From assembly GCA_030019415.1 (NCBI GenBank), contig JASEEX010000007.1:1-62486 (forward strand): a stretch of DNA of 62,486 nucleotides, in the 5' to 3' direction. This stretch comes from Thermodesulfovibrionales bacterium. Lineage in GTDB: Bacteria; Nitrospirota; Thermodesulfovibrionia; Thermodesulfovibrionales; SM23-35. The position numbers and the translations under genes are program-made. Below, in pieces: positions 1-62,486 of the stretch. Below the pieces are notes generated by a model. It had not been told where the DNA came from, did no database searches, and saw only the letters and a program-made list of their open reading frames with translations. Within the stretch, counting starts at the first letter, position 1; every line of letters starts with the position of its first letter.

Positions 1-81
1 ATTTTTAAATGAGGCAACGATTCAGTTTTATATAGATTTTTGATGAGGCAATTCGAGTTATTATATCCTATTATCCTGTTG

Positions 82-90
82 TGATATAAT
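82..90 (+). promoter_or_regulatory. candidate extended -10 element TGATATAAT upstream of galT-glgA
   Basis: TGATATAAT read at 82-90. No convincing -35. The same nonamer recurs upstream of acyP at 23519-23527. Confidence 0.25.
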
Positions 91-101
91 AATCCAAAAT
101 C

Positions 102-162
102 CGTTAGGCGTTAAGCGTTAGGCGTAAGGGATTTTGAGACTCCTTGCGCCTGATGCCTTACG
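102..162. repeat. imperfect palindrome with arms built from 7-nt repeats (TARGCGT units)
   Basis: Left arm cgttaggcgttaagcgttaggcgtaagg, right arm ccttgcgcctgatgccttacg. gcgtaagg/ccttgcgc pair at 7 of 8 positions. Confidence 0.5.
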
Positions 163-185
163 TTTCACGATAGTTTGGAGGAAAT

Positions 186-1184
186 TTGTCCGAACTTAGA
201 AAGGACCCCGTGACTGGCCGCTGGGTTATCATCTCCGTGGAAAGAGGTAAAAGACCAACAGATTTTGTCTCTCCCTCCTCCCAGAGAAAAAAAGGTGGTT
301 TCTGCCCATTCTGCCCCGGTAATGAATATACAACACCGCCAGAGATACTGGCCTTTAGACCTCCTGATACAAAACCGAATTCACCGGGATGGGGATTGAG
401 GGTTATGCCTAATAAATTCCCTGCCCTCCAAGTCCATGGGGACTTGAATAAGATGGGAGAGGGAGTCTTTGATATGATGAATGGAATAGGCGCCCATGAG
501 GTAATTGTAGAGACACCTGAGCATTTTCAATCTCTCTCGACAATGCCATTAAAAGCGGTTGAGGATGTATTGTGGGCGTATTATTTCAGGCTTTCTGACC
601 TTAAGGGGGATGAGAGGTTTAAATATGTAATGATATTCAAGAATGAAGGAGAGGTGGCAGGTGCATCTCTTGAGCATACGCATTCCCAGTTGATAGCACT
701 CCCGATTATCCCCAGGCTTGTTAAAGAGGAGATAGATGCATCCAGGAGGTATTATGAATTTAAGGAAAGATGCATATTCTGTGATCTTATAAATCAAGAA
801 CTTGAAGACGGCAGGAGGGTAATATATCAAAACGGTGGTTACGTTGCCCTCGCACCCTTTGCATCGAGGTTGCCCTTTGAGACGTGGATTTTCCCAAAGG
901 CGCATGAACCCCATTTCTATCCACCTGAAGAGGATTTTTCGGGTCTTGCAGATATACTTCAAAAGGTCTTGAGACAGATGGACAGGATACTCGATATACC
1001 TCCTTATAATTTTGTAATCCATACATCCATTCTCCATGATGAGATAAATGAGTACTACCACTGGCATCTGGAACTTATCCCTAAGCTTACCAAGATTGCC
1101 GGTTTCGAGTGGGGCTCGGGATTTTATATTAATCCCACTCCTCCTGAGGAGGCAGCCAGGTTTATGAGAGAGGCAAAGATATGA
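186..1184 (+). CDS. galT: galactose-1-phosphate uridylyltransferase family protein (HIT superfamily)
   Basis: CPFCPGNE cysteine motif near the N-terminus and the HTHSQ (HxHxQ) active-site motif. GGAGG precedes the TTG start. ATGA overlap with glgA. Confidence 0.75.
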   Translation: MSELRKDPVTGRWVIISVERGKRPTDFVSPSSQRKKGGFCPFCPGNEYTTPPEILAFRPPDTKPNSPGWGLRVMPNKFPALQVHGDLNKMGEGVFDMMNGIGAHEVIVETPEHFQSLSTMPLKAVEDVLWAYYFRLSDLKGDERFKYVMIFKNEGEVAGASLEHTHSQLIALPIIPRLVKEEIDASRRYYEFKERCIFCDLINQELEDGRRVIYQNGGYVALAPFASRLPFETWIFPKAHEPHFYPPEEDFSGLADILQKVLRQMDRILDIPPYNFVIHTSILHDEINEYYHWHLELIPKLTKIAGFEWGSGFYINPTPPEEAARFMREAKI

Positions 1185-2629
1185 GAATACTGATTGCAAC
1201 TCCTGAGGCAGTACCTTATGCAAAGACCGGAGGCCTTGCAGATGTTGCAGGCGCGCTTATAAAAAAATACAGAGATATGAAAAAAGAGGCATATATTATC
1301 CTGCCTCTTTACAGAAAGATAAAGAAAGGAGATGTGCTTCTGAAAAATACGGGTTTAAAGATAAAAGTACCTATAGGAGATAGAGAAATAGAGGGGGGGA
1401 TATTCAGCGGCGAATCCTTAACCTACTTTATAGATTGTGATGAATTCTTTGATAGAGAGGAATTATATGGTACTCCTCAGGGAGATTATATTGATAATGC
1501 ATCTCGATTTATATTCTTCTCAAGGGGGGTACTCGAGACATGTAAGGCACTTAACTTCAAACCAGATGTAATTCACTGTAATGAGTGGCAGACAGGTCTT
1601 ATACCTTTATATCTCAAGACAATATACAGGTTAGATAAATTTTTCAAAGATACAGCTACAATGCTTACGATACATAACCTGGGATATCAGGGGCTTTTTC
1701 CAGCTTCTGAGATGCCCCTTACTGGTCTTGGATGGGAGCTTTTTAACCCTGAAGGTATAGAGTTTTATGGGAGGATAAATTTTCTCAAGGCAGGTCTCGT
1801 ATCTGCAGATGTACTGACAACGGTTAGTTACACCTATGCAAAAGAGATTCTAAAAAAGGAATCTGGTTTTGGCCTCGAAGGCGTTTTGCAGAGAAGAGAA
1901 AAAGACCTTTATGGTGTTATAAACGGTATAGATTATAAGGAGTGGGATCCATCTAAGGATAGGTTTCTACCCAAAAATTTTGATATCAAAAATCTTCAGG
2001 GTAAGAGAGAATGCAAGAGGCGGCTCGTAAAGGAAGTATCCCTCGACAAACTCGAAAGGCCCTTTATAGGTATGATCACCCGGCTCTCTGCTCAGAAAGG
2101 TTTAGACCTTGTTCTGCAATCTATTGAGGAACTCTTATCTTTAGGTGTAAACCTTATTCTCCTGGGCAAAGGGGAGGAGGCATTCCATATTGGTTTTTCA
2201 GAGGTTGCCAACAGATATAAGGGTAGGGTCTCTGTTACAATTGGATTTGAAGAGCCCCTTGCCCACAGGATTTATGCAGGTTCAGACTTCTTTCTCACCC
2301 CTTCGAGGTATGAACCATGCGGACTTGGCCAGCTTATTTCGATGAGGTATGGCAGTATTCCCATTGGGAGGAGAACTGGTGGGCTTGTAGATACTATACA
2401 GGATTATGACCCATTGACCTCAAAGGGAACGGGATTCCTTTTTTCTGACCATACCCCATCTGCAATGCTGGATGCTGTAAAGAGGGCACTCTGCGTTTAT
2501 ACTGATAAGGATAAAATGCAGAGGATAATCGTAAATGCTATGAAGATGGACTTTTCGTGGAAGAGATCAGCAGAAAGATACATTGAACTCTATGATTATG
2601 TTACTAAGAAGAGAAAGGGCATGGTTTAA
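1181..2629 (+). CDS. glgA: glycogen/starch synthase
   Basis: N-terminal KTGGLADV motif, 482 aa, GT5-like sequence throughout. Confidence 0.9.
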   Translation: MRILIATPEAVPYAKTGGLADVAGALIKKYRDMKKEAYIILPLYRKIKKGDVLLKNTGLKIKVPIGDREIEGGIFSGESLTYFIDCDEFFDREELYGTPQGDYIDNASRFIFFSRGVLETCKALNFKPDVIHCNEWQTGLIPLYLKTIYRLDKFFKDTATMLTIHNLGYQGLFPASEMPLTGLGWELFNPEGIEFYGRINFLKAGLVSADVLTTVSYTYAKEILKKESGFGLEGVLQRREKDLYGVINGIDYKEWDPSKDRFLPKNFDIKNLQGKRECKRRLVKEVSLDKLERPFIGMITRLSAQKGLDLVLQSIEELLSLGVNLILLGKGEEAFHIGFSEVANRYKGRVSVTIGFEEPLAHRIYAGSDFFLTPSRYEPCGLGQLISMRYGSIPIGRRTGGLVDTIQDYDPLTSKGTGFLFSDHTPSAMLDAVKRALCVYTDKDKMQRIIVNAMKMDFSWKRSAERYIELYDYVTKKRKGMV

Positions 2630-4690
2630 ATGGGGTTTGTGATGGATAAGGAGTACCTTCAAGGCATTATTGACAATTTTGCAGATGCTATCGTTATCTC
2701 TGACCTGAACGGTATTGTTACATCATGGAATATGGGTGCAGAGAAGATGTATGGCTTCACGAAGGAAGAGGTCATGGGGAGATTTTTGCCCTTTGTCCCG
2801 GAATTTCTTATCGGGGCTGAGAAGGAAAACATCGAGAGGATAAGAAATGGAGAGGTCCTGAAGGATCTCGATACTATCAGACAGAGGAAGGATGGCACGA
2901 TCACAGAGGTCAGCCTTACTCTCTCGCCAATAAGAGATGCAGAAGGAAGGATTGCAGGAGTTGCTTGCATCTCGAGGGATATCTCGGAGAAAAAGCGTGT
3001 GGAGAAGGAGCTGATAAGGAGAAACCAGGAGCTTTCAAGACTCTTCTTTATTAGTTCGGCAATGAGGGGAACACTTGAACTCGACAGACTTTTAAGGATG
3101 ATATTAACAGCGGTAACCATGAGTGATGGCCTCGGCTTTAACCGTGCAATCCTCTTTCTCGTTGACGAAAATAAAGGTTTGTTGAAAGGGACTATGGGAG
3201 TTGGACCTGCAAGCTATGAGGAGGCATGGCAGATATGGGAGAGGCTTTCCTTAGAGAAGAAAACGCTGTCTGATATGATTCATGAGATTGAGACAGGGCC
3301 GTTGAGAAAGGATTCATTTCTCGATAGGCTCAGCCTCGGTATAGAGATGTCTCTATCAGAGGAAACAATCCTTACAAAGACGGTTAAAGAGAAGAGGCCC
3401 TTTAATATTCAGAATGTAAAAGAGGAGTCACTCTCGGATGCTGTCCTCACACAGCAGTTAGGCACGCAGGCCTATGCCGTCGCACCTCTGATATCGAGAG
3501 ATAAGGTAATAGGTGTTATCTGGGTTGACAACCATTTTAACAGGAGACCTATCCTCGAGGAGGATATGAGGTTTTTGAGCGCCTTTTCGAACCACGTCGC
3601 AAGCGCTGTAGAGAGCGCAAAGCTCTTCGAGCAGGTTGTCCTCGCAGAACAGGAATTTGAAAACATATTTAAGTCAATATCAGATATGGTCTTTTTCACT
3701 AGTAAGGATTATGTGATCAGAAAGGTTAATAAGGCTGTCAGTGAAAGGTTGGGGAAACCGCCTGAAGAGATCATAGGAAAGAGGTGCTATGAGGTATTTC
3801 ATGGCAGGAGCGAACCATGGCCAGAGTGCCCTCATCAGAAAACTATCGAGACAAAAAAGCCCAATGTCGAGGAACTCGAAGAACCGAACCTTGGAGGGAC
3901 CTTCATTACCTCGAGCTCCCCAATATTTGATGGCACAGGGGAATTCATAGGTACGATCCATGTAGTCAGAGATATAACAGAGATTAAGAAACTAAAGGAG
4001 AAACTCGTTCTGGCGGAGAGGATGGTGGCACTCGGGGAGGTTGCGGCAAAGGTAGCGCATGATATAAGAAATCCTCTCGTTTCTATTGGTGGATTTGCAA
4101 GGAGACTCGAAAAGAATTTAGGGGGAAATCTTAAGGAATATGCAGGGATAATTGCTAAAGAGATTGCGAGACTCGAGGTTGTCCTCGGCGAGATTCTCGC
4201 CTTTGTCAGAGGGGTAAGTCTTGAAGAGCAGATGGCAGATGTTAACTCCCTTATAGATGAGGTTACTACTGTGATAGAGTCTGAGCTCGAAGAAAGGCAG
4301 ATAGTCCTTATTAAGGAACTTAACGCACCCTTCGAGGTGTATATGGATCCCGGTAATGTCAGAGAGGCCTTGCTCAATATCCTCACAAATGCTGTTCATG
4401 CTATCGGAAGCAACGGCACAATTGTTGTTAAGACATATGTGGAGAAAGACTCTGTCGTAGTCGAAATAAAAGACACCGGTCATGGCATATCAGAGGAGGT
4501 CATGCCGTTTATATTCGACCCGTTTTTTACTACGAAGGGTGCTGGCAGTACCGGCCTTGGACTTACGATCACACATAAGATTATAGAAAAACATAATGGA
4601 AGGATCGAGGTCGAAAGTAAACCTAACGTGGGAAGCACATTTAAGGTGTTTCTACCATTGAAAATTAGAGAAAAAGTAGGGGGGGAGTAA
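2630..4690 (+). CDS. sensor histidine kinase (PAS-GAF-PAS-HisKA-HATPase)
   Basis: H-box AHDIRNPL, N-box NILTNAVHA, G-boxes DTGHGI and GLGLTI. PAS-like and GAF-like N-terminal regions. An alternative start lies at 2642. Confidence 0.85.
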   Translation: MGFVMDKEYLQGIIDNFADAIVISDLNGIVTSWNMGAEKMYGFTKEEVMGRFLPFVPEFLIGAEKENIERIRNGEVLKDLDTIRQRKDGTITEVSLTLSPIRDAEGRIAGVACISRDISEKKRVEKELIRRNQELSRLFFISSAMRGTLELDRLLRMILTAVTMSDGLGFNRAILFLVDENKGLLKGTMGVGPASYEEAWQIWERLSLEKKTLSDMIHEIETGPLRKDSFLDRLSLGIEMSLSEETILTKTVKEKRPFNIQNVKEESLSDAVLTQQLGTQAYAVAPLISRDKVIGVIWVDNHFNRRPILEEDMRFLSAFSNHVASAVESAKLFEQVVLAEQEFENIFKSISDMVFFTSKDYVIRKVNKAVSERLGKPPEEIIGKRCYEVFHGRSEPWPECPHQKTIETKKPNVEELEEPNLGGTFITSSSPIFDGTGEFIGTIHVVRDITEIKKLKEKLVLAERMVALGEVAAKVAHDIRNPLVSIGGFARRLEKNLGGNLKEYAGIIAKEIARLEVVLGEILAFVRGVSLEEQMADVNSLIDEVTTVIESELEERQIVLIKELNAPFEVYMDPGNVREALLNILTNAVHAIGSNGTIVVKTYVEKDSVVVEIKDTGHGISEEVMPFIFDPFFTTKGAGSTGLGLTITHKIIEKHNGRIEVESKPNVGSTFKVFLPLKIREKVGGE

Positions 4691-4691
4691 C

Positions 4692-5042
4692 ATGAAAATA
4701 CTCGTTGTTGATGATGACCTGCATATCCAGAGGCTTTATAAAGAAGAGCTAACTGAGGAGGGCTATGAAGTTGTCGTAGCAGCTAATGGGGCTGAGGCAA
4801 TGGAAATGTTTGAGAGAGAGAGTCCCGACCTTGTTACGCTCGATATACGATTGCCTGACGCAGATGGTATCTATCTCCTGAGGCAGATGAAGGAGAAGAG
4901 ACCGAAGTTGCCCATTGTTATGTCTACGGCTTATGATTACAGGAATGATTTTTCTGTATGGGCCTCAGAGGCTTATATTGTTAAGTCATCAGACCTCGTT
5001 GAACTTAAGTCCATGATAAGAAAGTTGCTCGGCAGGGAATAA
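4692..5042 (+). CDS. stand-alone response regulator receiver
   Basis: 116 aa CheY-like protein with VVDDD acidic pocket, LDIRLPDADG phospho-acceptor context and no output domain. Confidence 0.85.
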   Translation: MKILVVDDDLHIQRLYKEELTEEGYEVVVAANGAEAMEMFERESPDLVTLDIRLPDADGIYLLRQMKEKRPKLPIVMSTAYDYRNDFSVWASEAYIVKSSDLVELKSMIRKLLGRE

Positions 5043-7018
5043 TGTCCCGAAAAATCTATCTTGAAGGCGCACCTTTAAATGAGGCGCTGACAAAGTGGTT
5101 TAGAAAGCTTGATTCTGAAGGGGTTGGAAGACCTCTTTCGGGTGAGACAATTAGGGTTGAGGATTCTCTCGGAAGGATTACTGCAAAGGCAGTTATCGCA
5201 AAAATCTCGTCTCCCTTCTATCACTCATCAGCAATGGACGGCTACGCCGTCAGGTTCGCTGATACATTCAGCGCCTCGGAAACTAATCCCAGGAGACTCA
5301 GGATAGGCGAGCAGGCGATGTATATTGATACAGGTGACCCCATGCCTGATGGGTTTAATGCAGTGATAATGATAGAGGATGTGAATATAGTTACCAGTCG
5401 GCAGTCAAAGAGTCAAGAGTCAATAGTCACTACTCAGAAGACTCACGACTCATTCATTGAAATAATTGCGCCTGTAACACCCTGGCAGAATGTGAGGGTA
5501 ATTGGTGAAGACATCGTGGCAACGGAGTTGATAATCCCTGAGAATCATAGGATAAGACCTGTTGATATAGGTGCAATGCTTGCAGGTGGGCATACGGAGA
5601 TTGTGGTCAGGAGGAGGCCAAGGGTAGTCATTATACCTACAGGAACGGAGATTGTAGAGCCGGGCACCGAATTAAAGAAGGGTGACATTATCGAATACAA
5701 CTCGAGAATTCTGAGTGGTCTTGTCTCTGAATGGGGTGGAGAGCCAGTGAGATTCAGGATAGTGCCTGACAGGCCTGATGAAATCAGAAAAGCGATACTT
5801 GAAGCCCTTGACATGGGAGATTTGATTGTTGTTAATGCCGGTGCATCTGCTGGTTCAGAGGATTTTACCGCAAAGGCTATGGAAGAGCTTGGAGAAATGA
5901 TGCTTCACGGGGTTAATATAAAGCCGGGCAAGCCTGTTATCCTCGGATGGGTGAAAGGAAAACCTGTGCTTGGAATCCCTGGCTATCCTGTATCTGCATA
6001 TATAACATTCCAGTTGTTTGCAAAGCCTCTTATCTACAGATGGCAGGGCCTTGAGGTTGAAGAACCGGAATTACTCAGGGCCAAGATTTCAAGGCAGGTT
6101 GCATCCACCCTTGGGCATGAGGAATTCCTGAGGGTAAAGGTAGGGAAGGTAGGAGATAATTTTATAGCAACTCCCGTTAGCCGCGGGGCAGGTGTGCTTA
6201 TGTCTCTGGTGCGCGCTGATGGCTTTGTCCGGATACCTGCCATGTCTGAAGGTATCGGGGCAGGCACAGAGGTGGATGTGGAGCTAATGAGATCTAAAGG
6301 TGATATTGAAAATACGATTGTCTGTATTGGAAGCCACGACAATGCCCTTGATCTGCTTGCCAATATATTGAAGAAGAGATATCCGAAGTTTTCCCTTTCA
6401 TCAGCCCATGTTGGCTCCATGGGTGGTCTTATGGCATTGAAAAAGGGCGAAGCACATTTAGCAGGAACGCACCTGCTTGATGGGGAGACAGGGGATTACA
6501 ATGTACCATTTATAAAAAGACTCCTTTCTAATAAAAGGATTATACTTGTAAATCTTGTCTATAGAGAGCAAGGCCTTCTTGTGCTAAAAGGCAATCCCAA
6601 AAACATAAAAGGATTTGAGGATTTAACAAGAGATGACGTTGTTTTCGTCAACAGACAGTCAGGTGCAGGGACGAGGCTTCTTACTGACAAATGCTTGAGG
6701 GAACTTGGTATAAACCCGAAAGATGTTAAAGGCTACGAAAGGGAAGAATACACGCACATGGGTGTAGCATCAGCAGTGCTTACTGGGATTGCAGACACAG
6801 GTCTTGCAATCCTTGCATCTGCGAGGGCCCTGGGGCTTGATTTTATCCCTGTTGCAAAAGAGAGGTATGACCTTGCTATATCTCATGAATTCTTCAAGAC
6901 TGAGATGCTACAGTATCTCCTGAAGATTATAAAAGAAGATGCTGAATTCAGGGAGATGGTGATAGGGCTTGGAGGATATGATATATCAGACATGGGAGAG
7001 GTGATGTGTGAAGCATGA
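5042..7018 (+). CDS. moeA: molybdopterin molybdotransferase MoeA fused to a C-terminal periplasmic-binding-protein-like domain
   Basis: MoeA-like N-terminal ~410 aa (SSAMDGYAV, GEDI, IPGYPVS), then a ~240 aa PBP-like tail. TAATG overlap with the receiver gene. Confidence 0.8.
   Translation: MSRKIYLEGAPLNEALTKWFRKLDSEGVGRPLSGETIRVEDSLGRITAKAVIAKISSPFYHSSAMDGYAVRFADTFSASETNPRRLRIGEQAMYIDTGDPMPDGFNAVIMIEDVNIVTSRQSKSQESIVTTQKTHDSFIEIIAPVTPWQNVRVIGEDIVATELIIPENHRIRPVDIGAMLAGGHTEIVVRRRPRVVIIPTGTEIVEPGTELKKGDIIEYNSRILSGLVSEWGGEPVRFRIVPDRPDEIRKAILEALDMGDLIVVNAGASAGSEDFTAKAMEELGEMMLHGVNIKPGKPVILGWVKGKPVLGIPGYPVSAYITFQLFAKPLIYRWQGLEVEEPELLRAKISRQVASTLGHEEFLRVKVGKVGDNFIATPVSRGAGVLMSLVRADGFVRIPAMSEGIGAGTEVDVELMRSKGDIENTIVCIGSHDNALDLLANILKKRYPKFSLSSAHVGSMGGLMALKKGEAHLAGTHLLDGETGDYNVPFIKRLLSNKRIILVNLVYREQGLLVLKGNPKNIKGFEDLTRDDVVFVNRQSGAGTRLLTDKCLRELGINPKDVKGYEREEYTHMGVASAVLTGIADTGLAILASARALGLDFIPVAKERYDLAISHEFFKTEMLQYLLKIIKEDAEFREMVIGLGGYDISDMGEVMCEA
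5395..5455. repeat. AGTCA/GAGTC-repeat imperfect palindrome inserted in-frame inside moeA
   Basis: cagtcggcagtcaaagagtcaagagtcaatagtcac...gactcacgactc. gagtcaagagtc pairs with gactcacgactc at 10 of 12. It encodes the low-complexity TSRQSKSQESIVTTQKTHDS. Confidence 0.55.
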
Positions 7019-7169
7019 AATCCGAAATCCTAATATCTAAATCCTAAGCAAATCCAAATGCTCAATTAAATCCAAATTTCAAAATCCAAATGACAAACTA
7101 CTTGAAATTTGAGCTTTGACATTTGAACTTTTATATTTTAGATATTGTTTAGAATTTAGGATTTCGAAT
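7019..7169. repeat. about 150-nt imperfect palindrome filling the gap between convergent moeA and nlpC-like genes
   Basis: tccgaaatcctaa/ttaggatttcgaa (12 of 13), atatctaaa/tttagatat (9 of 9), aaatttcaa/ttgaaattt (9 of 9). The left arm holds AAATCCAAAT-type repeats. Confidence 0.7.
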
Positions 7170-7898
7170 TTAGAATTTACTGTCTTCTTCTATAATTCTC
7201 TTCGCCCCTATAAATCTCTTGAGATAATAGGGAGTATTAAGGCTGTCTATAGTGACCTTTCTGCCCTTTTTTGAGGCATGTATAAACAGGTCATTTCCGA
7301 GATAAATACCTACATGCGAAGGGAAAGATGCGTATGTCCTGAAGAATACTAAGTCGCCGATGGAAAGGTCATCTTTTTCAACCATTTCTCCAACATGGAA
7401 CTGCTCTCTTGCTGATCGTGGCAAGTTAATTTCAAGAAGGCCATATACTTTCTGAACATATGCTGAACAGTCAATTCCCATGAGGCTGTTTCCACCAAAC
7501 CTGTAAGGAACATTTAATAATTTTTTTGCGAACAGGATAATTCTGTCCTGCAGCCCGATTTCGCTGAGTTCTTTAGATTCGGCTACCTTTTCTATCCCTT
7601 TATCTATGCGAGCCTGTGAGAGTATTGTCTCATATTTTTTTAGTTCACTCAATTCCTCTTCAGGTTTGAGAAGGAGTTTCTGTCCGGGTCTGAGTTTTAC
7701 TGATCTGAGGTTATTGATTTCCTTGAGTTCACTGACTGATATGGAATACCTTTTCGATATGGCTGATAGGGTATCACCTTTCTTTACAGTATGATATTTG
7801 GTCTCGTGTGTGGCTTCGGCTCTCTTCTCTGCGTGAGCATAGGCTGTAAGCAGAATAGAAAGGGTTAAGAGCAAGGTCAATAAATAAAATCTCTTCAT
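7170..7898 (-). CDS. LysM domain plus NlpC/P60 peptidoglycan endopeptidase
   Basis: Signal peptide, LysM (YHTVKKGDTLSAISKRY...), and NlpC/P60 catalytic context GIDCSAYV plus HVGIY. Confidence 0.85.
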   Translation of the reverse strand: MKRFYLLTLLLTLSILLTAYAHAEKRAEATHETKYHTVKKGDTLSAISKRYSISVSELKEINNLRSVKLRPGQKLLLKPEEELSELKKYETILSQARIDKGIEKVAESKELSEIGLQDRIILFAKKLLNVPYRFGGNSLMGIDCSAYVQKVYGLLEINLPRSAREQFHVGEMVEKDDLSIGDLVFFRTYASFPSHVGIYLGNDLFIHASKKGRKVTIDSLNTPYYLKRFIGAKRIIEEDSKF

Positions 7899-7912
7899 AA
7901 CACCTCCCGGGA

Positions 7913-8443
7913 TCAGGCTGCCTCTTCCCTCACGAGGTCTTTAAGGGTCGGCAGCTCTGTAAGGTCTTTTAAACCAAAACATTGCAAAAATTCCTTTGTT
8001 GTTCCATAAAGAAAGGGCCTGCCAGGTGCCTCTTTACGGCCTATTACCCTTATGAGTCTTCTATCGAGGAGGGTCCTGATAGCGCTGTCCGAATTAACAC
8101 CTCTTAGCTGTTCGATCTCGGCCCTGATTATGGGTTGTCTGTATGCTATTATGGCGAGGGTCTCGAGGGCAGGTATTGAGAGTCTGCTTGATAAATGGGC
8201 ACTTTTGAACTTCTTTACCCATTCCGAATACTCAGGATTTGTCACCATTTGGTAGCCATTTGCTATCTCAACTATCAGTAACCCTGTATTTCGCTCTTTA
8301 TACTGTGCCATCAACTCTTCCATAAGCCTTTTTATTTCAGACTCAGGGAGTTCTATCACATCCTTTATAGTGGAAGGCGTTATTGGTTCCCCTGAAAGAA
8401 ACAAGAGTGCTTCAAACACCGATATCTTTTCTCTGTCTTCCAT
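7913..8443 (-). CDS. scpB: segregation and condensation protein B
   Basis: EALLFLSGEPI N-terminus and 176 aa with tandem winged-helix-like sequence typical of ScpB. Confidence 0.85.
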   Translation of the reverse strand: MEDREKISVFEALLFLSGEPITPSTIKDVIELPESEIKRLMEELMAQYKERNTGLLIVEIANGYQMVTNPEYSEWVKKFKSAHLSSRLSIPALETLAIIAYRQPIIRAEIEQLRGVNSDSAIRTLLDRRLIRVIGRKEAPGRPFLYGTTKEFLQCFGLKDLTELPTLKDLVREEAA

Positions 8444-8492
8444 CGCAAAGCGATGGAAATATACCAGATAAAGGCAAAAAATTCAATCTTTT

Positions 8493-8660
8493 TTATTTAA
8501 TTTTTTCTTCTTCAATGATTTCCGTGGTTTGCTGCTTAATACGCCTTCTATCATATCCTTTCTCACCCTTTTTGGCTGTAACGGGATGGCTGCGGAGTTT
8601 CAAGGCTGCCTCGATAGGAAGGCGGGGTTTTGGTTTTTTCTTCTTTGTAGGTTTTTTCAT
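8493..8660 (-). CDS. small basic hypothetical protein (55 aa), absent from the ORF track
   Basis: Manual translation MKKPTKKKKPKPRLPIEAALKLRSHPVTAKKGEKGYDRRRIKQQTTEIIEEEKIK. Same strand as the flanking dapB and scpB. Confidence 0.3.
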   Translation of the reverse strand: MKKPTKKKKPKPRLPIEAALKLRSHPVTAKKGEKGYDRRRIKQQTTEIIEEEKIK

Positions 8661-8682
8661 TTAAATAAAAGATCCTGCTTTA

Positions 8683-8814
8683 CCCCGCACCCCATAAAGC
8701 CCCGCTCTTCCCCGGCCTCGCTCCGCGAAGCGGGGCGGGCAGAGCGGGGATGGAGGGGCGCATTAAGATCATCCTTTTTCAGAAAACCCCCGTGTTTTAG
8801 CACGGGGTGCGGGG
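8683..8814. repeat. MITE-like palindromic element (CCCCGCACC family)
   Basis: Terminal 11-bp perfect inverted repeat ccccgcacccc/ggggtgcgggg. Internal hairpins ccccgctct/agagcgggg and ccccgtg/cacgggg. It abuts the dapB stop. Confidence 0.65.
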
Positions 8815-8815
8815 T

Positions 8816-9619
8816 TTACTTCAGCCCAAGCACATCCTGCATATCATAAAGACCTGCTGGTTTACCATACACCCACATAGCCGCCTTTAATGCACCCCTT
8901 GCGAATGTGTCCCTGCTTGATGCCTTATGGGTAATCTCGATCCTTTCACCGAGGCCACCAAATATAACGGTATGTTCTCCCACAATGTCACCTGCACGTA
9001 CAGTCTGTATGCCAATTTCTCTCTTGGTTCTCTCGCCAATAAGCCCCTTTCTTGTGTATACAGCAACCTCATCAAGATTTCTGTTTATAGCATCCGCAAT
9101 TACCTGTGCCATCTTCATTGCCGTGCCACTGGGTGCATCCTTTTTCATCCTGTGGTGTGCCTCGATAATTTCTATATCGTATTCGTCACCCAAGACCTTT
9201 GCTGTCTTCTGCAACACCTTCAGTAGGAGATTTACGCCTGTGCTCATATTGGATGACATAACGCATGGTATATTTTTTATCGAAGTCTCTATCTCCTTCA
9301 CTTCGTCCCTTGAGAATCCGGTTGTTCCTATCACCATTGCCCTACCTTTCTTAGCTGAAAGCTTTACGTTTTCTTTTGTCGAGCTCGGAGTAGTAAAGTC
9401 GATAATTACATCTACATTGTCAATAATATCTTCAAGACGGTCTGCGAGTTTTATCCCTGTCTCACCTATTCCGACTACAAGTCCAATGTCCTTTCCCACC
9501 GCATCATGCCCCTTTTTTTCGAAGGCACCTGTGAGTTTCAATTCAGGATATTCCCTCGAAAGGGCAGTGATTCTGCTACCCATCCTTCCTGCTGCCCCTG
9601 CAACTGCTATCCTGACCAT
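8816..9619 (-). CDS. dapB: 4-hydroxy-tetrahydrodipicolinate reductase
   Basis: VAGAAGRMG Rossmann motif, EAHHRMKKDAPSGTA motif, 267 aa. Confidence 0.9.
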   Translation of the reverse strand: MVRIAVAGAAGRMGSRITALSREYPELKLTGAFEKKGHDAVGKDIGLVVGIGETGIKLADRLEDIIDNVDVIIDFTTPSSTKENVKLSAKKGRAMVIGTTGFSRDEVKEIETSIKNIPCVMSSNMSTGVNLLLKVLQKTAKVLGDEYDIEIIEAHHRMKKDAPSGTAMKMAQVIADAINRNLDEVAVYTRKGLIGERTKREIGIQTVRAGDIVGEHTVIFGGLGERIEITHKASSRDTFARGALKAAMWVYGKPAGLYDMQDVLGLK

Positions 9620-9634
9620 AAAGACCTCCTGTCT

Positions 9635-9805
9635 TTATTCTTTCTTTTCCTCTTTCTTCTCCTCTTGCTTTTCCCCTGCAATCCTGTATTCCTCTGATAC
9701 CCATTTGCCGAGGTCAATGAGTTTGCACCTCTCGGAACAAAATGGCCTCCAGGGATTTTCCTCCCACGTTGTTGTTTTTTTACATATAGGGCAGATAATC
9801 GTCAT
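9635..9805 (-). CDS. yacG: DNA gyrase inhibitor YacG (zinc finger), below the ORF-track length cutoff
   Basis: Manual translation [56 protein letters not shown]. CPxC...RPFCSxRCxLIDLGxW matches the YacG signature. The start ATG overlaps the uvrA TGA (ATGA). Confidence 0.8.
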
Positions 9806-12351
9806 GCTACTCTCGTATGACTTAGTCTTGACAGTTTATTTCTTAAGAATTTTCCTGTGTAGGAATTGGGGTTCATGCTGACCTCCTCTGGGGTGCCTTC
9901 TGCAACAACCCTTCCTCCTTCTTCTCCACCTTCAGGCCCGAGGTCTACAATGTAGTCGGCTGATTTTATCACATCTAAGTTGTGTTCTATTATGATGACC
10001 GTATTTCCTAAATCTATAAGTCTGTTTATTACATTGAGCAGCTTATGTATATCAACAGAATGGAGCCCTGTTGTGGGTTCATCTAATATATAGAGCGTGT
10101 TGCCTGTTGATTTTTTCCCGAGCTCTTTTGAGAGTCTCATCCTTTGTGCCTCACCCCCTGAAAGTGTTGCTGCAGGCTGTCCGAGCTGTAAATACCCAAG
10201 CCCGACATCTTCGAGGACCTCGAGTTTTTGCCTTATTAAAGGAATGAATGAGAAAAATTGAAGTGCCCCAGATACAGTCATATCAAGCACCTCAGCAATA
10301 TTTTTACCTTTATATCTGATATCGAGGGTCTCCTTATTATATCTTTTCCCCTTGCAGGTATCGCATGGTATATAAACATTAGGGAGAAAGTGCATCTCTA
10401 CCTTGATCAGTCCATCTCCGCGGCAGGATTCGCATCTTCCGCCAGACAGGTTGAAACTGAACCTTGAAGGGGTGTAGCCCCTTATCTTTGAATCAGGCAC
10501 ATGTGAGAATAACTCTCTAATAAATGAGAAGACCCCGGTATAGGTTGCTGGATTAGATCTGGGGGTCTTTCCGATAGGTGAATGGTCAACACATATCACA
10601 CGATCTATCTTATCTGCTCCTATTATCTCTTTATATCGGCCAGGTGTCATTTTGCTCCTGTAAATTTCCTTTGAGAGTGCCTTATAGAGTATCTCCAGCA
10701 CGAGTGTGCTTTTGCCTGAACCCGAAACCCCTGTTATACATGTGAAGGTTCCGAGGGGGATATTGACATTGATATCCTTGAGATTGAATTCCTGAGCACC
10801 TATTATCCTGATAAAGTCCTCTGGCTTTCTCCTTATAAGAGGAATATCTATTGATATCGAGCCACTGAGGTATTTTCCTGTTATTGACTTTTCGTTTTTC
10901 TCTATCTCTTTGGGTTTCCCTGAGGCTACAACCCAGCCACCATTCAGCCCTGCCCCAGGCCCCATATCCACAACATGGTCTGCCCACCTTATTGTCTCCT
11001 CATCGTGCTCGACAACGATAACGGTGTTTCCAGCATCCCTTATTGACGAAAGGCTTTTGAGGAGTTTTTTGCAGTCCCTCGGATGCACTCCTATTGTTGG
11101 CTCATCGAGTATATAGAGAACCCCTGTCAGGGAAGAGCCCAGTTGTGTTGCAAGCCTCATCCTCTGTGACTCTCCACCCGAGATCGTAAGGGATGACCTA
11201 TCAAGCGTGAGATAACCTAATCCTACCTTCTCGAGGAAATTAAGTCTGTCCTTGACCTCCTTAAGAACACGGGATGCAATTGTCTGCTCTCTCTCCGTGA
11301 GTTTTAGATTGTTGATAAAAAGCAGCGCATCCCTCACAGACATCCTCGCAAATTCACCTATGTTTATATCCTGTATTTTTATGTTTAATGCCTCCCTTCT
11401 CAACCTCAAACCATTACAGAGTCTGCAATATTTCTGGTCTTCTCGGAATCGAGTCGTACCGACAAGCTCGGTAGAGTCCTCCTCGAGGTTCTCAAAACCA
11501 AGGCCATTACATCTCGGGCAGGCACCCTGCTTGCTATTAAAGGAGAAGAGCATAGGGTTTATCTCGGGGTAGCTAATTCCGCATCTCGGGCAGGCAAGGG
11601 TCTTCGAAAACAGAATATCCCTGTTTTCATCAATCGAGTTTATTACTACAATATCCGAATAACTCAGGGCTGTTTCGATTGCATTCTTTATCTGGCGATC
11701 AATGCCCAGCTTTATAATCAGTCTGTCTATAACAATCTCTATGGTATGGCGTTTCTGTTTCTTGAGGGCAATATCCTCTGTCAGATCCATCATCCTGCCA
11801 TCTATCCTTGCCCTTATAAACCCTTCTCTTCTCATCTGCTGAAGCTCTTTCCTGTATTCGCCCTTTCTGTCCCTGACTATGGGTGCAAGGATTTGCAGAC
11901 GGCTGCCCCGGGGTAAAGACATAACGGAATTAATAATATCCTTAGATTCCTGTTTTGATATTAGAGAGTCGCAATTATAACAGTATGGCTTGCCTATCCT
12001 CGTGTAAAGGACGCGCATGTAGTTGTATATCTCGGTAATGGTGCCAACGGTCGAGCGAGGACTTCTTAAAGCGGTTTTCTGGTCTATAGCGATAGACGGA
12101 GACAGTCCCTCAATATAGTCCACATCGGGTTTACGGAGCTGCTCAAGGAATTGTCTTGCATAAACTGAAAGACTTTCGACATAGCGCCTCTGCCCCTCTG
12201 CATATATCGTATCGATAGCAAGGGATGATTTACCTGAACCTGATGGGCCTGTTATTACAGTTATTGTATCTCTGGGTATTGACAGGTCGATATTCTTGAG
12301 ATTATGCTCTCTTGCACCTTTTATTGTTATGTAGTTTTGCATATTATCCAT
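9802..12351 (-). CDS. uvrA: excinuclease ABC subunit A, short form (849 aa)
   Basis: Two ABC modules ([18 protein letters not shown]; [16 protein letters not shown]) and a UvrB-binding-like region. Only 27 residues separate CPRC from CRLC, where the insertion domain normally sits. Confidence 0.9.
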
Positions 12352-12537
12352 TAATATATCATAAAAGGAGATTTTACCCCCGCACCTTTGACTTATTTTT
12401 TAGTAATCTCCCCTTACCCCTCTTTAAAAAAGAGGGGAATAGAGTAAAGGGGGCTGGGGATTACTAATTTTCATTATCTTTGTGTCTTTTTAGACATGAA
12501 TGTTCCCTTTTTTAAAGGGCTTGTGTAATATGAATAT

Positions 12538-12909
12538 ATGAGGAAGATTTTTTTGCTATTGTTTTTACTCCTCTTCCCAGTGGTCTCCTATTCCCAGCCT
12601 TTAATATTGTTCGATACAGACAGATATGATTTTGGGACAATAAATGTAGGTGAAATGATCGAATATACATTTGAGTTTACAAATGCAGGTGATGAAGAGC
12701 TCGTCATAGAAAAACTGATTCCCTCCTGAGGGTGCACAGCGATGATGGCTAGTTTGAGCCGCCTGAAGCCTGGGGAAAAAGGAAAGATTATTGCAAAGAT
12801 TGATATAAAGGGCAGGGTGGGCTCTATCTCTAAAAGCGTACGGGTTTTCTCCAATGACCCTAAAAGGCCTGCGGTTACCCTTGGTCTAAAGGCACTGATA
12901 AGACAGTGA
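12538..12909 (+). CDS. DUF1573-family secreted protein with in-frame TGA (candidate selenocysteine) at 12727-12729
   Basis: Signal peptide. [28 protein letters not shown]...PS-TGA-GCT aligns with the family SCGCT motif. The frame stays open and family-like (KPGEKGKI...VRVFSNDP) to the TGA at 12907-12909. Confidence 0.6.
12744..12763 (+). promoter_or_regulatory. candidate SECIS-like stem-loop downstream of the in-frame TGA
   Basis: gatggct-agtttg-agccgcc. The core is 4 bp (ggct/agcc) extended by a G-U pair and a G-C pair across one mismatch. The apical loop contains GU and starts 24 nt after the U of UGA. The structure is weak. Confidence 0.3.
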
Positions 12910-13640
12910 ACCGTTCTATTTTGTTCATATGGATGTGGGTATTACTTACTATTTGCTGCTTGCTATTTGCAACTTGCCACTCATTAATGGCATCGGACCC
13001 TTATCTACAGAAGCGTCAGGCCATGGTAGAAAATGATATAAAGGGCAGAGGTATAAAAGATAAAAGGGTTCTTGAGGTAATGGGGAAGATTCCGAGGCAC
13101 CTTTTTGTGGATGAACATCTGAGGGACAGGGCATATGCAGATTATCCGCTACCGATAGGAGAGGGACAGACAATTTCTCAGCCCTATGTCGTTTCCCTTA
13201 TGACGGAGGCATTAATGTTAAGGCCCACTGACAGGGTGCTTGAAATAGGCACAGGCTCAGGTTACCAGGCAGCGGTACTGGCAGAAATAGTAAAAGAGGT
13301 TTATACGATAGAGATAAGGAAATCCCTTGCAGACATGGCGGCTAAGAGGCTTAAAGACCTCGGTTATAAGAATGTGAAGGTGAAACATGCTGACGGTTAT
13401 TCTGGATGGGAAGAATATGCTTCCTTCGATGCAATAATCATAACCGCCGCAGCAAACCATATCCCCCCGCCCTTGATTAAACAACTTAAGGAGGGGGGAA
13501 GACTCATAATCCCTCTTGGAAGCACAGTCTATTATCAGGTACTGACCCTCGTGGCAAAGAGGAAGGGTGAACTCGATGTCGAGCAGATAGGACCTGTGGC
13601 CTTCGTGCCAATGGTTGGAGAGGCACAAAGGAGAAAATGA
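12906..13640 (+). CDS. pcm: protein-L-isoaspartate O-methyltransferase with N-terminal hydrophobic extension
   Basis: QTISQPYVV and [17 protein letters not shown]-binding motifs. The GTG start overlaps the upstream stop (GTGA), and the true start may be internal. Confidence 0.85.
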
Positions 13641-13649
13641 GATATACTA

Positions 13650-13765
13650 TGACAGGAGACAACCCTTTCGCTTATTCTCGCCCCGCACTATGACATAGTG
13701 CGGGGCTCCGAGGTAAATTCTGTCTTCGACAGAATTTAAAGCCGCTCAAGGGTTGTCTCCTGTCA
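13650..13765. repeat. nested palindromic element (outer 18-bp stem enclosing two hairpins) between convergent genes
   Basis: Outer tgacaggagacaaccctt/aagggttgtctcctgtca is perfect. Inner gccccgcactatg-a-catagtgcggggc (13 bp) and aaattctgtc-ttc-gacagaattt (10 bp). Confidence 0.75.
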
Positions 13766-16168
13766 TTCTGATCTCTTTAAAAAACTCTGCAGTGTTATAA
13801 AAGCCATCATATATGTTAGTGCACCTATCCATAAGACCATTTTAAACCCTATGACCATTGCTGACATAATAGTAAGGATGGGTGCAATGACCGAGAAGCA
13901 ACCATTTATCGCCCATGCCCAGGGGATTAATGATTCATTCTTCTCACCGAGGATTTTCAGACCTGCGGGGAAGGGGATGCCCATGAGAAGGCCGAGCGGC
14001 ATGAGGATGAAGAGTACTAAAATAATCTTGACTGGAATTGAATACGGAGAAATTATATCCGAGACGGCTGGAAAAAGGATGCTGTAAACAATAATAAGAA
14101 AGGAGATTACAATGGCTACAGAGGGCCTCCTTAAACCTGAAACCCTGTGACTCAATAGACTCCCGATACCCGAACTTATGAGGATTGATGTGAGGACGGT
14201 AGCGACTGCATAGGATGGGTTTTCAAGGGGAAGGATGATCTTCTGGATCAGAGATATTTCCACAAACATAAATCCAATGCCGAGAAAGGCAAAGTAAGGA
14301 AGGAAGCTCCTTCCCCTGTCATTGCGAGCCCCGTATTTAATACGGGGCGAAGCAATCTCGTCTTTCTTTCTTGAAAAAGCGGGAAGAAGTACGAGGACAA
14401 GGCTTAAAAACATTACCTGCATGAAGATCACTGGAAGGATGTATCCTTCTTCTATAAAATACTGCCATTTTTCTCCCATAATTTTATAGATCTCCTTGAT
14501 GTTTTTGAGTTTGAGATAATAATGAAAAAATGGGCTGTCATCACGGACAGGGCTTATATCAAAGATATAATCATGTATAAACCCTGTACGTGTTTCGGGA
14601 TTCAGGATATTTTTAAAGGCAGTGAAATATTCATTTGAAGGCATTCGAATATAGACGTTCGCCTCCTCTTCTTTGATGCCCGGATAGTGTATTAAATCGA
14701 ACCGTCTGTCTTTTGAAAACTCCTTGATAGCCTCTATCTCATTAAGGGTAAAGGGTGATCTTTTTATGAGAATACATATACTTCCCCAACTTCGAATAGC
14801 TACAACCTGTTTTTCCATATCTTTTATCCCGAGCTCCTCCATAGCTGTAATAATGGTATTTATGAGTCTCAATTCTATTCGTGGAGGCGGTAATATAAAC
14901 AGGTTTATGCTCAAAAGCCCTTCTGGTTTTAGATGGCCTATATATTCCGTGAATGCCTCAACAGTAGACCCGTAGTCCTCTGATATTCCAAAAGAACCAG
15001 AGGGTGCTGAGCCCATCAATGAGATGTCGATAATATCGAATTTCTTGTAACCTGACTTGAGCCATGACCTTCCAAGCCCTGACCATGTATTGTCCCTGTA
15101 AATGTTGCCAGAGAAGTCTTTAAATTCATCCCTGATGATTTCTATCAAGAGAGGATTGGACTCGACCTTGTAGAGATTTTTTGAGCTGTAATAAGCTGCA
15201 ACGATGACTTGAAGACCTCCTTTTGGGTCGAGGATTAATACATCCTCCAAATTGCCTATTTCATAGGGGAGTGAAGATGGTAGAAATCTGATAAATCTCA
15301 GGGGGTCCGTGGGGGAAACAGAGTTTCCCCCACGCACTATAGCATTTATCTCGCTTCCATCTATTGAAAACCCTATCTGTTCAGGGAGTTTATCAAGATA
15401 CCTGAGGCTCAGACCAGGGGCAAAACGCACCGCAGGGCTCTTAAATGTGTCTATCCTTGAGAAGGGACTGAAATAGGTCTTTAAATGTTCTGCTTCAGGA
15501 TATCTCAGGGCTACCTGAAGCCCCTTGTATGGAGACATCCTGAGGTTAATAAATACAGGTTGAAAGAACAGAGCAGAAAGGTTAAGTAAGATTAATACCA
15601 GAGAGATTGCCTTCAGCCTTTTCTCACTGATAATAAATGATGTTATGAGTACGATTGAAGAGAGGATAAAAACAGCCTTATCAGGCCCTGTGATTGTCAT
15701 GAGATACAGGATTCCTATCGAGCCTATACCTGCACCGAGAAGGTCTGCACCATAAATCATACCTGATTTCTCGCTTATACAGGAGAATGCTGTAGCGATG
15801 ATCAATCCTGTAAAGAAAAATGGCATCGAGAGTGTTACGTAGTAGAGACCGATATAAAGCAACTGTATCCTTGACCAAGAAAGCCTCACTGGGTCAAAGG
15901 GTATCTGATTTGAAAGAAGATAACTCAGAGATATTCCGGTACCGAGCAACAGGCTATAAATACCGATATTGGATAGGCTTCTAAGTTTAGGATAGAGGGA
16001 CAGTAATGTCCCGCTTGCACCGATGCCAAGCATGGCAATACTTATTATCATAAAAGCAAAGTGGTACCAGAGGGAGACAGAAAATATCCTCGTGAGGGCT
16101 ATCTCATAGGCAAGGCTCGAAAAGGAGCACAGGAATATTACTAAGAATATCCTTGGGTCTCTATACAT
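13763..16168 (-). CDS. polytopic membrane protein fused to a spermidine-synthase-like methyltransferase-fold domain
   Basis: N- and C-terminal multi-TM blocks. The central region (DIIDISLMG...EAFTEYIGHLKPEGLLSI) resembles aminopropyltransferases. It contains two palindromic inserts. Confidence 0.55.
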   Translation of the reverse strand: MYRDPRIFLVIFLCSFSSLAYEIALTRIFSVSLWYHFAFMIISIAMLGIGASGTLLSLYPKLRSLSNIGIYSLLLGTGISLSYLLSNQIPFDPVRLSWSRIQLLYIGLYYVTLSMPFFFTGLIIATAFSCISEKSGMIYGADLLGAGIGSIGILYLMTITGPDKAVFILSSIVLITSFIISEKRLKAISLVLILLNLSALFFQPVFINLRMSPYKGLQVALRYPEAEHLKTYFSPFSRIDTFKSPAVRFAPGLSLRYLDKLPEQIGFSIDGSEINAIVRGGNSVSPTDPLRFIRFLPSSLPYEIGNLEDVLILDPKGGLQVIVAAYYSSKNLYKVESNPLLIEIIRDEFKDFSGNIYRDNTWSGLGRSWLKSGYKKFDIIDISLMGSAPSGSFGISEDYGSTVEAFTEYIGHLKPEGLLSINLFILPPPRIELRLINTIITAMEELGIKDMEKQVVAIRSWGSICILIKRSPFTLNEIEAIKEFSKDRRFDLIHYPGIKEEEANVYIRMPSNEYFTAFKNILNPETRTGFIHDYIFDISPVRDDSPFFHYYLKLKNIKEIYKIMGEKWQYFIEEGYILPVIFMQVMFLSLVLVLLPAFSRKKDEIASPRIKYGARNDRGRSFLPYFAFLGIGFMFVEISLIQKIILPLENPSYAVATVLTSILISSGIGSLLSHRVSGLRRPSVAIVISFLIIVYSILFPAVSDIISPYSIPVKIILVLFILMPLGLLMGIPFPAGLKILGEKNESLIPWAWAINGCFSVIAPILTIMSAMVIGFKMVLWIGALTYMMAFITLQSFLKRSE
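14318..14357. repeat. GTCATTGCGAG...GAAGCAATC hairpin element inside a CDS
   Basis: gtcattgcgagccccgtatttaatacggggcgaagcaatc. The inner stem ccccgta/tacgggg is perfect. It is translated as part of ...ASPRIKYGARNDRG... in the minus-strand gene. Confidence 0.6.
15308..15334. repeat. 12-bp-arm perfect palindrome CGTGGGGGAAAC-aga-GTTTCCCCCACG inside a CDS
   Basis: Read directly. A near-identical copy lies at 17146-17172 in a different gene, and both are followed by cact. Confidence 0.8.
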
Positions 16169-16361
16169 TATTTAAAAATTAGTTTCTTTTCCAAAAAGTT
16201 GCAAAAAGGGTTCAAGGATTCGGGGGTTCAGGGGTTCGCGTGCTTTCCACTTGAATCCTTTGTCCCTTATATCCTTACATTTATTCAAACCGTCATGAGC
16301 CTTTGGCTCACAAAGGGACATGAAAATTGTCCAGACGATATTTACATATGCTAAACCAGCT

Positions 16362-16419
16362 GTCATTCCCGCTTGTCGGGAATCTTTCTTCAGAAGGATT
16401 CTGGTCAAGCCAGAATGAC
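16362..16419. repeat. GTCATTCC...GGAATC / GATTC...GAATGAC double-hairpin element
   Basis: gtcattcccgcttgtcgggaatc tttcttcagaag gattctggtcaagccagaatgac. Confidence 0.6.
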
Positions 16420-16511
16420 ATTTTCGGGACAAAGACTAATATCTCACTCTATTATAGTGCAAATATCTTCCCCTTTCTTGACATCCCTTTGTTATAAATG
16501 CAGTCTATATT

Positions 16512-17390
16512 ATGGATTATTCATGGGTATTACTTTCATTAATATCTGCCTTTACACTTGCAACAAGCGATGCCCTTACCAAGAAGGCCCTTACCTCCAG
16601 TAATGAGTATATAGTTGCATGGCTAAGGCTCATCTTTTCACTGCCCCTGTTGTTCGTCATCTTTTTATTTATACCTGTGCCTGAGCTTGATAGGGCTTTT
16701 TATACTGCCTTTTTACTCGCCCTACCACTCGAGATACTTTCTATAGTCCTGTATATAAAGGCCTTAAGGCTTTCGCCGTTAAGCCTTACCCTTCCATTCC
16801 TTGCGCTTACGCCTGTATTTCTTATCTTTGTCTCTTATGCCATACTCGGAGAGAAGGTCTCCTTATGGGGTGGTGCAGGTATCCTTTTAATTGCAGCAGG
16901 AAGCTATACTCTGAATATTAGCAAAATAAAGGAGGGCATATTTGAGCCCCTCAGGGCAATAACAAAAGAGAAGGGCTCGGTCTTGATGATAGGCGTTGCA
17001 CTTATTTACAGTTTTACCTCATCCCTCGGCAAGATGGCTATAGAGCATTCTTCACCTCTGTTTTTCGGGGTTACATACTTTACGGTTCTGGCTTTCTTTT
17101 TCACCCCTGTTGCATTATCTAAAGGCAGAGAAGGGATAGGGGGCTCGTGGGGGAGACAAAGTCTCCCCCACGCACTCCTTCTGCCGGGTATCTTTTACTC
17201 TCTCATGGTAGTGTCCCATATGATTGCAATGAGCCTTGCAAAGGTCGCCTATGTGATATCTGTAAAAAGGATGAGCCTTATTATTGGAGTTTTATTTGGC
17301 TATCTCTTTTTCAAGGAAAAAAATATAAGGGAGAGACTTTTCGGTACAATGCTGATGTTTATCGGGTTTGTAATGGTTGTTACAGCATAA
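16512..17390 (+). CDS. EamA/DMT-family transporter
   Basis: 292 aa, about 10 TM segments in two EamA-like halves. It contains the 17146-17172 palindrome in-frame. Confidence 0.8.
   Translation: MDYSWVLLSLISAFTLATSDALTKKALTSSNEYIVAWLRLIFSLPLLFVIFLFIPVPELDRAFYTAFLLALPLEILSIVLYIKALRLSPLSLTLPFLALTPVFLIFVSYAILGEKVSLWGGAGILLIAAGSYTLNISKIKEGIFEPLRAITKEKGSVLMIGVALIYSFTSSLGKMAIEHSSPLFFGVTYFTVLAFFFTPVALSKGREGIGGSWGRQSLPHALLLPGIFYSLMVVSHMIAMSLAKVAYVISVKRMSLIIGVLFGYLFFKEKNIRERLFGTMLMFIGFVMVVTA
17146..17172. repeat. 12-bp-arm perfect palindrome CGTGGGGGAGAC-aaa-GTCTCCCCCACG inside a CDS
   Basis: Read directly. It encodes SWGRQSLPH in a loop of the EamA protein and is a sibling of 15308-15334. Confidence 0.8.
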
Positions 17391-17400
17391 AAAAACTTAG

Positions 17401-17506
17401 AGATTCTTCAGTCCCCTTCGCTCCGCTCAGGGTCCTTCAGAATGACATTAGAAATTATTGTTGTCATTCTGAGTCCGCCCGCCTGAGGCGGGCGGGCGAA
17501 GAATCT
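17401..17506. repeat. inverted pair of GTCATTCTGAG...GAAGAATCT-type hairpin elements
   Basis: agattcttc...ttcagaatgac then gtcattctga-gtccgcccgcctgaggcgggcgggc-gaagaatct. Confidence 0.6.
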
Positions 17507-17574
17507 CAAGATTTCGTAAATTTACCGTGAAACTAATTAGTTGTCTTTGTTTTTGTTCTGTTTTAAAATATACC

Positions 17575-18846
17575 ATGCTCAAAGTACTGGTTATCTCTGA
17601 TGAGGCAGAAAAACGCTCTCCTTTATTTGAGTCGAGTAAGTTCGGTTTTTATACACAGGATTCAAAACAAGAAGGGAATTTATATGATATTGCACTACTT
17701 GACCTTGATATTGAAGGCTGGCAGGGAAGACTCTTAGAGCTAAGAGGGCGGATGCCTGTTGTAGCCTTTTCAAAACCTGATATAAAAATTGCCGTTGATG
17801 CTATGAAGCTTGGTGCCTGCGATTTCTTAGAGAAGCCGTTAACGGTTGCGGCCTTAGACCATGCAATAAGCAAGCATAGAAAAAAAATACTAACCCATAA
17901 GCACGGCTTTGATGAGATTATAGGTACAAGCCCTGCGATGCAGGAGGTCTTTAGTTTAATAAAAAAGGCAGCAGTTAGTGAGAGCAACGTTTTAATAACA
18001 GGAGAGAGCGGGGTGGGTAAGGAGCCTGTTGCGAGGGCGATCCACAGATGGAGTCCGAGAAAAGAAAAATCATTTATGACTATCAATTGTAGTGCTATCC
18101 CTGACACCCTTCTTGAGTCAGAGCTCTTTGGTTTTGAAAAAGGTGCCTTTACAGGTGCAAATTATACAAAAAGGGGCATTTTAGAGTTGGCTGATGGCGG
18201 CACCGTATTCTTTGACGAGATTGGAGATGTATCCCCTTTATTCCAGACCAAGGTTCTGAGGGTAATTCAAGAAGGCGAGATTATGAGGATCGGAGGTATG
18301 CGTTATATAAAGGTTGATGTTAGGTTTATTGCAGCTACCAATAGAGACCTTAATGTGGCCTGTTTGCGAGGAACATTCAGATTGGACCTTTTTTACAGAC
18401 TCAATGTCATAAATATCCACCTTCTACCCCTCAGGGAGAGGATAGAGGATATACCGCTTTTAGTGAGGCATTTCATTAAAAAACATGCCCCGAAAAGAAA
18501 AGATATATTAATTAAAGGTATTTCTGATGATGCAATAAATATCCTGATGAACTATCCATACCCGGGCAATGTGAGGGAGCTCGAAAATATCGTTGAGCGC
18601 GCAGTATCATTAGCAAATAGCCCTGAGATATTGCCCTCTGATTTACCAGCATTCATGCTCGAGCAGCTACCCCAAAAAGGGATTACAACCCAAAAGTTCA
18701 GAGATGCAATCAGGGCCTTTGAAAAGGAAATAATACTTTCTGCCCTGAGTGACTCTGGAAGGAATATATCTAAGGCAGCCTCTGCCCTCGGCATACACCG
18801 CCAGCAGCTCCAGCGAAAGATAAAGGACCTGAAGATAGCAACATAA
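17575..18846 (+). CDS. sigma-54-dependent Fis-family response regulator (REC-AAA+-HTH)
   Basis: Receiver (LLDLDI), Walker A GESGVGKE, GAFTGA motif, ESELFG, and a C-terminal Fis-type HTH. The ATG at 17575 is preferred over the upstream GTG. Confidence 0.85.
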   Translation: MLKVLVISDEAEKRSPLFESSKFGFYTQDSKQEGNLYDIALLDLDIEGWQGRLLELRGRMPVVAFSKPDIKIAVDAMKLGACDFLEKPLTVAALDHAISKHRKKILTHKHGFDEIIGTSPAMQEVFSLIKKAAVSESNVLITGESGVGKEPVARAIHRWSPRKEKSFMTINCSAIPDTLLESELFGFEKGAFTGANYTKRGILELADGGTVFFDEIGDVSPLFQTKVLRVIQEGEIMRIGGMRYIKVDVRFIAATNRDLNVACLRGTFRLDLFYRLNVINIHLLPLRERIEDIPLLVRHFIKKHAPKRKDILIKGISDDAINILMNYPYPGNVRELENIVERAVSLANSPEILPSDLPAFMLEQLPQKGITTQKFRDAIRAFEKEIILSALSDSGRNISKAASALGIHRQQLQRKIKDLKIAT

Positions 18847-18950
18847 AATTTCACAGCAACAAATTTTTGCATTTACTAAATTATTTTTCCAGCTTATAAT
18901 TGTTCTACTTTTATTATAAGGTTATAAAGATATGAAAAAAACCTTACGAA

Positions 18951-19042
18951 GTCATTGCGAGGGACGAAGTCACGAAGCAATCTCTCTGAATCGGGCAGGC
19001 TCCGCGGTCTTACCCTTTGACAGGCTCAGGGTGTATGGTGAG
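18951..19042. repeat. GTCATTGCGAGG...GAAGCAATCT element plus adjacent GACAGGCTCAGGGTG-type repeat
   Basis: gtcattgcgagggacgaagtcacgaagcaatct followed by ...cctttgacaggctcagggtgtatggtgagc. Confidence 0.5.
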
Positions 19043-19163
19043 CTTTGAGGGTTTTTGTATCATGTTTGGTTATCGGTGTTTGGTTATTTTGGTATTGGAA
19101 AGGTGGTGATAGTTTAAGAAAGAGATATTGATAAAACAATGGAATTTGAAAGGAGGTTTAAAA

Positions 19164-20429
19164 ATGAGTTTTCCAAGAAGAGTTTATGAATTCCTGAAAG
19201 AAGGCAGTATTGCCTATGCGAAGTGGGACTACGAGACCTCGATGAATATCATCAGGAATCGAAAAAAGTTTCTTATTCTCTTTGTCTTGTTGCTACCGAT
19301 ACTACTGGTGATATTCGCTGAAGCAGCGGACATCATAGGAGGCAAAAAAGCATATGCCCCTGCATACTATTCGACTACGCTATTCTTTATTGCAACAGCC
19401 ATAGGTCTGATGGCGGGTCTCATCACTGGATGTATAGGTGCCGGAGGTGGTTTTATCATAACCCCTGCCCTTATGGCCGCCGGTGTGAAAGGTATCATGG
19501 CTGTCGGTACTGACCTGTTTCACATATTTGCAAAGGCGATTATGGGAACGACTGTTCATAAGAAACTTGGAAATGTATCTGTAGGTTTAGCTGTGGCATT
19601 CGTCGCGGGCTCTACCGTAATAGGGGCAACCATCGGAGGTTATATAAACAGGGCAGTCTATAACATAGACCCTTCACTGAGCGATGCCTTCATAAGTTCA
19701 GTCTATGTGGTGTTACTCGGTTTCCTGGGCTTTTATGCCCTCTATGATTTCCTTAAGTTAAGAAAGGCTGGTGCGGTTGTGAGTGCTCACGACGGGGGTG
19801 AACCTGTTAAAGGACCTGTTACTACGACTGGCCTGGCATTGAAACTGCAAGCCCTGAAGGTGCCACCACTTATTAAATTCGATGAGGACTATGTAGCAGG
19901 GGGAAGAAGGATATCAGCGTTCATCATGCTTGCAGGTGGAACCTTTGTAGGGTTTGTTGCAGCAATAATGGGAGTTGGAGGTGGATTTGTAACATTCCCT
20001 ATGTTTGTCTATGTCTTCGGAATATCTACCATGACAACAGTTGGGACAGATATCCTCCAGATAATCTTTACCGCGGGTTATGCCTCAATAGCACAGTATG
20101 CAATCTACGGTTTCATATTTTATACACTTGCAATGGGAATGCTCTTGGGTTCTCTTATTGGTATTCAGGTAGGTGCTCTTACAACAAAGATTGTGAAGGG
20201 ACTACACATAAGGGGATTCTATGCTATCACTATCCTTGCAGGCTTTGCAAACAGGGCAACTGCACTTCCCAAGAAGCTGGGAGAACTCGGGTATATCAAG
20301 ATATCGAAACCCCTGGCATCAGGCATAGAGACTGTTGGGTTCTGGTTGTTCTGGATAGCTGTTGCTGCTTTCGGAGTCTGGGTACTGAGTAAGTTTTTCG
20401 GAAACCTTAAGAGATTAAAGGAGGAATAA
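19164..20429 (+). CDS. TSUP (TauE/SafE) family membrane transporter, long form
   Basis: Two GAGGGFI / VGGGFV repeat motifs typical of TauE/SafE. AGGAGG RBS before the ATG at 19164. Confidence 0.75.
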   Translation: MSFPRRVYEFLKEGSIAYAKWDYETSMNIIRNRKKFLILFVLLLPILLVIFAEAADIIGGKKAYAPAYYSTTLFFIATAIGLMAGLITGCIGAGGGFIITPALMAAGVKGIMAVGTDLFHIFAKAIMGTTVHKKLGNVSVGLAVAFVAGSTVIGATIGGYINRAVYNIDPSLSDAFISSVYVVLLGFLGFYALYDFLKLRKAGAVVSAHDGGEPVKGPVTTTGLALKLQALKVPPLIKFDEDYVAGGRRISAFIMLAGGTFVGFVAAIMGVGGGFVTFPMFVYVFGISTMTTVGTDILQIIFTAGYASIAQYAIYGFIFYTLAMGMLLGSLIGIQVGALTTKIVKGLHIRGFYAITILAGFANRATALPKKLGELGYIKISKPLASGIETVGFWLFWIAVAAFGVWVLSKFFGNLKRLKEE

Positions 20430-20430
20430 A

Positions 20431-21159
20431 ATGGCAATAAAACATAAAGGACACTTTACCCTCGGTGTAATCCTGAGTCTTTCATTCCTCGTGCTTTTAG
20501 TACTGATATTTTTACCCATCTTCCCTGAAAGTCCAGAGGGGAAGCGTGAAAATGGATTAGAGTATGCTGACAGGATGTTTAACAGACTGTCGAAGGGTTC
20601 TTCCTATTTCATCCCGAAGTTGACGAAGGGCGTCGAAGACTTTGTCGGAGAAACGTTCTCTGTAAGCATAGAGGTGGATAAGCCTGAGGAGGCCGAAAAG
20701 GTAGCCAAACTTTTTACAACTGCAGGGGCAACAGTAAATATAGAAGGTGCAAGGCTCAAGACAGAGGGAGACCTCGGCAAGACACTCCAGGCCGTTCTTA
20801 AGGATGCAGATGCAATGTACCACAATGAGGGAGCAAAGGTGTCTGGATTGTACGGGTATGATGAGAAGAAGGTGATGAAAGACTGGTGGAAGGCCCTGGG
20901 TAAGATAGAAAAGGTATTCAAGAAAGAGAAAAAGGTGAAGGAGTTAAAGATCGTCTCAGATGTGAATAAGAAGGCTGTTGAAACCGCATATAACTACTAT
21001 GGAATAATGCCTCAGAAGGTTAAGGAGAGGGCTGGTCTCATGACATTTTTGCTCGTATTCTATGTGGTCTATACAATGTGGTGGGGATTTTCAGTATTCT
21101 TTCTGTTTGAGGGAATCGGTCTAAGTATGAAGAAGGCAAAGGTAAAGAAGGAGGTATAG
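20431..21159 (+). CDS. hypothetical membrane protein (N-terminal TM, charged middle, C-terminal TM pair)
   Basis: 242-aa ORF starting 1 nt after the TSUP stop. I recognise no family. Confidence 0.5.
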   Translation: MAIKHKGHFTLGVILSLSFLVLLVLIFLPIFPESPEGKRENGLEYADRMFNRLSKGSSYFIPKLTKGVEDFVGETFSVSIEVDKPEEAEKVAKLFTTAGATVNIEGARLKTEGDLGKTLQAVLKDADAMYHNEGAKVSGLYGYDEKKVMKDWWKALGKIEKVFKKEKKVKELKIVSDVNKKAVETAYNYYGIMPQKVKERAGLMTFLLVFYVVYTMWWGFSVFFLFEGIGLSMKKAKVKKEV

Positions 21160-21239
21160 TCCCCTCACCCTAACCCTTTCCCCCAATGAGAGAGGGGACT
21201 TCCATTTATTTCCCCTCCCTTGGGGGAGGGGTGAGGGGA
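21160..21239. repeat. CCCCTCACCC/GGGTGAGGGG palindromic element
   Basis: 11-bp inverted repeat tcccctcaccc/gggtgagggga with inner cccctccc/gggagggg. Confidence 0.6.
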
Positions 21240-21292
21240 GGTGTGAAAGATGTATTTTCGGATGAGATTTTAAATAAAGACAGGAGGCGAAA

Positions 21293-21730
21293 ATGAAGGT
21301 ATTAGTACCTGTAGATGGTTCAAAATATTCAATGGAAGGATTGAAGGTTGCATCAGATTATGCCAGGACAAAAGGGGCAGAGATATCTCTTATAACCGTG
21401 ACTCCTTATATTTCCGGTCTGGACCTTGAGCTTTCTGCAAAAGAGCTGCAGAGCCTTGAAGAAAGTATGAAACGACGGGGTGAAGCTATCCTTGAGGAGG
21501 CCTCTGGCATTTTAAAATCTGAGGGTGTATCTTCCCGTACTATTCTCTCTACCGCTGTCTCTGCGGCTGAGGAGATTGTTAGCTTTGCTGATAAAGAAAA
21601 GGTTGACCTTATAATTATTGGATATCGAGGCTTAGGAGGGGGTGCCACCAGATTCTTAATGGGAAGTGTGGCTTCAAAAGTAGCCACTCATGCACCCTGT
21701 TCTGTATATGTAGTTAAGGCGCCTGATTAG
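21293..21730 (+). CDS. universal stress protein
   Basis: 145 aa, KVLVPVDGS start and GYRGLGG...GSVA ATP-binding motif. Confidence 0.85.
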   Translation: MKVLVPVDGSKYSMEGLKVASDYARTKGAEISLITVTPYISGLDLELSAKELQSLEESMKRRGEAILEEASGILKSEGVSSRTILSTAVSAAEEIVSFADKEKVDLIIIGYRGLGGGATRFLMGSVASKVATHAPCSVYVVKAPD

Positions 21731-21776
21731 TCAAAGCCAGGTCAATCTAAAGATTTGCTACTTCCAGGTAAAAAAG

Positions 21777-21805
21777 TTGACTTTTAAAATGAATTGACTT
21801 AATAT
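21777..21805 (+). promoter_or_regulatory. candidate sigma-70 promoter TTGACT-N17-TAATAT upstream of the porin gene
   Basis: Hexamers and the 17-nt spacer counted directly, about 70 nt upstream of the ATG at 21873. Confidence 0.35.
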
Positions 21806-21872
21806 AACAGAGATTCTTGAGACCTCTATTAAAGAGTTTTATTTTAATTTAAATTAAAAGGGAGGGACTATC

Positions 21873-23417
21873 ATGAAAAAGGGAGGAGTGGGTTTTTTTG
21901 TTCTAATTTCCTTCTTATTGGTTATGACAATTCCTGCCATCGGTGGAGAACCTCAAAAAGACTCTTCTACTACTATCCTGGCTCAGGCAACGACGAGGGA
22001 TGAGTTGCAGCAGGAAATTGATGCACTGAAAAAGAAGTTAGAGGAGATACGGACGCTCGAGGAGAGAATTAAAACACTCGAAAAGAGACTCGAGGAGACG
22101 GAGAAGGTGACAACGAAGATAGAAAAAGAAGAAGCGGCACTGAAAGAGGAGAAGAAGCAAAGGGCTATTTCTTACTGGAAAGATGGCTGGAATATTGAGA
22201 CACCAGACAAAAGGTTCAGGCTTAATATGGCTGGCGTTCTGCATTTTGATACGCGGGTGTTTGAATCCGGGCGAAGCACAGGTGGTTTTGACATCCGTCG
22301 TGCCCGTTATGACATGAGAGGATATCTTTACAGGGGCGATATTGAGCACGTATTCCGTCTGCAGATCGAGATGGCTGATAGTCCTTACCTCAGGAACGCT
22401 TACTGGATGTTTAAATTCCGGCCGGAGTTAAATATCCAGATAGGTCAGTTCAAGATTCCATCTGGCGGTGCCGACTGGTTAACAGAAGAGGCACAGGTAA
22501 ACTTTGTAGAATATGCTACGGGTACACCGGTTAGCCCTTTCTTCGATCGAGGGGTTAACATTCATAGTCATTTCCTCGGCGGAAAGGTTCAGACCTGTCT
22601 TGGCGTTTTCACAGGCGCTGGCATAGATGCAGACACGTATAAAGGCGATCAGGATACTCACAGGGATTATGTTGGTCGACTTCTGCTTGTACCATTTAAA
22701 GACTCAGAGGATCCTTATTTAAAAGGATTACATTTCGCCGGGAGCTATCAACATGGGTATCAGTCTATCAAGACAAAACGAGGTGAAACGAGCAATCGCA
22801 CAGAAAACTATGAATCGAGGTGGTTCAGGTGGGTACAGGATTACGTGGATGTTGATGAGCGCACGCGATATGGAGGCGAATTCCACTGGCTTTTTGGACC
22901 TGCTACATTCAGCTATGAGTTTAACCGCGTAGAGTGGGAGGATATTACAGTATATAAAAAAGTAGATAAAGATCTCGTATTTCAAGGCAGGTATCCTGAT
23001 CGCTACCATGCAGATGTCCACCAGGTATGGGTAAGCTATTTCCTCACTGGGGAGGAGAAGAGACTTGCAGATGTCTTCTTTGCATGGAGACAGCCAAAGC
23101 CAAAGAAAAACTTCAGCCTTAAGGAAGGCACCTGGGGTGCATGGGAACTTCTCGCAAGGTACGCCTTTCATGACAGTTCAAGCGATTTATTTAGTGGAAC
23201 AAACGCACCTCTTCAAGGAAGCAGTGAAGGTTATTCCGTAACTGGTGGTATACGCTGGATATGGAATCCCAAAGTCAGGATTATGCTCGATGCCAATTAC
23301 TGTAAAAGTACAGAAGGAGACGGGTTAGTCATTGAGAGGTCGGAGAAAGGAGGCACCGCAAGACATTTTAAAGAGACAGAAACTGCTGTCCTGATGCGTC
23401 TAATTCTGACTCCATAA
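21873..23417 (+). CDS. OprO/OprP-like (phosphate-selective porin family) outer-membrane protein with N-terminal coiled coil
   Basis: Signal peptide, heptad-rich ELQQEIDALKKKLEEIRTLEERIKTLEKRLEE, then alternating beta-strand sequence (RFRLNMAGVLHFD...). Confidence 0.65.
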   Translation: MKKGGVGFFVLISFLLVMTIPAIGGEPQKDSSTTILAQATTRDELQQEIDALKKKLEEIRTLEERIKTLEKRLEETEKVTTKIEKEEAALKEEKKQRAISYWKDGWNIETPDKRFRLNMAGVLHFDTRVFESGRSTGGFDIRRARYDMRGYLYRGDIEHVFRLQIEMADSPYLRNAYWMFKFRPELNIQIGQFKIPSGGADWLTEEAQVNFVEYATGTPVSPFFDRGVNIHSHFLGGKVQTCLGVFTGAGIDADTYKGDQDTHRDYVGRLLLVPFKDSEDPYLKGLHFAGSYQHGYQSIKTKRGETSNRTENYESRWFRWVQDYVDVDERTRYGGEFHWLFGPATFSYEFNRVEWEDITVYKKVDKDLVFQGRYPDRYHADVHQVWVSYFLTGEEKRLADVFFAWRQPKPKKNFSLKEGTWGAWELLARYAFHDSSSDLFSGTNAPLQGSSEGYSVTGGIRWIWNPKVRIMLDANYCKSTEGDGLVIERSEKGGTARHFKETETAVLMRLILTP

Positions 23418-23436
23418 AATGTTTTTCCTGAGAAAA

Positions 23437-23475
23437 GGCCGCCCCGCCTGAGGCGGGCGGCCTTTTCTTTTTTTC
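23437..23475 (+). terminator. intrinsic terminator after the porin gene
   Basis: ggccgccccgcc-tga-ggcgggcggcc GC-rich hairpin followed by a T-rich run. Confidence 0.8.
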
Positions 23476-23518
23476 TTTAAACTCCTCCCTTATAAATATT
23501 CCTTTCACTCAGTCGGTA

Positions 23519-23527
23519 TGATATAAT
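23519..23527 (+). promoter_or_regulatory. candidate extended -10 (TGATATAAT) upstream of acyP-recN
   Basis: Read directly, 9 nt before the ATG at 23536, which is very close. The -35 is weak. Confidence 0.25.
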
Positions 23528-23535
23528 TTGAAAAT

Positions 23536-23814
23536 ATGGATGAGGCAAGAGCTCATTTATTCGTCGAGGGAAGGGTACAGGGTGTCTTTTACAGGGCCTT
23601 TGCCAGGGATATTGCATATACCTTCGGTCTGAAAGGCTGGGTAAGAAACCTCCACGATGGCAGGGTTGAAGCTGTATTTGAGGGCACGAAAGGGCTTATA
23701 GAGCGGGCTATTAGAGAGTGCTACATCGGCCCGCCTGGCGCAAGGGTTACGAATATAGAGGTGAAATGGGAACAACCCAAGGGTGACCTGAAAGGATTCA
23801 CCGTAAAATATTAG
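23536..23814 (+). CDS. acyP: acylphosphatase
   Basis: VQGVFYR and GWVRN signature motifs, 92 aa. Confidence 0.85.
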   Translation: MDEARAHLFVEGRVQGVFYRAFARDIAYTFGLKGWVRNLHDGRVEAVFEGTKGLIERAIRECYIGPPGARVTNIEVKWEQPKGDLKGFTVKY

Positions 23815-25455
23815 ATGCTAAAAGAACTAAGAATCAAAAATCTTGCTATCATTGATGACCTGAAGGTCAGGTTTGAGGGCGGACTCAATGTACTCACAGG
23901 TGAGACAGGCGACGGGAAGTCAATAATTGTGGATGCCCTTAGTCTTGCCCTCGGTAGCAGGGCCCAGTCAGATTTAGTCAGATCAGGTGAAAAGGAGGCA
24001 ATTGTTCAGGCATATTTTGAAGTAGAAGGGGACAATATCCCTGATCTTGGCATTGATATATCCGATGGCCTTATTCTGAGGAGATCTATTTCTTTCGCAG
24101 GCAAAAACCGGGCATACATAAGTGACACGATGGTAAACCTGCAGAGCCTTGTAGAGGTCGGAAGATACCTTGTTGATATATATGGACAGCACGAACATCA
24201 GAGCCTTACCTCAATTGAGAAACATAGAGCCCTTCTTGACTCATACGGCAAACTCCATGATGACAGAGAAACTGTAGAATCCCTTTATAGCGAGGTTCAG
24301 GCACTCAGAAGGGAAAAGGATGGTTTAAAACAAAAGGTGAAAGAGAGGGCACACAGGCTTGACCTTTTCAGGTTTCAAATTAATGAAATAGATGCAGCCT
24401 CTCTGAGGCATGGCGAGAAAGAGGCACTTACTGAAGAGAGGACGATTCTATCAAACCTGAGTAGGTTAAAGGAATTAACAGAGATGGCCTATTCAATACT
24501 CTATGGCTCTGAGGGCTCTTGTACGGAAAGGCTTTCTTCTGTAATAGCTAAAGTGAGAGAGATGTCCTCTATAGACCAGAGCGTATCTGAGACCCTGAAT
24601 TTACTTGAGTCAGCACTTCCCTTCCTTGAGGATGCAGCTATCTCCCTTAGAGGATTTAGGGACAAATATGACCTTGAACCTGAAAGGCTTGCTGAAATCG
24701 AAGAGAGGCTCGAATTAGTCAAGAGACTCGAAAGGAAATATGGCGAAGGTATCGAAACTATCCTCAGATACCGGGATGAGGCAGAGAAAGAACTTAAGGG
24801 ACTCGAGCTCTCAGATGAAAGGCTCGACTCTATAGAGGCTGAGCTCAACATGAAAGAAGATATGCTTCTAAGGGCTGCCCTTTCCCTTTCTGAAAAAAGG
24901 AGGAAGGTTGCTAAAAGAATAGAGGAGCTTGTCGAAAAGGAACTGGAAGAACTTGCCTTCCGTAACGCGGAATTCAGAATAGATATAAGGCAGGAATCTA
25001 TCACGTCTAACGGCCTCGATAGGGTTGAGTTTATGTTTTCTGCAAACCCCGGCGAGCCTCCAAAGCCACTTATAAAGATCGCATCAGGCGGTGAGCTCTC
25101 GAGGGTTATGCTTGCTCTGAAGGGCATCCTTGCAGATGTTGACAATATACCTATTCTCATTTTTGATGAGGTTGACGCAGGAATTGGAGGAAGGACTGCA
25201 GGGGTTGTAGGGAATAAACTAAAGGCAATATCCAATAGACACCAGGTGCTCTGCACGACCCACCTACCACAGATTGCCTCTCTCGGAGATTTCCATCTAA
25301 AAATTGATAAGAGACAGAGAGATGAAAGGGTATATGTTGAGGTAAAAGAGCTTACAGGTAGGGAAAGACTGGATGAGGTAGCACGCATGCTGAGTGGTAA
25401 GATTACAGAGGTCTCTTTAAGGCATGCGCAGGAATTGCTCGGGAGTGCTGCATGA
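23815..25455 (+). CDS. recN: DNA repair protein RecN
   Basis: N-terminal Walker A (GETGDGKS), long coiled-coil middle, C-terminal ASGGELSR and LIFDEVDAGIGG. Confidence 0.9.
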   Translation: MLKELRIKNLAIIDDLKVRFEGGLNVLTGETGDGKSIIVDALSLALGSRAQSDLVRSGEKEAIVQAYFEVEGDNIPDLGIDISDGLILRRSISFAGKNRAYISDTMVNLQSLVEVGRYLVDIYGQHEHQSLTSIEKHRALLDSYGKLHDDRETVESLYSEVQALRREKDGLKQKVKERAHRLDLFRFQINEIDAASLRHGEKEALTEERTILSNLSRLKELTEMAYSILYGSEGSCTERLSSVIAKVREMSSIDQSVSETLNLLESALPFLEDAAISLRGFRDKYDLEPERLAEIEERLELVKRLERKYGEGIETILRYRDEAEKELKGLELSDERLDSIEAELNMKEDMLLRAALSLSEKRRKVAKRIEELVEKELEELAFRNAEFRIDIRQESITSNGLDRVEFMFSANPGEPPKPLIKIASGGELSRVMLALKGILADVDNIPILIFDEVDAGIGGRTAGVVGNKLKAISNRHQVLCTTHLPQIASLGDFHLKIDKRQRDERVYVEVKELTGRERLDEVARMLSGKITEVSLRHAQELLGSAA

Positions 25456-25525
25456 AACATTTATGCTGATAAACCGATACAAAGGAGAATGAAGAAATCT
25501 CGTGTAAGTGATATACAGACCAAAC

Positions 25526-25650
25526 GTCATTCCAGCTTGCCCGCCCTGCTTCGCAGAGCGAGGCCAGGGTCTGGAATCTTTCTGGGAAAAGAAGGATTCC
25601 GAACAAGCCCCGTTAGAATTGAGCTTTCTAACGGGGCAAGTCGGAATGAC
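25526..25650. repeat. expanded GTCATTCC...GGAATGAC double-hairpin element
   Basis: Outer gtcattcc/ggaatgac, internal ctggaatc tttct...agaag gattcc core, and an 11-bp hairpin ccccgttagaa/ttctaacgggg. Confidence 0.6.
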
Positions 25651-25673
25651 AGAAAAAGAGAAAAGGTTTTTAA

Positions 25674-25886
25674 ATGAAGGGCATGATCGTAATAGACGAG
25701 GAGCTATGTAAGGGCTGCACCTATTGTGTGGATGCGTGCCCATTGGGGGTTATAATTATTTCAGATAGATTCAACGGGAAGGGCTTTTTCCCTGCACACC
25801 CTGAACATCAGGAGAAATGCACGGGCTGTGCCATATGTGCACAGATGTGCCCTGAGATAGCAATAGAGGTTTATAGAGAAGAGTAA
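25674..25886 (+). CDS. 2x[4Fe-4S] ferredoxin
   Basis: CKGCTYCVDACP and CTGCAICAQMCP motifs in 70 aa. Confidence 0.8.
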   Translation: MKGMIVIDEELCKGCTYCVDACPLGVIIISDRFNGKGFFPAHPEHQEKCTGCAICAQMCPEIAIEVYREE

Positions 25887-26825
25887 ATGAATAAAAAATA
25901 TGCGATAGGTATCGATCTCGGTGGCACAAATCTGAGGGTGGCATTGGTCACGAGGGATGGTGAGATTATCAGGAAGATGAAGGAGCCGACATCCGAAAAG
26001 ATACTTGACTCTATTTTCAGGATAGCAGGCAGCCTTTTTTCTGATGAGATTGCAGGAATCGGTCTCGGTGTAGCAGGGCTTGTTGACAGGGAAGGCGGCA
26101 GGATAGTAATCTCTCCGAACCTCCCTGCTGTAGAAGGGATTAATCTTGTAAATGAAATGAGAGAGAAATTCAGGGTGCCCGTGTTCATTGAGAATGATGC
26201 AAATGCCGCAGCACTTGGAGAAAAATGGATTGGTGCGGGAAAGGAATTCTCAAACCTTGTCCTTTTTACCCTCGGCACGGGCATAGGAGGTGGAATAATA
26301 CAGGACAAAAAACTTCTTAATGTGGCTGCAGAGATAGGGCACATGACCATAAATACAGATGGTGAAAAATGTTTCTGTGGTAATTATGGATGTCTTGAAT
26401 CCTACGCATCTGCGAGGGCGATGCTATCAAAATTAGTATCTGCACTGGAGAAGGGCAGAGAGAGTATACTGAAGGAACTCTGTGGTGGGAACTTTTACAA
26501 ACTCACGGCAGAGGATATCTACAGAGCAGCCCTCGGTGGAGACAGTCTCGCAAGGGAGACACTTAGGGAAGCTGGGAGGTATCTCGGCATCGGAATTGCA
26601 AATATTATTAACGTGATGAGTCCTGAGGCAATAATCCTCGCGGGTGGCCTTACAGGGGCATGGGATATATATATCCAGGAGGCTATAAAAGAGGCATCTA
26701 AAAGGGCCTTTAAGGAACTCTTTGGTGCAGTAGAGATAATCCCTTCTTTACTTGGAGAAGATGCAGGGATTATTGGCTCTGCAGGGCTTGTCTTTGAGAA
26801 TGACCCTTTCGAGGTTATATTCTGA
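25887..26825 (+). CDS. glk: ROK-family glucokinase
   Basis: GIDLGGTN N-terminus, ENDANAAALGE, and the Zn motif CFCGNYGCLE. Confidence 0.8.
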   Translation: MNKKYAIGIDLGGTNLRVALVTRDGEIIRKMKEPTSEKILDSIFRIAGSLFSDEIAGIGLGVAGLVDREGGRIVISPNLPAVEGINLVNEMREKFRVPVFIENDANAAALGEKWIGAGKEFSNLVLFTLGTGIGGGIIQDKKLLNVAAEIGHMTINTDGEKCFCGNYGCLESYASARAMLSKLVSALEKGRESILKELCGGNFYKLTAEDIYRAALGGDSLARETLREAGRYLGIGIANIINVMSPEAIILAGGLTGAWDIYIQEAIKEASKRAFKELFGAVEIIPSLLGEDAGIIGSAGLVFENDPFEVIF

Positions 26826-27440
26826 ATGAAAAAGGACAGAAAAAGACTTATAAGGGAATACGCAGAGGCTATACTCACGGCCCTGTTACTTGCACTCGTT
26901 ATAAGGGCCTATGTCATACAGGCCTTTAAGATCCCTTCTGGCTCAATGATTCCTACACTTCTTATTGGTGACCATATACTCGTCAATAAGTTTATATACG
27001 GAACAAAGATTCCCTTTTCTGATAGGCGGTTTTTGGTATTCAAGAGGCCGGAAAGAGGGGATATAATAGTTTTTAAATACCCTGAGAACCCTAAGAAGGA
27101 TTTTATAAAAAGGGTTATCGCCACCGAGGGTGATATTTTAGAGTCGAGGGACAAAACAGTTTATGTGAACAGAAAGGCAGTTATAGAACCCTATGCGCAT
27201 CATTCTGATAGCTATATCATACCAAAGGGAATTAACCCGAGAGACAATTTTGGGCCAATAACCGTGCCTGAGGATAAGGTCTTTGTTATGGGGGATAATC
27301 GAGACCAGAGTCATGATAGCAGATACTGGGGATTCGTTGATATAAAGGATATAAAGGGTGAGGCCCTTATTATTTATTGGTCCTGGGATTCCAAAAAAAA
27401 TTGGCTCAGGTTTAATAGAGTAGGGAGGTCAGTACAATGA
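26826..27440 (+). CDS. lepB: signal peptidase I
   Basis: SGSM catalytic Ser box, KR box (FIKRVIA) and GDNRDQSHDSRYWG. Confidence 0.85.
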   Translation: MKKDRKRLIREYAEAILTALLLALVIRAYVIQAFKIPSGSMIPTLLIGDHILVNKFIYGTKIPFSDRRFLVFKRPERGDIIVFKYPENPKKDFIKRVIATEGDILESRDKTVYVNRKAVIEPYAHHSDSYIIPKGINPRDNFGPITVPEDKVFVMGDNRDQSHDSRYWGFVDIKDIKGEALIIYWSWDSKKNWLRFNRVGRSVQ

Positions 27441-27757
27441 AAAAGGCAATTTTTTGGCTCCTACTTTTTGCCTTTCTTGCATATTCGGGTATTAAATTCG
27501 GCATGCCCTATTACCGATATTTAGCCTTTAAGGCTGATGCAAAAGAAATTTCGAGGGTTTCCCTCGAAAATGAGGAGGGAATCAGGGACAAGGTATTTGA
27601 AAGGGCAAAAGAGTTGAAGATACCCATAAGTAAAGGAGATATAGAGGTCTCCAGAACTGGTAGGATTATGAGGATTAGGACTTCGTGGTTCGAGGTAGTA
27701 GATATACTCGGTATATATCGAAAAACCCTCAAGTTTACTATTGACACAGAGAGGTAA
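27437..27757 (+). CDS. hypothetical membrane-anchored protein
   Basis: 106-aa ORF with an N-terminal TM segment. ATGA overlap with lepB. Confidence 0.45.
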   Translation: MKKAIFWLLLFAFLAYSGIKFGMPYYRYLAFKADAKEISRVSLENEEGIRDKVFERAKELKIPISKGDIEVSRTGRIMRIRTSWFEVVDILGIYRKTLKFTIDTER

Positions 27758-27758
27758 G

Positions 27759-28397
27759 ATGTTTACTGGTATTATTGTAGAGATGGGGGAAGTAACTTCG
27801 ATAGAGAAGAAGGGTATTGTCCACCTTTCCCTGAATTCAAGAGAGATCATAAAAGATGCAAGGATAGGCGACAGCATCTCGGTCAATGGTGTATGTCTTA
27901 CAGCAGTTGATATAAAAGGTGGCACCATAAGATTCGACCTTTCTGATGAGACCCTGAGGTCTACAAACCTTGGTCAGCTGAGACCTGGCGACCGTGTTAA
28001 CCTTGAGCCTTCCCTTCGGCCTGACTCAAAGCTCGGCGGGCATTTTGTTTCAGGACATGTGGATGGTATAGGCAGAATAAGGTCAAGGACAGATATAGGG
28101 GATGCCTTCAAGATAGAGATAGAGGCGCCTCCGGAAATCATTGATTTTCTTGTTGAGAAAGGCTCAGTTGCTGTAGATGGAATAAGCCTCACCGTTGTTG
28201 ATGTACTAAAAGGCAGTTTTACTGTAGTGATTATCCCACATACAGCAAGGCTCACAACGATGGGATTCAAAGGCCCTGGCGATACTGTGAATATCGAGGT
28301 GGATGTTATAGGAAAGTATGTTGCAAGATTTCTCAGGATGGAAAAAAAAGACTCAGGTCTCATGAAAACCCTGATAGAAGAGGGATACATCAAGTGA
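27759..28397 (+). CDS. ribE: riboflavin synthase
   Basis: MFTGII start and duplicated SVNGVCLT / AVDGISLT lumazine-binding repeats. Confidence 0.9.
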   Translation: MFTGIIVEMGEVTSIEKKGIVHLSLNSREIIKDARIGDSISVNGVCLTAVDIKGGTIRFDLSDETLRSTNLGQLRPGDRVNLEPSLRPDSKLGGHFVSGHVDGIGRIRSRTDIGDAFKIEIEAPPEIIDFLVEKGSVAVDGISLTVVDVLKGSFTVVIIPHTARLTTMGFKGPGDTVNIEVDVIGKYVARFLRMEKKDSGLMKTLIEEGYIK

Positions 28398-28399
28398 TA

Positions 28400-28486
28400 G
28401 GATTCAAGGGGTCAAGGAGTCAAGGGGTCGAGTGGATGTATTAGTAAAAAACTTGGACCCTCGAATCCTTGAATCCTCGAACCCTT
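28400..28486. repeat. imperfect palindrome with TCAAGGRG-repeat arms between ribE and ribBA
   Basis: ggattcaaggggtcaaggagtcaaggggtcgag ... cttggaccctcgaatccttgaatcctcgaaccctt. ggattcaagg/ccttgaatcc pairs at 10 of 10. Confidence 0.65.
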
Positions 28487-28501
28487 ATAGGGGGATTAAA
28501 A

Positions 28502-29716
28502 ATGGAAAAGTATAGATTCAATACAATTGACGAAGCCATAGAGGATATAGCAAAGGGCAAAATGGTTATCCTTGTTGACGATGAGGATAGGGAAAACGAG
28601 GGTGACCTGTGTGTGGCAGCAGAGATGGTAACACCGGAGGCGATCAACTTCATGGCAAGGTACGGAAGGGGTCTCATCTGCCTTTCCCTTACCGTAGAGC
28701 GAGTAGAAGAACTAAAGCTCCCGATGATGACGGCTGACAACACATCACCTTTTGGCACTGCCTTTACAGTCTCGATAGAGGCCAAAAAAGGCGTCACAAC
28801 AGGCATCTCAGCAGCAGACAGGGCAACGACGATACGGACTGCTATCGACCCGAAAACAAGACCGGAAGACCTTACAAGACCGGGTCATGTATTCCCCCTG
28901 AAGGCAAGGCCAGGTGGTGTGCTTCAAAGGGCAGGACAGACAGAGGGCTCTGTTGATTTAGCAAGGCTTTCAGGGCTTTATCCAGCAGGTGTTATCTGTG
29001 AAATAATGAATGATGATGGGACAATGGCAAGGGTCCCCGAGCTTATGGAATTTGCAAAAAAACATAATCTCAAGATAGTCACAATAAAGGACCTTATCGG
29101 ATACAGGATGAGGACAGAGTTATTTGTAAAAAGGTTCGTAACGGTAAAACTGCCAACGGAATATGGCGGCGAGTTTAATGCTATAGCTTATACCAATGAT
29201 ATTGACGACAATATTCATGTTGCCCTGGTTAAAGGTGAAATCAAACCAGAAGATGAGGTCCTCGTCAGGGTCCATTCTCAGTGCCTTACGGGAGAGGTCT
29301 TCGGTTCAAAGAGATGCGACTGTGGAGAACAGCTACACAGGGCAATGGAGATGGTTAAGAGAGAAGGCAAAGGGGTTATCCTCTATATAAGGCAGGAAGG
29401 CAGAGGCATTGGTTTGATAAACAAGCTGAAGGCATATGAGCTGCAGGATAAGGGTCTTGACACTGTTGAGGCTAATATCAAGCTCGGTTTCAGGCCTGAC
29501 CTCAGAGACTATGGCATTGGTGCGCAGATACTTGTTGACCTCGGTGTGAGGAAGATGAGACTTATGACAAACAATCCGAGGAAGATCATCGGACTCGAGG
29601 GGTATGGCCTTAAGGTGGTTGAAAGGGTCCCTATAGAGGTAAGGCCACATGAAAAAAATATTATCTACCTCAAAACAAAGAAGAAGAAGTTAGGGCATAT
29701 GCTTGATAATGTGTAA
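28502..29716 (+). CDS. ribBA: bifunctional 3,4-dihydroxy-2-butanone-4-phosphate synthase / GTP cyclohydrolase II
   Basis: [10 protein letters not shown] (DHBP synthase) and CDCG...GRGIGL (GCH II) motifs. The ATG at 28502 has an AGGGGG RBS. Confidence 0.9.
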
Positions 29717-29727
29717 GGGAGGTTTCT

Positions 29728-30189
29728 ATGAAGATCATTGAAGGTGAGCTTCAGGCCAAGGGGCTAAGATTTGGTATAGTTGTCAGCAGGTTTAATGATT
29801 TTATTACAAGCAGGTTGCTCGATGGTGCCCTTGATGCCCTGTTAAGGCACGGGGCAAAGGAAGAGGATATAGATATTATCAGGGTTCCGGGCTCTTTTGA
29901 GATCCCTATGTTAGTCAGAAAATTGGCATTGAAAGGGACATATAATGCAATCCTATGTCTCGGTACAATTATACGGGGTTCAACCCCACATTTCGAATAT
30001 GTTGCTGCAGAGGTGTCAAAAGGCATTGCATCAGCCTCGATAGAGACGGGTGTGCCTGTAGCCTTTGGAATCATAACTTCTGATACCATAGAGCAGGCTG
30101 TTGAAAGGGCTGGCACAAAGAGTGGTAATAAGGGATGGGATGCAGCAATGGTAGCTATTGAAATGGCACAACTCCTCAAAAAACTGTGA
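29728..30189 (+). CDS. ribH: 6,7-dimethyl-8-ribityllumazine synthase
   Basis: [17 protein letters not shown] and G(T)[12 protein letters not shown] motifs. Confidence 0.9.
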
Positions 30190-30275
30190 ACAGTGAATAG
30201 TGAACAGTGATTAATAAAGGCTATAAAACGGGTCTTTTTTCACTTTTCACTTTTCACTTTTCACTTTTCACTTTC
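30186..30275. repeat. heptamer-arm palindrome: GTGAAYA repeats facing (CACTTTT)x5
   Basis: gtgaacagtgaatagtgaacagtga at 30186-30210. Five tandem cactttt units at 30241-30275 end 2 nt before the nusB ATG. Confidence 0.7.
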
Positions 30276-30277
30276 AA

Positions 30278-30706
30278 ATGAAGCGTCGCAGGGCAAGAGA
30301 GTATGCACTACAGATACTATTCCAGATAGATTTTAAAGGGAAAGAGATTGATAGCAAAGACCTCGAAGCTTTCTGGTCTGACAAGGAAGAGAGCGAGGAC
30401 GTTAAGAGGTTCACAGAGGACCTTGTCAGGGGGACCATAAAAAGGCTGAATGAGATAGACTCGATGATTGAAAGGGTAGCAGAAAACTGGATACTAAAGA
30501 GGATGGCTGCAGTAGACAGGAATATACTGAGATTTGCTACATATGAAATACTCTACAGGAAAGATATTCCGTCTGCCGTTACGATAAATGAGGCAATAGA
30601 GATAGCAAAAAAATTCTCTTCTTCAGAGGCAGCTCCCTTCATCAATGGTATTCTTGACAGGCTTGCGAAAGAGGTTGGTAAGTCCGCCTCAGGCGGAGAA
30701 GCCTGA
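30278..30706 (+). CDS. nusB: transcription antitermination factor NusB
   Basis: RRRAREYALQILFQ start and INEAIEIAKKF...FINGILD motifs. Classic ribH-nusB linkage. Confidence 0.9.
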   Translation: MKRRRAREYALQILFQIDFKGKEIDSKDLEAFWSDKEESEDVKRFTEDLVRGTIKRLNEIDSMIERVAENWILKRMAAVDRNILRFATYEILYRKDIPSAVTINEAIEIAKKFSSSEAAPFINGILDRLAKEVGKSASGGEA

Positions 30707-31425
30707 TGCCCTATGCCGTGCTTTCTGATGTCCACTCAAATCTCGAGGCCCTCGAGACCGTTCTAAAAGATATGGATCAAAGGAAGATAGAGGATGTATT
30801 ATTTCTTGGAGATGCAGTAGGATACGGCCCTAACCCGAATGAATGCATTGAGCTTCTCACAAACAGATGTGAGATCATGCTTGCCGGCAACCACGATTGG
30901 GGGGTACTCGGACTAACAGATATCGCATACTTCAATGTATATGCAAGGGCAGCGATAGAGTGGACAAAGCGTGTGCTCACAGAAAAGAATCGCAAAACCC
31001 TTAGATCCTTCCCTGTTAAAAAAGAAATGGGAGATATACTTCTTGTGCATTCGACCCCGAAGGAGCCGGAGGAGTGGCATTATCTACTCACACTCTGGGA
31101 TGCAGAGATAAATTTCCATTATTTCGACAACAAATTCTGTTTCCTCGGGCATAGCCATCAGCCGTTTATTATAGAGAGGCTCCCGTCAGGAGAGCTTGTC
31201 ACATATAAGGAGGCAGCTTCTATAGGAAAAACGGAGAGATACATAATAAACGCTGGAAGTGTCGGTCAGCCCAGGGATGGGAACCCGGAGGCATGCTATG
31301 CGGCTGTTGATGATGAAAAGATGGAGATAGTAAGGGTTCCCTATGATGTAGGGTCAGTACAGAAGATGATGATAAAAGAGGGCCTACCTTCATTACTTAT
31401 AGAAAGACTTTCAAGCGGAAGATAA
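30706..31425 (+). CDS. metallophosphoesterase
   Basis: SDVHSN, GDAVGYGP, GNHD and GHSH metal-binding motifs. Confidence 0.75.
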   Translation: MPYAVLSDVHSNLEALETVLKDMDQRKIEDVLFLGDAVGYGPNPNECIELLTNRCEIMLAGNHDWGVLGLTDIAYFNVYARAAIEWTKRVLTEKNRKTLRSFPVKKEMGDILLVHSTPKEPEEWHYLLTLWDAEINFHYFDNKFCFLGHSHQPFIIERLPSGELVTYKEAASIGKTERYIINAGSVGQPRDGNPEACYAAVDDEKMEIVRVPYDVGSVQKMMIKEGLPSLLIERLSSGR

Positions 31426-31464
31426 ACCACGAGCAAGATAGATCAAAAAGGAGGAAAACAAACT

Positions 31465-32148
31465 ATGCAGGGTGCAATAATGAAAGGATCAAAAACAATA
31501 TTGTTAACTTTTATCTTTTTAGGGGTGATAGGAAGTTTTAGTGATGCCTATGCAATACAATTAGGAACAGCGGAATTAGAAATAGAGCCTTATCTAAGAG
31601 GAGGAACAATTGCATGGGACCAGCTTGGTGGTATAGGGGGTCATAAATCTTTAATTGCAGGTGGTTTAAATACTAATGTCAAATTTAATTCTTTTGGTTC
31701 AGGAATCAGTCTTGAAAAATGGTGGGTGGCTGAGGGATTAGACGATGATAAAGGAATTATACCCAGGGAAGGCTACAGTATTTATGGAGATATTAAATAT
31801 TACTTTAAGACTAATGGTATTTTGTTTTATCCCTATGCCGGTGTTGGTTTCGAAGAGTGGGAAAAAGGAGAAACATGGCAAACCTAGAAATCTCTGAAAT
31901 TTTATAATTTTGCAGTTGGGATGGGGATAGAAAATGAAAAAGGTTATATAAAAGCCGGGATAACAAGACCTTTTTCTGCAAGAACCCAGAATGATCTCAA
32001 GCCGAAATTTAGGTATGGTTTCTCTGCAGAAGGCGGAATAAAATTGAAAGCCTTTCTTATAGGTTTATTTTACAGATATTCGGGATTTGAAGACCCGGAT
32101 TCCAAAATGACCCAGAGCGGGTTATTTATAGGGTACAGATTTAAATAG
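31465..32148 (+). pseudogene. small outer-membrane beta-barrel protein gene interrupted by one in-frame TAG (31885-31887)
   Basis: ORFs 31465-31887 and 31921-32148 share a frame with no other stop between them. The joined product has a signal peptide, alternating beta-strand pattern and a C-terminal ...FIGYRFK. Confidence 0.5.
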
Positions 32149-32207
32149 GAGATGGAGTTATTTCTTGGAAGCTCCGCGATAAGGCCTTAAAGATATGATA
32201 TAGTATA

Positions 32208-32327
32208 GTTGTGAACTAAAAGATGTAGATAGTGAGGGTACCCAATGATGTTGAGAGTGTACAGAAGAAGATGAGAAAAGAGGGTTTGCCATCCTTACTG
32301 ATAGAGAGGCTTGCGATAGGTGGATAA
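32208..32327 (+). pseudogene. decayed duplicate of the 3' end of the metallophosphoesterase gene
   Basis: Translates as ..K M * I V R VPNDVESVQKKMRKEGLPSLLIERLAIGG*, against EKMEIVRVPYDVGSVQKMMIKEGLPSLLIERLSSGR* at 31306-31425. It has in-frame stops. Confidence 0.75.
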
Positions 32328-32374
32328 CCAATCAGTAATAATAACATTTGCTTCCTGCTATTTTGGGATAAATT

Positions 32375-33790
32375 ATGAAAAAGGTGCTTTATTTTGTTTG
32401 CCTTTTTGTAATTGATCTTTCCACCATTGCCCTCAGTCTTGAATTTGCAATACTCATAAGAAGAGAGATTCTTCCTTCTTTCATTAGATTTCCTGAATTC
32501 CTAGGAGGATATATATTAACCTACTGGTGGGTCTTCCCTATCTGGATCTCCTTCTTTGTATATGAAGGTCTCTTTACAAAGAGGTTTTCCTTCTGGGACG
32601 AGATAAAACAGTTATGGAAGGCGATTTTCTTTTCGACAATAGCCGTTTTCAGCATACTGTTTCTCGGAAAGATGGGAGAAAAATATTCAAGGACGGTAAT
32701 AATCTTAATGAGTCTTATCTCCTTCTTTGTCTTTCCGGCCTTAAGAATAAATGCAAAGAAGCTCCTCATGAACATGGGATTATTGAGAAGTAAGGTACTC
32801 ATTCTCGGTGCCGGAAAGACAGGCCAACTCGTAGCGAAGGCCTTGAAAGAAGAGCAGAACCTTGGTTATAAAGTTGCAGGATTTCTTGATGACGACCCTG
32901 AAAAGGCTGGAAAATTGATAGATGGTATCAAGGTTCATAGAGGTATAGATAGGGCAGAGAGATATATAGGCAGAAGCGGCATAAGCGCTATTATTATCGC
33001 AATGCCTGGAGCAGGTAAAGAAAGACTAAACGAGCTTATAAACAGGCTTCAGCATAAGGCTGAAAACATCCTGTTTGTACCGGATATTTTGGGTATTGCT
33101 GTCCTCGGGACAAAACTCCAGCACTTTTTCCGGGAACAGGCATTTGCCCTTGAGATTCAGAACAATCTTGCAAAACCATTAAATATATTCATAAAACGGT
33201 GTTTCGATTTTATCGTGGGTAGCCTTTTTATACTTTTCTTATTCTTTCCCGTTATAATTATATCCCTCCTTATAAAGTTTGATTCACCAGGCCCTGCTAT
33301 TTTTTCCCAGCTAAGAATAGGCAGAAAAGGAAAGCTTTTTAGATGTTATAAATTCAGAACAATGTATAAAGGTGCAGAAGAAAAATTGCAGGATCTTCTT
33401 GGTAACAATGAACATATACGCAGAGAATGGGAACAATCCTGGAAAATAAAAGACGACCCGAGAATCACAAAAGTCGGAAAGTTTCTTAGAAAAACATCCC
33501 TTGATGAACTGCCACAACTGATAAATGTTCTTCGGGGTAAGATGAGCATTGTAGGACCAAGGCCATATCTTCCAGATGAGGTAAACGCAGTTGGAGAAAA
33601 AATGCACATCTGTTTCAGCGTTACCCCCGGCATTACCGGCCTCTGGCAGGTTTCAGGTAGGAGCAATACCAGTTATGATTACAGAGTAGCTCTTGACTCA
33701 TGGTATGTGAGAAACTGGAATTTGTGGCTCGATGTTGTTATTCTATTTAAAACCGTAAAGACGGTACTGAAAAGGGAGGGAGCTTGCTAA
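32375..33790 (+). CDS. polyprenyl-phosphate glycosylphosphotransferase (WbaP-like initiating sugar transferase)
   Basis: N-terminal TM block, a Rossmann-like middle (ILGAGKTG) and a C-terminal bacterial sugar transferase domain (PGPAIFSQ.R.G..G..F...KFRTM, DELPQL.NVLRG.MS.VGPRP). Confidence 0.85.
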   Translation: MKKVLYFVCLFVIDLSTIALSLEFAILIRREILPSFIRFPEFLGGYILTYWWVFPIWISFFVYEGLFTKRFSFWDEIKQLWKAIFFSTIAVFSILFLGKMGEKYSRTVIILMSLISFFVFPALRINAKKLLMNMGLLRSKVLILGAGKTGQLVAKALKEEQNLGYKVAGFLDDDPEKAGKLIDGIKVHRGIDRAERYIGRSGISAIIIAMPGAGKERLNELINRLQHKAENILFVPDILGIAVLGTKLQHFFREQAFALEIQNNLAKPLNIFIKRCFDFIVGSLFILFLFFPVIIISLLIKFDSPGPAIFSQLRIGRKGKLFRCYKFRTMYKGAEEKLQDLLGNNEHIRREWEQSWKIKDDPRITKVGKFLRKTSLDELPQLINVLRGKMSIVGPRPYLPDEVNAVGEKMHICFSVTPGITGLWQVSGRSNTSYDYRVALDSWYVRNWNLWLDVVILFKTVKTVLKREGAC

Positions 33791-33796
33791 CAATTT

Positions 33797-34564
33797 ATGA
33801 ACTTAAAGATTCAGCATTACATTGATTTAATAACTGTTTTGACACAGAAGGAAATAAAAGTCAGATACAAGAATAGCTTCCTGGGCTATCTCTGGTCAAT
33901 AGGTCATCCTCTTGCCTTTGCCATGGTTTTTTTCATAGCCTTCAAGGTGGTTATGAGAATACAGATAGAGGATTATGCCCTCTTTCTTATCGCTGGGCTA
34001 TTCCCGTGGCAGTGGTTTAGCAATTCAGTGAATGCTGCTTCAATGGTCTTTCTTGGGAATGCATCAATAATAAAAAAGGTGAATTTTCCAAGAAATTTGA
34101 TTCCCTTTACACAGGTTCTTCAGGACATGATTCACTTTATCTTAGCTATCCCCGTTATAGTGCTTTTCCTTTTTATTTATCATAAATCACCCTCGCTTTC
34201 CTGGGTTTATGGCATCCCAGCATTGTTAGCCATACAGTTCCTGATGACTTATGGTTTCTGCCTTACTGTCTCATCAACAAATCTATTCTTTAGAGACCTT
34301 GAAAGATTGGCGGTTATATTTACGACACTCATGTTTTACTTTACCCCTATCATTTATCCTGAAAGCATGATACCAGAGAGATATAAATATTTAGTAAACA
34401 TTAATCCCCTTACCCCCTTGATGGTGAGCTGGAGAAACCTCTTCCTAAATGGCATATTAGACCCGTTATCTTTGATAATCAGTCTTACATATAGTATTTT
34501 TGCTTTTATGATAGGTTATCTGATATACAGAAGACTCTCTTGGAAGTTTGCAGAAGTCCTATGA
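33797..34564 (+). CDS. wzm: ABC-2 type polysaccharide export permease
   Basis: EIKVRYKNSFLGYLWS signature and 6 TM segments. Confidence 0.8.
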   Translation: MNLKIQHYIDLITVLTQKEIKVRYKNSFLGYLWSIGHPLAFAMVFFIAFKVVMRIQIEDYALFLIAGLFPWQWFSNSVNAASMVFLGNASIIKKVNFPRNLIPFTQVLQDMIHFILAIPVIVLFLFIYHKSPSLSWVYGIPALLAIQFLMTYGFCLTVSSTNLFFRDLERLAVIFTTLMFYFTPIIYPESMIPERYKYLVNINPLTPLMVSWRNLFLNGILDPLSLIISLTYSIFAFMIGYLIYRRLSWKFAEVL

Positions 34565-35304
34565 AAGAGCCTGTAATTATATTTAACGATGTAAGCAAAA
34601 GCTATCCTCTGTATCACCATCTCACAGGGGGGATTAAAAACTTTCTCTTCCACCTTCCAAGAGGGATAAACTCTTTAAAGAATTCAAGATTTGAAGCTCT
34701 CCGTGATATATCTTTTGAGGTCTGCAGAGGAGAAACCTTTGGCATAATAGGCAGAAATGGTGCTGGCAAGAGCACCACATTAGGACTTATTGCAGGTGTT
34801 TTAAAGCCAAGCAAAGGCAGAGTGATAGTAAAAGGCAGGATTTCACCTCTTCTTGAGCTTGGGGCAGGGTTTCATCACGAGCTTACAGGAAAGGAGAATA
34901 TCATGCTCAATGGTGTCCTTATGGGACTTACGAGGGCGGAGGTCTCAAGGAAAATGAATGAGATCATCGAGTTTTCCGAGCTTCGTGACTTTGTAGACCA
35001 GCCCATCAGGACGTATTCAAGTGGCATGCTTGCAAGGCTCGGATTTTCCATTGTGGCACACCTCGAACCCGAGATTTTGCTGATTGATGAGATTCTGGCT
35101 GTAGGAGATATGGGATTTCAAAAGAAGTGCATTGATAAGATGATGGGTTTTAAGAAGAGTGGCGTTACAATGGTTTTTGTATCGCACTCTATGGAGGATA
35201 TAGGAAGGATATGCGACAGAGTGATGTGGATAGAGAATCACACTGCCAGGATGCTGGGAGAGCCCAAGGCTGTTATTGCAGGTTATACGGGAAATAGTCA
35301 ATGA
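34561..35304 (+). CDS. wzt: polysaccharide export ABC transporter ATP-binding protein (no C-terminal carbohydrate-binding extension)
   Basis: Walker A GRNGAGKST, signature YSSGMLARL, Walker B LLIDE. ATGA overlap with wzm. Confidence 0.85.
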   Translation: MKEPVIIFNDVSKSYPLYHHLTGGIKNFLFHLPRGINSLKNSRFEALRDISFEVCRGETFGIIGRNGAGKSTTLGLIAGVLKPSKGRVIVKGRISPLLELGAGFHHELTGKENIMLNGVLMGLTRAEVSRKMNEIIEFSELRDFVDQPIRTYSSGMLARLGFSIVAHLEPEILLIDEILAVGDMGFQKKCIDKMMGFKKSGVTMVFVSHSMEDIGRICDRVMWIENHTARMLGEPKAVIAGYTGNSQ

Positions 35305-35415
35305 CAAATGAGGATGAGTGATTTGATATGATTCCTAAGGGAAGGATAAATAAAAACAGAAGAGATAAAATTTTTCGGATCATGCCATTATGAAAATAAA
35401 AAGAAGGACTGAGAA

Positions 35416-36297
35416 TTGACGGATATAAAGGAAAATATTATTGGAAAATTGAAAGCTTTACCCATTAAGGTGAAGGCTGCTGCTATTTATGGCTCTTGGG
35501 CAAAGGGTGCACAGAAGAAAGACTCAGACCTTGATATATTGTTGATTTCAGATGAGATTAATCCAAGAAGGCATAAAAGGGGTAGAAAAATTGCTGCCAT
35601 CAAAGAATGGCTTTTATTGGACTTTCCATTGGATATTTTGTTACTGACAACAAAAGAGTGTCTCTCAAATTTCAAAAATCATAATCCCCTCTTTCTGGAT
35701 ATTGCATGGGAGGGTATCATTCTGTTGGATGAGGATGATTTCTTGAAATCTTTGATTGAAGAAACGAGGGTGTACATATCCGAGAGAGGGATCAAGAAAC
35801 TTGACGATGGTTGGAAATTTCCCGTACTTGATAGAAAGGCAGTGTTACTTTCTAAGGTGAGTAATGAGGACTTCGCAATAGCAATGCTTATAGATGGAGA
35901 AAGGGATTTTAAGATTGGCACGAGCATTATGAATAATGGTTATTATGACAAAGCGGTATATCATTTTCAGCAGTCTGTAGAGAAAGCGGTAAAGGCTGTC
36001 TTGATATGTTTCGGGATATTCAAAAAGACTCATTTTGTTGGAGAGATACTGAATAAAGAACTTGGGGAAAGAAAACTCAATAAAGACTGGAGGGAAAAAC
36101 TCATGCAGATCGCAAGGGTGAGTTCTGAAGTAGAGCCAGAGGTAACCTGGAGCCGTTACCCAGGAATGGACGAAGGTACTTTATGGATTCCATATAAAGA
36201 ATATACTGTTGATGATGCAAACGAGGTTAAAGAGAAATGCGGGAAAGCAATCAGGGCAGCAAGGGAATTTATTGAATGGTGGTTCGGAGATAAGTAG
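35416..36297 (+). CDS. fused nucleotidyltransferase (MNT-like) plus HEPN domain protein
   Basis: N-terminal GSWAKG...DSDLDILL NTase motif. C-terminal HEPN-like helices (YYDKAVYHFQQSVEKAVKAVL ... SRYPG). TTG start with an AAGGA RBS. Confidence 0.7.
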   Translation: MTDIKENIIGKLKALPIKVKAAAIYGSWAKGAQKKDSDLDILLISDEINPRRHKRGRKIAAIKEWLLLDFPLDILLLTTKECLSNFKNHNPLFLDIAWEGIILLDEDDFLKSLIEETRVYISERGIKKLDDGWKFPVLDRKAVLLSKVSNEDFAIAMLIDGERDFKIGTSIMNNGYYDKAVYHFQQSVEKAVKAVLICFGIFKKTHFVGEILNKELGERKLNKDWREKLMQIARVSSEVEPEVTWSRYPGMDEGTLWIPYKEYTVDDANEVKEKCGKAIRAAREFIEWWFGDK

Positions 36298-36310
36298 ATG
36301 GTTGAGGATA

Positions 36311-36554
36311 GCACATTTGGCCTTGAAATCTTATTAATGACGAGATTCTGGCTGAAAGATATAGAGTTTCAGAAAAGTGCATTGATAAAATGATGGGATT
36401 TAAGAAAAGTGGGGTTACAATGGTTTTTGTATCGCACTCTATGGTTGATGTGGAGGGGATATGCGACAGGGTGATGTGGATAGAGTCGCATACCATAAAA
36501 ATGATAGGAGAGCCCAAGGTTGTTGTAGCGGGTTATAATAAAATTATAATATAA
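36311..36554 (+). pseudogene. wzt 3'-end remnant, copy 2
   Basis: Translates LINDEILAERYRVSEKCIDKMMGFKKSGVTMVFVSHSMVDVEGICDRVMWIESHTIKMIGEPKVVVAGYNKIII*, colinear with the Wzt C-terminus. I counted 4 mismatches in a 70-nt core against 35125-35194. Confidence 0.85.
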
Positions 36555-36746
36555 CATAGGGACAACGTTATTTTTCTTGACCCTATTGACTGGATGAAAA
36601 TGAACGAGAAGATTATGCTAAATTTCTCTAAAAATATGGGGGGCGTGTCCCTTTATTAATTATTCTGAGCTGTGAAACGACAGATTAAGTTAAATATATA
36701 GTGGGACTGCAGCCTTTAGCTTAAGAATAACAATAAGGAGGAGAAT

Positions 36747-37085
36747 ATGCCTTTTGATACCTCTTTATGGGAAAAGATTATCGAGAGGAAATATACTGAG
36801 AGGGAAAAGATAAGGATAGAGACCCTTGATACTTTGATCATGAAACTCAGGGATTATTTCACCCACAAAAAGGTGAAAGGGGTTTATATAATAGGCTCAG
36901 TTTTAAAAGAAGGGGCGTTTTATGATTTTTCAGATATAGATATTGCTGTAGATGGTTTTTCAGATGATTATTTCAGGGTTTCAGCAGAGCTTGAGGATCT
37001 TGTTAGTAGAGAAATAGAGTTGATTGAGCTTGAGAAATGTAAATTTAAAGAGAGTATTGAAAAATACGGCTTGAGGGTGTTATGA
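36747..37085 (+). CDS. MNT-type nucleotidyltransferase (antitoxin-like)
   Basis: GSVLKEG...FSDIDIAV NTase motif, 112 aa. It overlaps the next ORF (ATGA). Confidence 0.75.
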   Translation: MPFDTSLWEKIIERKYTEREKIRIETLDTLIMKLRDYFTHKKVKGVYIIGSVLKEGAFYDFSDIDIAVDGFSDDYFRVSAELEDLVSREIELIELEKCKFKESIEKYGLRVL

Positions 37086-37549
37086 AGATAGAAGCTATTG
37101 CATTGTTAATGGGCTATTTAGCAGATCAGAAAGAGGAGATAGGTAAACTCTTTGGAGAGATAAAAAACACCGAGCCTGCAGGCAATGTGAAAACAGTTTA
37201 CCTGGGCTATTTCCTGCATAACCTTTATTGTGCCTTTGAAGACTTATTTAAAGAGGTAGCAAGGACCTTTGAAAATCAGATAAATGACTCCTCCATATAC
37301 CACAGAGAACTTCTAAAGAGAATGACTCTTGAAGTTCCAGGAATAAGACCGCCATTTTTATCGAAAGAGAGTTATAAAATCCTTGATGAATTGAGAAGAT
37401 TTAGACACACCTTTAGACATGCTTACACATATGAACTTGACTCAACAAAGGTCAACGATCTAAAGCAGAAAACCCTCTTGGTCTGGGACAATATAGAATC
37501 AGATATAAGAAACTTTGAGCAGTTTTTAAAAGACAAAATGAAGGAGTAA
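37082..37549 (+). CDS. HEPN/HepT-like protein (toxin-like partner)
   Basis: LRRFRHTFRHAY contains RxxxxH-type motifs. It is all-helical, 155 aa, and translationally coupled to the MNT gene. Confidence 0.55.
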   Translation: MKIEAIALLMGYLADQKEEIGKLFGEIKNTEPAGNVKTVYLGYFLHNLYCAFEDLFKEVARTFENQINDSSIYHRELLKRMTLEVPGIRPPFLSKESYKILDELRRFRHTFRHAYTYELDSTKVNDLKQKTLLVWDNIESDIRNFEQFLKDKMKE

Positions 37550-37571
37550 TGTGTAGTTTTTGCGGTTATGT

Positions 37572-37757
37572 GAATTTCAGAAAAAGTGTATTGATAAAAT
37601 GATGGGCTTTAAAAAAAGCGGAGTTACAATGGTTTTTGTTTCACATTCTATGACGGATGTAAAGAGGATATGTGATAAGGTGATGTGGATAGAAAACCAT
37701 TCCATAAAAATGACTGGAGAACCCGAGGTTGTTATTAAAGCCTACAGTGGGCTATAA
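37572..37757 (+). pseudogene. wzt 3'-end remnant, copy 3
   Basis: EFQKKCIDKMMGFKKSGVTMVFVSHSMTDVKRICDKVMWIENHSIKMTGEPEVVIKAYSGL* is colinear with the Wzt C-terminus. It lacks the Walker A, signature and Walker B motifs. Confidence 0.85.
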
Positions 37758-37864
37758 TAAAAATCGACAAAGTTGCCTGATCCGGAAGGATCATCCACTC
37801 ATATTGAGAAGGTGCCGTTTGTCATGAGATATTTGAATAAGACATTAGAAGAGGTATCTTCCAG

Positions 37865-38263
37865 ATGAAAAGGTTAAAACAAAACAATCAAAGAGGGTTC
37901 ACACTTATAGAAATACTAATAGTGGTGGCAATAATCGGGCTTATAGCCTCTCTAATAGCTCCGAATCTTCTTGGACGGTTTGAAAAATCAAAGGAAGAGA
38001 TAACCAAGGCACAGGTAGAGATGCTCTCATCAAGTGTTCAATCTTTCATTCTTGATGTTGGTATGTGCCCCAATTCTCTTAACGAACTTATAACCTCCGA
38101 CGATCCTAAATGGCGAGGTCCTTACCTTTCAAAGAAAGAAATACCTCTTGATCCATGGGGTAAAGAATACCAGTATAAATGCCCCGGAGAACATGGCCCC
38201 TTTGACCTTTATTCACTTGGTCCCAATAACAGGCTCGATGAAAGGGCTATAAAGAACTGGTAG
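37865..38263 (+). CDS. gspG: type II secretion major pseudopilin
   Basis: Prepilin leader ...QRG/FTLIEILIVVAIIG with Glu at +5. C-terminal DPWG..Y.Y GspG-type motif. Confidence 0.85.
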   Translation: MKRLKQNNQRGFTLIEILIVVAIIGLIASLIAPNLLGRFEKSKEEITKAQVEMLSSSVQSFILDVGMCPNSLNELITSDDPKWRGPYLSKKEIPLDPWGKEYQYKCPGEHGPFDLYSLGPNNRLDERAIKNW

Positions 38264-38265
38264 CA

Positions 38266-39945
38266 ATGCTTATAGGTGAAATTCTGCTAAACCTCTTCGG
38301 AGTAAAGGCAGAAGATATAAACAAGGCATTAGATATCCAGAAGGAGGTCGGAGGTTATATAGGGCAAATTCTTATTCAGACAGGTACGATCACCGAAACG
38401 CAACTACTCCAAGCCCTTTCAGCACAGCTTAAGCTGCCTGTTTTAAATAGCGAAAATAGCAATTCATCCACAGAAGATATCTTATCTTTCGTAGAGGATA
38501 AGTTAGATATCAATTTTGTTGTTGAGAATGGATTTGTCCCCATTGGGATAGACCATCAATCCCGCATTTTGAGCTTCGTAACAAATGACCCACTAAAAAA
38601 TCCTATCATTAATTATGTTGCAAAGTCCATGGATTACGATATACATCTGATATTGGCCCCTGAAAAAACCATCAAGGATCTTTCAAAAAAATACATTCTG
38701 GATTCTATGGATGGTGTTGTTTCCTTAGGCGTTGAGGAGAGCGTTGAGAGACTGAAAGATATGGCATTTGAGGCACCGGTTATTAAGTACCTGAACAGCA
38801 TGTTGAGCCGTGCCGTAGAGCTGACTGCATCAGATGTCCATATAGAACCTTCTGAGAATAGATATAGGGTGAGGTTTAGAATAGACGGGGTACTGCATGA
38901 TATTGATTCACTGAAAGAGGAATTTTATCTTGCACTGGTATCAAGGATTAAGCTCCTTTCTGGTTTAGATATTGCTGAAAGGAGATTGCCCCAGGATGGG
39001 AAGTTTACCACAAAGATAGGCTCCACCTTCCTTGATTTAAGAATTTCAACAATACCAATCCTCAAAGGAGAAGATGTGGTAATAAGACTCCTATACAGAG
39101 GTAGACTCAGCTTTGACTTGAGGCATCTCGGGCAGATGGATGACCACTATACTATTATCAGGAATATGATCTCAAAGCCATACGGTATGATACTCGTAAC
39201 AGGGCCAACAGGTTCAGGAAAGACTACAACCCTTTACTCCATGCTCACATATCTAAATAACGATGAGAAAAAGATAGTAACCATAGAGGATCCCGTGGAA
39301 TACCAGCTTGGGGGTCTAAACCAACTACAGGTAAAGAGCGATGTAGGATTAACCTTTGCAAGTGCCCTCAGATCTATCCTGAGACATGACCCGGACATAA
39401 TAATGGTTGGTGAGATAAGGGACAAGGAAACAGCGAGGATATCCATCCAGTCTGCCCTTACAGGTCATCTTGTTCTTTCCACATTACACACCAACGATGC
39501 AGCAAGCAGCCTCTTCAGGCTCTTAGACATGGGAATCGAAGATTATTTGATTAATGCCTCTGTTATTGGTATTATTGCCCAGCGTATCATCAGATTGAAC
39601 TGCCCTCACTGTAGCACTGAAGACTATCTCTCAGAGGATATCATAAAACAATACAGGATATATGAGATCCATGATAAATACCGTGCACTTATTGGTAACA
39701 TAAATTTCAGGAGAGGTAAGGGATGTTCCAAATGCGTTGGCACTGGATACAGAGGCCGCACTGCCATATTTGAGCTATTTGAATATGAGGAGGATCTAAA
39801 GAAGATATTCATTAGAATGCATTCCCTTGAGGCTATAAGAGACTCCATTGTCTCTTACCCTTATTTCAGGACATTAAGAGATGATGGGATACTGAAGGTA
39901 ATAGACGGCCGCACAACAATTGAAGAGGTCTTGAGGGTTACTTGA
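38266..39945 (+). CDS. gspE: type II secretion / type IV pilus assembly ATPase
   Basis: Walker A GPTGSGKTTT, Asp box, Walker B, His box (LSTLHTNDA), tetracysteine CPHC...CSKC, and an N-terminal T2SSE_N-like repeat. Confidence 0.9.
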   Translation: MLIGEILLNLFGVKAEDINKALDIQKEVGGYIGQILIQTGTITETQLLQALSAQLKLPVLNSENSNSSTEDILSFVEDKLDINFVVENGFVPIGIDHQSRILSFVTNDPLKNPIINYVAKSMDYDIHLILAPEKTIKDLSKKYILDSMDGVVSLGVEESVERLKDMAFEAPVIKYLNSMLSRAVELTASDVHIEPSENRYRVRFRIDGVLHDIDSLKEEFYLALVSRIKLLSGLDIAERRLPQDGKFTTKIGSTFLDLRISTIPILKGEDVVIRLLYRGRLSFDLRHLGQMDDHYTIIRNMISKPYGMILVTGPTGSGKTTTLYSMLTYLNNDEKKIVTIEDPVEYQLGGLNQLQVKSDVGLTFASALRSILRHDPDIIMVGEIRDKETARISIQSALTGHLVLSTLHTNDAASSLFRLLDMGIEDYLINASVIGIIAQRIIRLNCPHCSTEDYLSEDIIKQYRIYEIHDKYRALIGNINFRRGKGCSKCVGTGYRGRTAIFELFEYEEDLKKIFIRMHSLEAIRDSIVSYPYFRTLRDDGILKVIDGRTTIEEVLRVT

Positions 39946-41144
39946 TGAATTTCCAATACAGGGGGGTGGATATTTCAGGCAAGGAACTGAAGGGGACATT
40001 ATCGGCTATTAACCCCGATGATGCTATGTCAAGGCTAAGGGGGATGGGGCTTACGATTATATATTTAGCCGAAAAGAAAGGCCTTTTAGAGAAGAGGCCC
40101 TTTGGCAAGAAAAGGATAACAGACACGGATCTGTATAATCTCTCGAAGGAATTAAGTGTCCTTCTAAATGCCGGCATAAATATAGATCATGCCCTGGACA
40201 TACTTTTAGGCTCTACCTCAAAAACATCTCTCAAGGATACACTGGCGCAGATTCTCAGGGACATAAAAGGTGGGAAGACCCTGTCGCAGGCGTTTGCAGA
40301 CACTCAAAAGTTTAACCCACTCATAAATGTGATGATAAAGGTTGGAGAGAATGTGGGTGACATCAGAGCTGCCTTTGAAAATATCGCACAGTATATACAT
40401 TTTCAGATACAGTTTAAAAACGAGATAAGAAACGCAATGGCATATCCTATCTTCCTTGTATTTGCAAGCATCGTAATTCTATTTGCTATATTCAAGTTAA
40501 TTATCCCGAGATTTTTCAGCATATTTGGTCAGGAAAGTGCCTCTTTACCCTTTGTCTCGAGGGTACTGTATTCCATCAGCAATTTCATAAACTCCACCAA
40601 TATATTCTTTTTCCTCTTGGGCATTGGCCTGATAGGCATATCTTTAAGATATATGAATCTGAAAAAAATACTTCAAGGGGTCTATTCATACCTCGTATAC
40701 ATCCCGTTTTTAAAAAACCTGATCATACACCTTGAGCTTTCGAAGTTTTCATACTCCATGTACACAATGCTGAAAAGTGGCGTTGAGTTTATAAATGCCC
40801 TGATATTGTCAAAGGATGTTATACAAAACACTATGATGAAGGTAGAAATCGAAAGAACTGAACAACAGATTAAAGAGGGAAAGGGCATTGCAGATGTATT
40901 CTCTTACGTAAGTTTCATGCCGCCCATGATGCATAGCATGCTCAGGGTTGGTGAAACAAGTGGTAATCTAAGGGATATATTCTTTGAATTTTATATGGTC
41001 TTTGATGAGAGGTTCAAGAATTCTATGAGAAGGATACTTGCGCTCGTGGAACCAATAGTTATTACTATAATGGGTGTTGTCGTTGGGATTATTGTTATAT
41101 CCTTGATACTCACGGTTATGAGTGTCAGCAACATAAAGTTGTGA
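39942..41144 (+). CDS. gspF: type II secretion inner-membrane platform protein
   Basis: 400 aa, duplicated GspF domain architecture with 3 TM segments. Confidence 0.9.
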   Translation: MMNFQYRGVDISGKELKGTLSAINPDDAMSRLRGMGLTIIYLAEKKGLLEKRPFGKKRITDTDLYNLSKELSVLLNAGINIDHALDILLGSTSKTSLKDTLAQILRDIKGGKTLSQAFADTQKFNPLINVMIKVGENVGDIRAAFENIAQYIHFQIQFKNEIRNAMAYPIFLVFASIVILFAIFKLIIPRFFSIFGQESASLPFVSRVLYSISNFINSTNIFFFLLGIGLIGISLRYMNLKKILQGVYSYLVYIPFLKNLIIHLELSKFSYSMYTMLKSGVEFINALILSKDVIQNTMMKVEIERTEQQIKEGKGIADVFSYVSFMPPMMHSMLRVGETSGNLRDIFFEFYMVFDERFKNSMRRILALVEPIVITIMGVVVGIIVISLILTVMSVSNIKL

Positions 41145-41150
41145 ACAGGG

Positions 41151-41309
41151 GATTTACCCCGCACCAGCAGAAAGCTACGGGTGTAAACCTGTGGATGAAA
41201 GGTAAAAATATCCCGAGTGGTGCGGGATTTACCCCGCACCAGCAGAAAGCTACGGGTGTAAACCTGTGGATGAAAGGTAAAAATATCCCGAGTGGTGCGG
41301 GATTTACCC
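41151..41309 (+). repeat. 75-bp tandem repeat, 2.1 copies, containing the pseudopilin start codon and leader
   Basis: Units 41151-41225 and 41226-41300 read as identical, and the third copy stops after gatttaccc. Each unit begins TTTACCCCGCACC and ends GGTGCGG (internal inverted repeat). Confidence 0.9.
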
Positions 41310-41683
41310 TCGTCGAGATCCTTATTGTTATCAGCATCGTTGGAATTATGTTGTCTGTTGTCATGCCCGTTTCTTATTCCATGTATAAGACTTATCAAGA
41401 ATCGCTTGAAGCAGAGAAGGTACTGATCTTCCTCTCATCTTTAAAAAGAGAGTCTTTTCTTTATAGCAAGGAGAGCCTTGTAGATACCAAAGACGGTAAG
41501 CTGGTAGTGGACGGTAGTGAAAAAAGGGAGTTTAAGGATATATTTATCCATGCAGAAAGACCCATACTATTTTATAAAAACGGCACGACCTCTGGCGGCA
41601 AATTACGCTTAAACATGAAGAGTAATATATTTCTCATTGGTATTGATCCCCCCTTAGGAGAGATGAGACTAACAAGACAGTGA
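41270..41683 (+). CDS. GspH-like minor pseudopilin
   Basis: MKGKNIPSGAG/FTLVEILIV prepilin signature. The ATG at 41270 is preferred over the GTG at 41141. Confidence 0.65.
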   Translation: MKGKNIPSGAGFTLVEILIVISIVGIMLSVVMPVSYSMYKTYQESLEAEKVLIFLSSLKRESFLYSKESLVDTKDGKLVVDGSEKREFKDIFIHAERPILFYKNGTTSGGKLRLNMKSNIFLIGIDPPLGEMRLTRQ

Positions 41684-42144
41684 TGATCACGATAAAAAGA
41701 AAAATGTTTAACAGTCCATTGCTTAGAGAAAACAAAGGCTTTCTTGTCATAGAGATACTTATAGCAGGACTCATCCTGACAGCAAGCATTGCTGCAACCA
41801 TGTATCTCTTCAGGGTCGGGTTTCAGCATCTGGGGAGGGCAGATGTTTCCAATATCCTTTCATCCAAACTCTCTCAGTCAATAAATCTCATAAAAACCTT
41901 TGACCTCGAGAAAAAGAGCGGAATAGAGGATATCGGAGACGGTGTAACCCTTGCGTGGGAGGCAAGGCTCTTAAACAGTACAAGGCCAGTGATGTATACA
42001 GCTGAAGGAAGTATCCCATCTCCCCATGAGCTTTATTTGTACAGGGTGAGTTTCCAGTTAATATATAAGGATGCTAAAAGGGATTATGAGACCAATATCT
42101 TCAGCTATAAGAGGCTGGTATCCGCTTCAGAGATGCTTTTCTAA
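41680..42144 (+). CDS. GspI-like minor pseudopilin
   Basis: ...ENKG/FLVIEILIAGLIL prepilin-like N-terminus with Glu at +5. Confidence 0.55.
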   Translation: MMITIKRKMFNSPLLRENKGFLVIEILIAGLILTASIAATMYLFRVGFQHLGRADVSNILSSKLSQSINLIKTFDLEKKSGIEDIGDGVTLAWEARLLNSTRPVMYTAEGSIPSPHELYLYRVSFQLIYKDAKRDYETNIFSYKRLVSASEMLF

Positions 42145-42805
42145 TAAGGGTTATACCATCCTGGAGGTTCTTATAGCCATTGCTATATTCACTGCGATGG
42201 TCACTATTGCCTCAATGGCATTGAATCAAGGATTAGGACAATACCATAGACTGATGGAGAGGGGTATTAATTTTTGGGACAATGCAAAATACCTCTGGAT
42301 AAACAAAAGCCTCAATTCAGCAGCAGATTATTATGTATATTCCCGGGATAGCGGGTGGTTTCCATACTTTCGTGGGAATCAGGAGCTTATCTCTTATGTC
42401 TCATCATCACCACTCGCTACAGGTGAACCTGTTGTTGTGTGGATAAGAAACGAGCGCGGGGACGACGGGAACCGCTCCATTGTTTATTATGAACTGCCTG
42501 TTTACGCAAAAAATATGCAAGAAATAGAGAGACAATACCTTTTTGGAGACTTTAAGAAGGGTAACTCCGTAACGCTCCTTAAGGGTATAGGGGATGTCAG
42601 CATTAAATTCTATGGCTATGACCTGCTCGAAAGGCAGTGGTCATGGACAGGGGACTTTGATGGAAGTAAAAGAAAAGTCCTCCCACAAGCGATCAGGATT
42701 GATTATAAAGATATGGGCACAGGGGAGAGAAAAACAGTAATCCTCGGTGTAAATACAAACTCCTTGAATAAGATGATTTACAATGAGATATACCCCCCTG
42801 AATAA
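42086..42805 (+). CDS. GspJ-like minor pseudopilin
   Basis: ...SNKG/YTILEVLIAIAIF prepilin-like N-terminus. 42086 is the nearest in-frame ATG. Confidence 0.55.
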   Translation: MRPISSAIRGWYPLQRCFSNKGYTILEVLIAIAIFTAMVTIASMALNQGLGQYHRLMERGINFWDNAKYLWINKSLNSAADYYVYSRDSGWFPYFRGNQELISYVSSSPLATGEPVVVWIRNERGDDGNRSIVYYELPVYAKNMQEIERQYLFGDFKKGNSVTLLKGIGDVSIKFYGYDLLERQWSWTGDFDGSKRKVLPQAIRIDYKDMGTGERKTVILGVNTNSLNKMIYNEIYPPE

Positions 42806-43703
42806 AGAAAATGGCTCCGCAACACTCCTGACAATCTTCATATCAGCCATTATGATAACCATCGGAATCGGCTTTAACTGGCTTGTCAAGGAGCATCTCA
42901 AGGCGGCAGAAGGGCTCAGGGTAAAATCAGAGGCGATGTTAAGTGCAAAATCCACATTTGATACCCTTGTTTATCTTCTCCTTTCGGGTAAAAAGACACA
43001 GAAGGAATACCTATTCCAGAACGGCGAGGAACTTTTGGGTATCAGAAGTATTCCATTAAATGGCAATGAGGTTACACTAAAAGATGTGAAGATAAGCACC
43101 AGAGACAGTAATGGCATGCTGTCATTGAGCGCTCTGAATGAGTCAGCAATGAAGAGGCTGGTAGAATTGTTTTCAGGAGAAGATGCAACTGGTATAATAG
43201 AAAGTTATCTTGACTGGATTGATAGAGACAGGCTTGTCAGGCTCAATGGGGCGGAAGAATTTTACTATAACTCAAAGGGGCTTCCTTATGTCCCGAGAGA
43301 TTATTTTATCCAATATAAGGAGGAATTCACACTTGTAAAGGGGATGAACAGAGAATTGTATGAAAAGATAGAACCCTATATCACAATTCTTCCATCATTT
43401 GGTTTTAACCCGAATACAGCATCAGAGGAAGTCTTAATGGCATATCTTGATATAGACAGAGATGTAGTTAAATTCCTCAAGGATTACGTTGCCCAGAAGC
43501 CGATCTCATCAGACATGGAATTATTTTCCCTGGTGGGGAAGAGGATTGTTTATGCGGAGGGTATTTATTTTTATCCTTCCCCCTTTATGGAAATAACAAT
43601 AAAAGCTGGCATTCCTGAGACTGTCTATACCATCAATGCAGGTATTGATACCCGTCAGAACCTCACCTTTCCATACAGTGTGATGTACTGGAAGGAAGAA
43701 TGA
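42783..43703 (+). CDS. GspK-like minor pseudopilin
   Basis: Hydrophobic N-terminus without Glu at +5. NPNTASEEVL helix-hairpin-helix-like motif typical of GspK. Confidence 0.6.
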   Translation: MRYTPLNKENGSATLLTIFISAIMITIGIGFNWLVKEHLKAAEGLRVKSEAMLSAKSTFDTLVYLLLSGKKTQKEYLFQNGEELLGIRSIPLNGNEVTLKDVKISTRDSNGMLSLSALNESAMKRLVELFSGEDATGIIESYLDWIDRDRLVRLNGAEEFYYNSKGLPYVPRDYFIQYKEEFTLVKGMNRELYEKIEPYITILPSFGFNPNTASEEVLMAYLDIDRDVVKFLKDYVAQKPISSDMELFSLVGKRIVYAEGIYFYPSPFMEITIKAGIPETVYTINAGIDTRQNLTFPYSVMYWKEE

Positions 43704-43707
43704 AGAT

Positions 43708-44874
43708 ATGCTTGTATCCTACTGGCATAAGAATGGTATAGAAGCTTACAGGGTGAAGAACTCTGAATTGATTAGGATCGCCTCAGGCAATTTAGATACA
43801 CTCAAGCCTTTCACCGGATTCGGTAAAAAGGTCATGATTGTTGCAAGGGAGCTCCTCCTGTATACAAGAAAGAGATACCCCCCTACTACACGGGAAAACA
43901 TAGCCAAAGCTATTTCTATAGAAATCAGGGATCTTTTCCCACTCGAAAGCCCTGCCTACTTTTTCAGGGTATCAGAACAGACTGCTACCTATAGCCTTGC
44001 GGATATATGGGCATGGGATTGTTCTCAATACGAAGGGGTAAGAAAGGTCTTTCCGTTTACCCATGTGCTGCCTGAGGACATGGCATTTATCTCTGATGAG
44101 CCAGAGATAAGCATCTTTGAACACGATGGGTTGAAACACTTGGTCGCATCTAACAAAAATGGATTTATTGGTGGATTATCTCTCAGGACCCTCAGAGATG
44201 ATGCAATAGAGATGTTTTTAAGGAGTCTTGGAAGACACTCCCTTGAGATCAAGAGGATAAGGTTGTATTGTGCCCTGGAAAATTTTTCTTCAGAAAATTT
44301 TTCGGGGACCCTTCCTGTGGTGAATGAGCAGCAAAAGGATTACCCGCTATGTCTGAAAAACATAAACAGATTAGTGCTAAAGGACTTCAGATATGCACGT
44401 GAAATTCCTTTTACCCCGAGCATAGAATTATTACTGAGGTTAATAATCTATCTCATGATTATCTACTCAATCTCTCTTTTTATTACCATCGAAAATTATG
44501 ACAGTGCTATCCTGGAGACATCAAAGAGGCTTGATAGTCTGACAAAGGAACTAGCGGGTGTAGGACAGATAAAAGGCAGCGACGAGCATTCTGATACAAT
44601 AAACGAACTTATTGAAAAACGGAAATCAAGGATAGGCCCCCTTACCGTAATGGATGCACTTGCGGAATTCATTCCGGAGGGCACATCTATAACGAGGATG
44701 ATATTGAACGAAAACAACCTTGAACTTTCTCTATCTTCAAAGGATCCCCTCAATGTTATAAGGAACCTTTCAGGTGCGAGGTGCGTCAAAACTGTGAAAC
44801 TCAAAGGTGCACCCTATAAGGCACAGGATTCATATAACTTTCTCCTGACACTGGAGCTGGTACCATGCGGCTGA
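43708..44874 (+). CDS. GspL-like assembly protein (cytoplasmic domain, one TM, periplasmic domain)
   Basis: 388 aa with a single central TM (LLLRLIIYLMIIYSISLFITI). Call based on position in the operon. Confidence 0.5.
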   Translation: MLVSYWHKNGIEAYRVKNSELIRIASGNLDTLKPFTGFGKKVMIVARELLLYTRKRYPPTTRENIAKAISIEIRDLFPLESPAYFFRVSEQTATYSLADIWAWDCSQYEGVRKVFPFTHVLPEDMAFISDEPEISIFEHDGLKHLVASNKNGFIGGLSLRTLRDDAIEMFLRSLGRHSLEIKRIRLYCALENFSSENFSGTLPVVNEQQKDYPLCLKNINRLVLKDFRYAREIPFTPSIELLLRLIIYLMIIYSISLFITIENYDSAILETSKRLDSLTKELAGVGQIKGSDEHSDTINELIEKRKSRIGPLTVMDALAEFIPEGTSITRMILNENNLELSLSSKDPLNVIRNLSGARCVKTVKLKGAPYKAQDSYNFLLTLELVPCG

Positions 44875-45416
44875 TGGGTCAACTTAAAAGGGAAAGATTG
44901 AAAACAGCGGGGATTTATCTGGTTATCATCCTATTTGTACTAAAATTTGTCCTGATCCCTTTAAGCCACTCTGCAAAGGACAAAAAAACCCTTTTGAATG
45001 AATATACTGAAACATACCGGACAAAGGCCTTAATAAAGGAAAGACAGCTCCATACAGATAAGACGAAAGATGAGTCTATCTCTGAGGAGAGAAAGAGACT
45101 CCTTGATCCTTTGTATACAAAGGATTCTGCTGCCTCTGTAATACAGTCAGAAATCCTCATGTCTGCTATAAAAAGTGCTGAAAAGAATGAAATGGGCATT
45201 CTTAACTTTGAACTCCCTGATACCATCTCAGGAAAGAACCTGAGCGAGATATCCGTCCTTGTGAGATTAAAAGGCATGCCTAAAGGATTGATAGGTCTCT
45301 TGAAGGAGATAGGTAATATGAAGAGACCTGTGGACATCAAGGGTCTTCAGATAGATAAAAGTAGGGACGAATTCGTCTATACCCTTACACTGACCACATA
45401 CAGGATCGAAAGATGA
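44865..45416 (+). CDS. GspM/PilO-like bitopic protein
   Basis: N-terminal TM then about 140 aa periplasmic. Call based on operon position. Confidence 0.45.
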   Translation: MRLMGQLKRERLKTAGIYLVIILFVLKFVLIPLSHSAKDKKTLLNEYTETYRTKALIKERQLHTDKTKDESISEERKRLLDPLYTKDSAASVIQSEILMSAIKSAEKNEMGILNFELPDTISGKNLSEISVLVRLKGMPKGLIGLLKEIGNMKRPVDIKGLQIDKSRDEFVYTLTLTTYRIER

Positions 45417-45892
45417 TGAAAAAATATCTGATGGACATTTTATGCATAGCTATATTTGGATTGTCTATTCCCCTGCTGGTGGTAGAGAAACCAGAGATAA
45501 GCTACAGTACACTAATTAGCAACGCCAGGACGGCAGAACCTGAAAAAAAGAAGGATATGACAGAAACTATTACACGGGTTGAAAAACAGAGGGTCAGGCA
45601 ATATAAGCATATAGAAGAACGCAACATCTTTTCTCCGGATGGTGTTTACAGGATTGTTAAAGGCGAAGCCCCTCCTCCTGAAAATCCATACCGCTTTATT
45701 GGTGTGCTTAGAGGAAAGGATAAAAGGGCTGTATTTATGGATTACACAGGGGAGATTATTACATTAAAACCTGGGGAAAAGCTTGGGGACGGATCTGTTA
45801 TAAGGGATATAGATATCCTTTCTGTAAAATTAAAGAAAGGGAAGAAGGAAACAGAGCTCAGGATATTCAATCTTGACAGGGAGAAGAAGTAA
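45413..45892 (+). CDS. GspC/PilP-like secretin-interacting protein
   Basis: N-terminal TM, RNIFSP motif and a C-terminal beta-rich domain. It lies directly upstream of the secretin. Confidence 0.45.
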   Translation: MMKKYLMDILCIAIFGLSIPLLVVEKPEISYSTLISNARTAEPEKKKDMTETITRVEKQRVRQYKHIEERNIFSPDGVYRIVKGEAPPPENPYRFIGVLRGKDKRAVFMDYTGEIITLKPGEKLGDGSVIRDIDILSVKLKKGKKETELRIFNLDREKK

Positions 45893-45896
45893 GGAC

Positions 45897-47954
45897 ATGA
45901 AGAGACTCTTATATTTTCTCTGCCTGGTGCTGCCTTTGATAGGCTTATTATCAGGATGCGCCACTGTCCCGAAATCCAGGACCCTTCCGAAAAGCGAGTC
46001 TGCTGGAGCATCAGTTGTAAGCAGACCCCCTGAAGGCCAGCCCATAACTATAGGGCAATCCACAGGGCAACCACCTTCAAGGACAGAGGAGTTGACCCTT
46101 CCCACCTATGAAAGACCACCAGAAAAGCCTCTTCCTAAGGCAGAGCCAATAGACCCAAAGCGGGTCGTCCATGCAGAAGTCCCTGTTATGCTCAATGTCG
46201 AAGACATGCCCCTTTCAGACTTCATAATCTATGCCCTTGGGGAGACCCTGAAGATAACATTCGTCATAGACGAGCCTGTCAAGAACATGAAAACCCCCAT
46301 AACCTTCAGGATGACTCAGGAGATGCCTGCAGAGAGGGTATTAGAGAACGTGATCGGTCTTCTCGAAAAGAACGACCTAATCGTAGAGGAGAAAGCAGGG
46401 GCATTATTCATCACCAAGTCAAGGCTTCAACCAAAAAGGCCTATGGATATTAGGATAGGCAGGGATGTCCCTGAAAGCCCTGCCGAGGTGCTACAGGTAG
46501 TTCCCCTCAGGTATATAAGGCCTTCTGATATCGACTCTATTATCAAGGAGGTTTACAAAACAGGCATAAATCTAAGAATATATCCAAAGGGAAATGCCCT
46601 CCTCCTTTCAGGGCCCGCAACGGATGTAAAAGAGATAGTGGAGTTCATAGGGTTATTTGATGTCCCCTATATCCAGAACAAAAGTCTCTCCATGCTTAAA
46701 CTAACCTACTGGCAGACCGATGAGTTCATAAACCAGCTCTCCACCATACTCGAAGGGCTTGGCTTTACCGTAGCAAGATCACCCAGAGATCCAGGGATTC
46801 TCTTTATTCCCATAAAGTTTTTAAACAACCTGATTGTAGTAGCACCTGACGAAGAGTCCCTGAAATATGTCCTTGATTGGTACCGGAAACTTGACACTGC
46901 TGAGTCAGCAGGTACTGAGGAGAAGGCATTCACTTACACCCCGAAGTATTCAAGGGCATCAGACCTTGTTGATGCATTAAGGAATCTTTACATGGTTGCA
47001 CCCCCTCCTGCAGCTCCAGTACAGCCCCCGACCGCACAAAGACCGTCACCACAACAGCCCACATTAACCATCAGTGGCCTTAAGATATCAGCCGATGACA
47101 AAAGGAATCTCATACTCATCCTCACTACACCTGCTCAGTACAGAAGCATCCTCAGTTATCTTGAAAGGCTCGATGTTCCACCACGGCAGGTGCTCATTGA
47201 GGCAACAATAGCTGAGCTGACCCTTAAGGAAGACCTCAAGTATGGTCTTGAGTGGTATATAAAAAACAAGATGGTGGAAGGGAAATATACACTTCAGACC
47301 TTAGGACAGCTCGGACTCACCACTGCTACAGGTCTCACATACCAATTTATCTCTGATACAGAGAAGTTTAAGGCCCTTATAAATGCCTTTGCAAAGGAAG
47401 ACAGGATAAATATCCTTTCAAGTCCAAGACTCGTGGTGCTTGATAACGAAGAGGCAACGATACAGATAGGAACAGAGGTTCCTATCGTAACAGGTGAGGT
47501 CTCTGCCCCTGATATAACTACTGGGAAGCCGAGCATCATGAGAAACATCCAGTACAGAACTACAGGTGTAATATTAAGGGTAAAACCCACAATAAATACA
47601 GAAGGTCTCCTCACATTGAATATATCTCAAGAGGTGAGTGAGGCACAAACAAATATAGCATCCGGGATTGATTCACCAATGATACTTTTAAGGAGGATAA
47701 ACACGATGGTTGTAGCAGCAACTGCTCAGTCCATCATCCTTGGGGGCATCATGTCTGAGACTACAAGCGAAACGGAAAATAAGGTTCCGCTTTTAGGTGA
47801 TATACCGGTACTCGGGCACCTCTTTAAGACTACATCCAGGGGGAAGCAAAAGACAGAACTGATTATTCTTCTCACCCCCTCAATTCTTACTAATATAGAT
47901 GACGCAGTAAGGGTCACAAATGAGTTTAAAGAAGGTTTGAAATGGCTAAAATGA
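45897..47954 (+). CDS. gspD: secretin (lipoprotein form)
   Basis: Lipobox LLSGC, Pro-rich linkers, N-domains, and a C-terminal secretin domain (VPLLGDIPVLGHLF). Confidence 0.85.
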   Translation: MKRLLYFLCLVLPLIGLLSGCATVPKSRTLPKSESAGASVVSRPPEGQPITIGQSTGQPPSRTEELTLPTYERPPEKPLPKAEPIDPKRVVHAEVPVMLNVEDMPLSDFIIYALGETLKITFVIDEPVKNMKTPITFRMTQEMPAERVLENVIGLLEKNDLIVEEKAGALFITKSRLQPKRPMDIRIGRDVPESPAEVLQVVPLRYIRPSDIDSIIKEVYKTGINLRIYPKGNALLLSGPATDVKEIVEFIGLFDVPYIQNKSLSMLKLTYWQTDEFINQLSTILEGLGFTVARSPRDPGILFIPIKFLNNLIVVAPDEESLKYVLDWYRKLDTAESAGTEEKAFTYTPKYSRASDLVDALRNLYMVAPPPAAPVQPPTAQRPSPQQPTLTISGLKISADDKRNLILILTTPAQYRSILSYLERLDVPPRQVLIEATIAELTLKEDLKYGLEWYIKNKMVEGKYTLQTLGQLGLTTATGLTYQFISDTEKFKALINAFAKEDRINILSSPRLVVLDNEEATIQIGTEVPIVTGEVSAPDITTGKPSIMRNIQYRTTGVILRVKPTINTEGLLTLNISQEVSEAQTNIASGIDSPMILLRRINTMVVAATAQSIILGGIMSETTSETENKVPLLGDIPVLGHLFKTTSRGKQKTELIILLTPSILTNIDDAVRVTNEFKEGLKWLK

Positions 47955-48058
47955 GAGTTTTACCCCGCACCATGCCAGAATGCCCTGACCTTTGGTCGGG
48001 GATGAATGGCATTATAGATTTTCCTTATTGCAAGGGTGGGGTTTAAAGCCCCACCCGC

Positions 48059-48103
48059 GTAGTCCCTGCAACATGCGTTAGCATGGTGCAGGGACTACTT
48101 TTT
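48059..48103 (+). terminator. candidate intrinsic terminator after the T2SS operon
   Basis: 18-bp stem gtagtccctgcaacatgc / gcatggtgcagggactac (17 of 18), loop gtta, then TTTTT. Confidence 0.6.
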
Positions 48104-48233
48104 AAAACCTGTTGACAGGCGTTGTTAGTTAATATAAGCTTTCATAAGAGGTCACACTTGTCCAAAATAAATTTTCTTTGACAGCATATGGAAATCAGAA
48201 GGGAAGATATAATAGCATGTTGTTTTTATGTCG

Positions 48234-48317
48234 TCATTCCTGCGGAGGCAGGAATCCAGTATTTTTAACAATTTCTCATTGCTGTGTTTCTGGATTCCCG
48301 CTTTCGCGGGAATGACC
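48234..48317. repeat. inverted pair of GTCATTCC-hairpin-GGAATCCAG units (MITE-like)
   Basis: gtcattcctgcggaggcaggaatccag ... ctggattcccgctttcgcgggaatgac. Same architecture as 56582-56651. Confidence 0.7.
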
Positions 48318-48478
48318 GGAATGGTGATTTGTTTTGGACAGCATTTGTAAATAAAGGTAACCTGATTTTAGAATCGGAGCAAGTCTGCCCAAAAAGCTAT
48401 AAATTTCAAGAGGTTATTATTAAATGAGTAGATTTTTCAGATTATTTTGGACAGCAATGATAAGAGGTATGAAAATAA

Positions 48479-48965
48479 ATGTCTGTTATAGAGGAAAGGG
48501 TTGATAGGCTGGAGAAGGTTCTCTCTGAATTTATCACCAGCGTTGGGATAGAGTTCAACAAGGTCTATAACTCCCAGATGCGTACAGATGCAGAACTCAG
48601 GCTATTCAAGGATGAGATGAAGGCATTCAAGGATGAGATGAAGCAGATTAACAGGGAGATGAATATCAAGTGGGGTGAAATGGCTAACAAGCTTGGAACA
48701 ATAGTAGAAGACCTCGTTGCACCGAGCATACCGGGGATAGTAAATGAGGAGTTTGGGCTTGAAGTCACAGACTTAATGGTAAGGAGAAAGAAAAGGCTTG
48801 AAGACGGCAGGGTGAGAGAAAAAACTCATAGGCATACTGGCAGGCCTTTATATAGATGAGGGTATGATAAGGCATGCGGAGAAGAAAGGCTTTTTAGTTC
48901 TTTCTGTGGGTGATAAGTTAATGGAGGTCAAGAATACCAAAGGATTCAGGCCAAAGGAATGGTAG
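48479..48965 (+). pseudogene. coiled-coil protein gene disrupted by frameshift and apparent internal deletion
   Basis: ORF 48479-48859 (coiled-coil N-terminus) continues in another frame from 48816 as EKKLIGILAGLYIDEGMIRHAEKKGFLVLSVGDKLMEVKNTKGFRPKEW*. The junction is at an A6 run. The family call (endonuclease-fold with coiled coil) is tentative. Confidence 0.45.
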
Positions 48966-49073
48966 CTAAAAAAACTATTGACAGGCATGGCGAGATTGTA
49001 TATCTTATTCCATCTGAGGGTCTTTAGACCATGGACAATAATAAACACTTAAGAAGTGTGATAAAGATTTCCC

Positions 49074-49102
49074 TTGACTTTTTAACCATTGCACGGTAGA
49101 CT
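49074..49102 (+). promoter_or_regulatory. candidate sigma-70 promoter TTGACT-N17-TAGACT upstream of the surface-protein gene
   Basis: Counted directly. It would give a 5' leader of about 245 nt containing a hairpin ttgctggt-ttta-ccagcaa. Confidence 0.3.
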
Positions 49103-49151
49103 TTCTGAAATTACTAAGGAGACCATGATTAAGAGCATGGCTTATATTTCT

Positions 49152-49206
49152 GTCATTCCCGCAGTCCTTAAGCGGGAATCCAGTTTTTTTGCTTTTCCCG
49201 GATTCC
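49152..49206. repeat. partial GTCATTCC...GGAATCCAG hairpin element
   Basis: gtcattcccgcagtccttaagcgggaatccag followed by a degenerate cccggattcc. Confidence 0.5.
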
Positions 49207-49352
49207 TTAGTAAGTATTAAAAAGAAAAGGGGGTGAGAAAGTATATTTAATAGGCAAATGGCAATAGTAATTCCTTCAGCCCTTTGCCAGAAGTTTTCTT
49301 GCTGGTTTTACCAGCAATGTGGTAACAGATTTTAAAAACAAAGGAGGTTTAG

Positions 49353-50813
49353 ATGAGTAGGTATTTTAAGGTTTTAGTGTTAGCCATCTTGGCAGTTGGC
49401 CTGATGGCAGGATCAGCATATGGTCTCAAAAATATTCAGCGCCAAGGAAATGTTGATACCACGACAATAGCCAAAGAGATTATCGACCCATCTGTAGGAT
49501 ACACACATGTTGGCGCAGGAGCTATTGAATTTGATATTAGCAGTGGCATTGCAAATGGCAAAAAGATAGTCTTTACCCTGACCAATGGGACCCTTACGAA
49601 TATCAACAGCCTGAAAATGTGTACTTCGGCTCATGCAGCAGTTACCGCAAATCTCACTTCTACCACAACGGACAAGAGAAGGGCAGAGTTTACAGCCACT
49701 GGTGCCATCGCAGCAGGTCCAGACTACTACCTCACAGATGTGGCTTGCGGAGCAGCCCAGGGGTTATCCATAGGAATCGATGCGAATGCCTCTGCTGTCA
49801 CTGTTACAATTGCAACCGACGATACGAATGAGGCAACTCCCCAATTATCAAATACCACTTTCTACAAGGCACAACAGCAGTTCGGATTAAATGATTGTGG
49901 CAGTATAATTGATACAATTGATGTGGAGGCAGATCTCCTTAAATTTCTCGCTGCTACCACAGCATCAGGGAGTGATACCGTTTCTCATTGGGAAGGTGGT
50001 AATGGACTAGCTACTGGCTTTAAAGCTGCGTCCTCAGGGCCTACTCTTGCTGCCGTCGCTTACCCGAATGTGAATGTCAACTTCAAAGTATCAGGCAATT
50101 TGGTGGGTTTAAGCAGTGTGATACTCGTCGACACCAAAGGAACACCAGGAACAGGTGATGATGTTGACATTGCTACGCTTTCGATCAATGCAGACAAAAC
50201 AGAAGCCACAGGGTCAATGAAGTTAATGGACCTGACTGCAAAGACTGTTGCTATCAAGTTAACAGTCGATGGATCAACAACACTTGAAGACAGAAAGCTC
50301 AGCATTGGAGCAACACTATCAACTGCTGACGATGTAAAGGTTTCAACAACACTGATTGACTCTACCGCTACGACCAACACTCTAATTTCGGGGGCTGTTT
50401 ATATTGTAGCAGGCAAGGAACGGGTCATATGGGACCTCAACGGCCTCCAGTTTGTTGCTCCTTATGTAAGGCAGGACAGCATTGTAACTTCAGTTATAAG
50501 GGCTGAAAATGCATCCAACAAGGACTCTAAGATATGGTGGTTTGTAAATAATGGTGGTATATGGAAACTGGTTAAAACCGATAACTTTACCAATGGCAGC
50601 GTTCTTCTTAAGACAGGTCAGGCGCTGATTGATGATGCTGCAGCAGCTGGTGTTACACTTGATGCGACAAAGGGTTTCTCGGTATGGGGCGTTGTAAAAA
50701 CTACTGACGAGGGGAACCGTAAAAACATAACCGTGTATGGAAGCCAGCAGTTATTAGGTGGTCCCTTCAGGCCCCTTCCGGTACAAGTAAAGTGGGCTGA
50801 CTGGCACGAATAA
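49353..50813 (+). CDS. secreted Thr/Ala/Gly/Asp-rich cell-surface protein (S-layer or T2SS-substrate candidate)
   Basis: Signal peptide ending AGSAYG, AAAGGAGG RBS and a strong terminator. 486 aa with few Cys. I recognise no family. Confidence 0.5.
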   Translation: MSRYFKVLVLAILAVGLMAGSAYGLKNIQRQGNVDTTTIAKEIIDPSVGYTHVGAGAIEFDISSGIANGKKIVFTLTNGTLTNINSLKMCTSAHAAVTANLTSTTTDKRRAEFTATGAIAAGPDYYLTDVACGAAQGLSIGIDANASAVTVTIATDDTNEATPQLSNTTFYKAQQQFGLNDCGSIIDTIDVEADLLKFLAATTASGSDTVSHWEGGNGLATGFKAASSGPTLAAVAYPNVNVNFKVSGNLVGLSSVILVDTKGTPGTGDDVDIATLSINADKTEATGSMKLMDLTAKTVAIKLTVDGSTTLEDRKLSIGATLSTADDVKVSTTLIDSTATTNTLISGAVYIVAGKERVIWDLNGLQFVAPYVRQDSIVTSVIRAENASNKDSKIWWFVNNGGIWKLVKTDNFTNGSVLLKTGQALIDDAAAAGVTLDATKGFSVWGVVKTTDEGNRKNITVYGSQQLLGGPFRPLPVQVKWADWHE

Positions 50814-50833
50814 AAATTAGTTTTCTTTTAAAA

Positions 50834-50865
50834 GGCGGGCGACCTAGTCGCCCGCCTTTTTTTTT
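50834..50865 (+). terminator. strong intrinsic terminator
   Basis: ggcgggcgac-cta-gtcgcccgcc perfect 10-bp GC stem followed by T9. Confidence 0.9.
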
Positions 50866-50944
50866 ATACCTAAAATATTGTTTAGCTGTGCTAAAATGTT
50901 TTATCTATTCACGATGTTTCGATGTTTTTTGAACCCAATTTAAA

Positions 50945-53900
50945 ATGAAAATTCTGATAATCACTGAAAATTTCAGAACAGGCGGTCTTGAGACCCAGAT
51001 AATGGGATTTTGTAGATATCTCAAAAACTCAGGACATGAGGTTTATCTCATCTCAGGTATTGGGAGCAGGACTTTTCCCCTCAAGGAGATTATTGATAAA
51101 AATATCCTTGAGGTGGATATGAGACCTGATTTACCCACAAAAGAGGCGATTGATTCAATAAACAGGACAGTCTCCTTTATCAAGGATATAGACCCTGATG
51201 TTCTTCATCTCCATCCATTTACAAGCATCATCTATGGAGGCATTGGAGCGGCAGTCCTTCAAAAACCCTATGTTATTACACTTCATGGGCCGTTGAGTCT
51301 CACCTATGGTTACAACCCCTCGTATCGTTTATATATCGACCTGATACTTAAAGATGCCTGGCGTGTGTTTTGTGTTTCAGAGGAGGTTGCCCAAAGGGTA
51401 AAGGACATTGTCCCTGATTGCAATTTAAGTATACTCCCCAATGGAGTTGATACAGAAAGATTTATACCGGTCCAGAGAGACCCTGATGGTCCAGTGGCCT
51501 TAGTTGCCAGGATCGATTCTGATAAGATTCCAGGAATAAAATCCTTTTTAACAGAGTGGTCAAAATTGCCACGTAGTCTTAGGCAGACTATTCATATCTT
51601 TGGAGAAGGCAATTCCGTTGAAGAACTTAAAAACTGGGTGAAGGCTAACTTAAACGGAGGAACATGGGTAACATTCATGGGGCATGAAGATAATCTCCAT
51701 GAACGACTTAAGAGAGGTTATTCTTTGGTAGCTGGGATGGGGAGGGTTGTGCTTGAGGCCGCAGCCATGAATCTGCCAGTGATTCTTGTTGGGTACAGTA
51801 GACCTAATGGCCCGGTTAGTGTGGATAATTGTAATCAACTCTTTTACAGGAATTTCTCCGGCCGATATACCTCTGTAATTAATAATGTAGAAAAACTTAA
51901 AGAGGAGCTATCAGAACTTGAAACTTCACCGGAACGGTTTTTACTCCGTTCGTGGGTTGTAGAAAATGCCGATGAGAAAAAGATTCATGCCGGATACCTA
52001 CAAGAGGTTAAAAATGCAAAACAGGTGAATTACAGATGGCGAGAGGCCTTTTTGTCATCTATCGGAGAAGCAGAGGATATATCATTATTTGGGGATAAAG
52101 TGTTTCATTGCCTCCTTAATAATCTCCCGCAAGATCAGGTAAATTCCAATTGGGTAAATCTTTTTCTCAGTGACAAGATAAACTGGGCAATTACAGAAAA
52201 GAATTCATTAGGTAGCCAGCTAAACCAGACAATTGCAGAAAAGGATAGCCTCCAACATCAATTTAACCAGATGTTAGTAGAGAAGGAGGCATTAGGTAGC
52301 CAGCTAAACCAGACAATTGCAGAAAAGGATAGCCTGTGGAATCAGCTAAACAACATATATACAAGTGATTTCTGGAAGGCGGCGAGTTGGTATTATAGGG
52401 TGAGAGACAAAAATCCAATTTTAAGGTTTTTCTATCTTAATGCAAAGAAATTTAAATCGACGATTAAGAATAAAAACTATCTTTTTTACCTTTCAAAATT
52501 TCAGAATTATTCGAAGCAATATGGCATAAGAAAAGCTTTGAAGATGACCTTCTGCAAGCTTACAAATAGTTCTTTTGTTACAGAATCGGAACGAGGCACA
52601 TTCAAGGAAAAAGACCGCAATACAGATAGGGTTTTTACGGATATAAAAAGACCTAAAGCAAAAACAGAACTAAAGAATATAATTGAAAGTCATAAACATG
52701 TTAAGGGAGTTATATTGTATAAATCTTTTCTTGACTGGAATTTTCCTCTTTTCCAGAGACCTCACCAGTTGAGCATTGCCTTTGCAAAAAATGGTTTTTT
52801 GGTCTTCTACTATTCCCCAAATTGGGAGTATGATAATTATACTGGTTTCAGTAAGATCATGGATAATCTTTTAGTATTTCATGAGGATCTTGATATATTT
52901 AATTCTATCGACAATTATATAGTCTTTCTAAATTGGAATGCCTTTGATGACCTTGCTCCATTTAAGAAACCGAAGATGATTATTTATGACTATCTTGATC
53001 ATATAGAATTACTGGATGTTTATAATGAAAAGATCTTACAGAATCATATTGAGACAATAAAAAAAGCTGATATTGTTACGGTTACGGCAGAAGACCTCTA
53101 TGATGAGGTGAAACAGTATAGGGATAAAGTCATTTTATGTCCTAACGCTGCAGATGTCGAGCACTTTAGAAATAGTAAAAAAGAAATCCCGCATGATATC
53201 AAAAGATTGGTGGAATCAAAAAAACCTATTATTGGTTATTATGGCGCCCTCGCCCGTTGGTTTGACTACGAGCTTCTTAAGTACTGTGCATCCCGTAAAC
53301 CTAATTATAACTTTCTCCTCATTGGTTATGATTACGATGGAAGTTATAAAAAGTCGGGTATTCATTTATATGAAAACGTAATCCGTATTGATCCAGTTCA
53401 TTATAGTGTTTTACCACAATACCTTCAATATTTTGATGTGGCAACGATATCTTTTGTTGTAGATGATATTACTTCTGCGACATCACCGATTAAACTCTTT
53501 GAATATGCAGCCCTACGGAAGCCGATTGTAACTACTGATTTGCCTGAGTGCAGGAAGTACAGAGCTGTTTTGATTTCGCATTCTTTCGAAGAATTCCTTA
53601 ATAATATTGACAGGGCGCTTAAACTTAAAGATGACCCTGATTATCTCAAGGAGCTAGATAAGTTAGCAGAAGATAATACATGGGATTCGAGAGTTAAGCT
53701 GATTATAGATGGAATCGAAAAGAAAGGACTGGATAGGCCATGGGAAACAGTACAATGCAGACAGAGTTCATATGATATCATCAACTTTCCTATTATGCCA
53801 TGGGATTCGAGGATACAAAGGTCACAACAGTTGATAAGACAATTTGCCAAAAAAGGGTCAAGGATTTTTCGCATAAATACAAATTTTTCCTCAAACACTT

Positions 53901-55618
53901 ATAGTCTGGTGAAGATCGATGCTAATGTATTCCACTTGACTTTAGATAAAGACATCAAATTGAATATCTTTACTGATGTGATCGACGATGTGAATCTTCT
54001 AAGGATGATTCATTCCCTTGACGTGTTTTTTAGAAATGAGTTTATTCCAGCCCCTCCAATTTGTATTGTTGAACTTCCCTTCTGGTCTTCTATCGCAGAA
54101 TATCTTAAAAAGAGATATAACTGCAAAATCATTTATGACTGTATGGACGAGCACTCAGGATTTTCTACCAATTCAGAAAAAATGTTGGAATTTGAAAAAG
54201 AATTGGCAAAACTCTCAGACGCTATCATTGTAAGTTCAAAAAAGCTTTTTGATAAGATGAAGGAGCTCAATAACCAAACCATTGTAATAAACAATGCAAC
54301 CGATTTTGATCATTTCCACCGGCTAAAGGAAAATGACCTCCTAAAAGACTACAAAAAACCGATCGTCGGCTACTTTGGCGCAATTTCTGACTGGTTCGAT
54401 ATAGAGACTATTGAGTATGCAGCAAAAAAGAAAGAGGATTGGACATTTATTCTTATTGGTAGTACATTCGGGGCTGATATAAGCCGAGCGACAAAACTCT
54501 CAAATATCCATTTCCTTGGTGAAAAGCCTTATTCCGAACTCTCTCAATATCTTTACTGGTTTGATGTTTGCCTGATACCAATGAAACTCAACAAACTCAC
54601 AGAAGCAACGAACCCTGTGAAGTTTTTTGAGTATATCAGTTCAGGCAAACCGGTAGTTTCTGCAAAACTTTTGGAGCTTGAACCATACGGAGACATACTC
54701 TATTTTTATAAAACAAAGGAAGATTTCGTTTTACAGACAGAAAAAGCTCTTGAAGAGAAAGACCTAAATTTGATAGAGAAAAGAATTGATATCGCCAGAC
54801 AGAACACATGGGAAAAACGTTTTGTGGAATTTGACCAATTGATAAGGAATATTTTTCCTAAGGTTAGCATTATTTTAATTACTTACAATTGTTTAGATTT
54901 CACAAAGTTATGTATTAACAGCATCTATACTAACTCTAAATACCCAAATTTCGAAATAATAATTGTAGACAATTGCTCAGGGGATGGCACAGTGGAATAC
55001 CTTAAGCATTTATTAAGCCAGAAGGACAACGTTAAGGTCATTTTCAACGAAAAAAATTATGGATTTGCATATGCTAACAACCAAGGCATAAAACTGGTAG
55101 AAGGTGAATATGTCATATTTCTTAATAACGACACTGTTGTAAGCCCAGGATGGATATATAGGCTGTTAAGACATTTAGAAAGTAAAAAGGTTGGTATGGT
55201 TGGTCCTGTCACAAACAGTAGCGGAAACAAAGCACAAATTACTGTTTCTTACAATGTTAAGACATTGGAAGGTTTCGATAAATTCACTGAAAAATATCTA
55301 AGAGACCATCCAGAGTCTGAGTTTTTTGAAATCAAGATGCTTGGCCTGTATTGTGTTGCTATGAGAAAAGGGGTGCTTGACGAAGTTGGGGTGCTTGATG
55401 AGCGTTTCAGTATAGGGAGCTTTGAAGATGACGACTTTGCAAACAGGGTAAAATTGAGAGGTTATAGGATTATTTGCGCCCGCGATATATTTATTCATCA
55501 TTTTGGAAGTGCAACTTTTGGCAAACTCGCTACACAGGAATTACAGAGTATCTACAATAGAAATAAACTTAAATTTGAAGAAAAATGGGGTTCTCGCTGG
55601 GAACCGGATCTGGATTAA
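50945..55618 (+). CDS. 1557-aa multidomain glycosyltransferase: GT4-like, coiled coil, two GT-B (group 1-like) modules, GT2
   Basis: N-terminal MKILIITENFRTGGLE GT4 start. Coiled coil at about aa 411-472. Paralogous modules with PIIGYYGALARWFD...KLFEY and PIVGYFGAISDWFD...KFFEY. C-terminal GT2 (VSIILITYN, DNCS.DGT, NND, FEDDDF). Confidence 0.8.
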   Translation: MKILIITENFRTGGLETQIMGFCRYLKNSGHEVYLISGIGSRTFPLKEIIDKNILEVDMRPDLPTKEAIDSINRTVSFIKDIDPDVLHLHPFTSIIYGGIGAAVLQKPYVITLHGPLSLTYGYNPSYRLYIDLILKDAWRVFCVSEEVAQRVKDIVPDCNLSILPNGVDTERFIPVQRDPDGPVALVARIDSDKIPGIKSFLTEWSKLPRSLRQTIHIFGEGNSVEELKNWVKANLNGGTWVTFMGHEDNLHERLKRGYSLVAGMGRVVLEAAAMNLPVILVGYSRPNGPVSVDNCNQLFYRNFSGRYTSVINNVEKLKEELSELETSPERFLLRSWVVENADEKKIHAGYLQEVKNAKQVNYRWREAFLSSIGEAEDISLFGDKVFHCLLNNLPQDQVNSNWVNLFLSDKINWAITEKNSLGSQLNQTIAEKDSLQHQFNQMLVEKEALGSQLNQTIAEKDSLWNQLNNIYTSDFWKAASWYYRVRDKNPILRFFYLNAKKFKSTIKNKNYLFYLSKFQNYSKQYGIRKALKMTFCKLTNSSFVTESERGTFKEKDRNTDRVFTDIKRPKAKTELKNIIESHKHVKGVILYKSFLDWNFPLFQRPHQLSIAFAKNGFLVFYYSPNWEYDNYTGFSKIMDNLLVFHEDLDIFNSIDNYIVFLNWNAFDDLAPFKKPKMIIYDYLDHIELLDVYNEKILQNHIETIKKADIVTVTAEDLYDEVKQYRDKVILCPNAADVEHFRNSKKEIPHDIKRLVESKKPIIGYYGALARWFDYELLKYCASRKPNYNFLLIGYDYDGSYKKSGIHLYENVIRIDPVHYSVLPQYLQYFDVATISFVVDDITSATSPIKLFEYAALRKPIVTTDLPECRKYRAVLISHSFEEFLNNIDRALKLKDDPDYLKELDKLAEDNTWDSRVKLIIDGIEKKGLDRPWETVQCRQSSYDIINFPIMPWDSRIQRSQQLIRQFAKKGSRIFRINTNFSSNTYSLVKIDANVFHLTLDKDIKLNIFTDVIDDVNLLRMIHSLDVFFRNEFIPAPPICIVELPFWSSIAEYLKKRYNCKIIYDCMDEHSGFSTNSEKMLEFEKELAKLSDAIIVSSKKLFDKMKELNNQTIVINNATDFDHFHRLKENDLLKDYKKPIVGYFGAISDWFDIETIEYAAKKKEDWTFILIGSTFGADISRATKLSNIHFLGEKPYSELSQYLYWFDVCLIPMKLNKLTEATNPVKFFEYISSGKPVVSAKLLELEPYGDILYFYKTKEDFVLQTEKALEEKDLNLIEKRIDIARQNTWEKRFVEFDQLIRNIFPKVSIILITYNCLDFTKLCINSIYTNSKYPNFEIIIVDNCSGDGTVEYLKHLLSQKDNVKVIFNEKNYGFAYANNQGIKLVEGEYVIFLNNDTVVSPGWIYRLLRHLESKKVGMVGPVTNSSGNKAQITVSYNVKTLEGFDKFTEKYLRDHPESEFFEIKMLGLYCVAMRKGVLDEVGVLDERFSIGSFEDDDFANRVKLRGYRIICARDIFIHHFGSATFGKLATQELQSIYNRNKLKFEEKWGSRWEPDLD
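52206..52335 (+). repeat. 46-bp perfect direct repeat with 84-bp period inside the coiled-coil segment of the giant GT
   Basis: cattaggtagccagctaaaccagacaattgcagaaaaggatagcct at 52206-52251 and 52290-52335. It encodes LGSQLNQTIAEKDSL twice, 28 aa apart. Confidence 0.9.
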
Positions 55619-55624
55619 CTTGAA

Positions 55625-55778
55625 ATGAATAAACTTTTTTCATTTTCGGTACTCGTCCTGAGGCCATAAAGATGGCTCCACTGATATTAAAGGCAAGTGC
55701 TAACGCCTCATTTAATGTCGGGCTCTGTGCTACAGGACATCACGATGAGATGCTCCAACAGGTTTTGGATTTCTCAGG
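55625..55778 (+). pseudogene. frameshifted remnant of the wecB 5' end
   Basis: atgaataaacttttttcattttcggtactcgtcctgaggccat... is colinear with 56758-56910 of intact wecB. One missing nt near the start gives an early TAA. Confidence 0.85.
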
Positions 55779-56014
55779 AAAGATGTCTGAGTTATGCTCT
55801 TTCAACTAAGAACTATTCGTTCCCCGAAATTTGGATAGGAGATTAAACGCATTAATTTACCTTGTCATTAGATTACTTGGAAGGTAAATGGCAACTTTCT
55901 ACCAACGGATCTGGGTACTCTGTTTAGGGAGATACACTAAAGCCATCTGTGATATAATATAATCTACTTTACGTATAAGTACTGAAATAAATCACAGAAC
56001 AATGAGGAAACCCT

Positions 56015-56350
56015 ATGTCAGGGGGTAAGAAGTCATATAGCGATACCATAGTTGAGAGATTTTTATCTATGATTTCACCTTTAGGGGAAAATATAAAGGA
56101 GATGTATCTATTTGGTTCAAGATGTCGGGATGATTGGCGACCTGATTCAGATTTCGATTTTTTAATTGTTGTTAATAGAAAGGACAGAGAGTTTACCAGT
56201 AAACTATATGATGCAGTCATGTACATACTCCTTGATACAGGCAGGTTAATATCCCTTAAGATTTTCACAGCCTCTGAGTTTAACCGCCTGAAGTCAATTC
56301 CTACCCCTTTCATGCATAGTGTCACTAAGGAGGGTATAAGGCTTATTTAA
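56015..56350 (+). CDS. MNT-type nucleotidyltransferase
   Basis: LFGSRCRDDWRPDSDFDFLIVV NTase motif, 111 aa. Confidence 0.75.
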   Translation: MSGGKKSYSDTIVERFLSMISPLGENIKEMYLFGSRCRDDWRPDSDFDFLIVVNRKDREFTSKLYDAVMYILLDTGRLISLKIFTASEFNRLKSIPTPFMHSVTKEGIRLI

Positions 56351-56351
56351 A

Positions 56352-56519
56352 AAGGATATCGGGAAATATCTTGCTAATCTGAAGGATGAAAGGGAGAGTG
56401 GAGATTATGAGGTATTTTCTTATATAGACAGAGAGACTGCAGAAACCGCAATAGAGGAAGCAAGAGAGTTTATTAGAGAAAGTAAGGCATATTTGAGAAA
56501 CATTACCTTAATAGATTAG
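56352..56519 (+). pseudogene. C-terminal fragment of a HEPN-domain gene (no start codon)
   Basis: Manual translation KDIGKYLANLKDERESGDYEVFSYIDRETAETAIEEAREFIRESKAYLRNITLID*. It looks like a HEPN C-terminal half (R..GDY ... EA..F). The frame is closed 4 codons upstream with no initiator. Confidence 0.6.
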
Positions 56520-56581
56520 TTCTGAACTTTTTAGATATTAATACAAAAGTATTAAGTAAATTGGCATAAACATATAGTGTT

Positions 56582-56651
56582 GTCATTCCCGCGCAGGCGG
56601 GAATCCAGTTTTATCAGTATTCTTCTGGATTCCTGCTTTTGCAGGAATGAC
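56582..56651. repeat. inverted pair of GTCATTCC-hairpin-GGAATCCAG units (MITE-like)
   Basis: gtcattcccgcgcaggcgggaatccag ... ctggattcctgcttttgcaggaatgac. Confidence 0.7.
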
Positions 56652-56754
56652 GAGAAATGTAATATTATTAATTAATTTCGTTTGTATTAAATATACAAAG
56701 GCCTTTTGCAAGGTCTTGTTTTTGTACCTGATTCGGGTTTAATATTGTAGAGAA

Positions 56755-57867
56755 ATGATGAAACTTCTCTTCATTTTCGGTACACGTCCAGAGGCCATTA
56801 AACTGGCTCCTGTGATACTAAAAGCACAAAAAGATGAATCCTTTGATGTCAGGATCTGTGTAACCGGTCAGCACAATGAGATGCTCCACCAGGTTTTAGA
56901 TTTCTTCAGGATAGAACCAGATTATGACCTGAATATTATGCAGCCTGACCAGTCTCTCTACGATGTTACAGCTAATACGATTAAATTCCTTGAAAATGTC
57001 ATTGCTTCAGAAAATCCATCGCTGGTTTTAGTGCAGGGTGACACTACCACTGCCTTTATAGGTGCGCTGGCCTCTTTTTACCAGAAGGTTCCTGTAGCAC
57101 ATATCGAAGCAGGCCTCAGGAGCCACAACAAGTATTCGCCATTCCCGGAAGAGATAAACAGGGTTTTAGTTGGACACCTCGCAGATTATCATTTTGCTCC
57201 AACTTTAAGGACAAAAGAAAATCTGATCAGAGAAGGTATAAACGAGGACAGGATTTATATTGTTGGTAATACAGTTATTGATGCCCTATTTTTGACCCTT
57301 GAGATTATAAAAAATCAAGAGGACAGGTTTTTGGAATATTTTGATTGGTTAAATATCGAAAAACCTATAATACTTGTGACATGCCATAGACGAGAGAGCT
57401 TCGGTGAGCCTTTCAAAAATATCTGTCTGGCTCTTAGGGATATTGCTGAAGAAAATAATGTTGAAATTGTTTATCCAGTACATCTAAACCCAAATGTGAG
57501 AGAACCTGTTTTTGAAATACTCAACGGGCTTAAAAATATACATCTTATTGAGCCATTGAGTTATCCATACCTCGTATGGCTTATGGAAAAATCTTCTCTG
57601 ATACTTACAGATTCTGGAGGGATACAGGAGGAGGCACCGAGCCTCGGAAAACCAGTTCTTGTAATGAGAGAGGTTACTGAAAGGGTAGAAGGAATTGAGG
57701 CAGGAACTTGTAAATTAGTTGGAACAGAAAAGGAAAAGATAGTGGATGAAACTATTCGCCTTTTAACTGATCTTGATGAATATGAGAGAATGGCAAAATC
57801 TGTAAATCCTTATGGTGATGGAAAATCCTCTAAAAAAATATTAAAGATTCTTTCTGATATGATCTAA
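56755..57867 (+). CDS. wecB: UDP-N-acetylglucosamine 2-epimerase (non-hydrolysing)
   Basis: FGTRPEAIKLAPV, VQGDTTT, HIEAGLRS and DSGGIQEEAPSLGKPVLVMR motifs. Confidence 0.9.
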   Translation: MMKLLFIFGTRPEAIKLAPVILKAQKDESFDVRICVTGQHNEMLHQVLDFFRIEPDYDLNIMQPDQSLYDVTANTIKFLENVIASENPSLVLVQGDTTTAFIGALASFYQKVPVAHIEAGLRSHNKYSPFPEEINRVLVGHLADYHFAPTLRTKENLIREGINEDRIYIVGNTVIDALFLTLEIIKNQEDRFLEYFDWLNIEKPIILVTCHRRESFGEPFKNICLALRDIAEENNVEIVYPVHLNPNVREPVFEILNGLKNIHLIEPLSYPYLVWLMEKSSLILTDSGGIQEEAPSLGKPVLVMREVTERVEGIEAGTCKLVGTEKEKIVDETIRLLTDLDEYERMAKSVNPYGDGKSSKKILKILSDMI

Positions 57868-59139
57868 ATGAAAATTCTGCTTATCGCCTATTCCTTTCCA
57901 CCATTTCAAGACGGTCAATCCCTTAGGTGGTATTATTTATCGAATGCACTAGCCGAATTGGGGGTACAAATAGATGTAATTACCATCAAGCATCCCTTAG
58001 AAGATAAAATCACATGGAATTTCCATAAAAATATAGAGATATTTAGAATCTATCCAGGACCCATTGAATTTTTTGCACTAAGGGCAAAGAAAAATATGGG
58101 AGTTGGTGACGGGGGAAATAAAGAGCTTAGAAAATCTTTAAAATTTAAGATGATGAAATCCTCATACTGGGGAATAAGAAATTTTGTTGGAAATCTTTTG
58201 CCAGGGGACATAAGGACAGAGTGGTTTCCTTTTACCATAAGATTTATTAAGGAAAATATTGACATAAGAAAGTATGATTATTTAATAACATCCCACGAGC
58301 CTTGGGTGGATAGTTTACTGGGTTTATATTTAAAAAAAAGAGATGCCAAAATAAAGTGGATAGCTGATTTCGGGGATCCATATATTGCTCCTTATACATC
58401 GAAACATAAATTGTGGTTTGAAAATTACTTTGAAAAATTGATATATAAAAATGCATCCGTTTTGATATTTACAAATGGCAAAGTAATAGAGCATCTGTCA
58501 AATAAATATCCTTTTTTAAAGAATAAAAAATTATTGGTGATTGAACAGGGCTTTAGCTACCGCTTAAGCGCTGAAATAAATGATGTACAATATAAGAATA
58601 AAATTTTCACCTTAATCTACACAGGAACATTTTACAGGAATTTTAGAGATCCTTCAAATCTGATCAAGGCCCTTTCTATGATCGATTTTGAATACAAGTT
58701 CTGTCTTGCTGGAAGAAATGAGAAATTTATAAAAGATTTCAGTATATTAGGAGATAATTTTGAATTTTTAGGAGTTGTAGATCACTTCAATATACTGAAG
58801 TTACAAAAAGCAAGCGATGTCTTAATTCATCTTGCAAATAAGAACACATCCATACAGATTCCCGGCAAATTTTATGAATATCTTGGAGCTTTAAAGCCTA
58901 TTTTAAGCATTCATTTTGATTGTGAAGATCCCACAAGGAAGCTTGTCAAAGAATTAAGATGCGGAATATCTTGTGAAGATAACCCAATCGAAATAAAGAA
59001 CGCGATAGAAAGCATTTATAAGAATTGGAAGAGAAATGAAAATAATTGTAAGGCAAGCCTTGAGGGTATATGCGATTTTTCATGGGAAAAGAAGGCAAAG
59101 ATAATTTATAAAAATCTTAAAGCAACCGTTGCTGTCTAA
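57868..59139 (+). CDS. glycosyltransferase (GT-B fold, divergent)
   Basis: MKILLIAYSFPP start and a C-terminal PGKFYEYLGALKPIL (E-x7-like) region. Very AT-rich. Confidence 0.6.
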   Translation: MKILLIAYSFPPFQDGQSLRWYYLSNALAELGVQIDVITIKHPLEDKITWNFHKNIEIFRIYPGPIEFFALRAKKNMGVGDGGNKELRKSLKFKMMKSSYWGIRNFVGNLLPGDIRTEWFPFTIRFIKENIDIRKYDYLITSHEPWVDSLLGLYLKKRDAKIKWIADFGDPYIAPYTSKHKLWFENYFEKLIYKNASVLIFTNGKVIEHLSNKYPFLKNKKLLVIEQGFSYRLSAEINDVQYKNKIFTLIYTGTFYRNFRDPSNLIKALSMIDFEYKFCLAGRNEKFIKDFSILGDNFEFLGVVDHFNILKLQKASDVLIHLANKNTSIQIPGKFYEYLGALKPILSIHFDCEDPTRKLVKELRCGISCEDNPIEIKNAIESIYKNWKRNENNCKASLEGICDFSWEKKAKIIYKNLKATVAV

Positions 59140-59261
59140 ATAATCTGAATTCATAAGCAATATAAAAAATATAAACATCATGACCTATAGAAAGAGCAAG
59201 GGTTTGGATACCATCTGTGACGGTATTTTGAAGGGTACCGATTTTATTTTTCCCTAAAAAT

Positions 59262-60332
59262 ATGATCGCTATAAATTCACGTTTTTTAACTCAAAAAGTC
59301 TCCGGCGTTCAACGATATGCTATAGAGATATCGAAACAACTCAAAAAATTGTATCCTGAAACAAGATTTGCTGCGCCTAAAAATATCATTCATAGAGAAC
59401 TGGCCGAGCGTTTAGAAGCTGTAGAGTATGGAACACTAACGGGGCATCTGTGGGAACAAATAGAGCTTCCAAAATATTTAAAGGAAAATAACAACCCATT
59501 GCTTATAAATTTGGCGAATACTGCCCCTTTGTCTTATAACAATCAGATAGTCACGATTTGTGACCTTTCTTTTTTGAGAAATCCAAAATGGTTCTCAAAG
59601 AAATTTTATTTTTACTATAAATTTCTGATACCACGAATAGCCAAAAACTCTTTAAAAATTATTACGATCAGTGAATTCTCAAAAAATGAGATAATAGAGT
59701 TACTTGATGCCCGTGAAAGTAAGATTAAAGTCATTCATTGCGGAGGTGCTGAAGAATTTGCCAATCTTATAGACAACGATTCAGTAATTGATTATAGAAC
59801 CAAAAAATACATATTATCAGTTTCCACATTAGGTCCAAGAAAAAATCTTGAAAGTCTAATTTTGGCCTTTCGAAAATTAAAGGTACCTGATATCCAATTG
59901 ATAATCGTCGGATCAAAAAATAACAATTTTGCAAACAATAACTTAAAAAATCTGATAAATGCTGACAAAAATATTATTTTTACTGGATATATTTCAGATA
60001 TAGAGTTAGTGTCTCTATATAGAAATGCCATGTTATTTGTTTACCCCTCTCTTTACGAAGGATTTGGTCTTCCGCCTTTGGAGGCCATGGGTTGCGGAGT
60101 GCCTGTTGTAGTTTCCAACGTTGCAAGCCTGCCTGAGATATGTGGTAATGCAGCGTATTATGTTGATCCATATAATGTGGAAAGTATAGCTGAAGGGATA
60201 TATAAAGTGTTGACTGATGAACCGCTTCGGCAAAGCCTGATCAAAAAAGGACTTGAGAGAGTTAAGCTTTTTAGCTGGGAAAAGTCGGCAAAAGAGCATA
60301 TTAAAGTTTTTGAAGAGGTTTTGAATAGTTGA
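59262..60332 (+). CDS. family 4 (group 1) glycosyltransferase
   Basis: YPSLYEGFGLPPLEAMGCGVPVVVSN E-x7-E motif. Confidence 0.85.
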   Translation: MIAINSRFLTQKVSGVQRYAIEISKQLKKLYPETRFAAPKNIIHRELAERLEAVEYGTLTGHLWEQIELPKYLKENNNPLLINLANTAPLSYNNQIVTICDLSFLRNPKWFSKKFYFYYKFLIPRIAKNSLKIITISEFSKNEIIELLDARESKIKVIHCGGAEEFANLIDNDSVIDYRTKKYILSVSTLGPRKNLESLILAFRKLKVPDIQLIIVGSKNNNFANNNLKNLINADKNIIFTGYISDIELVSLYRNAMLFVYPSLYEGFGLPPLEAMGCGVPVVVSNVASLPEICGNAAYYVDPYNVESIAEGIYKVLTDEPLRQSLIKKGLERVKLFSWEKSAKEHIKVFEEVLNS

Positions 60333-60428
60333 AGGTCGATAATTCAGCTTATAATCATCTTATCCATCTGATAAAACATGGTATACTATTTCACTTTGAG
60401 GCTCTCGTCAGGAGAGTTTAAGAACTAA

Positions 60429-60866
60429 ATGATTATGCGTAAAAGAAGATTATCCGGAGAAGAGAGAGGCTACCTGATTGAAAGGATTGCTGCTATCCTG
60501 AAAGAAAAGGAATATGTTCTCTTTGCCTATATCTTTGGCTCTTTTGCTTCAGGAGAAAGTTTTAATGATATAGATGTCGGCATCTTTATCTCTGGGGAAA
60601 GGCTTAACTCCCCGCTAAGGCTGGAATTGGAGATGGAAAGGGAGTTAGAGGATGCTGTCCGTATCCCCGTAGATATTAGGATCATCAACAATGCACCGCC
60701 GTCTTTTATCTATAATGTCTTAAAAAGCGGGCTTGTGATTGTGGATAACAATAAATCGCTTAGGGCTGACTTTGAAGGGTTGGTCTACAAAAAATATTTT
60801 GATTTTCAACATCTAAGAAATGAATATTTAAGAGAGATTATAAATGCCCCTCTTCAATCCAGATAA
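60429..60866 (+). CDS. mntA: MNT-type nucleotidyltransferase antitoxin
   Basis: FGSFASGESFNDIDVGIF NTase motif. It overlaps the downstream HepT-like ORF. Confidence 0.8.
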   Translation: MIMRKRRLSGEERGYLIERIAAILKEKEYVLFAYIFGSFASGESFNDIDVGIFISGERLNSPLRLELEMERELEDAVRIPVDIRIINNAPPSFIYNVLKSGLVIVDNNKSLRADFEGLVYKKYFDFQHLRNEYLREIINAPLQSR

Positions 60867-61278
60867 AATAGCGAGATTAGTTTCTGAGATGCGTAAGGCT
60901 ATAAGTCGTTTGAAGTCCCTCGGAACCATTGACAAAGAATCATTCTTAAATGATCCTGATAAAATAGACAGTGCAAAGTATAATTTTGTTATCGCAATAG
61001 AATCTTCCATTGATATCTGTAATCACATTATATCTCAGAATAGCTATAGAGCTCCTGAGGATTATGCAGATACCTTCCAGGTCTTAGGAGAACATGGAGC
61101 CTTTGACAAAGACTTTGTTAAAGATTTAAAGGAGATGGCGAGGTTCCGAAATAGATTAATCCATTTGTACTGGGAGGTGGACGATGAGCAGGTATATGAA
61201 ATTCTACAATCCGGACTTGAGGACTTTAAAACTTTTATGGACAGAATAGCGGCATTTTTGAAATTGGAGAAGCTTTAG
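60844..61278 (+). CDS. hepT: HepT/DUF86-type HEPN toxin
   Basis: RNRLIHLY (R-x4-H HEPN motif), 144 aa, classic two-gene MNT-HepT layout. Confidence 0.8.
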   Translation: MPLFNPDKIARLVSEMRKAISRLKSLGTIDKESFLNDPDKIDSAKYNFVIAIESSIDICNHIISQNSYRAPEDYADTFQVLGEHGAFDKDFVKDLKEMARFRNRLIHLYWEVDDEQVYEILQSGLEDFKTFMDRIAAFLKLEKL

Positions 61279-61337
61279 TTCTTAACCGAAACATAAAGAG
61301 TAATCGGTGGATAGAGCATTCTTAAATTTTCTTGCGA

Positions 61338-61424
61338 GAAGGTCTTGAAAGGGCAAAGCTTTTTAGCTGGGAAAAATCAGCTAAAGAGCATCTTAAGGTC
61401 TTTGAAGAAGTTTTAATGGTTTAA
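61338..61424 (+). pseudogene. remnant of the GT4 gene 3' end, copy 2
   Basis: Translates EGLERAKLFSWEKSAKEHLKVFEEVLMV*, against KGLERVKLFSWEKSAKEHIKVFEEVLNS* at the end of 59262-60332. Confidence 0.85.
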
Positions 61425-61540
61425 TTGGTTGGATTGATCAGAAAAATTGATAAATGGTCATTGCATCATGGTGAGGCAGTTAAAGTTATGTCTTGTAAAG
61501 ATTCTGAATGGTATAGTAAAATTCTCTATAGAGGCAGCAT

Positions 61541-61825
61541 ATGAAGACCGAAGAGCTAAAGATCAGATATCCAAGCGGGTTTGAACATTCTGTGCATATG
61601 ACGAAGGAAGAAATGGAACAACATATACGTTTAATGGCTGCACTTAAGATGTTTGAACTCGGCAAAATATCTTCAGGAAAGGCTGCTGAGCTTGCAGGTA
61701 TGTCACGGGTGGAATTCTTTGAGGTATGTGGGAGGTATCGCGTTGGTATTTTCAATTATCCGGCTGAGGAAGCCGAGAAAGAAATCAGAAAGGATTTAGA
61801 GACTGCAAGGAAAATCAGCAGTTAA
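61541..61825 (+). CDS. UPF0175-family antitoxin-like protein
   Basis: LKMFELGKISSGKAAELAGMSRVEFFEV HTH-like core typical of UPF0175. It abuts the DUF3368 gene. Confidence 0.7.
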   Translation: MKTEELKIRYPSGFEHSVHMTKEEMEQHIRLMAALKMFELGKISSGKAAELAGMSRVEFFEVCGRYRVGIFNYPAEEAEKEIRKDLETARKISS

Positions 61826-62316
61826 TGAAGATTATTTCTAACACGGGTCCAATTATTGGGCTGGCCAAGATAGATTCTCTTCCCATTCTTAAAGAAATTG
61901 CTTCAGAGGTATTAATTCCACCCATGGTTCATAGAGAATTACTGGGGAAAATCGGGATCGAATCTGAAAGGATAGACAAGGCATTGAATGATTTTATTCG
62001 TGTAGCCGAATTAAATCCTCTGGATTCAGTGACCATAGAGATATTGGCTGATTTGGACGAAGGTGAAAGGCAAACAATTGGACTTGCTTCAACGTTTTCT
62101 GAAGATGTGCTTTTATTGCTTGATGATCGCGTGGGGAGGTTGGCTGCTGAAAAATTGAATATACCAACAACAGGTTTAATCGGAATTTTATTGCTGGCAA
62201 AAGAAAAAGGCATTCTGGAAAATATTCGTTCACTTATAGATAATCTGAGAAAACAGGGATATTGGATTTCTGATGAAGTGGCGGATACTGCCAAACGTCT
62301 TGCAGAGGAGAAGTAA
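61825..62316 (+). CDS. DUF3368-family PIN-like protein (toxin-like partner)
   Basis: ISNTGPIIGLAKI N-terminus and TGLIGILLLAKEKGIL...LRKQGYWIS C-terminus typical of DUF3368. Confidence 0.7.
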   Translation: MKIISNTGPIIGLAKIDSLPILKEIASEVLIPPMVHRELLGKIGIESERIDKALNDFIRVAELNPLDSVTIEILADLDEGERQTIGLASTFSEDVLLLLDDRVGRLAAEKLNIPTTGLIGILLLAKEKGILENIRSLIDNLRKQGYWISDEVADTAKRLAEEK

Positions 62317-62344
62317 GATCAGGAATCTGCATTTAAACTCGTAG

Positions 62345-62486
62345 CCTGTTTCCTTTTTTATGTTTGTGGTCTCCAATGTCGCAGGTCTTTCCAAGGTTTG
62401 TGGTGATGTAGTGTATTATGTTGATCCATAAAATGTGGAAAGCATTGCCATAAGGTGCTCACGGATGACACTTTACGACAGAGTCT
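62345..62486 (+). pseudogene. remnant of the GT4 gene 3' region, copy 3 (runs off the window)
   Basis: Colinear with about 60100-60240 (...VVSNVA..CG.A.YYVDPYNVESIA...KVLTD..LRQSL). It has TAT>TAA at DP*NVES and an indel before KVLTDDTLRQS. Confidence 0.8.

Follow-up and report, generated by a model that had tools for sequence, protein, structure and literature searches.

The 3' end of a GT4 glycosyltransferase (GT) gene is present in three copies at the end of the window (the whole stretch of DNA analyzed, 62,486 nt), separated from one another by toxin-antitoxin (TA) cassettes. Gene-end repeats, empty and variably filled sites, an old joint common to separate lineages, discordant divergence of cassettes and genes, and a conversion tract are all found at this site in the window and in related contigs. 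We consider it reasonably probable that the array was built by recombination-driven duplicative insertion ("insertion with long target duplication"), iterated at a single site. The spread of chromosomal TA systems without transposases or integrases is poorly understood, and this locus provides a well-resolved natural series that runs from an empty site through one cassette to three stacked cassettes, with varied cargos and common joints. The pattern of this series favors duplicative insertion, after which the gene-end repeats underwent homologous recombination with one another.

Gene-end copies and cassettes in the window

The host is a Nitrospirota bacterium from a groundwater/peat setting. 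The features of the GT4 locus are listed below by coordinates, strand and content; related contigs and loci carry L or X numbers.

59180..59257, +, 3'-end remnant of another, upstream gene (59156-59261 aligns to L001 821-926)
59262..60332, +, intact GT4 glycosyltransferase, 356 aa, whose 3' part is the repeated sequence (ORF; Pfam)
60106..60240, +, GT segment to which the part of remnant 2 inside the window is colinear (alignment)
60247..60332, +, GT segment repeated as remnant 1, last 28 codons and stop (alignment)
60333..60428, +, cassette A leader, GT stop to mntA start (differs from the L073 copy, no conservation)
60429..60866, +, mntA, predicted type VII antitoxin, nucleotidyltransferase, 145 aa, motif GSFASGESFNDIDVG (Pfam, NCBIfam)
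60844..61278, +, hepT, predicted HEPN RNase toxin, 144 aa, motif RFRNRLIH (Pfam, NCBIfam)
61279..61338, +, cassette A spacer, 60 nt (kept with its GT-remnant joint in L073 and a peat-metagenome contig)
61339..61424, +, remnant 1, last 28 codons and stop of a GT allele (alignment, translation)
61425..61540, +, cassette B leader (identical to the sequence directly 3' of the intact GT in L001-L003)
61541..61825, +, UPF0175-family putative antitoxin, 94 aa (PF03683, 2.5e-22, 78.8 bits, above the Pfam cut-off)
61825..62316, +, DUF3368-family putative toxin, 163 aa (PF11848, 7.4e-14, 51.8 bits, above the Pfam cut-off)
62345..62486, +, remnant 2, pseudogene, 3' part of a GT beginning at about residue 277-283 and truncated where the window stops (alignment)

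An earlier note on this DNA had placed the end of an intact GT4 gene at 60332 and had described two further copies of its 3' end, and both readings held up. The ORF at 59262-60332 has the domain layout of the GT4 class, with Glycos_transf_1 (PF00534, E=1.4e-40, 139 bits) at the C-terminus and a GT4 domain (PF13439, 30.1 bits) at the N-terminus. Remnant 1, which the note had placed at 61338-61424 as the last 28 codons of the gene, copies its last 86 nt: 61339-61424 is 84% identical to 60247-60333 over 76 ungapped nt, with a 1-nt indel near the stop, and is translated as EGLERAKLFSWEKSAKEHLKVFEEVLMV*. Its local alignment score of 97 compares with 21.9 ± 2.7 in 500 shuffles (z=28). For remnant 2, described as colinear with about 60100-60240 but carrying TAT>TAA and an indel, 62364-62448 is 79% identical to 60106-60190 (score 80 vs 19.6 ± 2.3 in shuffles, z=26); the GT codon TAT at 60171-60173 has become TAA at 62429-62431, and beyond 62448 the frame is shifted by the loss of 10 nt. 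The start at 62345 is acceptable, since homology may begin at ~62343 if a 13-nt insertion is allowed. Remnant 2 begins 44 nt 3' of the DUF3368 stop and spans only about GT residues 283-356. Both remnants thus pass the formal homology check that the note had proposed; the direct repeats around the inserts in the window exceed 30 bp (86 nt and at least 123 nt), and each matches the GT tail found at empty sites.

The two intervals hold the mntA/hepT (60429-61278) and UPF0175/DUF3368 (61541-62316) genes read there previously, with NCBIfam or Pfam cut-offs passed. MntA matches Pfam Polbeta (2.3e-19) and the NCBIfam MntA equivalog (69.1 bits, cut-off 60), while HepT matches Pfam HepT-like (6.6e-35) and the NCBIfam HepT equivalog (130.5 bits, cut-off 60); their genes overlap by 23 nt. 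With a GSx10DxD antitoxin (GSFASGESFNDIDVG) encoded directly 5' of a HEPN toxin that has an Rx4-6H motif (RFRNRLIH), cassette A is, judged from profiles, gene order and motifs, an intact type VII MntA/HepT pair with predicted toxin and antitoxin roles. In cassette B the UPF0175 stop and the DUF3368 start overlap as ATGA, the two genes being adjacent in one operon as in a putative TA pair, and the exact DUF3368 protein is found on 7 metagenome contigs. The cassettes are ~0.9-1.0 kb each and hold TA genes only. In profile, gene order and catalytic motifs the cargo agrees with known type VII MntA/HepT and UPF0175/DUF3368 (COG2886/COG2405) systems; the cargo proteins themselves are ordinary, and the novelty is their genomic embedding. 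Intragenomic copying of one cassette was rejected as a source of the array, the cassettes in the window not being paralogues (at most 36% aa identity). Promoter and terminator scans gave counts equal to the shuffle expectation, with no terminator-like site within 60333-62486.

The order of the parts could in principle be a product of metagenome assembly, with strains co-assembled via common repeats into a stack that is in no single genome; several strain variants do share samples, and Logan unitigs are interrupted at the repeats. Against this, the repeats are 75-85% identical with identical runs of at most 20 nt, too short to mislead an assembler, and the same junctions recur in independent ENA, JGI and Logan assemblies (7 contigs). 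The independent Logan contig L004, moreover, is 100% identical over 60270-62461, from the GT tail through cassette A, remnant 1 and cassette B to remnant 2, so the part order is not an assembly artefact of the window contig, and we regard a chimera as extremely improbable.

Three further genes in the window show the same pattern:

35114..37746, +, wzt array, wzt 3' end in three copies with TA genes between
31316..32338, +, metallophosphoesterase case, 3' end 31316-31436 repeated at 32218-32338 (75%)
55626..56754, +, wecB mirror-image case, 5' fragment duplicated instead of 3' end

The same cassette stacking had been proposed for wzt, and the alignments bear this out: its 3' end (35114-35287) is found again at 36364-36537 (81%) and at 37573-37746 (75%), and between the copies sit first an MNT-HEPN fusion (35416-36297), then an MNT/HepT-like_2 pair (36747-37549). 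The metallophosphoesterase copies enclose a non-TA gene, a 140-aa small secreted-type ORF (31465-31887). At wecB, a frameshifted 5' fragment (55626-55775) is followed by an MNT gene (56015-56350), the truncated C-terminal half of a HEPN gene (56352-56519) and a REP-like element, and the intact gene begins at 56755. The earlier suggestion that the process is not confined to one TA family can therefore be widened, since the secreted-type ORF, and a methyltransferase at related loci, show that it is not even restricted to TA cargo. Long direct repeats flanked 5 of 38 HepT loci in general and 5 of 64 control positions; flanking direct repeats are no general property of HepT loci, a point against the duplicative-insertion reading. 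An oxidoreductase gene with the same architecture in another Nitrospirae MAG (L199; 151 nt, 93%) is one clear further case.

The GT-gmd site in related contigs

The array continues past the window, as had been anticipated: contigs 98-99% identical to it over cassette B (L001 and L005, on which the extension rests) extend through remnant 2 to a third MNT/HepT pair, then to the GT end in its fourth copy and finally to gmd. Same-strain sequence otherwise consists of the short Logan contigs L004, L177 and L221. In the continuation contigs remnant 2 has at most 76 codons (231 nt in L001) and never lies within a complete GT gene; it is a fragment and not a paralogous gene, which disposes of the alternative raised in the earlier note that the outer copy is a complete paralogous GT. 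Among genome contigs the closest GT relative (L008) has 62% aa identity and lacks remnants, so these contain no isolate or MAG with the same locus. The search for a contig extension found no record of the window GT and Wzt proteins, and neither cassette A nor cassette B had a match in plasmid or phage collections.

The proposed survey of related genomes revealed strain-variable cassette content. In eight related loci (L062, L065, L068, L069, L088, L091, L093 and L096) the site is empty, with the GT stop ~20 nt before the gmd ATG. In L001-L003 cassette A is absent and cassette B lies directly 3' of the GT gene; in groundwater run X5, a contig of depth 21 joins the GT body (last aligned position 60221) to a remnant 1-like tail (from 61344), and this form without cassette A is dominant there, cassette A having a depth of 0-5 over most of its length. 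Elsewhere the site is filled by a methyltransferase or by a pair of VapBC-like genes. Filled sites usually have a GT-end remnant of 28-230 nt, and inserts with a 276-aa SAM methyltransferase at the GT-gmd site also carry GT-end remnants, some of only ~28 nt. The remnant adjoining gmd keeps the empty-site sequence together with the ribosome-binding site, whereas sequence particular to the cassette comes after the live GT tail. The gene behind the upstream remnant at 59180..59257 is intact in L001 (2-922).

Divergence differs sharply between the parts of the array. For cassette B, identity among the window, L001, L005 and X5 is 99.5-99.8%, whereas the GT genes of the same strain set are 85-90% identical (window vs L001, 85% nt identity over the whole length) and the remnants differ by 6-21% across strains (94% identity for remnant 1, 79-88% for remnant 2). 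Remnant 1 corresponds to the live 3' end of the intact, single GT gene of L001 (94% identical). Within L001, an 82-nt identical run common to the GT tail and remnant 2 lies beside 70%-identical sequence, which indicates gene conversion or crossover between repeats. Window positions 60434-61417 match L073 1669-684 at 83.7%, with MNT, HepT, the 60-nt spacer and the remnant as one block; L073 represents a distant lineage with a different GT repertoire, where the cassette A remnant abuts gmd. The same spacer-remnant joint is also found at the loose end of contig X1 from a peat metagenome. Since L073 shares it, the joint was inherited or transferred and not made de novo, and comparison of these sequences indicates that the right junction of cassette A was made outside this lineage and arrived ready-made. 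The earlier claim of two events with different junctions is correct, given the start points of the remnants in the GT gene (nt 986 for remnant 1, ~845 for remnant 2), with the refinement that at least the right junction of cassette A is not of this lineage. Overall, junctions lie ~28, 86, 150 or 230 nt before the GT stop. Among the Logan contigs no circle or excision joint was seen; a joint in X1 that appeared to go back reflects the resemblance of remnant 2 to remnant 1.

These comparisons also bear on the idea that the remnants are decayed tandem GT4 paralogues, full-length copies that lost their 5' parts while TA pairs landed in the gaps by chance. Genuine tandem GT4 paralogues are present in some related loci (L073, L080 and others), as this idea would have it. 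However, the remnants always represent the extreme 3' end, down to 28 nt, each immediately 3' of cargo; empty sites have a single GT; cassette A kept its short remnant and joint across lineages; the single GT of L001 has remnant 1 as its live tail; and with wzt, the phosphoesterase and the wecB 5' end the same coincidence would be needed four times. We judge paralogue decay to be improbable.

Formation of the array

Under duplicative insertion, the ancestral order would have been the GT4 stop, ~20 nt with the gmd ribosome-binding site, and gmd. The incoming block would consist of a GT 3' part through its own stop plus cargo (a TA pair here, a methyltransferase elsewhere), its left side recombining by homology inside the GT gene and its right side being joined within the last 30-230 nt of the resident GT. 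Because the left homology lies inside the GT and the right join in the resident tail, the GT would stay intact, and the resident tail would be displaced downstream as a dead copy that keeps the native gmd junction. The resulting unit of GT end, cargo and GT fragment would have GT homology on both sides and so be a substrate for ordinary homologous recombination, which could then stack it before an existing array, move it between GT alleles or delete it, while gene conversion would homogenize the repeats. The first right-hand joint of each cassette may have formed by one-sided homology with an illegitimate join or by Campbell-type integration of a circle on which a GT-end fragment was linked to cargo. 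We infer that recombination in the array depends on RecA and that addiction helps to retain it; TA cargo is probably over-represented because repeat-to-repeat deletion would be punished by the toxin.

The window itself would derive from recombination of a donor block, GT-cassette A-spacer-remnant, with a recipient resembling L001; the exchange would have taken place in the recipient's live GT tail, which B-remnant-C-remnant-gmd already followed. The crossover must then sit at the extreme left edge of remnant 1, which counts against this scenario. The longest identical run between the window GT and its remnants is only 18-20 nt, a poor RecA substrate and likewise a point against the explanation.

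A similar array could be produced by site-specific tandem accretion of miniature CIME-like or integron-cassette-like elements, with the replacement GT 3' end as att site and a tyrosine or serine recombinase supplied in trans from another part of the genome, as happens with integrative elements that target tRNA or protein genes at their 3' ends. The polarity fits, with cassette-specific sequence after the live tail and the displaced native tail distal; the tandem cassettes are all in one orientation; and the GT tails have a common conserved stretch, AAGCTTTTTAGCTGGGAAAA. This stretch, however, encodes the GT4 C-terminal motif LFSWEK, and protein constraint accounts for its conservation. Remnant starts lie up to 200 nt apart, and the four unrelated target genes, one of them affected at its 5' end, have no common motif; no crossover core common to all junctions was found, the starts falling at GT nt 986 and ~845 and at ~150 and 28 nt before the stop. 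The ORFs profiled at 28.5-62.5 kb include none with an integrase or transposase domain, those profiled in the 32-kb accessory region include no recombinase, and no intI and attI were found beside the array among profiled accessory-region ORFs. The cassettes have no terminal inverted repeats above noise, inverted repeats being at chance level; no attC-like structure was detected at the cassette 3' ends, where the separators are coding-sequence fragments, and no Rfam RNA family matches the array. Site-specific accretion therefore appears unlikely.

A bolder extension of duplicative insertion, which we offer tentatively and consider possible but doubtful, is that the repeated gene ends function as recombination sites and form a cassette system that is integron-like but recombinase-free. 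Any small module, selfish or accessory, would then become portable once it had gained a host gene-end copy, homologous recombination would insert, stack, shuffle and exchange modules across strains and alleles, and TA toxicity would guard the array from repeat-mediated deletion. If true, this would be a concrete answer to how chromosomal TA systems move without mobile-element genes.

Relation to known systems

Long-target-duplication insertion of restriction-modification (RM) units was reportedly described by Nobusato et al. in 2000, in Gene 259:99. The phenomenon is documented for RM units (PMC2853133, PMC3874152), with variable repeats of 46-423 bp and a proposed cycle in which insertion is followed by amplification or loss through the repeats and then by re-invasion (PMC2853133), and the reviews consulted attribute it to RM systems only (PMC3874152). 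RM units and the present array are both built from a small addiction-type unit without mobility genes, flanked by long direct repeats of variable length (28-230 bp at the present locus) that have only one counterpart where a relative's site is empty and often include a gene 3' end. Set against the criteria of Furuta, Abe and Kobayashi 2010 (PMC2853133), the locus has the empty site, the repeats and inserts of <20 kb without mobility genes (ORFs profiled at 28.5-62.5 kb), but its cargo consists of type II/VII TA pairs, a methyltransferase and a small secreted-type ORF and not of RM systems. Unlike RM units, moreover, the array is iterated at one site (at least 3 cassettes, 4 gene-end copies), its repeats have diverged (75-94%) with conversion, and one joint is common across lineages. 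It is thus a variant of the long-target-duplication class and not a member as originally defined. The literature searched held nothing specific on TA cassettes in connection with duplicated targets or with homology-facilitated illegitimate recombination. Duplicative insertion at this locus would extend a mechanism so far known for RM systems to TA modules and ordinary accessory genes, and would mean that such insertion can iterate into arrays and that compact polysaccharide operons can take in new genes with neither neighbor broken.

Integrative elements and CIMEs of the ICESt1/ICESt3 family accrete in tandem at the 3' end of a protein gene, fda. As in the present array, an element-borne copy restores the gene 3' end, the old end is displaced and stacking is possible; ICE/CIME accretion, however, needs an integrase and a fixed att core, whereas no integrase was found here and the joints vary. 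Chromosomal integrons likewise resemble the array in their unidirectional ~1-kb cassettes, promoter-bearing or promoterless and many with TA genes, in their repeated separator and in cassette content that differs between strains, but no intI, attC hairpins or attI were found here and the separator is a fragment of host coding sequence. The minimal mobile elements of Neisseria are cassettes swapped by transformation and recombination in conserved flanking genes (PMC3082526, PMC1797815). As far as the descriptions in these sources go, they have in common with the array alternative small cassettes, exchange between strains by flanking homology and a lack of mobility genes, but they lie between two different conserved genes, with no gene-end duplication and no stacking; in the present array one and the same gene tail supplies the homology on both sides.

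A practical point for annotation is that "orphan" ORFs of short gene tails beside TA pairs are fossils of earlier alleles, from which the breakpoints of recombination in surface-polysaccharide loci can be read. In distant homologues of cassette A, similarity is confined to the coding region, so that another process must carry bare TA operons across long evolutionary distances.

The array and its continuation

In the last 3.2 kb of the window, the intact GT4 glycosyltransferase gene (GT) is followed by two cassettes of toxin-antitoxin (TA) type, mntA/hepT (cassette A) and UPF0175/DUF3368 (cassette B), each followed by a further copy of the GT 3' end (remnants 1 and 2), in the following order:

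59262-60332, GT4 glycosyltransferase gene
96-nt leader between the GT stop and mntA
60429-60866, mntA, above the NCBIfam equivalog cut-off, with a GSx10DxD motif
60844-61278, hepT, overlapping mntA by 23 nt, above the NCBIfam equivalog cut-off, with an Rx4H motif
60-nt spacer between hepT and remnant 1
61339-61424, remnant 1, an 86-nt GT-tail copy
116-nt leader between remnant 1 and the UPF0175 gene
61541-61825, UPF0175 gene, above the Pfam cut-off
61825-62316, DUF3368 gene, above the Pfam cut-off
from about 62345/62364 to the window end, remnant 2, the second GT-tail copy

Remnant 1, whose translation is EGLERAKLFSWEKSAKEHLKVFEEVLMV*, was 84% identical to GT 60247-60333 and remnant 2 was 79% identical to GT 60106-60190, with local alignment scores exceeding those of shuffles by 28 SD and 26 SD, respectively. 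Remnant 2 has TAA in place of TAT at 62429-62431 and has lost 10 nt after 62448. Alignments, shuffles and NCBIfam/Pfam profiles therefore bore out every element that an earlier note had observed here, namely three copies of the GT 3' end (that of the intact gene and the two remnants) with the mntA/hepT and UPF0175/DUF3368 pairs between them. Upstream of GT, too, a trace of a former gene order survives, a 25-codon remnant of a gene 3' end (59180-59257; MTYRKSKGLDTICDGILKGTDFIFP*), and that gene is intact upstream of GT in the metagenome contig L001 (2-922).

The exact DUF3368 protein is present on seven independent metagenome contigs, and window 60270-62461 is 100% identical to a Logan contig (L004). 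Over window 61339-62436, contig L001 (4.8 kb) has 98.6% identity, and beyond this point it continues as follows:

L001 2933-3163, remnant 2, here an in-frame GT tail of 76 codons
L001 3277-4079, a third, unrelated MNT/HepT pair (cassette C)
L001 about 4226-4310, a fourth GT-tail copy, ...FSREKSAEEHMKIFEEILKS*
L001 4335, start of gmd (the gene downstream of GT at empty sites), after a ribosome-binding site

The array thus goes on past the window end, as the same note had suspected. A second metagenome contig, L005, tracks the window as far as 62471 and has the TAA stop in common with it, with a different indel. Remnant 2 might have been part of a complete GT paralogue; given the continuation in L001 and L005, where L001 has the 76-codon tail and then cassette C, it is instead a fragment. 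Compared with L001 3146-3212, L005 (1090-1100) lacks 67 nt, deleted between 9-nt GTTTTTGAA repeats, of which there are two; the deletion removed the remnant 2 stop and represents microhomology-mediated decay of a remnant.

Variable filling and evidence of recombination at the repeats

A pattern scan for a conserved GT-tail stretch gathered 35 metagenome loci, in 8 of which gmd lies approximately 20 nt after the GT stop (...GAAGAAGTTTTAAGTTTATAAAAAAGGAGAAGTCAnATG). Other loci carried cargo between GT and gmd:

L064, L082 and L086, a 276-aa SAM methyltransferase
L071/L074, the 276-aa SAM methyltransferase, then a 150-nt GT-tail remnant
L072, a VapBC-like pair
L073, a cassette A homologue

The methyltransferase loci retain a GT-tail remnant of approximately 28 nt with the native ribosome-binding site before gmd. 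In three contigs (L001-L003) cassette B directly follows GT, and in L001 the counterpart of the window's remnant 1 forms the live tail of an intact GT gene, the alignment beginning exactly at 61339. Additionally, a depth-21 contig from a groundwater run (X5) joins the GT body (last aligned 60221) to a remnant 1-like tail (from 61344) and therefore lacks cassette A; this form is dominant in that run, cassette A having a depth of 0-5 over most of its length. The GT-gmd site is found empty, with one insert or with several. At a further locus (L067, 1134-1400), immediately upstream of intact gmd, a piece of the gmd 5' end (MKEALITGMRGLEGAYFD…) runs into a piece of the GT 3' end that has an internal stop. 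This composite fossil indicates a duplicative event spanning the GT-gmd junction.

Among the window, L001, L005 and X5, cassette B is 99.5-99.8% identical while the neighbouring GT genes are only 85-90% identical, with values of 94% for remnant 1 and 79-88% for remnant 2. Neutral drift was rejected as an explanation, given a remnant divergence of 12-21% beside ~0.3% in the flanking 890-nt coding cassette B; the repeats are conversion tracts or mark breakpoints of recombination. The GT tail and remnant 2 of L001 have an 82-nt identical run in common, directly beside sequence of 70% identity. Cassette A (MNT, HepT, the 60-nt spacer and the remnant) aligns with L073 as one block at 83.7%. L073 has a different GT complement and its remnant adjoins gmd. 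The spacer-remnant joint recurs in a peat contig, so the right joint is old and is carried along with cassette A. Cassette A homologues of other genomes, by contrast, match it only between the start of MNT and the stop of HepT. Taken together, these comparisons of sequence provide good evidence for recombination at the repeats.

Proposed route of insertion and known systems

The native GT tail remains joined to gmd, the live GT tail precedes cassette-specific sequence, and the joints lie 28 to 230 nt before the GT stop. These features fit insertion of a block composed of the GT 3' part plus cargo, with a left homologous crossover in GT and a right joint within the resident tail. Where the intergenic gap of an operon is only 20 nt, no insertion other than a duplicative one of this kind would spare the ribosome-binding site and both neighbours, and selection would therefore favour it. 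The first joint of each cassette may have arisen by one-sided homology with an illegitimate join, or a circle with a tail fragment and cargo may have integrated in Campbell fashion. Thereafter the unit would have GT homology at both sides. The simplest explanation of the window would be a single event between a donor ...wecB-GT423-GT-A-spacer-remnant and an L001-like recipient, in which a right crossover of the donor remnant with the live GT tail of the recipient would set A ahead of B-remnant-C-remnant-gmd. No terminator-like site was found within the cassettes, so that read-through from them to gmd is plausible. We infer that TA cargo would withstand repeat-mediated deletion through post-segregational toxicity, which may be why such cargo is enriched.

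The closest description is the "insertion with long target duplication" of restriction-modification (RM) units (Nobusato 2000; Furuta 2010, PMC2853133), recognized by an empty site, target-matching direct repeats >30 bp and a small insert without mobility genes (PMC2853133). The GT-gmd array shows all three and differs in that its cargo is not RM. The reviews consulted credit this mode to RM systems only (PMC3874152), and no TA example was found in the literature searched. The array does not fit an integron, as no intI was found among the profiled ORFs of the accessory part and no attC in the array, and it is unlikely to be a product of site-specific accretion, as its joints have no fixed core. 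The stacking interpretation is supported and extended; what is new relative to this known, little-studied insertion mode is TA and other cargo, iterated into arrays, which is relevant to TA mobility and to the evolution of surface-polysaccharide loci.

Other genes, genomes and genomic setting

Three further instances lie within the window:

wzt, three tail copies separated by two MNT/HEPN-type cassettes
metallophosphoesterase gene, its tail duplicated on either side of a non-TA ORF
wecB, in mirror image, a 5' fragment staying beside the upstream gene, then MNT and a truncated HEPN

The claimed parallel with wzt therefore holds, as does the view that stacking is not limited to one TA family, since the cargo comprises MNT/HepT, UPF0175/DUF3368, a non-TA ORF and a methyltransferase. 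At 56015-56519 a decayed cassette has an intact MNT gene (56015-56350) followed by the C-terminal half only of a HEPN protein (56352-56519; …ERESGDYEVFSYIDRETAETAIEEAREFIRESKAYLRN…), its toxin truncated.

In a high-GC Nitrospirae MAG (L199, JACPZO010000176.1, 3312-4533), the gene for a 434-aa FAD-dependent oxidoreductase is accompanied by a 151-nt copy of its 3' end (93% identical), and an MNT/HepT pair homologous to cassette C (54% and 64% aa identity), oriented opposite to this gene, sits between the gene and the copy. In a set of 38 HepT loci drawn from diverse genomes, however, flanking repeats were no commoner than at control positions. The process is a route specific to lineage and context rather than a universal way for MNT/HepT-type TA pairs to move. 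In a deltaproteobacterial MAG (L201, 1615-5233), three repeat copies separate AbrB/PIN-like, MNT/HepT and other small cassettes; this repeat resembles an intergenic element of REP type more than it does a gene end.

RibBA (28469-29716) shares 95% identity with its counterpart in a Nitrospirota MAG, the best relatives are all Thermodesulfovibrionales or Nitrospirota, and the metagenome runs in which the stretch occurs come from peat, groundwater and soil. The first 30 kb is housekeeping, with no repeats of the gene-end type; genes for polysaccharides and for type II secretion are located in the accessory part (31-62 kb), among whose profiled ORFs no integrase or transposase domains were found.

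Other repeats were also observed. A REP-like palindrome, GTCATTCCnGCG...CGGGAATCCAG, occurs twice (48229-48328 and 56578-56663; 80-86% identical), once within the wecB-upstream cassette; its translation yields the well-known artefact ORFs 'IPAKAGIQ' and 'SFPRRRES'. A perfect tandem duplication (41149-41298; 2 x 75 nt, 100% identical) at the start of ORF 41141-41683, which encodes a pseudopilin-like protein that has an N_methyl motif, may have arisen recently or reflect a stutter of the assembly. On both sides of an EamA transporter gene region lies a GC-rich palindromic repeat of 39 nt (AGGGGGnnCGTGGGGGAnACAnAGTnTCCCCCACGCACT; 15300-15338 and 17138-17176, 87% identical), and an 84-nt in-frame tandem repeat (52195-52356, 82% identical) lies inside a multi-domain glycosyltransferase gene (50945-55618, 1557 aa).
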